A stretch of 29,103 bases of DNA from Candidatus Iainarchaeum sp. (GCA_038736825.1 JAVYME010000011.1:1-29103); one strand, 5' to 3'; counted from the stretch's first letter, positions 1 to 29,103 are shown. A program made the numbers and translations. The notes: a model not told the origin generated them from the sequence alone.

Positions 1-447
1 GCAAAAAAACCAGAAAAAAAGCCTGAAACAAAAACAACCGACTCCTTCAAAAAAATAGCACTGGCACAATGCTGCAATCCACTCCCAGGGGAAAAAATAG
101 TTGGCTACAAGACAACCAAAAGAAAAATCACAATCCATTCAGCAGATTGCCGCTCGCTTGCCATGCTTCCAAAAAACAAAAAAATACAAATGGAATGGGG
201 TTCTGGTGAAAAAAAAGCGCATTCAGTAAAGCTAAAGGTCAGAGCAGTGGAAAGAGCCGGCATACTGATAGACCTTTTAACTGAACTGGAAAAAAAGGAA
301 GCAAAGATTGCATCAACAGAAACAAAAAGCGAAAAAGGCGGCACAATAAAATTCGAATTCAACATAATGCTGAAAGACACTAGGGAATTCCAAGGACTTA
401 AAGAAGCAATTCTTGCAGTGCCGGCTGTTATAGAGGTTAGCCGCTAA
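1..447 (+). CDS. C-terminal part (5' end cut by the window edge) of a RelA/SpoT-homologue-like protein: Cys-rich zinc-finger segment plus ACT/RRM-like domain
   Basis: Frame 1 is open from base 1 to the TAA at 445-447. The listed 163..447 ORF is only the part from an internal Met. The translation ...IALAQCCNPLPGEKIVGYKTTKRKITIHSADC... fits the CCxPxPGDxIVG...H..DC motif of long RSH enzymes. It is followed by an ACT-like segment (VKLKVRAVERAGILIDLL...IKFEFNIMLKD...L...I..VP.V..V.R). Confidence 0.55.
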   Translation, partial: AKKPEKKPETKTTDSFKKIALAQCCNPLPGEKIVGYKTTKRKITIHSADCRSLAMLPKNKKIQMEWGSGEKKAHSVKLKVRAVERAGILIDLLTELEKKEAKIASTETKSEKGGTIKFEFNIMLKDTREFQGLKEAILAVPAVIEVSR

Positions 448-576
448 AAACAAATAAAAACAACACTAACTATCAAATTTAAACCAATTGAATTAATCAC
501 TCTTCAAACCAAAAGCTCAACTGATTGAAAGGATTAGAAAAAAAAGGCAAAAATTAAACCACCCATTATTTTGGGT

Positions 577-1317
577 TTACCCTTCTCCGTACTCTTCCTC
601 TATTCTGCGCACCACAATACCGCGCTGGGTTATTTCCAGTGGATGCAAGTCTTCTGAGTGCTTGGTTCCCCGCATTTTCCTTATATGCAATGTCCTGTTA
701 CTAGTCATTCCAACACCCATGTAATGAAGAACTATTACTCCGTCAACCAAATACTCTTCAACCCCATATTTGCTAAACCTGTTCTTGCCCTCGCCCAGCT
801 CAGATATCAAAATGGATGTAACCCCAGCTTTTTCTAACAGATAACCAAGCTTCAATATAGCCCTTCTTATTTCATGCTCTGTTTTCAAATTATAGCCAAG
901 CGAGGGAATTGAATCTATTACAACACGCTTTGCCCCATACCTTTTTATGGAAGAAAGTATTTCTATCAACAATTTGTCCACATCAAAGCCCGTGCTTGGC
1001 AATGCAAACTCTTCATCGCTTGGAATGCCAATTCTTGCAATTGAACCATCAATTATTTGAATCATGTTTTCTTCTTCAAGCTTTCTCAAATCCCACCCAA
1101 AAGTCAAACAATCCTCTCTTATCAGAGAAGGCCTTTCATCAAGCGTTACATAAATTCCAGGCTCACCATATTTTTCTGCACCAGCATAAATATATTGGAC
1201 TCCGAAAGTTGTCTTGCCGGTGCCACAACCGCCACTCACAAGGATAGCGCGGCCTTCTGGAAAACCACCTTCAAGCAATTCATCAAGCCCAATTATTCCA
1301 GTGCGAACTCTCTCCAT
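577..1317 (-). CDS. KaiC/RadA-like RecA-superfamily ATPase, single domain
   Basis: 246-aa ORF. N-terminus RVRTGIIGLDELLEGGFPEGRAILVSGGCGTGKTTFGVQYIY carries a Walker A motif in the typical KaiC-family context. A Walker B-like VVIDSI follows. Confidence 0.8.
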   Translation of the reverse strand: MERVRTGIIGLDELLEGGFPEGRAILVSGGCGTGKTTFGVQYIYAGAEKYGEPGIYVTLDERPSLIREDCLTFGWDLRKLEEENMIQIIDGSIARIGIPSDEEFALPSTGFDVDKLLIEILSSIKRYGAKRVVIDSIPSLGYNLKTEHEIRRAILKLGYLLEKAGVTSILISELGEGKNRFSKYGVEEYLVDGVIVLHYMGVGMTSNRTLHIRKMRGTKHSEDLHPLEITQRGIVVRRIEEEYGEG

Positions 1318-1421
1318 AAAACCACCACTATGTTATAGTGTTTATTTGTTAATATACTTTTTGCTGTGATTGAAAAGTTTAGAAGACAGCAAGAAAATCG
1401 TTCAGAAATAAAAAAAAATAG

Positions 1422-1495
1422 TGGGGCGGGCGAGATTTGGACTCGCGACACATAGGTCTTCAGCCTACTGCTCTACCGGGCTGAGCTACCGCCCC
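1422..1495 (-). tRNA. tRNA-Phe (anticodon GAA)
   Basis: The reverse complement GGGGCGGTAGCTCAGCCCGGTAGAGCAGTAGGCTGAAGACCTATGTGTCGCGAGTCCAAATCTCGCCCGCCCCA folds as a cloverleaf. The 7-bp acceptor stem GGGGCGG/CCGCCCC is perfect, the anticodon loop is CTGAAGA, and no CCA is encoded. Confidence 0.9.
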
Positions 1496-1560
1496 AGCCA
1501 TAATAAAAATTATTGGTTAATTAATTTAACCCTATTGAACCACAATTAAAAGCCAGCCAG

Positions 1561-1634
1561 TGAGCCCGGCGGGATTTGAACCCGCGACACCTGGATTAAA
1601 AGTCCAGTGCTCTGCCAGGCTGAGCTACGGGCCC
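1561..1634 (-). tRNA. tRNA-Lys (anticodon UUU)
   Basis: The reverse complement GGGCCCGTAGCTCAGCCTGGCAGAGCACTGGACTTTTAATCCAGGTGTCGCGGGTTCAAATCCCGCCGGGCTCA has anticodon stem CTGGA/TCCAG, loop CTTTTAA and T-loop TTCAAAT. Confidence 0.9.
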
Positions 1635-1770
1635 TAAAAAGCACTACTTGTACAAAGTAGGATAAATAATAGTTTTCTGTCAAGATATTTAAAGGAATGC
1701 TTCATTAAATACCAGAACTCCAATAATCAGCACAAAAAAACGCCTTTAATTTGCTGACAAAACAAGAAAC

Positions 1771-3039
1771 CTAAATAACTTTTATTCCGCCCATTAACGG
1801 TTGCAACACTTTTGGCACTTCAACAGAGCCGTCTTCTTTCTGGAAATTCTCCAAAATAGCCCTTATAATGCGAGAAGTGGCCAATGCTGTGCTATTAAGC
1901 GTGTGCACAAATTCCTTGCCTTTGTCTTTCCTGTAACGGATTTTAAGCCTTGCTGCTTGATAGGAGGTGCAATTCGAACAAGAGATTATTTCGAAATACT
2001 TGCCCTCGCGTGGAGACCACGCCTCAATATCATACTTTTTTGCTGCAACAGTGCCAATATCGCCAGTGCAAACATTCATTACCCTGTATGGAATGCCTAA
2101 CGCTTGAATAATCTCTTCAGCATTCCCCAATAACTCTTCATGCATCTTCCAAGAGTCCTCTGGCTTGCAGAAAACAAATTGCTCAACCTTTGAAAACTGG
2201 TGAACGCGGAAAAGGCCGCGCTCATCAATAGAGTGCTTGCCTATTTCCTTCCTGAAACAAGGGGAAACACCGCAATATTTTAGTGGCAAATCTTTAGCCT
2301 CAAGGATTTCATCCATGTGAAGAGCAGCAATTGGATGCTCGGAAGTGGCAATAAGAAAAAGATCCTCGCCATCTATTTTATACATAACATTTTCGAAGTC
2401 TGCAAGGTCAGTAACCCCCTCATAGGGCTTCCTGCGGAGCATGAAAGGCGGAACTACAACAGTATACCCGCGACGATTAAGAAAATCCACAGCAAAACCC
2501 TGCAAGGCAAAATCCAGCAAAGCCAGGCTGCCCTTAAGATAATAAAAACCAGCGCCTGCAACATTCACTGCCTTAGAAAAATTCGCAAGACCACGTGACT
2601 GGGCAAGCTCGCCATGATGCTTTAACGCAAAAGCGGGCTTTTTTGGCTCCCCCCAGCGCCGCACCTCCACATTTTCATTCTCATCCAAGCCATCAGGCAC
2701 AGATTCATGCAAAAGATTAGGAAGCCTTGCAAGAAGAAAATCAACCCTTTGGCGGCACAAAGCGGCTTCAGCCTGCACCTTCTTAACCTTTTCAGGCAAA
2801 AGCCTTGCCTTTGCAAGAACCGCACTAGCATCCTTGCCCTGCCTTTTCAAGAGATTAACTTCATCAGAAAGGCGATTGCGTTCACATCGCAACCGTTCCT
2901 CCTCAGCCTTAAGCTCACGCCAGCACCTATCCTTTTCCACTAATTCATCAAACATTTCAAGAAAAGACTGATTACCGCGCCTGGCCAGATTTTTTCGCAC
3001 TTCAAGAGTGTGAGTTCTCACAAAGGAAAGCTCAAGCAT
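1771..3039 (-). CDS. serS: seryl-tRNA synthetase
   Basis: The ORF 1771..3093 has an N-terminal coiled-coil arm (MLELSFVRTHTLEVRKNL...) and a class II core (FRVHQFSKVEQF, GDIGTVAAKKYDIEAW, NSTALATSRIIRAILEN). I place the start at Met19 (3039) because SerRS normally begins ML..K.IR. The 18 residues upstream are hydrophobic and look like junk. Confidence 0.9.
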   Translation of the reverse strand: MLELSFVRTHTLEVRKNLARRGNQSFLEMFDELVEKDRCWRELKAEEERLRCERNRLSDEVNLLKRQGKDASAVLAKARLLPEKVKKVQAEAALCRQRVDFLLARLPNLLHESVPDGLDENENVEVRRWGEPKKPAFALKHHGELAQSRGLANFSKAVNVAGAGFYYLKGSLALLDFALQGFAVDFLNRRGYTVVVPPFMLRRKPYEGVTDLADFENVMYKIDGEDLFLIATSEHPIAALHMDEILEAKDLPLKYCGVSPCFRKEIGKHSIDERGLFRVHQFSKVEQFVFCKPEDSWKMHEELLGNAEEIIQALGIPYRVMNVCTGDIGTVAAKKYDIEAWSPREGKYFEIISCSNCTSYQAARLKIRYRKDKGKEFVHTLNSTALATSRIIRAILENFQKEDGSVEVPKVLQPLMGGIKVI

Positions 3040-3108
3040 AAAAGCACCAGAAAAAATTATGCAAAAAGTCGTTAAATAACTATCACCCCACACTTAATTG
3101 GACAGGAT

Positions 3109-3633
3109 ATGCCGACAAAAGAAAAAAACATTACTGTCTTAAGATACGGTCATCGGCCATACCGCGATCTACGGGTTACAACCCATTGCTGCCTTGTAGC
3201 AAGGGCATTTGGTGCAGAAAAAATTTTAATACAAGGCGATGAAGACGCCTCCTTGAAAAAAACAATTGACTCAATAACAAAAAACTGGGGCGGAACTTTC
3301 CAAGTTGAATTCTGCGAAGGATGGCTCGAACAGATTAAAAAATTCAAAAGAGAAGGATATTATATTGTGCACTTAACCATGTATGGGAAGCCACTTAACA
3401 GGGAAATAACAAAAATACGAAGAAAAAAAAGGCTTTTAGTGATAATAGGCTCAAAAAAGGTTGAAATCGGAGTTTACCGGCAAAGCGACATAAATATATC
3501 AGTTGGAAAACAACCACATAGCGAAATTGCTGCTTTGGCAGTGTTTCTTGACCGATTATTTGACGGAAAAGAGCTCGAAAAAAAATTTCCCGGCGCAAAA
3601 ATCATCCTTACCGCAAAAAATGAAAAAAAATAA
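3109..3633 (+). CDS. trm56: tRNA (cytidine56-2'-O)-methyltransferase aTrm56 (SPOUT family)
   Basis: 174 aa. The segments VLRYGHRPYRDLRVTTHCCLVARAFGAEKI, WGGTFQVEF, VHLTMYG and GKQPHSEIAALAVFLDRL are collinear with archaeal aTrm56 proteins as I recall them. Confidence 0.85.
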   Translation: MPTKEKNITVLRYGHRPYRDLRVTTHCCLVARAFGAEKILIQGDEDASLKKTIDSITKNWGGTFQVEFCEGWLEQIKKFKREGYYIVHLTMYGKPLNREITKIRRKKRLLVIIGSKKVEIGVYRQSDINISVGKQPHSEIAALAVFLDRLFDGKELEKKFPGAKIILTAKNEKK

Positions 3634-3679
3634 TATTGTTTAAATTAGTTTGCCAAGATAAATATCGTGGGGGGAGCCA

Positions 3680-4225
3680 ATGAAAAAAACAAAGTCAAAG
3701 AAAAAACTAACATCATTCCAAATAGTTAACGAATTCCTCTCCCAAGTTGGAGGAGAAGGCGCCATACAACTCGTGACTCTTTATGAAAAAGGACTTTCCC
3801 CAATAAAAGATGAAGAAGCAGCAAACAAAATGAAAGTAAAAGTAACAGATGTGAGAGCAATTCTAAACAGACTGCACTATAGGGGAGTAGCAAACTACCA
3901 AAAGAAAAGAAACAAAAAAACAGGATGGTACTCATACACTTGGACAATTGACAAAAAAAGAATCCTTGAATTGCTTGTTGAAAAACAAAAGGAAGAAATA
4001 GAAAAAATGGAACAAAGAAAAGAACACGAAGAGACATACTCGTTTTTTTCTTGCAAAAAAAACTGCCATGAACTCCCATTTGAAATAGCTGCAGAATACC
4101 AATTCCGCTGCCCAGATTGCGGCAGCGAGCTCAATTGCATAGATGGAAAAAAGAGGACCCAAGAAGCAGCAGAAAAAATAGAACAAATGAAAAAGGAAAT
4201 TTGGGAATTACAAAAAATAATTTAA
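3680..4225 (+). CDS. tfe: transcription factor E (TFIIE-alpha homologue)
   Basis: 181 aa with an N-terminal winged helix (VTDVRAILNRLHYRGVANYQK..WYSYTWTIDKK) and a C-terminal zinc ribbon (FFSCKKNCHELPF...FRCPDCGSEL). A GGGGGGAG Shine-Dalgarno lies upstream of the ATG. Confidence 0.8.
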   Translation: MKKTKSKKKLTSFQIVNEFLSQVGGEGAIQLVTLYEKGLSPIKDEEAANKMKVKVTDVRAILNRLHYRGVANYQKKRNKKTGWYSYTWTIDKKRILELLVEKQKEEIEKMEQRKEHEETYSFFSCKKNCHELPFEIAAEYQFRCPDCGSELNCIDGKKRTQEAAEKIEQMKKEIWELQKII

Positions 4226-4248
4226 AAAAAGACAAAAAAACACAAAAT

Positions 4249-4287
4249 GTTGGACAAATAAGCATCCAACAAAAAAAGGTTTTTTTT
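4249..4287 (+). terminator. hairpin plus T8 tract downstream of tfe
   Basis: GTTGGA(4249-4254)/TCCAAC(4265-4270) form a stem, followed by a T8 run at 4280-4287. Oligo-T tracts are the usual archaeal termination signal. Confidence 0.4.
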
Positions 4288-4421
4288 GGAAAAAAAAAGT
4301 TTTTTTAGGGTTTTATTCTAAAATAAGGCTTTTTTATGGCTTTATTTCTAAAAAAAGCAAAGAAAAAGTTTAAAAATGTTTAAAAAGAATAATATTATAC
4401 TTTAAACAATAGTTCATTTAA

Positions 4422-4496
4422 AGCGGGGTAGGGCAGCCTGGAGTGCCCGTCGGGCTCATAACCCGAAGGTCAAAGGTTCAAATCCTTTCCCCGCTA
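4422..4496 (+). tRNA. initiator tRNA-Met (anticodon CAU)
   Basis: AGCGGGGTAGGGCAGCCTGGAGTGCCCGTCGGGCTCATAACCCGAAGGTCAAAGGTTCAAATCCTTTCCCCGCTA. It has an A1:U72 terminal pair and three consecutive G:C pairs closing the anticodon stem (GGG/CCC). Both are hallmarks of archaeal initiator tRNA. Confidence 0.88.
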
Positions 4497-4853
4497 ATTT
4501 TTCTCTTAAAACCCTAACTTACTTTTAACCAATAATAAAAAAAAGCACAAATAACCATCTTAAAGCAAACAAGAAGCGCAAACCATTAATGAAACAAAAC
4601 CATTACTTTAGCTACTTAGCGTCAAAAAGAGCAAAAAAAACAAAATTATCAACCGGCCAGAACCACTTACTAACAAGTAACCCCCAACAGCCAATTGCAA
4701 AAAAAGCTAAGTAGAAAAAATAAAAGAAAAAACAAGATAAATTACTTTTTTTAGTAAAAGCTGTAATTAAAAAAGAACATGGCTGCCGGTCGAGCCAAGC
4801 CATCTTTTGACTATTAAAAAAACAATTACTTTTCATCTAAAGTCATCATGGTA

Positions 4854-4869
4854 ATAATTACTAGTAATT
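4854..4869. promoter_or_regulatory. perfect 16-bp palindrome TAATTACTAGTAATTA upstream of the 4928 ORF (candidate operator)
   Basis: Read directly from the sequence. It lies 59-74 nt upstream of the ATG at 4928 and is followed by the partial direct repeat TAATTACTA/GTAATTACTA. AT-rich palindromes can occur by chance. Confidence 0.25.
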
Positions 4870-4927
4870 ACTATAATTAACCAACCTTACCGTAATTATT
4901 TTAAGAAATTAAGCCATATATTTTAAC

Positions 4928-5383
4928 ATGGTTTTTAGAGGAATGCTGGCAAAACTATTCAAAAAGTTAGAAAAACTAAGAGAATGGGCTGAATCTGAAG
5001 ACAAACTCTACAGTCAATCAGTAGCTGTTGAAGAACCAAAAGAAAAGGCCATTGGGTCAATATGGGATTTCCTACAATTCACTGAAAACACCCAAGCTTT
5101 TCATTTAGTGAACGTGATTGGTTTTGAAGAGTGGGTCGATATGGAGGAAATACGGCGCCGCATAAGGGAGATTTTCTCAGTTGAATATAAAAACGAAAAA
5201 AGCCTTTACCCCTACTTGAAAACCCTCACAGATATAAATCTCTTTGAATCGACAAATATTGGCGGCAGAAGAAAATGGCGAAAAAAAGAGCTTCTTTTCG
5301 AGATTGAAAGAGAAAAAAGCCCAGAAGAAAAAAAAGAGAAGGGGGAAATAAAAATTCAATTAAGGGCGAGAAGAAAAAATTAG
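4928..5383 (+). CDS. hypothetical protein, possible winged-helix fold with a Lys/Glu-rich tail
   Basis: 151-aa ORF whose sense strand is A-rich, like other genes here. The central part (WVDMEEIRRRIREIF...SLYPYLKTLTDINLFES..GGRRKWRKK) resembles a wHTH. I recognise no family. Confidence 0.5.
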   Translation: MVFRGMLAKLFKKLEKLREWAESEDKLYSQSVAVEEPKEKAIGSIWDFLQFTENTQAFHLVNVIGFEEWVDMEEIRRRIREIFSVEYKNEKSLYPYLKTLTDINLFESTNIGGRRKWRKKELLFEIEREKSPEEKKEKGEIKIQLRARRKN

Positions 5384-5398
5384 CAATTAGCAAGAAAG

Positions 5399-5977
5399 TT
5401 ATTTTTTAGAGTCCACTAATTGCTTGAATTCTTTTAGTTTTGGGGATGCTTCATAGACACTTAAAAACCAAGGGTGCTTTGCAATATTTCTTGCAAGCAA
5501 AAGCACTTTTTGCTCATAGTCTTTGTTTAAACTGCCTGCTCCAATCCGCCTTAATTCTGAAAAAAGGCTGGCTCCCTTTTCTACACTGGCGCGATCAATT
5601 AAATTCTCAACCGCTTTAATCACTTTCTGTTCAGGCACTGTTTTTTCATCCATGTAATAAACAGCTTTCCAGTTTCCTTTAGATTCCCAATTGTGTGCCG
5701 GGTTTTTCCCGGTTTTAAAAAAAGAAATAAGGCTTTGAAAGGCGTCAGGGGCGATGACCACGCTGTTCTTTCCAACCCTCACATATGGAAAATCTGAAAG
5801 AACCCCCTTCCGGTGGTATTTGTAGTTTTTGCCATTGGACTTGTAAACTGCTTGGGTATACCCATAAAGGGCCCTAAAAAGCTTTTGATAAGAATAAGAG
5901 GCATGGTTTGTACAGTTTGGTAAAATAAACTTGTATTGAATGAAATAACCCTCTACTGCCAAACAGACCCCCCTCAC
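5399..5977 (-). CDS. hypothetical protein (no family recognised)
   Basis: 192-aa ORF with normal composition. There is no ATG near the 5' end. The start is GTG at 5977 or TTG at 5962, preceded by GGAAGTGAGGGG. An in-frame stop lies just upstream at 5987-5989. Confidence 0.55.
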   Translation of the reverse strand: MRGVCLAVEGYFIQYKFILPNCTNHASYSYQKLFRALYGYTQAVYKSNGKNYKYHRKGVLSDFPYVRVGKNSVVIAPDAFQSLISFFKTGKNPAHNWESKGNWKAVYYMDEKTVPEQKVIKAVENLIDRASVEKGASLFSELRRIGAGSLNKDYEQKVLLLARNIAKHPWFLSVYEASPKLKEFKQLVDSKK

Positions 5978-5988
5978 TTCCGATATTC
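5966..5988. repeat. left arm of an imperfect inverted repeat (GACCCCCCTCACTTCCGATATTC)
   Basis: Its reverse complement GAATATCGGAAGTGAGGGGGGTC matches 6607-6629. The match is an exact 13-mer AATATCGGAAGTG plus GGGGGTC after a 2-nt indel. Confidence 0.6.
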
Positions 5989-6090
5989 ATCAAAGATAAT
6001 AAACAAAGGAGTTTTATGTATATTATTAGGACATAAATTTAAAACATTGGTTTTTCTAGATTTTAAGAACCCAAGAATAAATAAAAAACA

Positions 6091-6112
6091 GAAAGGCCAG
6101 TCTTTCTTTTTT
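6091..6112. terminator. bidirectional hairpin with T-runs on both strands
   Basis: GAAAG(6091-6095)/CTTTC(6102-6106) form a stem. T6 follows on the plus strand, and TGTTTTTTATTTATT follows on the minus strand. It lies downstream of the PRC-barrel gene. Confidence 0.4.
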
Positions 6113-6161
6113 GTATTGACTAGCCGATCCTGCTTTTTTTTGTTTTAAAAGATTGTTCTTC

Positions 6162-6413
6162 TTATCTTTGTACGTCGCCTTTTGTTGAGATCAGGACTAT
6201 GTTTTTTGCAGATATTACTTTGCTGTAAGGTATGCTTTTTTCACTGATTATTTTTTTTGCTTCTGCTTTAGAGGTTGCCCTTAATGGTTCTGTGGTTATT
6301 GTTTCAATTCTTCCTTTTTCCAGGTTTATTACTAGGTCGAAGACCTTTCCTTTTCTTTCTGCATCTGTTGTATAAATGTCCATCCCAAACAGCTCTGAAA
6401 GCCTCATTGTCAC
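6162..6413 (-). CDS. PRC-barrel domain protein
   Basis: 83 aa. LSELFGMDIYTTDAERKGKVFDLVINLEKGRI is typical of small archaeal PRC-barrel proteins. The GTG start at 6413 sits 6 nt after an AGGAGGT Shine-Dalgarno. An alternative ATG lies at 6407. Confidence 0.75.
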   Translation of the reverse strand: MTMRLSELFGMDIYTTDAERKGKVFDLVINLEKGRIETITTEPLRATSKAEAKKIISEKSIPYSKVISAKNIVLISTKGDVQR

Positions 6414-6606
6414 GGTATTACCTCCTGTGTAGTGTAAACCTTTGCAAATTGAACTATTATTAACTGCATTCTAGTATTTAAATTTATTGTGAATAGTGAA
6501 AATCTGTTTTTTTATTTGTCAGCTGGGTTTTTTTCAAGAAAAAGGGCGGGATAATTTGACTTAAACATAACGTTTTTTTGGCTTTTTTTGAAACCCAGTG
6601 CTTCAC

Positions 6607-6629
6607 GAAAATATCGGAAGTGGGGGGTC
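6607..6629. repeat. right arm of the inverted repeat (GAAAATATCGGAAGTGGGGGGTC)
   Basis: See 5966-5988. The two arms bracket the PRC-barrel gene. This arm lies 83 nt from the 3' end of xerA. Confidence 0.6.
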
Positions 6630-6711
6630 ACGGCTGCCGAGAAATTGTGGCTTGAGTTTTTTTGCAGTTTGTTTTGTGCCTAGCTTTGTTTTGCTTTTGC
6701 TTACTTGACAA

Positions 6712-7578
6712 TCATGCTTTTTGCTTTAATGTGTCTAGCGGGCTTTTCACTTTCTTCAGTTCTTCTGTTGAAATCGTTGTGTATATTTGCGTTGTAGACA
6801 GGCTTGAGTGACCAAGGAGTTCTTGTATTTTCCGGATGTTCTCGCCTGATTCCAACAAGTGTGTGGCAAAACTGTGCCTGAACGAGTGGGGTGTTATGTT
6901 TTTTTGTATTTTTGCTTTTTTTCTGCATTTGCGCACTATTCTTTGGACAGTGTCTGCGCTAATGGGTTGTCCGTTTTTTTTGCAGAATACGAATTCGCTT
7001 TTGTTTTTTCTGTTTTCCAAGAATTTTTTGAATTCGTTTATCCATTCTTCTGAAAGTATCACCATTCTGTCCTTGTTGCCTTTGCCGCCTCTCACCACGG
7101 CTGTTTTTTCGTTTAGGTCTAGATTGGTGATTTTTAGATTTGTTGCCTCGCTGACTCTGAGGCCGCTAGAGTAAAGCAGTTTTAGTAATAGCCTGCTTTG
7201 GGGGGTTTTTGCAGCGTTTATTATGGCGTAAACTTCTTCTTTGGTCATTACTGCTGGCAGTTTTTTTGCTTTTTTTGGTCTCTTGATGTCGTCCATTATT
7301 TTTTGTTTGAGGTGGGAGTGAAAGAAGAATTTGAGTGCAGCGTAAATGAGCGCCAGCGTGGTTCCCTTGGCGTTTTCAGAGCTTTTTTTTGCCAAGAATG
7401 CAATGATGTCTTCTCTTGAAGTGCTTTCTGGGGGCTTGTTTGAAAAATCCAAAAACTCTTCTACATAATAACGGTACATTTCAATAGTTCTCTTAGAGTA
7501 CCCTGCTACAGACAATTCATTCTCAAATTTTGCCAAAACTGCTTCTTTTTTGTCTTTTAGAGCTGTTTCCTGGCCCAT
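6712..7578 (-). CDS. xerA: tyrosine recombinase, XerA/XerC-like
   Basis: 288 aa with an N-terminal SAM-like core-binding domain (LSVAGYSKRTIEMYRYYVEEFLDF). The catalytic domain shows GLRVSEATNL, GKGNKDRMV, TPHSFRHSFATHLLESG and LLGHSSLSTTQIYT, giving the R..H.R..H/Y signature. Confidence 0.88.
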   Translation of the reverse strand: MGQETALKDKKEAVLAKFENELSVAGYSKRTIEMYRYYVEEFLDFSNKPPESTSREDIIAFLAKKSSENAKGTTLALIYAALKFFFHSHLKQKIMDDIKRPKKAKKLPAVMTKEEVYAIINAAKTPQSRLLLKLLYSSGLRVSEATNLKITNLDLNEKTAVVRGGKGNKDRMVILSEEWINEFKKFLENRKNKSEFVFCKKNGQPISADTVQRIVRKCRKKAKIQKNITPHSFRHSFATHLLESGENIRKIQELLGHSSLSTTQIYTTISTEELKKVKSPLDTLKQKA

Positions 7579-7766
7579 GTTTTTAATTATACAACTGATA
7601 AATTTAATTTTTTCGGTAATAAATCTTTACTTGGCAAAGCGATCTGGTTATTTATTGCCTTTCCAAGGCATCCAATAGGTTTTTAAATAACAGGCGCAGT
7701 ATATATTATAGAAGCTATTTTTTTGGCTTGATATTTTTTTGAAATTGATTTTAGGGGGTTTTTTGA

Positions 7767-7931
7767 ATGGAGTTTCCTTTTAAGGCAACAGAAGAGTTCA
7801 GACTCAAACTGCTTGAGGAGGAGCGCAAAATGAGGGCTAAGCAGCCAGAGCCTTGGACTAAAACAAAATATCGCAAATATGCTAATTTTGGTAAGGTAAA
7901 GCCAAAGGTGAAAGCAGGCGAAGCAAAATAA
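7767..7931 (+). CDS. candidate small basic protein (54 aa), below the ORF-track cutoff
   Basis: An ATG at 7767 lies 8 nt after AGGGGG. The translation is MEFPFKATEEFRLKLLEEERKMRAKQPEPWTKTKYRKYANFGKVKPKVKAGEAK, ending at TAA 7929-7931. A TATATATTATA box lies about 60 nt upstream and a hairpin with a T-run follows. The sense strand is A-rich like real genes here. Confidence 0.45.
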   Translation: MEFPFKATEEFRLKLLEEERKMRAKQPEPWTKTKYRKYANFGKVKPKVKAGEAK

Positions 7932-7951
7932 GCCTGCTTTTTTATTTTTTT
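7914..7951 (+). terminator. hairpin GCAGGC/GCCTGC plus TTTTTTATTTTTTT
   Basis: The stem is 7914-7919 with 7932-7937, and the loop contains the stop codon of the small ORF. The T-rich tract at 7938-7951 may double as a TATA-like box for a leaderless M16 mRNA, whose ATG lies about 24 nt downstream. Confidence 0.4.
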
Positions 7952-7968
7952 CCAACCAACTTCTTTCA

Positions 7969-9189
7969 ATGAAAACAGTTTTGCTTGATAATGGCTTGAC
8001 ATTGGCGCTAGTGCATTTTCCTGGAAGCACTGCGGGTTTTGATTTTTGTGCAAATTACGGTCCAGCCTTTGAAGGAAAAAAAGAGGCTGGAATTGGGCAT
8101 TTCCTTGAGCATGTTTTTCTTTCTGGTTCAAGAAAGTATGGCAGAAAAAAACCATTCAGTCTCGTGGAAGGCAGGGGCGGCGAACTAAATGCTTTTACTT
8201 CAATGGAAGAAACGCATTTTTACAGCAGAGTGCGTTGTGCTGATTTCTCCCTTCCTGCAAAAATCTTTGGAGCTTGTTTTAACGACTTTTCTTTCAAAGA
8301 AAAGCATGTTGCCACAGAGAAAAAAATAATATTGAACGAGATAAAGGAAGTGAAAGACCACCCTGTGAAACGGTTGTTTGACGAATTCTGGGAAATAGCC
8401 CTTCCAAAGCCATTCAACAGGAGCATACTCGGCACAGAAAAAACAGTCAGTAAAATAACTCCAGCAATGCTTGAAAGGTGCCTTAAAAAAAACTATTTTT
8501 CCCAAAACTGTGTCTTTGGGATTGCAACTTCTCTTCCTGAAAAAAAAATATTGGGTGAAATAGGGAGCGCCTTTTCTTTCAGGGCCGGCAGAACAAAAAA
8601 AATCAAGGCAAAAGCTGGCTGGCGCAAAGCAAGGGAGCGCGAGTCTATTGCAAAAACAGAGCAAGCGCACTGTTGCTTAGGGTTTCCAGTAATGCCGGCT
8701 AATAGCGAACCTTATTTTGCAATGACCCTTATAGATTGCTATCTGGGGGGCGGAATAAGCTCTAAACTAATGCAAGAAATTAGAGAAAAAAGGGGCCTTA
8801 GCTATCAAGTGGCAACTTATCTTGATGTTGAAAAGGCACACGGTGTTTTTGCAGTTTATTTTTCCACCAAACCGGAAAAGGTTAATGAAGCCAAAAAACT
8901 GGTTCTCAAGGAATTTGAAAGGCTTCAATCAAAAAAGCTTGGAAGCCAGGTGCTGTCCAAACTGAAAAACCAAGTCATTGGTTCCAAGTCATTAGAATTA
9001 GAAAATTCTTATAACAATGCCAGGTTAGCAGTGGAATGTCTTCTTTATGGGTGGGGCTCTCCAGAACAGTTTATTGAAAAAATAAAGGCAGTAAGTGCAG
9101 AAGAAATAAAACAAGTGGCAAGAGACTTTTTACAGACAGAAGAGTATGCGTTCGCCAAACTTCTGCCGGAAAAATCCGCATCAAAATAA
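7969..9189 (+). CDS. M16 (pitrilysin/insulinase) family zinc peptidase
   Basis: 406 aa with the inverted zinc motif HxxEH in AGIGHFLEHVFLSGSRKYG. The overall two-lobe M16 layout is present (LNAFTSMEETHFY..., C-terminal LSYQVATY...). Confidence 0.85.
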   Translation: MKTVLLDNGLTLALVHFPGSTAGFDFCANYGPAFEGKKEAGIGHFLEHVFLSGSRKYGRKKPFSLVEGRGGELNAFTSMEETHFYSRVRCADFSLPAKIFGACFNDFSFKEKHVATEKKIILNEIKEVKDHPVKRLFDEFWEIALPKPFNRSILGTEKTVSKITPAMLERCLKKNYFSQNCVFGIATSLPEKKILGEIGSAFSFRAGRTKKIKAKAGWRKARERESIAKTEQAHCCLGFPVMPANSEPYFAMTLIDCYLGGGISSKLMQEIREKRGLSYQVATYLDVEKAHGVFAVYFSTKPEKVNEAKKLVLKEFERLQSKKLGSQVLSKLKNQVIGSKSLELENSYNNARLAVECLLYGWGSPEQFIEKIKAVSAEEIKQVARDFLQTEEYAFAKLLPEKSASK

Positions 9190-9928
9190 CTAACAGCGGG
9201 CCTTTAGCAAATATTTTGCAGAACCACTGAAAAATATAATATTATACATAACAGGGCGGTTGTAGGCTTTTTACTGAGCACTGTTGCTTTTAGTTGTTTT
9301 TGAGGTGCAAATTTTACAAAAATGCGGCATAACAGATATTATGCTGCAAAAGGCAAAAATGCAAAATTTTGCACTCTGGAAGGCCTTAAAGTGCAAAAAA
9401 ACGCATTTTTCCTAGGGGTTTTTTGAAGTTGCTGGGAATGGCTTGAAATGGCTCATTATGTATAAAACTCCAAAAAAGAGGCAATTTGTTATGTAGCAAA
9501 CTTTTAGCGAAATGGCTTGGAATGCCTTTTCCAAAACACCAAATCCGGGAACAGCAAAAAATTTTCAAACCAGCGTTGGCTGCGGGATTTCCAGAGCGCA
9601 AAAAAATTCGGCACCACCATACAAAAACCCAGCGCAACAATGGTGCGGCCACAAAAAATCCCAATTTACGAAAAGCCGGCAAAAGGCAATAAAAAAATAG
9701 TCAAAAAACAAGAGAAAAGGTCCAAAAAACCTAAAAAAAGCCTAAAATAAAATCCTCTTGAAACCGCGTGCGAGAGAACAGTTGTCCAAGATTTTGTGTA
9801 AAAATTTTTGGCTAGCACCAGGGTTAACATGCCTTGGCTTTGGCTTTTTTGTTTAGGCGGCCAGTGGGAGACTAACCAGTTAATTATGTATAAAGTTGAT
9901 ACATAACGGCTATTTTTGTCATTCTTCC
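9190..9928. other. repeat-dense region without a convincing ORF (possible ncRNA, small-protein transcript, or protein-binding or origin-like region)
   Basis: Only short, mutually overlapping, low-complexity ORFs in three frames. The region contains nested inverted repeats, a 12-bp palindrome, TGCAAAA iterations and duplicated AATGGCTTG units (see findings). A TATA-like ATTATGTATAAAA lies at 9455-9467, and a hairpin with T6 lies at about 9818-9850. Confidence 0.5.
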
Positions 9929-10288
9929 TTAAGCATCCACCTTCAAAGTGAAAGTATTCTCATATTGCTTGTCTGCAAACTGATAATTTGAAAGGTGCTC
10001 TTGCACTCTAACCCCTATTTCTTCTTCCCCTGGATCTGTGCTGGCTTTTGGGAAGATTTGAAAGTAAAGAGTTTTTTCCTCGCTTGGCTTTATTGAGTCT
10101 ATTCTCACCAGTTCGCTGTTCTTGAAACCCCCTTTAGTGAATGCAAGCTTAGGAGACAGCATTACCTTTACAGTAAGCTTTGTTTCCTTGTCATTCTCAT
10201 TTCTTATAAAGAGGGCCATTTGTACAGGCTCTCTCCTTGAAAGGACCATGCGCAATGGCGTGAAGCGGCAGTTTACAAAGATTGCCAT
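9929..10288 (-). CDS. hypothetical protein, predicted beta-rich
   Basis: 119-aa ORF with a strong GGGAGGAG Shine-Dalgarno just upstream of the ATG at 10288. Alternating beta-strand-like pattern (KLTVKVMLSP.., TLYFQIFPK.., IGVRVQE.., TFTLKVDA). No family recognised. Confidence 0.6.
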   Translation of the reverse strand: MAIFVNCRFTPLRMVLSRREPVQMALFIRNENDKETKLTVKVMLSPKLAFTKGGFKNSELVRIDSIKPSEEKTLYFQIFPKASTDPGEEEIGVRVQEHLSNYQFADKQYENTFTLKVDA

Positions 10289-10387
10289 TTTCTCTCCTCC
10301 CTCTTGACAGGCTTTTTGTTTGCTAAGTTAACCCTATGCAATGAAACAGATTAAAAACAATGGTTAAAAAAACTATAGAATATTATT

Positions 10388-10401
10388 TTTCCAGTGGAAA
10401 T
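10388..10401. promoter_or_regulatory. dyad TTTCCAGTGGAAAT next to a TATA-like box (candidate operator; resembles an archaeal ORB core)
   Basis: TTTCC-AGT-GGAAA dyad symmetry read directly. It lies 2 nt downstream of ATAGAATATTAT (10374-10386), in the divergent intergenic region between the 10288 and 10501 genes. Confidence 0.35.
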
Positions 10402-10500
10402 AGTTTTTTGTCAATGTTTTTTTTTTTGAAACTGCAAATTGGTGTTATTTTGAAGCATCCAGAGTCAGAGCTTGTGAGAAAATCCTTCACTTTCCGTAGA

Positions 10501-10920
10501 ATGGATTTGCCACCACAAGTTTTTCTTACAAAGAAATCGCTTTTGCGCTGGCTTTGCCTTTCCCTTGGCCTAATGAGCGAAAACGAGTCAAGATCCACAG
10601 TGGTTGAAATCCTTGATGCTTTTTTTTTCTTTGTTTTTTCTAAAAAAGAAAAGCCGTCATCTCAACAAATAAAGGCTTTTCTTGAAAAAAACCGCGGCAT
10701 TTCTGTTTCCGAAAAACTTGTCCGATATCACTTGAACCGCTTGTGCGATTTGGGTTTTGTGGTTCACGAAAAAGGCTTTTATTCCTTGAATCCTGCACCG
10801 GATGCTGAACGCGATGATCTTCCAGCGGCTTTCAGGCACTGGTATCGCAGGGAAATAGAGGATTCAACCCAAATCATGGAAAAGGCATTGGCAAAAGTGC
10901 AAGCAGCCTACGAGAAATAG
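10501..10920 (+). CDS. winged helix-turn-helix DNA-binding protein (putative transcriptional regulator)
   Basis: The ORF runs 10360..10920. The C-terminal two-thirds reads as a wHTH (SSQQIKAFLEKNRGISVSEKLVRYHLNRLCDLGFVVHEKGFYSLNP). The first 47 codons are T-rich and overlap a TATA-like box, so I prefer Met48 (10501). Alternative starts are 10360 and 10414. Confidence 0.55.
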   Translation: MDLPPQVFLTKKSLLRWLCLSLGLMSENESRSTVVEILDAFFFFVFSKKEKPSSQQIKAFLEKNRGISVSEKLVRYHLNRLCDLGFVVHEKGFYSLNPAPDAERDDLPAAFRHWYRREIEDSTQIMEKALAKVQAAYEK

Positions 10921-10934
10921 GATTTGTAGAAAAA

Positions 10935-12656
10935 TTATTGTGAATAGCAGTTTGTTCTAAAAACCGAGCCATCAATGTATCGGCCGTCGCCTTGCTGGAA
11001 TTTGCACCCGTTAACCACTGTTCCACAATGATCACATTGTCCAACGTATTCTCCTGGGATTGCTGGCACTATTTCTCCATTGTATGTTGTTTGGATCATG
11101 GCTGGGGCTGGTATTCCCCACTTGGATATTATTTGTTGTTCCCATGCTTGTTTGCATGTTGTAAAATCCATGCAAATGCAGGGCAATACTGCCATGCAAG
11201 AGTTTGGAGTGGTTATAAGTACACAGTTTGTTATTTGTGGTTGAACTCCTTGGCAGTTGGGCTTTGGCTGGGCTGGTGTCTGGGTTGTTGTTATGCAGTT
11301 TGTTCCACTGCAATTTCCAACTGTTGGGAGTTCGCAACAGTTTTGCTGAGTTAGTATTGTACCCCCGCAACGGTCGCATATTTCGACTGGTATGGATTTC
11401 ATTGTTCCTTGCACGTATAGTGCTGTTTTGCCGTTGTAGGTTCCTTGCTGGAAGTTTTTTGGTCCAACTGATGCTGTCCATGCGTCAATGCATTTTTGAA
11501 TGCTTGCTCCTTGTTCGCATTCGCATGGCAGCCAGATCCTGCAATTTTGCAGGTCGCTGGCGCAGGGTTGCAAGGTGCATTTTGTTTCTGGTGTCGGCGT
11601 TTTCACTGGCGTGGGCAATGGCTGGCATTCGCCTTCGCAATTCATTGTTTTTGTGTCACACCATGCCGGTATTGTGTTTGTTTCATACCTGAGCACTATT
11701 TCTTGTGTTTCGTCGTTTCTGCTTTCCACTTCGATTTTTTCTTCTAGTCCGAGTTCGAGTCTTTTTCTCCAGTGGTTTTCACAGGCTAAAATGCTTTTGC
11801 ACTTGCATGGCAATAAGTAAACGCATTTTTGTTTTTCCTGCACTGGCAGGTTTTCTTCTATGCATTCTCTTGTTTCCACTTTGCCGAATGCATTGAATTC
11901 CAGTGTTTTGGTTCTATAGTTTGTTTCGTCTGTTTTTTCCACGGCGGTTATTTCTGCTTCGTATTTTCCGTTTTCGCTTATTTCAATTTCCAGTTCTCCG
12001 CTTTTTTTTTCTCCGGTTTCAAGTGGGAATTCTGTTGAGAATTCTTTCACGAATTTTTTTTCAACTGTGCCGTCGCTTCGCTCGAGTTTTCTGAAAACCT
12101 TTGCTTTTACTTGCATTGAAACAATGTCTTTTTTTCCAGTGTTTTCCACTTCAAAGGGGATTTTTAGCTTGCTTGTTTCTGCAAGGTTCAATTCTTTGGT
12201 TGAGAGCTCGAGCTGGTTTATTTGGATTTGCGCTGGCTCTGAACCCAAGTATACTTTGCAAATGTAAAGGTTTTCATAACGGCATCTGGCTGAAAAAGGC
12301 ACTGTTTTTTCTTGGTTGAAGGAAAAATACCTTCTTGTGCCAGTATTGTCCCATTCTATTGTTTTGCTGCAATCTTTGCCTTGTTCGCAGCAAAAAAGGG
12401 AATTATTGCAATTGAACACTACTGCGCGGTCTGGGCTTTCAAATCCTGTTGCGTGAACTGTGTGGCCTGCTTTGAAGGTGCCTTCTTGGGTTGAATAAAC
12501 GCCGAGTTGCTCTTCAGCTCTGTCCAGGTTTTTTTTGACAACCTCTATTGGGTTTTCTTTCCAAAGATAGTTTGGTCCAAAATGGAAAAGGAATAAATAG
12601 AGCAATGCTGCTGCCAGAATGCCGTAAACTGCAAGCTTGAAAGTGCTTTGTTCCAT
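10935..12656 (-). CDS. membrane-anchored, Cys-rich extracellular repeat protein (novel architecture)
   Basis: 573 aa with an N-terminal signal anchor (FKLAVYGILAAALLYLFLFHF). A Cys-free beta-sandwich-like segment spans about residues 150-260. Three roughly 85-aa Cys-rich modules follow, sharing C-x3-LPC-x-C...C-x3-W...TYNG...CD-x-CG. Pro/Thr linkers separate the modules. Confidence 0.8.
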   Translation of the reverse strand: MEQSTFKLAVYGILAAALLYLFLFHFGPNYLWKENPIEVVKKNLDRAEEQLGVYSTQEGTFKAGHTVHATGFESPDRAVVFNCNNSLFCCEQGKDCSKTIEWDNTGTRRYFSFNQEKTVPFSARCRYENLYICKVYLGSEPAQIQINQLELSTKELNLAETSKLKIPFEVENTGKKDIVSMQVKAKVFRKLERSDGTVEKKFVKEFSTEFPLETGEKKSGELEIEISENGKYEAEITAVEKTDETNYRTKTLEFNAFGKVETRECIEENLPVQEKQKCVYLLPCKCKSILACENHWRKRLELGLEEKIEVESRNDETQEIVLRYETNTIPAWCDTKTMNCEGECQPLPTPVKTPTPETKCTLQPCASDLQNCRIWLPCECEQGASIQKCIDAWTASVGPKNFQQGTYNGKTALYVQGTMKSIPVEICDRCGGTILTQQNCCELPTVGNCSGTNCITTTQTPAQPKPNCQGVQPQITNCVLITTPNSCMAVLPCICMDFTTCKQAWEQQIISKWGIPAPAMIQTTYNGEIVPAIPGEYVGQCDHCGTVVNGCKFQQGDGRYIDGSVFRTNCYSQ

Positions 12657-12712
12657 GGATTAGAATATGCGGTTCCCCATTATTATTTCTTTTGCTTTAT
12701 TTATTTGAATTG

Positions 12713-13540
12713 ATGAAAACCATTGTTGTTTCAAGGGAAGATATTGGCGGAATGAACATTTATGCGAGACTGATTGAGAATTTTGATTTTGTTGAAACCA
12801 GTGCTTCCTATAAGGGCAATTCTTTTTTTGAATCAAAGAAAACAGGTCTTTTCCTTGTTTTGATTGATTCCCTTCACATTTTTTCAGAGCATCTTGACGA
12901 ACTCAATGCAGAATTCATAATTTTTGCCTCTCGTCATTCTTCCAAGTCTGGAACTCCCACTTTGAGTGTTCACCCTGTCGGCAATTGGGGCAAGGCTGAG
13001 CTTGGCGGCATTGATTGTTCTCTTGGAAGAGCCTCTGCTGCCTTAATGAAAAACTATTTGTTGGGTTTAAGGGAAAAAAGGGACTCTTTTGGGTTAAAAT
13101 TTGAGGTTTCTTATGAGGCAACCCATCACGGTCCTTTCCTTAAAACGCCTTGTTGTTTTATAGAGGTTGGCAGTTCGGAGAAGCAGTGGAGGGATGAAAA
13201 GGCTGCTCTGGCAATAGCTGAAACCATAATGGAGCGCTCTTTTTTTTTGCCTTGCAAGCCAGTGATTGGTGTTGGGGGTTTGCATTACAATCCCCATTTT
13301 ACTGAAATAGCGCTTTCAACAGAGTTTGCTTTTTCCCACATGTGCCCAAAATATGCTTTGCCTTTTTTCAATATGGAAATGCTGGAAAAGGCAATTTTTT
13401 CCTCTATTGAAAAGCCAGAGGCGATTGTGGTGGAGTACAAGGGGCTTGGAGAGGAAAAGCACCGCATTTTGTCTCTTTTGGAGTCACAGTCTTTTCTGCC
13501 AGTGAAAAGAACAAATGAGGTGAAAAACAGCAAAAAATAA
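12713..13540 (+). CDS. dtdA: D-aminoacyl-tRNA deacylase, archaeal type (DtdA / DTD2)
   Basis: MKTIVVSREDIGGMNIYARLIENFDF, FASRHSSKSGTPTLSVHPVGNW, YEATHHGP and IEVGSSEKQW are collinear with archaeal DTD2. I prefer the start at Met8 of the listed ORF (12692). Confidence 0.85.
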   Translation: MKTIVVSREDIGGMNIYARLIENFDFVETSASYKGNSFFESKKTGLFLVLIDSLHIFSEHLDELNAEFIIFASRHSSKSGTPTLSVHPVGNWGKAELGGIDCSLGRASAALMKNYLLGLREKRDSFGLKFEVSYEATHHGPFLKTPCCFIEVGSSEKQWRDEKAALAIAETIMERSFFLPCKPVIGVGGLHYNPHFTEIALSTEFAFSHMCPKYALPFFNMEMLEKAIFSSIEKPEAIVVEYKGLGEEKHRILSLLESQSFLPVKRTNEVKNSKK

Positions 13541-13556
13541 CACTTGTTATGTATAA

Positions 13557-14552
13557 TTAATTCTTTTTTTTCTTTAAATCTGGAATTTTTTTTGCATTCA
13601 ACAAAAACATTCCAATCCTGATTTCATTGATTCTTTTCCTTAAATATTCTTCCACTCCTTTTTCTCCGCCCTCAGCCTGCGCTTTCAGCACTGGCAATCC
13701 AATGCCGCCCAAGTCAGCGCCCAAGATTATTCCCTTTATTATGTCTAAGCCGTTTCTTATTCCGCCACTTGCAATTATCTGACCCTTGAATTCCTGCCGG
13801 CACTCGTAAATGCTTATTGCTGTTGGTATGCCGAAATCCCAAAATGTTTCCCCTAGTTCGCGGTTGCCTCTCAATGATTCAAGTCCAATCCATGAGGTTC
13901 CGCCTGCTCCCTGCACATCTATTGCCTTTATGTTTGTCTTTGCCAGTTTTCTTGCAACCATCCAGCTTATGCCATGCCCTACCTCTTTCACATAAACTGG
14001 TTTTTTGAGTTTTTTTGATATTTCTGCAATTTTTTCAAACGCCATCCTGAAATCCGGGGTTCCATCTGGTTGCACTGCCTCTTGTGCTGCATTTAAGTGT
14101 ATTGCTAGAGCGTCAGCCCCAACATCCAATAATGCTTTTTCAATGCGGTCAATCGAGAATTCCATTAATTGTGTTGCCCCAATGTTGCCTGCTAAAAAAA
14201 TGTCTGGGGCTACATCCCGCACATAATAGGTTTCCTTTAATTCTGGCTTTTCAATCATTGCTCTTTGCGAGCCCAAACCCATTCCCAAGCCGAGTTTCTG
14301 GCAGGCTTTTGCAATATCCTTGTTTATTTTTTTTGCCCTTTCAGTGCCCCCAGTGATAGCGCTCACAATCAGGGGAGCACTGAGTTTTTTTCCAAGAAAT
14401 TCTGTTGAGCAATCTATTTCTTCCAAGGAAATGTCTGGAAGGCAATTGTATTGCAATTGCACTTTTTCAAGCCCTGTTGTCACGCTTTTAAAGCAAACAT
14501 TTTCCTTTAATGCAATGTCCAAGTGCTCTTCCTTTCTTTTCTCGATGCCCAT
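13557..14552 (-). CDS. fni: isopentenyl-diphosphate delta-isomerase, type 2 (FMN-dependent)
   Basis: The N-terminus RKEEHLDIAL is followed by a TIM-barrel FMN-enzyme pattern (GSQRAM, VKEVGHGIS, DVQGAGGTSW, ASGGIRNGLD). I use the ATG at 14552. A GTG at 14561 is an alternative. Confidence 0.9.
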   Translation of the reverse strand: MGIEKRKEEHLDIALKENVCFKSVTTGLEKVQLQYNCLPDISLEEIDCSTEFLGKKLSAPLIVSAITGGTERAKKINKDIAKACQKLGLGMGLGSQRAMIEKPELKETYYVRDVAPDIFLAGNIGATQLMEFSIDRIEKALLDVGADALAIHLNAAQEAVQPDGTPDFRMAFEKIAEISKKLKKPVYVKEVGHGISWMVARKLAKTNIKAIDVQGAGGTSWIGLESLRGNRELGETFWDFGIPTAISIYECRQEFKGQIIASGGIRNGLDIIKGIILGADLGGIGLPVLKAQAEGGEKGVEEYLRKRINEIRIGMFLLNAKKIPDLKKKKN

Positions 14553-14576
14553 ATTCACCACAATGTTGCAAAAAAG

Positions 14577-15335
14577 TTAAAATTGGACGCCTGTGTGCTC
14601 TGAAATTATTCCAAGGATTTCCTCTTGCTTTATTGGCCTTATGCCTTTTGTTGTCGCTATTTTCCACTGCATTTCCTTTGAAAAACCCCAAGTGCTGATG
14701 TAAACCTTTACTCCAAGCCTTTTTACGTCTATTGCGTTGTAAAGAGTGTCCTCAAAGAAAACCATTCTCGGAAAAGGGGTTTTTGCTTTTTGGGCTAGCA
14801 ATGAGAACTGCCGGTCCTTTTCATGTGATACTGTTTTGTCTATTATTTTTTCTTGCTCTAACCATATGCCCTGGCTTTCCAAAAACAAAAGGATTGATTC
14901 GGCATCCCTTGTGCTCACAATCCAAGTGTCTATCTGTTCCATTGCCTTTCCAAATGCATCTATCACCTTTGCGTGCGGTTTCATGGTGTTAAGCCAGGCA
15001 TCCCTGTCTTCCCTTAAAACCGCTTTTCTCTTATAGTATTCGGCTTCAAGGGCAAGCACTTTTGCCTCTCCCATTTTTTGCTTTAACTTGTTTATCTGCC
15101 ATCTTCCCATTTTTGTTGTGTCCTCTCCTTGCGCTATCAAGCCAATGATTGGCATTACGTCCTTTCCAGTCCTTATAAGGTGAGTGGAATTCGCAAATTT
15201 TTCAAAAAAGAATTCAGGCGCATAATCCGTGTTGTTCATTTCATTAAAGGTTTTTGTTGCAGCTTGCACGACTTCTTCAAGCGGGTTGACGAGCACGCCG
15301 TCAAAATCAAACACTGTTAACCAATTGCATTCCAT
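14577..15335 (-). CDS. HAD-superfamily hydrolase-like protein, substrate unknown
   Basis: 252 aa with HAD motif I FDFDGVL at residues 9-15, a Ser/Thr motif II candidate IVSTRD and an acidic motif FFEDT near the C-terminus. An AGGAG Shine-Dalgarno lies 9 nt upstream of the ATG. The gene is embedded between the fni and ipk genes. Confidence 0.6.
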   Translation of the reverse strand: MECNWLTVFDFDGVLVNPLEEVVQAATKTFNEMNNTDYAPEFFFEKFANSTHLIRTGKDVMPIIGLIAQGEDTTKMGRWQINKLKQKMGEAKVLALEAEYYKRKAVLREDRDAWLNTMKPHAKVIDAFGKAMEQIDTWIVSTRDAESILLFLESQGIWLEQEKIIDKTVSHEKDRQFSLLAQKAKTPFPRMVFFEDTLYNAIDVKRLGVKVYISTWGFSKEMQWKIATTKGIRPIKQEEILGIISEHTGVQF

Positions 15336-15359
15336 TCAAACCAACTCCTGTCAAGAATG

Positions 15360-15800
15360 CTATGCATTCTTTTTAACCATCATTTGATAAAGCAAGGGCG
15401 ACTGGGTTGAGTACACAGTGTAAGGCATTGTTTTTTGGCTTATCAGTCCAGCCTTTTTCATTGCCTCGTGATAGAATTCCGGAGGCGTGTGCCCTTCATA
15501 AAATTTTATTTCCGCTTGTTTTTTTCCCTCTTCTAGGGGTGCTTTTTCAAGTTTTTCCAAGTATTTTGCAAGGTTTATTGGTTCGCCTTTTTTTGCAGCC
15601 CTGTCAAACCAGGACAGGAATCTTTCTTTTTCTGTTGGAGGATAATTGAGCAAGCCAATCCATGTTGAAAGCATTTCCCTTGTTGCAGCCAGTTCTGTTG
15701 GAGTCCAACCACCAGAAACCCCTTTTTTTCCTTTCAACCCCTTTTGCTGGAAAACAACAGGCATCAGTTTTTTTCGCGTGTTTTTCGGTTTTGCAGGCAA
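15360..15800 (-). CDS. hypothetical protein (146 aa) within the mevalonate cluster
   Basis: A TTG start at 15800 lies 4 nt after an AAGGTGA whose TGA is the stop codon of the upstream ipk gene. The protein has normal composition and a basic N-terminus. I recognise no motif. Confidence 0.5.
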   Translation of the reverse strand: MPAKPKNTRKKLMPVVFQQKGLKGKKGVSGGWTPTELAATREMLSTWIGLLNYPPTEKERFLSWFDRAAKKGEPINLAKYLEKLEKAPLEEGKKQAEIKFYEGHTPPEFYHEAMKKAGLISQKTMPYTVYSTQSPLLYQMMVKKNA

Positions 15801-15804
15801 AATT

Positions 15805-16596
15805 TCACCTTATTATTGTGCCAGTTTTTTTGCCCAAAAGCGCTTTTTCTAGGTTTCCTTTTTTTTTTCCGCTGATTATGCTGCATTCCACTCCTTTTCC
15901 AGCCAATTCAACCAGTTCTTCCACTTTGTGCAGCATTCCGCCAGTGACATCTGTTCCATGCGAGCCTTTCAGCATTTTTTTTATTTTTTCAAAGTTTTTT
16001 CTTTCAATCAAGGGAATGAATTTTGCTTTTTTGTCTTTTAAGGGGTTTGAAGTGAAAACCCCTTTGGTGTTTGTTGCAACAATGAGTTTTTTTGCTTTCA
16101 ATTTTATTGCTAGTTCTCCCAGTATTTGCTCTGTGGAGACAATTGTAATGCCTTTTTTTGAATCCAATACTGCATCCCCATATGGCACTGGCAAAAAACC
16201 TTTTTCCAAGTATTGCTTGAATTGTTCAGTGAATGCCTTCCCGATTTTTCCATTTTCTGCCAAAAGCCAAGCGGATGGTTGCACGCTCACAGCGTTCTCT
16301 CCACTTTTTATTAGTTCTTTTACAACAAGACGGTTTAATCTTGCAGCAGCATCGCTTGTAAGCGCAAAGCCTTTCAATGAATTTTTTCCAGTTATTCCCT
16401 CTTTTACCTTGTACTTGTGTGCTGGATAGTGTGGAAAAGAGCCTCCTCCGTGTCCGACAATCAAGTCAATTTTTTTCTTTTTTCTTGCTGAATGGATTTC
16501 CCTGCAAAGCCTTGCAAGGGTTTTTTTGTCCAAGCATTCCCTTTTGGTTTTGTCGGTTATAAGGGAGCCGCCCAGTTTTACTAGCACTAAATTCAA
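15805..16596 (-). CDS. ipk: isopentenyl phosphate kinase (amino-acid kinase fold)
   Basis: 263 aa with LVKLGGSLITDK, VGHGGGSFPHYPAHKY and TDVTGGM motifs. The TTG start overlaps the upstream stop (TTGA). A GTG at 16587 is an alternative. Confidence 0.88.
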   Translation of the reverse strand: MNLVLVKLGGSLITDKTKRECLDKKTLARLCREIHSARKKKKIDLIVGHGGGSFPHYPAHKYKVKEGITGKNSLKGFALTSDAAARLNRLVVKELIKSGENAVSVQPSAWLLAENGKIGKAFTEQFKQYLEKGFLPVPYGDAVLDSKKGITIVSTEQILGELAIKLKAKKLIVATNTKGVFTSNPLKDKKAKFIPLIERKNFEKIKKMLKGSHGTDVTGGMLHKVEELVELAGKGVECSIISGKKKGNLEKALLGKKTGTIIR

Positions 16597-16979
16597 ATTT
16601 CCACTTCTCCCTTTGTTGCGTCAACCTTTACTTTCATGCAGTTTTGGATTTTTTCAATTTTTATTTTGTCCATGCAAGGAATTTCAGAAATTATTGCTCC
16701 CACTGCAACAATTGTTTCGCATTCTTTGTTGAGTATTGCGGCTGGCGCTTTTCCTGCTTTTTTCAACCTGTAAATTGCATAGCTTCCCACAGTGCTGCCT
16801 TTTCCGTTTGGAAAAACCAGGATTTTTCCAGCAATGCTTTGTCCTTCCAGGCAATGTCCTTTTTCCACTACAATTCCTTTTTCAAGGTCAATGCCACCAT
16901 AAAAGGAAAGCGGTTCCTTGCTTACCAGGGCTTCGCCTTCTGCTTTTCCTGCATAAATTGTTCTTCCCTTTAGTTTCAT
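16593..16979 (-). CDS. aconitase-X small (swivel, DUF126-type) subunit; phosphomevalonate dehydratase small subunit
   Basis: 128 aa. GKAEGEALVSKEPLSFYGGID...G..GQSIAGKILVFPNGKGSTVGSYAIYRL...GKAPAAIL...IVAVGAIISEIP matches the DUF126 pattern. A GGTGA Shine-Dalgarno lies upstream. Confidence 0.85.
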   Translation of the reverse strand: MKLKGRTIYAGKAEGEALVSKEPLSFYGGIDLEKGIVVEKGHCLEGQSIAGKILVFPNGKGSTVGSYAIYRLKKAGKAPAAILNKECETIVAVGAIISEIPCMDKIKIEKIQNCMKVKVDATKGEVEI

Positions 16980-16996
16980 TTTTTTTCACCTTTGCT

Positions 16997-18169
16997 TTAT
17001 TTTAGGGCTTCTTGCACGCATTCCTCCAGCGTGCGAATCCTTGTTTTGATTCCGTTGTGGCCGCCAGCATAATAGCATGCTTTTGCTGAATCTGTTACCA
17101 TTCCCTTAAATCGTCCCTTTATGGGTGCGACAGCCATGCAAGTGTCGCATGCAATTTTTGCGCCTGCTTCCTCTATTGCCTTTGTGTAACCCATTTTGTC
17201 AGCCAACTGCTTTGTCTGCCTTGCAGTGCAAATCCAGAACTCTTTTTTCACTTTTTTTCCGTTTAACAGTTCGGCTGTTTTTTGGATTTCGTTGATTGAA
17301 GCGTGAGGACAGCCTATTCCTATAAAGTCTATTTCCTCTGCAACATCAAATTTTGCCAGTGCTTCACTGAGTTCTTTTTCAGTAATTGTCATTTTTTTCT
17401 TTGGAATTATTGTTTTTGAAGGGGTTATTCCTTTCACGTGAAACATTGCGGTTCCCCCATATGTTGCTATTGCAGCGCAAAGGCTTTTCAGTTCTTCAAT
17501 TGAAGCACTGTTTATTCCTTCAATTAAGGGGATTTTGTTTCCGATTTTTTCCCCAATGATTCTGCCAAGCGCTCCAAATTTTGGCAGAGTGTCTATTTTT
17601 GCTTTTACGATTACGCGCACTTGGGCTTGCCTGTTTTTTTCCAAGTGCATTCCGTATTCTGGTGTTTTGCCGGTTAGAGCTGAAGCAATGGAGCTTGGGC
17701 CTCCTTCCCTGTTGGTTTTCGCGCCAATCACTGAGTTTGCAAAGCATACTGCGCTTGATTCGCTCCAAGCAATGTTTTCGCCAAACCTTGGCAGGTTGCC
17801 AATCAAATAGGGAGTGCAAGTGCACGTAACAGTTACCCCCATTTTTTTGAATGCTTCAATCACTTTCATTTGTTTTTCAGCAAAGCCTGTTTCTATTCCG
17901 AGTTTTTGCCATTCCTCTAAATCCATTCCCGCTGGATTGAGTGTTGTGAGCACTTTCACTTTTCCGTCGCGGCCCATTTCTTCCAAGAATTCGAGGCCTG
18001 CGTCGCCAAGGTTGTGATAGCTTACGCCTGCAATTTGAACGCTTTTCACGTCTATGAGCCTTTTTGCGCCATAAATTTTTCCCAGTGCTATAAGGATTTC
18101 CATGCTTTTCTTTACAGCGCTTCCCTGTTTTCCTGAAAGCATTTCTTTTTCTTGAAGAGTGAGTTTCAT
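16997..18169 (-). CDS. aconitase-X large (catalytic, DUF521-type) subunit; phosphomevalonate dehydratase large subunit
   Basis: MKLTLQEKEMLSGKQGSAVKKSMEILIALGKIYGAKRLIDVKSVQIAG... is the typical DUF521 N-terminus. I place the start at ATG 18169, preceded by GGAGGG, rather than at the ORF-track start 18211. Confidence 0.88.
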   Translation of the reverse strand: MKLTLQEKEMLSGKQGSAVKKSMEILIALGKIYGAKRLIDVKSVQIAGVSYHNLGDAGLEFLEEMGRDGKVKVLTTLNPAGMDLEEWQKLGIETGFAEKQMKVIEAFKKMGVTVTCTCTPYLIGNLPRFGENIAWSESSAVCFANSVIGAKTNREGGPSSIASALTGKTPEYGMHLEKNRQAQVRVIVKAKIDTLPKFGALGRIIGEKIGNKIPLIEGINSASIEELKSLCAAIATYGGTAMFHVKGITPSKTIIPKKKMTITEKELSEALAKFDVAEEIDFIGIGCPHASINEIQKTAELLNGKKVKKEFWICTARQTKQLADKMGYTKAIEEAGAKIACDTCMAVAPIKGRFKGMVTDSAKACYYAGGHNGIKTRIRTLEECVQEALK

Positions 18170-18170
18170 T

Positions 18171-18836
18171 TCAAGCCCTCCTTCTAGCAAATTTTTTTGT
18201 TGTGCCAGCAATCCTGTAGAGATCCCTGTGGATTTTGGAAGAATGGCCTTGCCTGATGATTTTTGGGTTTTTTCTTTTTCCTAGAAAGCTTGGTGCTTTT
18301 TCCATTGCTCCGTATGCATCAAACCTTATGTGTGGCGGCAGCCAGTTTTCTTTTTTTGCTTGTTCTAGGGCGCTTTTGGATAACAGGCAGCCTGTTTTTG
18401 GTTTGCCGCCCAACAACCTTAGTGCAGTGCAAATGTTGGCAATGTTTTCTCCGGTGTGCACAAATTCTTCCAGTACAAACACTTCTGGTTTTACTTTCAA
18501 GATGTCTGCGAGTTTTTTTCTGTTTTTTGCTATTTCTTCAGCCAGTTCTTCGGTTTTTTTTTCATTTTTTTCCTTGAATGCTTCTTCTTGCGAAAAATCT
18601 CTGGCTCTAGTGGGCATTCTTCCAAGCGAAAAAATGTTTGGCGGTTTTTCTGTTGGAAATTTTTGCCGCCATAAAAGCATGAAAAGTTTTATGGCTGGCC
18701 TGGCGCTTGTGCCTCCTGCCACGACTGTTGGAATTTTTTGTGCGTGGACAAATTCAATCATTGCTTCAACTGATTCCCTGAATTGTTTTGCTTCTTGCGG
18801 GTTGAAGAATTCAAGGCTGTTTTGTGCAATCTCCAA
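18171..18836 (-). CDS. uncharacterised protein with a degenerate phosphoribosyltransferase-like motif
   Basis: 221 aa. PTVVAGGTSARPAIKLF and PEVFVLEEFVHTGENIANICTALRLLG resemble the type I PRTase core and PRPP loop (hydrophobic4-acidic2-x-x-x-T-G), but they deviate from the consensus. A charged insert (EEAFKEKNEKKTEELAEEIAKNRKK) is present. The TTG start lies 4 nt after a GGGGTGA that contains the UbiD stop. Confidence 0.4.
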   Translation of the reverse strand: MEIAQNSLEFFNPQEAKQFRESVEAMIEFVHAQKIPTVVAGGTSARPAIKLFMLLWRQKFPTEKPPNIFSLGRMPTRARDFSQEEAFKEKNEKKTEELAEEIAKNRKKLADILKVKPEVFVLEEFVHTGENIANICTALRLLGGKPKTGCLLSKSALEQAKKENWLPPHIRFDAYGAMEKAPSFLGKRKNPKIIRQGHSSKIHRDLYRIAGTTKKFARRRA

Positions 18837-18840
18837 GGAT

Positions 18841-20142
18841 TCACCCCAAAAATTTTTTCAAGTCTGTTTTAGGGTATTTGACTTTTTCAAAGTCTTTTTT
18901 GTCCCTGTTTGCCGGAATTGTCAAGTCAAAGCCTGCCTTGCAAGTGTTTCTAGTGCTTTGGTCTGCGCTTGGATCCAGTGAAGAGCCTTTTTGTCCAGGG
19001 TATAAATGCAATTGTTTGTCTGCTTGAAACCTTGTGCTCATAGCCCATTCAATCTCGTTCGAGTTCAAAATATTGATGTCTGAGTCCACTACAAATGCAT
19101 GTTTTAGGGATGAGTGCCCTTTAAATGCTGCTTCTATTACTTTTTTTGGCTCGTCATCGCTTTTTTTGTCTATTTTGATTGCTGCATGCAGCCAAGAGCA
19201 GCCCCCATAGGTTACGTTCACATCCAATACTTTTGCTACCTTGCTTGTTTCCCTGAAAATTGTTGGTTCGCGCGGCATTCCCATTAAAACCCTGTGTTCT
19301 CCGCCTGCTGGCAGCAATGCGTGCCAGATTGCGTTTTTTTTGTGTGTTATTTTTTTGACAGTGAGCACTGGCTGTTCTCTTACAAAATCGTAAGTGCCGG
19401 TCAAGTCCAAAAAAGGGCCTTCTTTTTCCAGTTGGTTCATGCTCAGCGTTCCTTCCAATACAAATTCTGCTTCTGTTGGAACCGGCAAATCCGCTGTTTT
19501 TGCCCTCACTGTTTCGAATGGTTCAAGGGAATTAGCTATTTTTTGTTCTGATTCTCCAAGCGCTGGGCTTGTGGCTGCCGCCAGCAATATGTTTGCCGGC
19601 AATCCAATGCAGACAGCAACATCTATTTCGCCATTGTTTCTTTTCATGAATTCCATTGTGTGCCTTTCCAGAACCCTTACAGAAAACCTTGTTTTGTCCA
19701 ATTGCATGCAGCGATGGAATGCCATGTTCACTCCCAGTTCTTTGTCTCTGGCAATGAACACTCCTGAAGTGATGAAATTGCCTCCGTCTATTTCTGTGTA
19801 TTTGGTGATTGGCAGAGAGTCTAAATCCACTTTTTCCTCTATCACTTGCTGGCATGCTCCCTTGCTGGCTTCTTTTGGCTCGGATGGTTTTTCCAGTGCT
19901 TGAATCATTTTTGGAACAAGCTCTTCTGGTTTTATGCCAAAATATTCTGCCACTAGTTCTTTTGATGAAAAAGCGTTTCCCAAAACCTTGAACTTGGATT
20001 CCTTTATTTTTTCAAACAATACTGGTGTTCCATCCAATTCTTTCATTATTGCAGAGCACTCGTATTTTTTTGAAACCGGTTTTTTGATTCTTGCAAGTTT
20101 TCCTTTTTTTTCCATTTTTTCAATGAATGCTTCAAGGTTCAT
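18841..20142 (-). CDS. UbiD-family (prFMN-dependent) decarboxylase; by context, anhydromevalonate phosphate decarboxylase
   Basis: 433 aa with UbiD-like layout and length (LFEKIKES.., GGNFITSGVFIA.D.., MAFHR, GGCSWLHAAIKI). A GAGGTGG Shine-Dalgarno lies upstream. The ORF overlaps the ubiX stop by 11 nt. Confidence 0.8.
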   Translation of the reverse strand: MNLEAFIEKMEKKGKLARIKKPVSKKYECSAIMKELDGTPVLFEKIKESKFKVLGNAFSSKELVAEYFGIKPEELVPKMIQALEKPSEPKEASKGACQQVIEEKVDLDSLPITKYTEIDGGNFITSGVFIARDKELGVNMAFHRCMQLDKTRFSVRVLERHTMEFMKRNNGEIDVAVCIGLPANILLAAATSPALGESEQKIANSLEPFETVRAKTADLPVPTEAEFVLEGTLSMNQLEKEGPFLDLTGTYDFVREQPVLTVKKITHKKNAIWHALLPAGGEHRVLMGMPREPTIFRETSKVAKVLDVNVTYGGCSWLHAAIKIDKKSDDEPKKVIEAAFKGHSSLKHAFVVDSDINILNSNEIEWAMSTRFQADKQLHLYPGQKGSSLDPSADQSTRNTCKAGFDLTIPANRDKKDFEKVKYPKTDLKKFLG

Positions 20143-20692
20143 CTTTCCACCTCTTGTAAAGCGAGTTTTTTATTCCAAACAAGTCCATTATTTTTCCAGC
20201 CATAAACAATTCCAAGTCTTTTATTGTTTTTGGTTTTTGATAGAATGCCGGGCTTAATGGCATCACGATTCCGCCATAAAGTGCGATTTCTTGCAGGTTT
20301 TTCAGTGTTGGTGCACTCAAAGGGGTTTCTCTCACGCACACCACTATTTTTCTTTTTGTGCGAAGCATTATGTCCGCGCACCTGCTAATGAGGGTGCCTG
20401 TGTGTGCTGTTGCTATTTCTGAAACTGTTTTAACGCTTGCCGGCAAAACTATCATTCCTTCGCATAAAAAGCTTGAGCTTGCAATCCTTGCATTCATTTC
20501 GTTTTCACTATAACAGTAGTCTGCCATTTTTTCAAGTTCTTTTCTGCCAATACTGCATTCTTCTCTTGCCAGTTTTTCAGCCCAATCGCTTAAAACCAAG
20601 TGGGTTTCAATTTTTCTTTTTTTTAATTCTTTTAAAAGTGTTATTGCATAGTTTATGCCGCTTGCACCGCATACTGCCACTATTAGTTTCAT
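20132..20692 (-). CDS. ubiX: flavin prenyltransferase UbiX
   Basis: MKLIVAVCGASGINYAITLLKEL...HLVLSDWA...VLPASVKTVSEIA is the flavoprotein UbiX/Pad1 pattern. The ATG at 20692 lies 1 nt after the mevalonate kinase stop. The ORF-track start at 20701 is a TTG. Confidence 0.88.
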   Translation of the reverse strand: MKLIVAVCGASGINYAITLLKELKKRKIETHLVLSDWAEKLAREECSIGRKELEKMADYCYSENEMNARIASSSFLCEGMIVLPASVKTVSEIATAHTGTLISRCADIMLRTKRKIVVCVRETPLSAPTLKNLQEIALYGGIVMPLSPAFYQKPKTIKDLELFMAGKIMDLFGIKNSLYKRWKDEP

Positions 20693-20693
20693 T

Positions 20694-21620
20694 TCAACCA
20701 ATCCTTGTCCTGAATGCAGTTTTTCCAGTTTTTTCTATTGCTTTTGCCACTTTTTCCTGTAATTCTTTTCCGGGAGTCAGTGCAACCATTAAGCCGCCGC
20801 GCCCTGTGCCTGTGAGTTTTGCCCCTATTGCGCCGTTTTGCCTTGCAATTTCTATGAGTTCTTCCAGTTCCTTGCATGAAACCCCTATTTGTTTTAACAA
20901 TTCCTGGTTTTCGTTCATCAGTTTTCCTATTTTTTCAAGGTTGTTGTTTTGAAATGCCTTGATTGCGTTTTTTTCAATTTTGGCGTATTCTTTGAAGATT
21001 TTTTCAAATTCTTTTGGTTTTTCTTCTTTTGCCTTTTTCACTTCTCCTACAACCTTTGCAGTGTCGCTTGTTATTCCTGTGTTGCCAAGCACTATTTCAA
21101 CTGGTTTTATTTTGATTTTTTTTATTTGAATTCCTTTTTCTTCTTTTTTGAATCTTATCAGCCCGCCGTATACTGCGGCTGTGTTGTCTATTCCGCTTGG
21201 CGTTCCATGATAGCCTTTTTCGCCTTCAAATGCTGCTTCGTTTATTTGTTTGTCGTTCAAGCCCAAACTGAATTCTTCGTTTAATGCTCTTGCTATTGCT
21301 GCGCAGCTTGCAGCGCTTGCTCCAACGCCGCTTGCTGCAATTAGGTCTCCGCCGAGAGTGATTTCAACCGGTGTTTTTTCCGGGTTTATGCCGAGAAACC
21401 TGAAAATCAGTTTTATTGATTCTTCTTGCTGGCTTTCCTTTTGTTTTTTGTAGCCTGGTGTTTCAGGGCGATTGTCTATAATGCGGTACTGGCTGCCTTT
21501 TATGCGTTTTACTTGTGCTGTTGTGCTGCTGGTGATTGCTGAAGCGATTGCCGGCAAACCGTAAACGACAAAGTGTTCTCCGAACAAAATGGTTTTTCCA
21601 AACCCTTTTCCAAAACCCAT
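20694..21620 (-). CDS. mvk: mevalonate kinase (GHMP kinase)
   Basis: 308 aa with KTILFGEHFVVYG at the N-terminus, the GHMP motif GGDLIAASGVGASAASCAAIARAL and a C-terminal KLTGTGRGG. Confidence 0.9.
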   Translation of the reverse strand: MGFGKGFGKTILFGEHFVVYGLPAIASAITSSTTAQVKRIKGSQYRIIDNRPETPGYKKQKESQQEESIKLIFRFLGINPEKTPVEITLGGDLIAASGVGASAASCAAIARALNEEFSLGLNDKQINEAAFEGEKGYHGTPSGIDNTAAVYGGLIRFKKEEKGIQIKKIKIKPVEIVLGNTGITSDTAKVVGEVKKAKEEKPKEFEKIFKEYAKIEKNAIKAFQNNNLEKIGKLMNENQELLKQIGVSCKELEELIEIARQNGAIGAKLTGTGRGGLMVALTPGKELQEKVAKAIEKTGKTAFRTRIG

Positions 21621-21681
21621 GTTTTGCCCGCCAACTATTGAGGAATTAAGTTTTTTTAAGGCGTGCGGATTGCTGAAAGCC

Positions 21682-22083
21682 TCAATCCATTACTTTGAAC
21701 TTGTATGCATAGTTTATTGCACCGTATTTGTCAGCTTGCCCGATGCGCCTGAAGGCAAGTTGCACTTTTGCCCCGATTTTGATTTGTTTTTCCTCTGAGT
21801 CCACTATTTGTGCTAACACTTTTGCCTTGTTTTCCAGTTCTATTAGGGCAAGATAGTATGGGGTTTCATGGCTGAAACCGGTTGGCCCTACATGCACTCT
21901 AGTGTAAGAGTGGATTTTTCCAGTGCGAGGCATTTCTTGTTCGACTAGTTTTCCTTTTCTCCTGCAATTCGGGCAAACCACCCTGGTTGGAAAGAAAGCG
22001 GTTTTGCATGTTTCGCAATAAGTGCCTTTCAAGCGGTATCTTTCAGGAATTCTTCTCCAATTCATTGGTGCAGAAACAGTCAT
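21682..22083 (-). CDS. DUF35 OB-fold/zinc-ribbon protein (thiolase/HMG-CoA synthase scaffold)
   Basis: 133 aa with a CxxC...CxxC ribbon (CETCKTAFFPTRVVCPNCRRKG) followed by an OB-fold segment. A 4-nt ATGA overlap joins it to the thiolase stop. Confidence 0.85.
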   Translation of the reverse strand: MTVSAPMNWRRIPERYRLKGTYCETCKTAFFPTRVVCPNCRRKGKLVEQEMPRTGKIHSYTRVHVGPTGFSHETPYYLALIELENKAKVLAQIVDSEEKQIKIGAKVQLAFRRIGQADKYGAINYAYKFKVMD

Positions 22084-23252
22084 TTTTTTGCCTCCGCTTT
22101 TTTGAAAATGCTTACTATTGCTGTTGCGCCTGAACCGCCAACATTGTGGGTTAAGCCGATTTTTGCATTTTTTACCTGTCTTTTGTCAGCTCTTCCCATT
22201 AACTGGTTGAATGCTTCAACTGCTTGTGCCACGCCTGTTGCTCCCACGGGATGGCCTTTTCCTTTCAGTCCACCGCTCGGGTTTACTGGAATTTTTCCGT
22301 TTATTGCTGTAAGCCCTTTTTCTGTTGCAGTGCCGCCCTCGCCTTTTTTCACTAAGCCCAAGTCTTCTATTGCAAGGATTTCTGCAATTGTAAAGCAGTC
22401 GTGCACTTCTGCGAAATCAATGTTTTCTGGTTTTAGTCCTGTTTTGCTGTAGGCTTTTTGTGCAGCGATTCTTGTGGCTTTTAATTCTGTCAGGCTTTTT
22501 CTTGATGCCAGTGAAATTGTGTCGGATGCTTGTTCTGATGCCAGCATTTCAATGTATTTGAGTCCAAGTTCTTCTGCTTTTTCTTTAGAGCACAAGATTA
22601 CTGCGGCTGCTCCGTCTGTAACTGGGGAACAGTCTAGCACTTTTACTGGGGTTGCAACATAGCCTGAATTCATTACATCTTCTATTGTTATTTCTGACTG
22701 GAATTGGGCGTTGGGGTTGTTTGCTGCGTTTTTGTGGTTTTTCACTGCAACCATTGCCATTTGTTCTTCTGTTGTGCCAAATTCTTCCATGTGTCTTCTT
22801 GCAAGCAAAGCGTAAAGGCTTGGAAAGGTTGCTCCATGGAATAGTTCTGTTTCTTGGTCGCCTGCTCCGCCTAAAGCGAAAGAGGCTTCCTCTGTGCTTA
22901 CATCTGTCATTTTTTCAACTCCGCCTACTGCAACAATGCTGTGTTCTCCGCTTTTCACTGCCAGGTAACCGCTTCTCAGTGCAACTCCGCCTGAAGCGCA
23001 TGCTGCCTCACATCTCGTGCTTGGAATCGGGTTTAAGCCCAGCTGGTCTGCAATCAGTGCTCCAATGTGCTCTTGTCCTATGAATCTGCCTGAAGCCATG
23101 CAGCCTCCATAAATTGCCTCTATTTTTTCTCCAGCAAGCCCTGCGTCAACCAGTGCTTTTATTGCTGCGTCTGCAATCATTTGCCTGAAAGAGCTTTCCC
23201 AGTTTTCCCCGAATTTTGTCATTCCTGCTCCGACTACAACAACTTCTGTCAT
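22080..23252 (-). CDS. acetyl-CoA C-acetyltransferase (archaeal acetoacetyl-CoA thiolase)
   Basis: 390 aa with VVVVGAGMTKFG, the active-site region CEAACASGGVAL, and C-terminal GHPVGATG and NVGGSGAT. Confidence 0.9.
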   Translation of the reverse strand: MTEVVVVGAGMTKFGENWESSFRQMIADAAIKALVDAGLAGEKIEAIYGGCMASGRFIGQEHIGALIADQLGLNPIPSTRCEAACASGGVALRSGYLAVKSGEHSIVAVGGVEKMTDVSTEEASFALGGAGDQETELFHGATFPSLYALLARRHMEEFGTTEEQMAMVAVKNHKNAANNPNAQFQSEITIEDVMNSGYVATPVKVLDCSPVTDGAAAVILCSKEKAEELGLKYIEMLASEQASDTISLASRKSLTELKATRIAAQKAYSKTGLKPENIDFAEVHDCFTIAEILAIEDLGLVKKGEGGTATEKGLTAINGKIPVNPSGGLKGKGHPVGATGVAQAVEAFNQLMGRADKRQVKNAKIGLTHNVGGSGATAIVSIFKKAEAKK

Positions 23253-23260
23253 GATTACAC

Positions 23261-24316
23261 CTACAAGCTTTTGATTTTTCCCCTGTGTTTAAGGTATAAA
23301 GCGTAATCCACGTATTCTTTTTTTTCAATTTGTTTTAGCACTGGAATTTTTGCTCTGCGCTCTTCAATGTTTTTTGTGACTGTGATTGCGAAAGCGTCAG
23401 CTCCAGCGCCTGAACCATAACTGACTGCAAGGATTTTGTCTCCAGGTTTTGCTACATCAAGTATTGAGCACAATCCTATGGGGGTTGCTCCAGAATAAGT
23501 GTTTCCTATAAATGGCGTTATAAGCCCTTGCTTGACTTTTTCAAACGGAATGCCTAGCGCTTCAGCTGCTTTTACTGGAAATTTTCCGTTTGGTTGATGG
23601 AATACAGCCCAATCAAAATCTTTTCCCTCTAACCCGGTTTTTTTCAATAATAGTTTTGCTGCACCCAAAACGTGCTTGAAGTATGCTGGTTTGCCAGTGA
23701 AACGTCCAGTGTGCTCTGGAAATTCTGCTTTCGGCCTTCGCCAAAAATCCGGAGTGTCTGTTGTGAAAGAGCAAGTGCAATCTATTTCTGCAATTGTTTC
23801 TTTTGGGTTGGCGCCTATAAAGATTGCTGCTGCTCCACTGCCTGCAGTGAATTCTAGTGCGTCATTTGGTTTTCCTTGTGCTGTGTCTGCTCCTATTGCA
23901 AGCCCGACATCAATCATTTCTGCGAGCGCTTGTGCCATGCAAATCTGCATTCCAGCAGTGCCTGCCTTGCATGCAAATTCTAAGTCCACTGCAAAGTATT
24001 CATTGGTGGTTCCAAGGGCTTCTCCCACAATGCTGGAGGTAGGGTTTACTGCGTAAGGGTGTGATTCAGAGCCAACATATATTGCTCCAATTCTTTTTGG
24101 GTCAATGCCAAAGTCTGTGATTCCTTTTCTTGCAGCTTCAATTGCTAGAGTGCAAGAGTCCTCGTCTTGTGCTGCAACCGCTTTCTCTTTCACATTGAGG
24201 CTTTCGCCTATGTGCTCTCCGTCTTTGCCCCAAACCCTTGCTATTTCTTCCACTTTGATTCTGCGCAATGGAATTTGCACTCCATAACCTATTATGCCTG
24301 CTTTTTTTTCCTTCAT
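23261..24316 (-). CDS. hydroxymethylglutaryl-CoA synthase (archaeal type)
   Basis: MKEKKAGIIGYGVQIPLRRIKVEEIARVWGKDG... with the active-site context DLEFACKAGTAGM. The real start is ATG 24316, which overlaps the HMGR stop as ATGA. The 76 residues upstream in the ORF track are Arg/Lys-rich out-of-frame read-through of HMGR. Confidence 0.9.
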   Translation of the reverse strand: MKEKKAGIIGYGVQIPLRRIKVEEIARVWGKDGEHIGESLNVKEKAVAAQDEDSCTLAIEAARKGITDFGIDPKRIGAIYVGSESHPYAVNPTSSIVGEALGTTNEYFAVDLEFACKAGTAGMQICMAQALAEMIDVGLAIGADTAQGKPNDALEFTAGSGAAAIFIGANPKETIAEIDCTCSFTTDTPDFWRRPKAEFPEHTGRFTGKPAYFKHVLGAAKLLLKKTGLEGKDFDWAVFHQPNGKFPVKAAEALGIPFEKVKQGLITPFIGNTYSGATPIGLCSILDVAKPGDKILAVSYGSGAGADAFAITVTKNIEERRAKIPVLKQIEKKEYVDYALYLKHRGKIKSL

Positions 24317-25560
24317 TTTGCTTCCCTCATTTTTTTCAAAATGTTTCTTGCTTCGCCTTCGCTTATTTTTCCCATCCTTATCATTTGCTCTGCAGTTGTT
24401 TTTATTTCTTCTCCTTGGGCTCCTGCTTGGACTGCAATGTTTTCTGCGTGCAATTTCATGTGGCCTTTTTGTATTCCTTCTGAAACAATTGCTCTTAGTG
24501 CTGCAAAGTTTTGCGCCAAGCCGACTGCTGCAAAGCACTCGCATAATTCTTTTGCATTTTTTGCCCCCAATATTTTCAATCCAAGCCTTGCCATCGGGTT
24601 TGATTTGGTTGTGCCTCCTACAATGCCTGCTTGCACTGGCAATTCTATTTCTCCAACCAAATCCCCGTTTTTGTTTTTCCAGTACCGTGTGAGCGGCTTG
24701 TATTTTCCGCTTTTTGCAGCGAAAGCGTGGGCTCCTGCCTCTATTGCCCTGAAATCGTTGCCTGTTGCTATTGCGAGTGCTGTTATTCCGTTCATTATTC
24801 CCTTGTTGTGCGTGACTGCCCTGAAAATGTTTTTTTCTGCGAATTTTTGTGCTTTGATTATTCTTTCAATTGTTTCTTTTCCCAAGTCTTCTTTTTTCCA
24901 GACAGCGCTTGCTCTTGCAATTCGTTTCACTGCGTGGTTGGAGATTATTCTCATTAGGGCTTTTCCTTTTGTGATTTCTTCTATTTCTGGCGCGATTTTT
25001 TCGCACATTGTGTTTACTGCGTTTGCTCCCATTGCATCTAATACGTTTACAACCAGCCTTATTTCCAAGAATTCGCCTTGCTTTATTGTTTCCAGTGCGA
25101 TTGCTCCGCCGCCTTTTTCTTTGAGCACGCTGTCAACAGAGCTCGCTTTTTCCAATAACTGTTTTTTGTTTTTTTTGATTTCTTGCACTGCTTTTTTGTT
25201 TTTTATTCCAGTGAGCACTATTTGCCCTATCATGTGTTGTTCGCTTGCATTTGCTTGGAAGCCGCCTGCCTTTCTTGCAAGTTTTGCTGCCTTGCTTGCT
25301 GCTGCCACAACACTGGCTTCTTCTATTGCCATTGGAATAAAGAAATCTTTTCCGTTGATTTTGAAGTTTAGTGCAATGCTGAAGGGCAAAGCGAATTCGC
25401 CTAAAACGTTTTCGCTCATTCTGTTCAATGTTTCAAATTTGTCTTGCGGGATTGATTCCAGCAGTTTTTTTTCTTCTTCTGAAAGAGCGCATTCTCTTGC
25501 AATTGTTTCAATGCGTTCCTGCCATGGTTTTTCATAAAATTTTTCAATTTCAGAGTTCAT
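24313..25560 (-). CDS. hmgA: HMG-CoA reductase, class II-like
   Basis: 415 aa, soluble, with no membrane anchor. ENVLGEFALPFSIALNFKINGKDFFIPMAIEEASVVAAASKAAK and DAMGANAVNTM fit the class II (bacterial-type) signature rather than the class I ATTEGCLVAS. Confidence 0.88.
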   Translation of the reverse strand: MNSEIEKFYEKPWQERIETIARECALSEEEKKLLESIPQDKFETLNRMSENVLGEFALPFSIALNFKINGKDFFIPMAIEEASVVAAASKAAKLARKAGGFQANASEQHMIGQIVLTGIKNKKAVQEIKKNKKQLLEKASSVDSVLKEKGGGAIALETIKQGEFLEIRLVVNVLDAMGANAVNTMCEKIAPEIEEITKGKALMRIISNHAVKRIARASAVWKKEDLGKETIERIIKAQKFAEKNIFRAVTHNKGIMNGITALAIATGNDFRAIEAGAHAFAAKSGKYKPLTRYWKNKNGDLVGEIELPVQAGIVGGTTKSNPMARLGLKILGAKNAKELCECFAAVGLAQNFAALRAIVSEGIQKGHMKLHAENIAVQAGAQGEEIKTTAEQMIRMGKISEGEARNILKKMREAK

Positions 25561-25605
25561 TTTTCACACCAAATTTTGCACAAATATAACTCTTTTCACC
25601 CCACT

Positions 25606-25615
25606 CTATTTAAAA
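25606..25615 (-). promoter_or_regulatory. TATA box (TTTTAAATAG on the minus strand) for the mevalonate gene array
   Basis: It matches the archaeal TTTAWATA consensus and lies 46-55 nt upstream of the HMGR ATG. A GGTG Shine-Dalgarno sits between them. The 160-bp divergent intergenic region is shared with thyX. Confidence 0.35.
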
Positions 25616-25720
25616 CCTTCGTCTCAAGGTGAACCATATTACGACAATTGCCGCAGTATTTGTTTTTTTTTGTTGAACTCTTTTTAATCCTTTTTTACTC
25701 TCTCCATAGTGTGAGAAAAA

Positions 25721-27199
25721 ATGCCTTATTCAAAAGAAGATTCTGAAATCCTTTTGCGGCATGTCACCAACCTAGACAAAAACGTTTATGCCTTGAAAAA
25801 CCTTCCACCTGAAGTGGTTTCAGTTTTATTCGCTTATGTTTCCCGTTCGCCCGCTTCTTTTAGGGACAACCTTTTAAAACTCCTCAGGGAAGGAGAGCTT
25901 TTGCCAAAAGGCTCTTTTACCGAAGCAACCGATTATTTTGCCTCAGCACAACAAAAAGCCTCTGCCTTTCACGAAAAATGGGTGGTTGGCTTTGGCCACA
26001 ACAGTGTTGCAGAGCACGCTGTCTGCAATCTTGCTTTAGAGAATGTCAGCATTCTGGCTTCAAAAGCCATTGAAGATGTCCGCCTTGCGGCTTTTACAGA
26101 GAAAAGCACTCGCTATCAGTTGTTTGACAGAACAAAGTACTTGAAGCCTGAAAAAATAATGCGTTCAAAGCATGGCGTGGAATACGAGTGCATTATGAAC
26201 TCTCTTTTTGATTTTTATGTTGACAGCACCCCCAAAATGCTGGAATTCATGAAAAAAAAGCACCCAAAACCGGATTCAATGAATGAAAAATTTTATGAAT
26301 CCCTCACCAAATCTCGCGCTTGCGATGTGCTCCGCTATGCTTTGCCTGCAAGCACTCTCACCAACATTGGAATGACTGCAAATGCTCGCTCTCTAGAGCA
26401 CGCAATAATAAAGCTTTCTTCGCATCCCTTGGAGGAAATGCAAAGCCTTGGCGCTCAAATAAAGGAGGAATGTTCAAAAATACTGCCCTCTTTGCTTAAA
26501 GCCGCAAAGAAAAGCGATTACATTGCAAGCACTGAAGAGCGCATGCTGTCTTTCTCCAAAAAATATTCCTTGAAAGCCGAAAACCGCAAAGAAGTGGAAT
26601 TGGTTGTTTCAGACAAAAACCCTGAAGCAAAACTTGTGGCGTCAATAATTTACCGTTACTCCAGTCATTCTTTTGCACAATGCTTAAAGCAAGCTGAAAA
26701 AATGCCAGACAATGAAAAGGAAAAAATAATTGACGAGTTCACTAATGGAATAGGAAAAGAGCAGCCCTTGCGGGAATTCGAGCACCCCTATTTCACTTTT
26801 GACATTTTAGTGGACTTTGGCGCCTTTCGCGACATTCAAAGGCACAGAATGTGCACTCAAACAACCCAATTGCTTTCAACAGACCACGGTTATTCGATTC
26901 CACAGGAAATCATTGAATGCGGTTTGAAAAAGGAATTTGAAAAATGCATGTCTTCCGCCAAAGAATTGTTTGATTCAATGCGCCAAGAAATGCCATTTGA
27001 AGCCCAATACTGTGTCCCATTAGCCTTCAAAAAAAGGGTTTTGTTCACTTGGAATTTGCGCGAATTATGGCATTTCATAAAACTGCGCAGCAGCCGTGCA
27101 GGGCACGAATCCTACAGGAAAATCGCACAACAATGCTATGCTGAATTAAAGGAAAAACACCCGCTTTTGGCAAAATATTTGAGCGTTGATTTGTCCTGA
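25721..27199 (+). CDS. thyX: ThyX-like FAD-dependent thymidylate synthase, long two-domain form
   Basis: 492 aa. The C-terminal half has FRDIQRHRMCTQ (RHR at nt 26840-26848) and NLRELWHFIKLRSSRAGHESYRKIA. The N-terminal half has GHNSVAEHAV...VRLAAFTEKSTRY, which is ThyX-like but lacks RHR. Confidence 0.7.
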   Translation: MPYSKEDSEILLRHVTNLDKNVYALKNLPPEVVSVLFAYVSRSPASFRDNLLKLLREGELLPKGSFTEATDYFASAQQKASAFHEKWVVGFGHNSVAEHAVCNLALENVSILASKAIEDVRLAAFTEKSTRYQLFDRTKYLKPEKIMRSKHGVEYECIMNSLFDFYVDSTPKMLEFMKKKHPKPDSMNEKFYESLTKSRACDVLRYALPASTLTNIGMTANARSLEHAIIKLSSHPLEEMQSLGAQIKEECSKILPSLLKAAKKSDYIASTEERMLSFSKKYSLKAENRKEVELVVSDKNPEAKLVASIIYRYSSHSFAQCLKQAEKMPDNEKEKIIDEFTNGIGKEQPLREFEHPYFTFDILVDFGAFRDIQRHRMCTQTTQLLSTDHGYSIPQEIIECGLKKEFEKCMSSAKELFDSMRQEMPFEAQYCVPLAFKKRVLFTWNLRELWHFIKLRSSRAGHESYRKIAQQCYAELKEKHPLLAKYLSVDLS

Positions 27200-27332
27200 G
27201 TTTTTTGCCTTTCAATAAAGCCAACTGCACGCTATGATGACAGCGAGTGGTGTGCGGGAAACATTAAATATAAATACTCAAAAAGAGTAATATTTACTGA
27301 ATTTTTTTGTTGCTTTCGGGGTGTGGTGTCCT

Positions 27333-28118
27333 GTGGGAGAAATTATTTCAATTATTTCTGGAAAAGGCGGTGTTGGCAAGACAACAATTGCCTTGAATGT
27401 TTCTTCAGCCTTGAAAAAACTAGGTTATGATTCCATTGTGGTGGAGGGCAATGTGACCTCGCCCACTGCATCGCTTTACCTTGGCTATATGCCTGCACGC
27501 AAGACAATAAACAATGTTTTGAACGGAGAGTTTGCTTTAGATGAAGTCATCCTTGAACACGATTCTGGCGTGAAACTGGTTACTTGCTCGCTTGCCTTGC
27601 CAGAACTTGCAGCCAACTACAATAAAGCGTTTACCATGATAAGGCATGGCTTGAAGGACAAAGCAGACCTGGTTTTTATTGACGCTGGCGCTGGCTTGGG
27701 TGAAGAGGCAAGAAACGCAATACAAGTAAGCGATTTTGTTTTGGTTGTCACAAACCCAGAAATGCCTGCAATAATTGACGCCTTGCGAGCCGTGCGCCTT
27801 GCAAGAGCCATGAAGAGAAAGGTTTTAGGGGTGGTAGTCAACAAGGTTAATTCTTCCATGCAAAGGGTTTCAAGAAAAGAAATAGAAGACATTGTGGAAG
27901 CACCAGTTCTGGCAGAAATAAGGGAAGACAGGGCAGTCCATGAATCCTTTTCCTATAATTTTCCAGTAACCCACTTTAGGCCGAATTCAAGGGCAGGCAA
28001 TGAAATAGCGCACCTTGCAGCGCTCTTGGTTGGAGCAGAGCACACTTCCAAAGAAAACTCTTTCAAGGATAAACTGAATTTCTTTTTGCACAAGCTCGGA
28101 ATCCGCTCTCTCCCTTAA
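27333..28118 (+). CDS. minD: MinD/ParA-family P-loop ATPase
   Basis: It carries the deviant Walker A SGKGGVGKTT, a Walker B-like LVFIDAGAG, and VVTNPEMPAIIDALR. I prefer the GTG start at 27333 after GGGGTGTGGTG. The ORF-track start is the GTG at 27321. Confidence 0.82.
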   Translation: MGEIISIISGKGGVGKTTIALNVSSALKKLGYDSIVVEGNVTSPTASLYLGYMPARKTINNVLNGEFALDEVILEHDSGVKLVTCSLALPELAANYNKAFTMIRHGLKDKADLVFIDAGAGLGEEARNAIQVSDFVLVVTNPEMPAIIDALRAVRLARAMKRKVLGVVVNKVNSSMQRVSRKEIEDIVEAPVLAEIREDRAVHESFSYNFPVTHFRPNSRAGNEIAHLAALLVGAEHTSKENSFKDKLNFFLHKLGIRSLP

Positions 28119-28233
28119 AATCGCTTTCTGCCGTAATTTTTGCCTTTTTTTCACCAAGTGTTTTTAAACCCTTTACCACGACATTTTCCTTACGCTTTTT
28201 TGCATTTTTTTTCTCTTTTATGGAGAGATTTAC

Positions 28234-29103
28234 ATGGTTTCCAGGGAAAAGTATGTTTTCCTCTTTGAAGAGGGAAGAAAAGAAAACAAGGCATTGCTTG
28301 GCGGCAAGGGCGCCAACCTTGCAGAAATGGCCTTAATAGGGCTTCCAATACCGCCTGGTTTCACTATAAGCACTAGAGCTTGCAATTATTATCTTTCAGG
28401 AAAAAAAAAGTTTCCCCCCAGCCTTAAAAGGGAAATAGAGCAAGCATTATCTGCAGTGGAATCCAAGACAGGCAAAAGGTTTGGTGACAAAAAAAACCCG
28501 CTTCTTGTCTCTGTCAGAAGCGGTGCCCCGGTTTCCATGCCTGGAATGATGGACACAATTTTGAATTTGGGCTTGAACGATTGCACTCTTGAAGGCTTGA
28601 TAATCCAAAGCGGAAACAAGCGCTTTGCCTTGGATTCATACAGGCGCTTAATTCAAATGTTTGGCAATGTTGTTACAGGAATACCTGAAGAAAAATTTGA
28701 GGAAATCCTTTCAGAAGCAAAGAAAAAGCGCAATGCAAAAAGCGATGTTGACTTGCAGGAAGAAGACTTAGAAAAAATAATAGAAAAATTCAAAACACTT
28801 TACAGGGTTCACGCAAAAAAGCCTTTTCCGCAAGATCCAAAAAAACAGCTCTTTCTTGCAATCAGTGCAGTGTTTGATTCTTGGAACACAAAGCGAGCCA
28901 TTACTTATAGGAAAATCCACAAAATCCCTGACTCGATTGGAACAGCGGCAAACGTGCAAGCAATGGTTTTTGGCAATATGGGTAACGATTCTGGAACAGG
29001 GGTTGCTTTTACAAGAAATCCATCAACTGGAGAAAATAAATTCTATGGAGAGTATCTAGTAAACTCTCAGGGAGAAGATGTTGTTGCAGGAATAAGAACT
29101 CCA
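28234..29103 (+). CDS. ppdK: pyruvate, phosphate dikinase, N-terminal part (3' end cut by the window edge)
   Basis: Not in the ORF track because no stop lies within the window. From ATG 28234, 290 codons stay open to the window end. [14 protein letters not shown]...[55 protein letters not shown] and [19 protein letters not shown] are canonical PPDK ATP-grasp motifs. Confidence 0.9.

What the first reader, a model, noticed from the sequence alone, without database searches (positions are those of the whole stretch)
13557..25560. Complete archaeal-type mevalonate pathway in one 12-kb, 14-gene, translationally coupled array
On the minus strand the order is: HMGR, HMGS, thiolase, DUF35, MVK, UbiX, UbiD-type decarboxylase, PRT-like ORF, AcnX-large, AcnX-small, IPK, 146-aa ORF, HAD-like ORF, IDI2. 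Junctions read from the sequence are as follows. There are 4-nt overlaps at 24313-24316 (ATGA), 22080-22083 (ATGA) and 16593-16596 (TTGA), and an 11-nt overlap at 20132-20142. The remaining gaps are 1, 1, 4, 4, 8, 17, 24 and 24 nt, plus a single 61-nt gap (21621-21681) that contains a TATA-like CCTTAAAAAAACTTA. The enzyme set matches the modified pathway described for Aeropyrum pernix: mevalonate-5-P is dehydrated by an aconitase-X enzyme to trans-anhydromevalonate-5-P, then decarboxylated by a UbiD/UbiX pair to isopentenyl-P, which IPK phosphorylates. The thiolase/HMGS/DUF35 channeling complex is also present. To my knowledge these genes are usually scattered in archaeal genomes. A single co-linear cluster is therefore unusual and allows guilt-by-association for the three unknown ORFs. 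It also looks like a transferable module, for example for lipid synthesis in a small-genome archaeon.
Basis: partly seen in the sequence, partly recalled or inferred. Interest (0 to 1): 0.75.

Follow-up and report, generated by a model that had tools for sequence, protein, structure and literature searches.

The report
Complete archaeal mevalonate operon, DPANN archaeon
A small-genome (DPANN, Iainarchaeota) archaeon carries every gene of the known archaeal mevalonate pathway in one 12-kb array. The array is real and conserved throughout its lineage, but it is an ordinary chromosomal operon of a known pathway, and the more interesting lead is the recurring extra genes inside it.

Summary
Fourteen co-directional minus-strand ORFs (13557-25560) have exactly the junctions reported. 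Twelve pass curated family cut-offs:
- class II HMGR, HMGS, thiolase and DUF35;
- MVK, UbiX and UbiD;
- AcnX large and small subunits (phosphomevalonate dehydratase type);
- IPK, a HAD phosphatase and IDI2.

The window is a whole contig of a Candidatus Diapherotrites (Iainarchaeota) MAG.

- **How unusual it is.** The full array, flanked by thyX and dtdA, recurs in at least seven related genomes or contigs, with AcnX identity down to 65%. It is therefore a vertically inherited lineage trait, not a unique or visibly mobile module. Elsewhere, MVK-UbiD-AcnX sub-clusters are the rule. Only 1 of 17 fully flanked metagenome loci held all 11 core genes.
- **Transcription.** Two invariant TATA-like blocks, upstream of HMGR and of MVK, argue for two promoters.
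- **The three unknown ORFs differ.** The HAD gene is conserved. ORF8 is a divergent PRT-fold protein that is patchy and poorly conserved. The 146-aa ORF is the remnant of a ~470-aa SAM methyltransferase.

Across loci, HAD, HD or Nudix phosphohydrolases accompany arrays that include UbiX. This suggests, untested, that they supply dimethylallyl phosphate for prFMN. Overall this is a new member of a known kind, of moderate interest.

The parts
24313..25560 (-). HMG-CoA reductase, class II (415 aa)
   Evidence: PF00368 342 bits. TIGR00532 413 bits against a cut-off of 260; the class I model TIGR00533 scores only 61 bits.
23261..24316 (-). Archaeal HMG-CoA synthase (351 aa). The start ATG overlaps the HMGR stop (ATGA).
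   Evidence: NF003274 515 bits and TIGR00748 502 bits. Junction.
22080..23252 (-). Archaeal acetoacetyl-CoA thiolase (390 aa)
   Evidence: NF004720 562 bits against a cut-off of 420. PF22691 and PF00108.
21682..22083 (-). DUF35 scaffold protein (133 aa; zinc ribbon plus OB fold)
   Evidence: PF01796 66 bits and PF12172 36 bits. ATGA overlap with the thiolase gene.
21644..21659 (-). Conserved TATA-like block TTAAAAAAACTTAATT in the 61-nt DUF35-MVK gap. Proposed internal promoter P2.
   Evidence: 15 of 16 positions are invariant in the window, L001, L005, L007 and L008 (alignment A5). It is also present in L091. It is retained in L001 even though an extra 305-aa ORF is inserted upstream of it.
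20694..21620 (-). Mevalonate kinase (308 aa)
   Evidence: TIGR00549 242 bits against a cut-off of 163.
20132..20692 (-). UbiX flavin prenyltransferase (prFMN synthase), 186 aa from the ATG at 20692
   Evidence: NF004685 206 bits against a cut-off of 188. Homologues are 184-186 aa.
18841..20142 (-). UbiD-family decarboxylase (433 aa), inferred to be anhydromevalonate phosphate decarboxylase
   Evidence: TIGR00148 345 bits. All three UbiD Pfam domains match. A UbiD gene lies within 1.2 kb upstream of AcnX-L in 49 of 52 metagenome loci.
18171..18836 (-). ORF8: divergent phosphoribosyltransferase-fold protein (221 aa). A patchy accessory gene.
   Evidence: 38 homologue clusters in a full HMMER search. 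The family profile hits PRPP synthetase at 4e-6, a purine PRT at 2e-5 and HPRTs. 13 of 32 family members hit PF00156. AlphaFold2 model with pLDDT 86; top Foldseek hits are HGPRT and PyrR, with probability 0.99 but TM-scores of only 0.35-0.54. Absent from L002, L005, L007, L008, L012, L097 and L098.
16997..18169 (-). AcnX large subunit, i.e. phosphomevalonate dehydratase large subunit (390 aa)
   Evidence: PF04412 514 bits. Matches T. kodakarensis PMDh (7cnr) at 1.9e-109. C116/C118, C287 and C344 are invariant across six relatives and lie close to the numbering of the three [4Fe-4S] ligands Cys122/297/356 of A. pernix PMDh (PMC10040528). The residue correspondence was not confirmed by alignment.
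16593..16979 (-). AcnX small (swivel) subunit (128 aa)
   Evidence: PF01989 115 bits. NF003046 183 bits against a cut-off of 163.
15805..16596 (-). Isopentenyl phosphate kinase (263 aa, TTG start, TTGA overlap)
   Evidence: NF040647 220 bits against a cut-off of 120.
15360..15800 (-). ORF12 (146 aa): in-frame deletion remnant of a ~470-aa class I SAM methyltransferase. The methyltransferase domain is missing.
   Evidence: It aligns only to residues 3-8 and 327-467 of the L002 467-aa ORF. That ORF carries PF13847/PF08242/PF08241 at residues 182-298. ORF12 is absent from L001, L005, L007 and L008.
14577..15335 (-). HAD-superfamily phosphatase (252 aa), a conserved member of the array in this sub-lineage
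   Evidence: PF00702 and PF13419 weak matches. Only 14 clusters in 5.8 billion proteins. The five family members whose contexts were examined (L005/L006, L007, L008/L009), plus L001, L002 and L093, all sit between IPK and IDI2. Residues at the positions expected for HAD motifs I-IV (D10, D12, T142, K173, E195, D196) are invariant.
13557..14552 (-). Type 2 IPP isomerase (331 aa from the ATG at 14552; 334 aa from the GTG at 14561)
   Evidence: TIGR02151 380 bits against a cut-off of 281.
25579..25622 (-). Proposed promoter P1 upstream of HMGR: a BRE/TATA-like block ACGAAGGTTTTAAATAG (25606-25622) and a conserved TTATATT block (25579-25592)
   Evidence: Blocks are invariant in the window, L001, L005 and L008 (alignment A4). 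Coordinates.

Best explanation
This is the chromosomal mevalonate-pathway locus of an Iainarchaeota (Diapherotrites, DPANN) archaeon. It encodes every step from acetyl-CoA to IPP and DMAPP by the archaeal route.

The steps are:
1. Thiolase, HMGS and DUF35 make HMG-CoA.
2. A class II HMGR makes mevalonate.
3. MVK makes mevalonate-5-phosphate.
4. The two-subunit AcnX dehydratase makes trans-anhydromevalonate-5-phosphate.
5. A prFMN-dependent UbiD decarboxylase, whose cofactor is made by the co-encoded UbiX, makes isopentenyl phosphate.
6. IPK makes IPP.
7. IDI2 interconverts IPP and DMAPP.

The array is most likely transcribed from two conserved archaeal promoters. P1 lies before HMGR and serves the four upper-pathway genes. 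P2 lies before MVK and serves the lower pathway. Short overlaps and Shine-Dalgarno-like motifs couple translation within each unit.

The array is inherited vertically at a fixed position between thyX and dtdA. Its ancestral form has 11-12 genes. Junctions act as slots in which accessory genes come and go.
- The HAD phosphatase is a conserved accessory of this sub-lineage. It is inferred, not shown, to act on a phosphorylated isoprenoid intermediate, most plausibly DMAPP to DMAP for UbiX.
- ORF8 is a patchy PRT-fold protein of unknown role, possibly a ligand-binding regulator.
- ORF12 is a decayed methyltransferase.

Shown here: gene families, synteny, conservation and junctions. Inferred: enzyme specificities, operon structure and accessory functions.
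For: - **Families.** All core genes pass curated cut-offs. AcnX-L matches the crystallised T. kodakarensis phosphomevalonate dehydratase at 1.9e-109. Three cysteines are invariant across six relatives, close to the numbering of the A. pernix cluster ligands (PMC10040528).
- **UbiD/AcnX linkage.** UbiD, AcnX-L and AcnX-S are all present in 17 of 17 fully flanked loci. UbiD lies within 1.2 kb upstream of AcnX-L in 49 of 52 loci. This ties the UbiD gene to the pathway.
- **Conserved array and flanks.** The same array and the same thyX/dtdA flanks occur in L001 (81-91% aa identity), L005, L007 and L008 (53-82%), L012 (29-78%, without HAD), L097 (32-78%, NCBI Diapherotrites MAG) and L098.
- **Promoters.** Promoter-like blocks are invariant while proteins have diverged to about 70% identity.
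- **Flanks and composition.** Flanks are housekeeping genes: SerRS, aTrm56, TFE-alpha, XerA, tRNAs, an M16 peptidase, DtdA, ThyX and ParA. GC content is 0.38-0.45 inside the array and 0.31-0.47 outside it.
- **Relatives.** The nearest named AcnX relatives are Diapherotrites, Micrarchaeota and Aenigmarchaeota.
- **HAD.** Residues at the positions expected for the catalytic motifs are invariant.
- **ORF12.** It is a truncation.
- **ORF8.** PRT fold.
Against: - No transcript or enzyme data exist for this organism.
- The UbiD protein could not be compared with a biochemically characterised anhydromevalonate phosphate decarboxylase. None is in the PDB, and its best solved relative is 6h6x/6h6v, deposited only as a UbiD-family decarboxylase.
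- The promoter assignment rests on conservation and resemblance to archaeal BRE/TATA elements only.
- HMGR matches a model named 'degradative'. That is the class II family name, not evidence of catabolism.
- The 29-kb contig carries no prenyltransferase or ether-lipid genes, so use of the products for membrane lipids cannot be shown here.
- The HAD substrate is unknown. The closest solved structures are only remote: MDP-1 at 7e-6, over 40 residues.
Confidence: 0.85

Rival explanations
1. The array is a horizontally mobile 'lipid-precursor cassette' that this small-genome archaeon acquired recently.
For: - HMGR is class II, the type common in bacteria.
- The scaffold is plastic. In L091/L092 UbiX-UbiD are replaced by diphosphomevalonate decarboxylase plus phosphomevalonate kinase.
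- MVK of L012 and L097 is only 29-32% identical to the window's MVK, while neighbouring genes are 57-78% identical.
- A LAGLIDADG homing-endonuclease gene sits inside the L007 array.
- Near-complete arrays in the same gene order, but without the thyX/dtdA flanks within 10 kb, exist in L010 and L032.
Against: - Identical thyX and dtdA flanks occur in every Iainarchaeota relative, down to 65% AcnX identity.
- There is no integrase, transposase or repeat boundary at the array ends. XerA lies 6 kb away among housekeeping genes.
- There is no compositional break.
- The closest AcnX relatives are all DPANN.
- HMGR-II is reported as widespread in DPANN (PMC6107057).
Confidence: 0.08
2. The UbiX/UbiD pair, and perhaps AcnX, serve another pathway such as quinone or aromatic-acid metabolism, and merely sit next to the mevalonate genes. 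On this view the lower pathway here is incomplete or different.
For: The UbiD family is functionally broad. The best solved relative is 6h6x/6h6v, deposited only as '3-polyprenyl-4-hydroxybenzoate decarboxylase and related decarboxylases' (2.5e-72). NCBIfam places the protein only at subfamily level.
Against: - UbiD lies within 1.2 kb upstream of AcnX-L in 49 of 52 loci, and MVK is present in 16 of 17 fully flanked loci.
- No PMK, MDD or PMD gene is present in the window, so the MVK product would have no other route to IPK's substrate.
- AcnX-L is far closer to archaeal PMDh (369 bits) than to hydroxyproline dehydratase (219 bits).
Confidence: 0.04
3. The accessory genes (HAD, ORF8, ORF12) are unrelated hitch-hikers inserted at permissive junctions, with no role in isoprenoid metabolism.
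For: - ORF8 and ORF12 are absent from most relatives.
- ORF12 is a remnant.
- A homing endonuclease also inserts into the array.
- The ORF8 homologues in L090 and L094 have no visible mevalonate neighbours.
- HAD is a very large superfamily.
Against: - HAD is retained in every member of its sub-lineage examined, with invariant residues at the expected catalytic positions.
- HAD, HD and Nudix hydrolases recur at several different slots. They are found in 16 of 27 arrays that include UbiX, against 3 of 23 arrays without it. All three of those are contigs truncated inside UbiD.
- The ~470-aa methyltransferase family recurs in two different slots: L002 versus L098 and L029.
Confidence: 0.3

Closest known systems
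Archaeal (trans-anhydromevalonate phosphate) mevalonate pathway of Aeropyrum pernix and Methanosarcina mazei (Hayakawa et al. 2018, cited from memory and via PMC10040528 and PMC12547664)
   Same: The enzyme set is the same: MVK, two-subunit AcnX-type phosphomevalonate dehydratase, UbiD-type decarboxylase with UbiX-made prFMN, IPK and IDI2.
   Different: All genes, including the upper pathway and UbiX, lie in one array here. In the model organisms they lie at several loci (my recollection, not tested here). HMGR is class II. The array also carries a HAD phosphatase and a PRT-fold protein that are not part of the described pathway.
Archaeal thiolase/HMGS/DUF35 complex operon (Vogeli et al. 2018, from memory)
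   Same: The same three genes are tightly coupled, with an 8-nt gap and a 4-nt overlap.
   Different: Here they are embedded between HMGR and the lower pathway. Formation of the complex was not tested.
Bacterial mevalonate gene clusters of Firmicutes and Streptomyces, and the MVA gene synteny catalogued by Hoshino and Gaucher 2018 (PMC6107057)
   Same: The principle is the same: a complete mevalonate pathway as one syntenic set. That paper already notes MVA genes and HMGR-II in Diapherotrites.
   Different: Those clusters use PMK and MDD. The 2018 catalogue did not include the AcnX and UbiD steps among its 13 enzymes, so it could not show that the array is complete.
E. coli supply of DMAP for UbiX by the Nudix hydrolases NudJ/B/F/I (Wang et al. 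2018, as summarised in PMC12359138)
   Same: A phosphohydrolase is needed to make the monophosphate prenyl donor for UbiX. Here a phosphohydrolase gene sits in the same array as ubiX.
   Different: The superfamily differs (HAD rather than Nudix), and the activity is purely inferred.

Membership tests
Archaeal-type (anhydromevalonate phosphate) mevalonate pathway | Two-subunit type II AcnX (phosphomevalonate dehydratase) with three Cys ligands for a [4Fe-4S] cluster | tested here: met
   PF04412 514 bits and PF01989 115 bits, on separate adjacent genes. 1.9e-109 to TkPMDh 7cnr. C116/C118, C287 and C344 are invariant in relatives and lie close to the numbering of Cys122/297/356 of ApPMDh (PMC10040528). 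The residue-by-residue correspondence was not aligned.
Archaeal-type (anhydromevalonate phosphate) mevalonate pathway | UbiD-family decarboxylase specific for trans-anhydromevalonate-5-phosphate, with a UbiX prFMN synthase | tested here: inconclusive
   UbiD (TIGR00148, 345 bits) and UbiX (NF004685, 206 bits) family membership is met. Linkage to AcnX holds in 49 of 52 loci. Substrate specificity and orthology to characterised AMPDs could not be tested, because no characterised sequence was available to the tools.
Archaeal-type (anhydromevalonate phosphate) mevalonate pathway | MVK and IPK present; PMK, MDD, PMD and M3K absent | tested here: met
   MVK TIGR00549 242 bits. IPK NF040647 220 bits. 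No other GHMP kinase or decarboxylase ORF in the window. Absence elsewhere in the genome cannot be tested from one contig.
Class II HMG-CoA reductase | Scores above the cut-off for the class II model and below it for the class I models | tested here: met
   TIGR00532 413 bits (cut-off 260). TIGR00533 61 bits (cut-off 442).
Type I phosphoribosyltransferase fold (ORF8) | PRPP-binding loop (hydrophobic strand, two acidic residues, then xxxxGxT) on a Rossmann-like PRT core | tested here: inconclusive
   - The motif VFVLEEFVHTGEN is present, and G129 is invariant in the family.
- The family profile hits PRPP synthetase at 4e-6 and purine PRTs at 2e-5, but only over about 45-75 residues.
- 13 of 32 members hit PF00156, but the window protein itself does not.
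- Foldseek top hits are HGPRT and PyrR at probability 0.99, but with TM-scores of 0.35-0.54 and E-values above 0.001.
- The fold relationship is likely. Catalytic competence is untested, and the second acidic residue varies across the family.
HAD-superfamily phosphatase (14577-15335) | Motifs I-IV: DxDx(T/V), S/T, K and (E/D)D | tested here: met
   D10, D12, T142, K173, E195 and D196 are invariant in 14 family members. They sit where motifs I-IV are expected (my reading of the sequence). PF00702 28 bits. Substrate not testable with these tools.
Class I SAM-dependent methyltransferase (ORF12) | Rossmann-fold SAM-binding domain with the GxGxG motif | tested here: not met
   ORF12 aligns only to the first few residues and the C-terminal 140 residues of the L002 467-aa homologue. 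It lacks residues 182-298, which carry PF13847/PF08241. It is a remnant, not a methyltransferase.
Mobile genomic island | Integrase or transposase at the boundary, flanking repeats or a tRNA target, a composition shift, and variable flanks among relatives | tested here: not met
   No such genes adjoin the array. GC content is continuous. The thyX and dtdA flanks are conserved in at least seven relatives. Flanking direct repeats were not specifically searched for.

The most novel reading that the evidence does not exclude
The non-orthologous phosphohydrolases embedded in DPANN mevalonate arrays are the missing supplier of dimethylallyl monophosphate (DMAPP to DMAP) for UbiX/prFMN in the archaeal pathway. 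These are HAD here, and HD-domain or Nudix proteins in other lineages. In addition, the PRT-fold protein (ORF8 family) and the ~470-aa methyltransferase would be previously unrecognised accessory or regulatory components of archaeal isoprenoid-precursor synthesis.
Probability: 0.25. Interest if true: 0.6.

Novelty: new member of a known kind. Interest (0 to 1): 0.42.

Why it matters
The locus is a natural, compact, single-locus version of the ATP-saving archaeal mevalonate pathway, including its cofactor synthase. That makes it a convenient template for heterologous expression.

It also shows that at least one DPANN lineage keeps a full isoprenoid-precursor pathway. Many DPANN are thought to depend on hosts for lipids.

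The comparative data add two testable leads.
- A phosphohydrolase repeatedly travels with ubiX in these arrays. This may answer how archaea obtain the DMAP needed for prFMN.
- Within one conserved scaffold, single steps have been swapped in place. MVK has been replaced by a distant MVK, and UbiX-UbiD by MDD-PMK. This is a concrete picture of how the different mevalonate pathway types could interconvert.

Tried and rejected
- **Exact-sequence look-up of the window's UbiD** found nothing.
- **Word-indexed homologue search for ORF8** found only itself. The full HMMER scan was needed to find relatives.
- **Single-sequence AlphaFold2 model of ORF8** was useless (pLDDT 56). The alignment-based model was good. 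Even so, Foldseek gave only modest TM-scores, so I do not claim a catalytic PRT.
- **Bacterial-type promoter and terminator scans** gave counts no higher than shuffled sequence. That is expected for an archaeon, and they were not used.
- **Rfam and tRNA scans** found only three tRNAs, all outside the array.
- **The Nudix gene in the Aenigmarchaeota array (L096).** I first read it as a DMAPP hydrolase. NCBIfam shows it also resembles type 1 IPP isomerase, with all matches below cut-off. I therefore count Nudix hits only as 'phosphohydrolase-superfamily', with that caveat.
- **The association of ORF8 homologues with mevalonate genes.** It looked independent at first (L091). However, L091 shares the MVK (73% identity) and the P2 motif with the window. 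It is the same scaffold, not independent evidence.
- **Key primary papers** (Hayakawa 2018, PMC6176645; Kanno 2024, PMC11337835) are not held. Statements about gene scattering in model archaea therefore rest on memory.
- **A catabolic role for the cluster**, suggested by the 'degradative' HMGR model name, was rejected because MVK, IPK and IDI2 are present.

Full report
**Source and observation.** The window is a complete 29,103-bp contig of an NCBI metagenome-assembled genome labelled Candidatus Diapherotrites archaeon. ORF8 is identical to its protein QXK06_02850, and the longest contig carrying it is 29,103 bp. The closest relatives are labelled Candidatus Iainarchaeum. This genus belongs to phylum Iainarchaeota, kingdom Nanobdellati, i.e. 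DPANN.

On the minus strand between 13557 and 25560 there are 14 consecutive ORFs. I recomputed every junction.
- The three 4-nt overlaps are at 24313-24316, 22080-22083 and 16593-16596.
- The 11-nt overlap is at 20132-20142.
Both choices fit the lengths of homologues.
- GGTG/GGAGG-like motifs lie 5-10 nt upstream of almost every start.

**Gene identities.** Curated profile searches place the genes as follows.

| Coordinates | Assignment | Best model and score |
|---|---|---|
| 24313-25560 | HMG-CoA reductase, class II | TIGR00532, 413 bits (class I model only 61 bits) |
| 23261-24316 | Archaeal HMG-CoA synthase | NF003274, 515 bits |
| 22080-23252 | Archaeal thiolase | NF004720, 562 bits |
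| 21682-22083 | DUF35 (zinc ribbon plus OB fold) | PF01796, PF12172 |
| 20694-21620 | Mevalonate kinase | TIGR00549, 242 bits |
| 20132-20692 | UbiX | NF004685, 206 bits |
| 18841-20142 | UbiD family | TIGR00148, 345 bits; all three Pfam domains |
| 16997-18169 | Aconitase X, large subunit | PF04412, 514 bits |
| 16593-16979 | AcnX swivel subunit | PF01989, 115 bits; NF003046, 183 bits |
| 15805-16596 | Archaeal isopentenyl phosphate kinase | NF040647, 220 bits |
| 13557-14552 | Type 2 IPP isomerase | TIGR02151, 380 bits |

The AcnX large subunit matches the crystallised Thermococcus kodakarensis phosphomevalonate dehydratase at 1.9e-109. It matches bacterial hydroxyproline dehydratase much less well. 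Three of its cysteines are invariant across six relatives. They lie close to the numbering of the three [4Fe-4S] ligands defined in the A. pernix enzyme (PMC10040528), although I did not align the two proteins.

The enzyme set is the archaeal trans-anhydromevalonate-phosphate pathway, complete from acetyl-CoA to IPP and DMAPP and including the prFMN synthase. The specificity of the UbiD protein is inferred, because no characterised anhydromevalonate phosphate decarboxylase was available for comparison. Its best solved relative is 6h6x/6h6v, deposited only as a UbiD-family decarboxylase. However, a UbiD gene lies within 1.2 kb upstream of AcnX-L in 49 of 52 related loci.

**How unusual is the arrangement?** I collected 98 related loci from a genome collection, from exact-protein look-ups and from a metagenome scan. 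I mapped the window's proteins onto them.

The same array is bounded by a tandem-domain thyX on one side and dtdA on the other in these loci:
- L001, a Lac Pavin Iainarchaeum MAG with 81-91% protein identity;
- L005, L007 and L008 (53-82% identity);
- L012 (AcnX 68%, no HAD gene);
- L097, an NCBI Diapherotrites MAG (AcnX 65%), which also shares the window's more distant wHTH and M16-peptidase neighbours;
- L098, a 508-kb contig.

L002, L006, L009 and L093 are truncated copies. The arrangement is therefore a conserved, vertically inherited feature of this lineage.

Outside the lineage, arrangements are more fragmentary. Of 17 metagenome loci with full 10-kb flanks, all had UbiD-AcnXL-AcnXS and 16 had MVK. 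Only one (L012, the same lineage) had all 11 core genes, and one more (L032) had 10. Typical forms are:
- MVK-UbiD-AcnXL-AcnXS(-IPK-IDI2);
- in a Micrarchaeia MAG, IPK-UbiX-UbiD-AcnXL-AcnXS (L095);
- in an Aenigmarchaeota MAG, MVK-UbiX-UbiD-AcnXL-AcnXS-Nudix-x-IPK (L096);
- in L003, the lower pathway fused to UbiA, G1P dehydrogenase and GGGP synthase genes.

This sample is biased towards close AcnX relatives, because only the best 80 of at least 549 were kept.

The literature already says that MVA genes 'usually form gene clusters' (PMC11052028). It tabulates MVA synteny by phylum, records MVA genes in Diapherotrites and records HMGR-II in DPANN (PMC6107057). That catalogue did not include the AcnX and UbiD steps among its 13 enzymes. 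I found no paper in the held library that describes the complete array.

My verdict is that sub-clusters are common. The all-in-one array is uncommon, but it is typical of its lineage and not singular.

**No evidence for a mobile module.** The flanks are housekeeping genes: KaiC-like, tRNA-Phe/Lys/Met, SerRS, aTrm56, TFE-alpha, XerA, an M16 peptidase, DtdA, ThyX and ParA/MinD. GC content is continuous across the boundaries. The flanks are conserved among relatives. The nearest named AcnX relatives are all DPANN.

**Transcription.** The 61-nt DUF35-MVK gap contains TTAAAAAAACTTAATT (21644-21659). This is invariant at 15 of 16 positions in five genomes whose proteins are only about 70-80% identical. 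It is retained in L001 although a 305-aa ORF has been inserted just upstream, and it is present in L091. Upstream of HMGR, a BRE/TATA-like block ACGAAnnnTTTAAATAG (25606-25622) and a TTATATT block (25579-25592) are likewise invariant. I therefore propose two promoters: P1 for the four upper-pathway genes and P2 for the lower pathway. This is an inference from conservation. Read-through from P1 is not excluded.

**The three unknown ORFs.**

*HAD (14577-15335).* Its family has only 14 clusters among 5.8 billion proteins. In every context examined it lies between IPK and IDI2. The residues at the positions expected for the HAD motifs are invariant. It is a genuine, lineage-specific member of the array. 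Its substrate is unknown, and the nearest solved structures are only remote.

*ORF8 (18171-18836).* A full HMMER scan found 38 homologue clusters.
- The family profile hits PRPP synthetase (4e-6) and purine PRTs across the PRPP loop.
- 13 of 32 members hit PF00156.
- An alignment-based AlphaFold2 model (pLDDT 86, pTM 0.84) finds HGPRT and PyrR as top structural matches, with modest TM-scores.

However, ORF8 is absent from L002, L005, L007, L008, L012, L097 and L098. Where it occupies the same slot (L001, L093) it is only 32-37% identical, while its neighbours are 77-91% identical. Its closest relative (44%) is not from the closest genome. It is thus a patchy, poorly conserved accessory gene that may be exchanged between genomes.

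*ORF12 (15360-15800).* This is not a small unknown protein. It aligns to the first few and last ~140 residues of a 467-aa class I SAM methyltransferase that occupies the same slot in L002, and it lacks the methyltransferase domain. It is absent from L001 and from the more distant relatives. It is a deletion remnant.

**Wider patterns (leads, not conclusions).** I took a census of genes inserted between core genes in all loci.
- The largest group is HAD phosphatases: 14 members in three different slots.
- Next come HD-domain proteins, Nudix proteins, the ~470-aa methyltransferase family and the PRT-like family. The methyltransferases of L002 and L098 are 29% identical over 484 residues (E 5e-30). 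Family members also occur in L029 and L027.
- Among loci of at least 8 kb, a phosphohydrolase lies in or beside 16 of 27 arrays that include ubiX. The same holds for 3 of 23 arrays that do not, and all three of those contigs are truncated inside ubiD.
- Fisher's exact test gives p = 0.001, or 9e-6 without the truncated contigs. This is uncorrected for phylogeny.

In E. coli, the DMAP needed by UbiX is produced by Nudix hydrolases acting on DMAPP, or by phosphorylation of prenol by ThiM (PMC12359138). The archaeal pathway yields isopentenyl phosphate and DMAPP. As far as I know, it has no described DMAP source. My working hypothesis is that these phosphohydrolases, including the window's HAD, make DMAP for prFMN. 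I put the probability at about 0.25-0.3.

The scaffold also shows replacements in place.
- In L091/L092, DUF35 and an MVK 73% identical to the window's (with the same P2 motif) are followed by diphosphomevalonate decarboxylase (TIGR01240, 336 bits) and phosphomevalonate kinase (TIGR01220, 247 bits) instead of UbiX-UbiD. An ORF8 homologue follows them.
- In L012 and L097 the MVK is only 29-32% identical to the window's MVK, while neighbouring genes are 57-78% identical.

**Verdict.** The pathway assignment is well supported at family level. The claims of singularity and transferability are not supported. This is an ordinary, if unusually complete, chromosomal operon of a known pathway in a public MAG: a new member of a known kind. 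Its added value lies in the accessory genes and the comparative picture. Interest is 0.42.

Noticed in passing
L091 1-4977 and L092 (Logan SRR32456895/SRR32456876): A relative with the same DUF35-MVK scaffold (MVK 73% identical, same P2 motif) carries diphosphomevalonate decarboxylase plus phosphomevalonate kinase where the window has UbiX-UbiD. An ORF8 homologue follows them. This looks like an in-place swap of mevalonate pathway type. The contig ends before it is clear whether AcnX and IPK remain.
   Followed up: partly
L012 and L097 (MVK gene, e.g. L097 7165-8160): MVK in these syntenic arrays is only 29-32% identical to the window's MVK, although neighbouring genes are 57-78% identical. 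The L097 copy still scores as mevalonate kinase (TIGR00549, 182 bits). This looks like in-place displacement by a distant MVK.
   Followed up: partly
L007 3117-4421: A 434-aa LAGLIDADG_3 homing-endonuclease-like gene is inserted between the thiolase and DUF35 genes of an otherwise identical array.
   Followed up: no
L002 3184-4587; L098 4865-6280; L029 about 2138-3184; L027 about 5047-6063: A ~470-aa class I SAM methyltransferase family with long N- and C-terminal extensions recurs inside mevalonate arrays in two different slots (IPK|HAD and DUF35|MVK). The window's ORF12 is its remnant. The substrate is unknown. A role in modifying an isoprenoid precursor is conceivable.
   Followed up: partly
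L010, L011, L028, L049 (HD domain, 193-209 aa); L010, L048, L096 (Nudix, 165-174 aa); L098 7804-8679 and L029 (291-308 aa unknown): Besides HAD proteins, HD-domain and Nudix proteins and an unknown ~291-aa protein sit between UbiX/UbiD/AcnX genes in other lineages. The L096 Nudix also resembles type 1 IPP isomerase, with all matches below cut-off.
   Followed up: partly
window 25721-27199 (+): The thyX gene encodes a 492-aa protein with two Thy1 domains, about twice the usual length. It is a tandem-domain ThyX. The same length (492-497 aa) is seen in L005, L008 and L097.
   Followed up: no
window 25638-25650 (-): A conserved motif CAATTGTCGTAAT (consensus CAATYGWCGTAWT) lies about 20 nt upstream of the HMGR BRE/TATA block in the thyX-HMGR divergent intergenic region. 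It is conserved in four genomes. It may be a transcription-factor site.
   Followed up: no
window 10935-12656 (-): A 573-aa ORF with no family match is conserved next to dtdA in relatives. It is only 28-54% identical where neighbours are 70-85% identical. The L097 counterpart has a weak CARDB hit. It may be a fast-evolving surface protein.
   Followed up: no
L003 17618-20276: In a different archaeon (UbiD 41% identical), the lower mevalonate genes run straight into UbiA-family prenyltransferase, Fe-ADH-type G1P dehydrogenase and PcrB/GGGP synthase genes. Together they form a precursor-plus-ether-lipid supercluster.
   Followed up: no
P0021 (2999-aa protein): A giant protein matches the ORF8 family in five separate stretches (E 1.6e-12). 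This suggests repeated PRT-like modules. It was not examined.
   Followed up: no
L001 7579-8496: A 305-aa ORF with a weak C-terminal winged-helix (HTH_12) hit is inserted between DUF35 and the conserved P2 motif, in the place of the window's 61-nt gap. The window has a separate 186-aa ORF with the same weak hit at 10360-10920.
   Followed up: no

Follow-up and report, generated by a model that had tools for sequence, protein, structure and literature searches.

In HGPRT the hood motif D-(F/Y)-(V/I)-G-F...P-x-x-F gives an aromatic platform for the purine, and the catalytic Asp directly precedes the T-G of the PRPP loop (D137 in the human enzyme). The small third subunits of UbiD/UbiX decarboxylase systems are of the VdcD, LpdD and BsdD type. 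The archaeal mevalonate enzymes include MVK, an AcnX-type phosphomevalonate dehydratase, a UbiD-type decarboxylase with UbiX, IPK and IDI2; in the literature we searched on this pathway, including a paper on its evolution, there was no PRTase accessory and no PRTase link.

The gene described here lies in a window (the whole stretch of DNA analysed, 29,103 nucleotides) that is placed by its AcnX relatives in Candidatus Iainarchaeum, a DPANN lineage. The flanking genes, all on the minus strand, form a complete archaeal-type mevalonate operon, in the order HMG-CoA reductase, HMG-CoA synthase, thiolase, DUF35 partner, MVK, UbiX, UbiD, PRTase-like ORF, AcnX large, AcnX small, IPK, 146-aa ORF, HAD hydrolase and IDI2. 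Pfam domains (UbiD, AcnX large and small, IPK, UbiX and MVK) confirmed that the immediate neighbours are UbiD and AcnX, as an earlier note on this DNA had proposed. The note had also placed the gene outside the known pathway, and its product is indeed homologous to none of the known pathway enzymes. Is it a further component of the pathway, or a protein of another kind that resides in the operon? We are highly confident of two things, that the protein has a PRTase fold and that it is no general component of the pathway.

Gene and junctions

The gene is a real ORF encoding a folded protein, as judged from the ORF list and from homologues, which are likewise about 200 aa long (Table 1). On its upstream side UbiD ends with TTT TTG GGG TGA (stop 18843-18841); ATCC follows, and then TTG GAG ATT, the TTG (start 18836) lying 4 nt past the UbiD stop. 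This TTG is a credible start because residues 8-25 align with homologues and because, in the sequence as read, there is no in-frame ATG, GTG or TTG between it and the preceding stop. On the downstream side AGA AGG AGG GCT TGA (stop 18173-18171) is followed by a single A and then by ATG AAA CTC of AcnX-large, so that the AcnX-large ATG (18169-18167) comes 1 nt after the stop; AcnX-large relatives align from residue 1 of this ATG. The junction sequences agree in each particular with the earlier note, which had read the TTG as following a GGGGTGA whose TGA is the UbiD stop, had placed a GGAGGG ribosome-binding site for AcnX-large within the last codons of the gene, and had described the gene as translationally coupled into the operon. 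The base composition of the ORF (GC 0.417, GC3 0.378) is the same as that of its flanks.

Table 1. Features of the PRTase-like gene and its neighbours, in window coordinates
Feature	Coordinates	Strand	Remarks
UbiD-family decarboxylase (presumed anhydromevalonate phosphate decarboxylase)	18841..20142	-	Upstream neighbour; PF01977, PF20695, PF20696
GGGGTGA, UbiD last codons and stop, doubling as Shine-Dalgarno-like site	18841..18847	-	4 nt upstream of TTG; from the sequence
CDS of 221-aa PRTase-like protein (P0001)	18171..18836	-	TTG start, TGA stop; from ORF list, homologues and AlphaFold2 model
VVAGGTSARP, residues 38-47, beta-strand 1 and PPi-loop-like loop	18696..18725	-	Strand 37-40 and helix 43-59 in the model
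Charged helical hairpin, residues 84-116	18489..18587	-	At the place of the PRTase catalytic flexible loop; helices 84-105 and 107-115
VFVLEEFVHTGENI, residues 119-132, predicted PRPP (5-phosphoribosyl) loop with canonical spacing	18441..18482	-	Carries the profile matches to PDB PRTases
C-terminal helices and basic tail (HRDLYRIAGTTKKFARRRA), residues 198-221	18174..18245	-	Helices 198-210 and 214-220 in the model
GGAGGG ribosome-binding site for AcnX-large	18176..18181	-	Within the final Arg codons, AGA AGG AGG, of P0001; from the sequence
AcnX large subunit (presumed phosphomevalonate dehydratase)	16997..18169	-	Downstream neighbour; PF04412, 514 bits; ATG at 18169

Family and predicted fold

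As a single query against Pfam, NCBIfam and PDB sequences, the window protein gave no relevant match and reached no Pfam or NCBIfam threshold; PF00156 did not match it even at E<=10. A word-indexed homology search with this one protein returned only the protein itself. The term 'orphan' used in the earlier note must nonetheless be qualified, as an exhaustive HMMER search of 1.84 billion representatives revealed, at E<=1e-3, 37 remote relatives, mostly of 190-260 aa. A word-indexed search with the family profile gave 12 members, mostly distant, and a metagenome scan with five family sequences gave a single 1.2-kb contig (L081). The few relatives with a named source are MAGs of Diapherotrites (an earlier name of the Iainarchaeum group), Micrarchaeota and Pacearchaeota, all DPANN archaea. 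Two relatives carry the source labels 'phosphoribosyltransferase' and 'hypoxanthine phosphoribosyltransferase'.

The family alignment, from which all column counts given below are taken, contains 33 sequences. Searched against the PDB, the family profile matched PRPP synthetase (1u9y, 6.7e-6), the purine PRTase of Pyrococcus horikoshii (1vdm, 4.8e-5) and many HGPRTs (1e-4 to 1e-2), the HGPRT alignments extending from the PRPP loop to the D-F-V-G hood motif. A profile of the close subfamily found 1vdm first and HGPRTs next. Weak PF00156 matches, below the Pfam threshold, occur in 18 of the 33 members (best 2.3e-6). Together these profile matches bear out the description of the protein as PRTase-like in the earlier note. 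The weak matches of the family profile also include the Pur operon repressor and ShosT.

The note had called for a structure prediction and a Foldseek search. An AlphaFold2 model built with the family alignment (pLDDT 86, pTM 0.84) has alternating strands and helices and resembles HGPRT, the purine PRTase and PyrR. Foldseek against the PDB returned HGPRTs, 1vdm and PyrR at probability 0.99-1.0 and TM 0.40-0.58 with E about 6e-3; the E-values are weak (best 3e-3, none <=1e-3), and SIS-domain folds gave similar E-values with lower TM and an RMSD of 9-10 A. Profile and model together speak for a type I PRTase fold, strongly diverged and descended from purine PRTases.

Three sequence features that the earlier note had picked out are all present: a Rossmann-like segment (PTVVAGGTSARP, residues 36-47), a PRPP-loop-like segment (residues 119-132) and a highly charged insert (about residues 80-116). 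Within the first, residues 38-47 comprise strand 1 and a loop, with conservation at G42 (26 of 33), S44 (26), A45 (28) and P47 (23); from its place in the predicted fold, the loop resembles the PPi loop of type I PRTases. The second has the spacing expected of a PRPP loop, with four hydrophobic residues, two acidic ones and x-x-x-(S/T)-G-x-(T/S), namely VFVL-EE-FVH-T-G-E-N at 119-131. Its acidic pair is found in 31 and 27 of the 33 members, S/T128 in 25, G129 in all 33 and T/S131 in 28; the window copy is the sole member with N at 131, a position at which T/S is conserved elsewhere, and the L089 and L081 copies have the canonical G-x-T. The third feature lies where a mobile catalytic loop with conserved residues would be expected between strands 2 and 3, and what the model has there is a helical hairpin (84-115), with block-mean pLDDT of 75-98 for residues 81-120. 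The hairpin region is the most length-variable and gap-rich stretch of the family alignment, and its sequence varies too.

Further conserved columns are W56 (32 of 33), P66 (30), G143 (30) and G176 (29). The last of these is the G of a hood-like segment, D-x-x-G with P-x-F/Y after it (F184 in 17 of the 33), which HMMER aligns to ADFVGF or PDFVG of HGPRTs. A counterpart of the downstream Mg-binding Asp segment of HGPRT is absent from the family. At the place of the HGPRT catalytic Asp the family varies: the window copy has H127, and among all members there is H in eight, E in six, A, R, K and S in two each, and other residues in the rest. With this position variable and no flexible loop, true transferase activity is doubtful.

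The general architecture of the family can be written as follows. The N-terminal part has a helix, strand 1 ending in (V/I)(V/I)-x-G-G-x-S-A-Q-P, a helix with a near-invariant W, the segment (Y/F)-P-x-E-x-x-P, and strand 2. The C-terminal part has the charged insert of variable length, strand 3 with hhhL-(D/E)-(E/D)-x-x-x-(S/T)-G-x-(T/S), L-G-x-K, D-x-x-G...P-x-F...R-R, and a basic helix and tail. A basic tail of the LR.EL..IA...RR.R type is present in most members, those outside mevalonate operons included. The best-conserved columns are the ligand-loop residues (PRPP, 5'-phosphate), and the variable ones lie at the surface, in the insert and in the tail.

The family therefore appears, from its profile matches and its predicted fold, to be a small, fast-evolving one derived from type I PRTases and closest to the purine/HGPRT kind. 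It has kept the acidic pair and the S/T-G-x-T phosphate loop, which would accommodate PRPP or a nucleoside 5'-monophosphate, as well as the GG-S-A-Q-P loop after strand 1 and the D-x-x-G...P-x-F(Y) segment resembling the HGPRT hood; the catalytic flexible loop has given way to a variable charged helical hairpin. The putative ligand is PRPP or a nucleotide-like phosphate.

Distribution among mevalonate loci

We collected 80 species-representative AcnX-large loci with up to 6 kb on each side and ran the family profile against every ORF in them. A family member was found within about 6 kb of AcnX in one locus only (L001). In most of the 80 loci AcnX follows UbiD after about 10-20 nt. In several DPANN loci this junction is occupied by other, unrelated genes. 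Nine loci have a HAD-like hydrolase there (L011, L020, L022, L023, L028, L031, L035, L037 and L042), three have an HD-domain protein (L006, L010 and L042), L019 has a methyltransferase and L060 a PAC_bac-like protein.

The relatedness of the genomes closest to the window was gauged from AcnX large, AcnX small and IPK, concatenated. These are 93% identical between L001 and L002, 86-87% between the window and either of these, 77% between L003 and L089, and about 70-71% between the two groups. The PRTase-like gene is present between UbiD and AcnX in the window, L001 and L089. In the sister genomes L002 and L003, whose operons are intact, there is no gene and no remnant at that place, and UbiD is joined directly to AcnX; the empty junction of L002 reads GGGGTGAAAAAATG, the AcnX ATG coming 4 nt after the same GGGGTGA. 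When the window is compared with L001, L002 and L089, DNA similarity ends at the ORF borders.

Two further arrangements were found. In L081 a 667-nt insertion, which is the ORF alone, occupies the MVK/UbiX junction and overlaps the UbiX start by ATGA; the same junction is gap-free in L001, to which the L081 flanks are 90% and 83% identical in DNA. In L082/L083 an MVK 73% identical to that of the window is followed by DMD (TIGR01240, 336 bits) and PMK (TIGR01220, 247 bits), then by a 160-nt AT-rich spacer and the close homologue P0003, beyond which the contig ends after 126 nt. This is a classical MVK-DMD-PMK cluster, with no UbiD in view. The ORF is intact in all five mevalonate-linked genomes, at three positions in or beside the cluster. 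Four of these genomes have it in an AcnX-type operon, and in each of the four it directly adjoins the UbiX-UbiD pair, behind UbiD in the window, L001 and L089 and ahead of UbiX in L081. Within this narrow clade the gene has been lost or gained at least twice, and it has changed junction within the operon.

The five mevalonate-linked copies share 35-44% mutual identity, as against 70-93% for the flanking enzymes; when identities are converted to log distances, the gene diverges about six times faster than its neighbours. A tight subunit interface is hard to reconcile with copies so different beside partner enzymes so alike. The more distant members of the family have unrelated surroundings: a pilus-like cluster alongside, pyrD/pyrK next door, pyr genes a few kb away (the members here being tandem paralogues), a TFIIB gene alongside, a metallo-beta-lactamase-fold gene upstream, and a convergent cis-prenyltransferase gene. 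As two of the distant members are near pyrD, pyrK and pyrF, we considered whether they might be a missing orotate PRTase; a 316-aa gene in those pyr clusters had no domain match.

The earlier note had suggested profiling against AcnX/UbiD loci: five related genomes keep the gene in or beside the mevalonate cluster, and only one of the 80 loci has a member. A general accessory, regulatory subunit or new step of the AcnX/UbiD pathway, roles of the kind that the note had proposed, should occur together with those genes; as stated, such roles are not supported, in view of that low count, of the direct joining of UbiD to AcnX in L002 with flanks 93% identical to those of L001, and of the close homologue behind a classical MVK-DMD-PMK cluster and the distant members in unrelated neighbourhoods. 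On our reading the protein is neither a pathway step nor a fixed subunit of UbiD or AcnX, since loss or gain, change of junction and fast divergence do not fit an obligatory pathway enzyme or such a subunit.

How can a gene come and go at a coupled junction? The junction sequences suggest a simple arrangement. At an empty site the GGGGTGA of the UbiD end would be the Shine-Dalgarno site for AcnX; at an occupied site it would serve the PRTase-like gene instead, whose Arg-rich last codons would then provide the Shine-Dalgarno site for AcnX or UbiX. The four copies in AcnX-type operons have such an end. In the window the Arg-rich last codons AGAAGGAGG supply the site for AcnX; in L001 the end reads AGGAGGAGC TTG AAATGA, with an ATGA overlap and the ribosome-binding site within the gene end; in L089 the gene end supplies GGAGGGTGA; and in L081 it is AGGAGA...AAATGA, overlapping the UbiX start. 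Using the Shine-Dalgarno-like end of the upstream gene and supplying the site for the next one, the PRTase-like gene can be co-translated without disturbing the operon. In this one Iainarchaeum clade it would be a dispensable plug-in cassette at translationally coupled mevalonate-operon junctions.

Possible roles and comparison with known systems

Our overall reading, to which we give a probability of about 0.5, is that the gene encodes a purine-PRTase-like protein, dispensable and peculiar to DPANN archaea, whose ligand is PRPP or a nucleotide and which is co-translated with the operon. Its role, judged from the sequence, is most likely that of a nucleobase-salvage PRTase or of a non-catalytic ligand-binding derivative of one. 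The gene would gain expression by sitting in a strongly coupled operon, which may be the reason for its residence there. If this reading is true, the family is an uncharacterised PRTase branch, so far confined to DPANN archaea and missed by current domain libraries. A single gene could then be plugged into coupled junctions, or removed from them, without breaking the coupling, because it bears the ribosome-binding site of the next gene in its own last codons. Tight embedding in an operon of a compact DPANN genome would then be no proof of pathway membership.

Set against a view based on co-expression only, the gene always touches UbiX-UbiD in the four AcnX-type operons, which hints at a functional link.

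The earlier note had favoured such a link, in which the protein is an accessory of the UbiX/UbiD prFMN module. Its PRTase-fold pocket would hold FMN, prFMN or dimethylallyl phosphate, with the ligand on the phosphate loop and the aromatic platform, and it would help to supply or load the decarboxylase cofactor. Besides the constant contact with the UbiX-UbiD pair in every AcnX-type operon carrying the gene, and its tight translational coupling to UbiX/UbiD, this explanation can draw on the HAD and HD phosphohydrolases often found elsewhere in the UbiD/AcnX slot: these could make DMAP for UbiX, and the slot may collect prFMN-support genes. However, 79 of the 80 AcnX/UbiD loci have no family member nearby, the L002 and L003 operons are intact without the gene, no UbiD is in view where the close homologue stands behind a classical DMD-PMK cluster, and other family members are far from any UbiX/UbiD gene. 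Divergence to 35-44% identity is also hard to fit with a conserved partner interface, and we know of no flavin binder with a PRTase fold. The link to prFMN and UbiD is thereby weakened though not refuted, and we consider it unlikely. Stated more broadly, as recruitment of a PRTase-fold protein to the prFMN UbiX/UbiD module or to mevalonate flux, with FMN, prFMN, DMAP or IPP as its ligand and not a salvage substrate, it is no less doubtful; if true, recruitment as a prFMN or mevalonate accessory would explain why the gene relocates yet stays beside UbiX-UbiD. The prFMN version, if right, would add a new helper for the prFMN-dependent step of the archaeal mevalonate pathway. The HAD and HD phosphohydrolases that recur in the same slot of other DPANN operons are maybe a more general lead on DMAP or prFMN supply.

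A regulator like PyrR or PurR seems improbable to a similar degree. In this case the fold would be a sensor of PRPP or of a nucleotide, and the protein, holding RNA or DNA with its basic tail, would tune translation or transcription of the operon. The retention of ligand loops with loss of the catalytic loop is in keeping with this, as are the family-wide Lys/Arg-rich C-terminal helix and tail, the structural match to PyrR (1ufr, TM 0.55 on the target) and the Pur operon repressor among the weak profile matches. Fast evolution, common in small regulators, is a further point in favour. But the family has no recognisable nucleic-acid-binding domain and its members occur in many unrelated contexts, and the basic tail is partly explained by the purine-rich Shine-Dalgarno site that it encodes for the next gene.

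That the protein catalyses a new step on mevalonate 5-phosphate, IP, IPP or DMAPP, for example by transferring a phosphoribosyl group to such a molecule or turning it into a side product, is very hard to credit. Five related genomes do have the gene within or next to a mevalonate cluster, the clusters being of two pathway types, and the PRPP-type binding loops are conserved. That said, the operon already accounts for every known step of the pathway, sister genomes can dispense with the gene, a conserved catalytic loop is missing from the family, and to our knowledge there is no precedent for a PRTase step on isoprenoid intermediates.

A decaying or functionless ORF, or a defence or toxin PRTase effector that landed in the operon, could account for the very fast divergence and repeated loss, and PRTase domains do occur in some defence effectors (ShosT is among the weak profile matches), but this is scarcely tenable for an ORF intact in five genomes, with ligand motifs kept (G129 in 33 of 33), a fold predicted with confidence and a fully ameliorated composition.

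Three related candidates were examined and rejected. A defence or toxin role was rejected because PADLOC gave no matches for the window protein or its close relatives (one distant member matched at 0.024) and no partner genes are present; the neighbours of the gene are biosynthetic genes and not defence partners. A mobile element was rejected, as the only candidates for terminal direct or inverted repeats are short matches at chance level, and recent horizontal import was rejected on a composition identical to that of the flanks.

How then does the purine-PRTase-like protein compare with the systems described at the outset? With the archaeal mevalonate enzymes its gene shares the operon and the translational coupling, but the protein is homologous to none of them and is missing from 79 of 80 AcnX loci and from sister genomes. 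With VdcD, LpdD and BsdD the likeness is that of an extra small gene beside a UbiX-UbiD pair; the protein is unrelated to these in fold and size, and its co-occurrence with UbiD is limited to one clade. In PyrR and PurR the PRTase fold is wholly or partly a ligand sensor, PyrR and the Pur repressor are among the matches, and the family has a basic surface or tail. Unlike PurR, it has no PurR-like wHTH, and the window shows no link to a pyr or pur operon, yet two distant members do lie near pyrD, pyrK and pyrF.

The closest likeness is to HGPRT/HPRT and 1vdm (PF00156, type I fold), which are the best PRTase matches of the family in both profile and Foldseek searches. Common to both are the alpha/beta core, a size of about 200 aa, the spacing of the PRPP loop (four hydrophobic residues, two acidic ones, three of any kind, then S/T-G-x-T) and a G-rich loop after strand 1. 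The hood D-F/Y-V-G-F-x-x-P-x-x-F of HGPRT aligns with the family segment D-x-x-G...P-x-aromatic. In contrast to HGPRT, the family has a variable charged helical hairpin in place of the catalytic flexible loop, and a signature of its own, W56-x3-(Y/F)-P-x-E-x2-P with a basic C-terminal tail; the gene sits in a mevalonate operon, and its evolution is much quicker than is typical of salvage enzymes. We see in the family a novel, strongly diverged form of the PRTase superfamily in an unusual genomic setting.

Hydrolases and a shortened gene in the mevalonate operon

A HAD-family hydrolase recurs across DPANN mevalonate operons. In the clade of the window its gene lies after IPK; in many other lineages (the related loci L011, L020, L022, L023, L028, L031, L035, L037 and L042) it occupies the slot between UbiD and AcnX. 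The same slot holds HD-domain proteins in L006, L010 and L042. What might these hydrolases do? We speculate that they may be phosphatases that convert DMAPP to DMAP, supplying UbiX.

The ORF that separates IPK from the HAD gene in the window is related to, but shorter than, a 467-aa protein of the related locus L002; it is truncated, whereas the L002 protein has a central class I SAM-methyltransferase domain (PF13847, PF08242). The 146-aa ORF retains a short N-terminus and the C-terminal 120 aa, the latter being 76% identical to the L002 protein; the methyltransferase domain looks to have been lost in-frame. A homolog is also present in L031, ahead of MVK.

Coordinates of features in the window and in related loci
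Feature	Location	Strand	Remark
HAD-family hydrolase gene	window 14577-15335	-	after IPK in window clade
146-aa ORF	window 15360-15800	-	between IPK and HAD gene
467-aa relative of 146-aa ORF	L002 3184-4587	+	sequence relationship
Tandem PRTase-like copies P0011 and P0014	L094 8001-8624 and 8629-9255
TTGAAATGAAACT, copy 1	window 18163-18175	-	PRTase-like ORF/AcnX junction
TTGAAATGAAACT, copy 2	window 20686-20698	-	MVK/UbiX junction
ThyX-like ORF, 492 aa	window 25721-27199	+	two matched Thy1 stretches
573-aa ORF	window 10935-12656	-	no Pfam match
Tyrosine recombinase (XerC/D-like phage-integrase family)	window 6712-7578	-	upstream of operon region

Paralogs and junctions of the PRTase-like gene

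Some genomes have two copies of the PRTase-like family. In the related locus L094 they are adjacent (P0011 and P0014), and the database proteins P0017 and P0050 belong to one Diapherotrites MAG (GCA_026397015.1), as judged from their close accession numbers. Both the tandem pair and another family member, P0008, are encoded at most a few kb away from pyrD, pyrK and pyrF; a domain search with a 316-aa gene inside this pyr cluster returned no match. Two further members, P0002 and P0009, each end in CLLYTSPSPRD, which we take to be a translated Nextera sequencing adaptor; if so, both C-termini would stem from the assembly and have no biological meaning.

An identical 13-nt string, TTGAAATGAAACT, made up of a stop, one A and then ATG AAA CT, occurs at two junctions of the window operon. 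The two types of junction that host the PRTase-like gene in different genomes therefore resemble each other. The repeat could be a coincidence, given that the operon is AT-rich and coupled, or could aid gene relocation by recombination.

Other window genes and the lower pathway in L082

The ThyX-like ORF has roughly double the usual length; it could be a flavin-dependent thymidylate synthase that is fused or duplicated in tandem.

The related locus L082 (region 323-3917), whose MVK is 73% identical to that of the window, has downstream of MVK genes for a classical diphosphomevalonate decarboxylase and phosphomevalonate kinase, preceded by a 530-nt stretch (1250-1778) in which all six frames contain stops. 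Inside the clade that unites the window and L082, the lower mevalonate pathway may have been replaced or supplemented.
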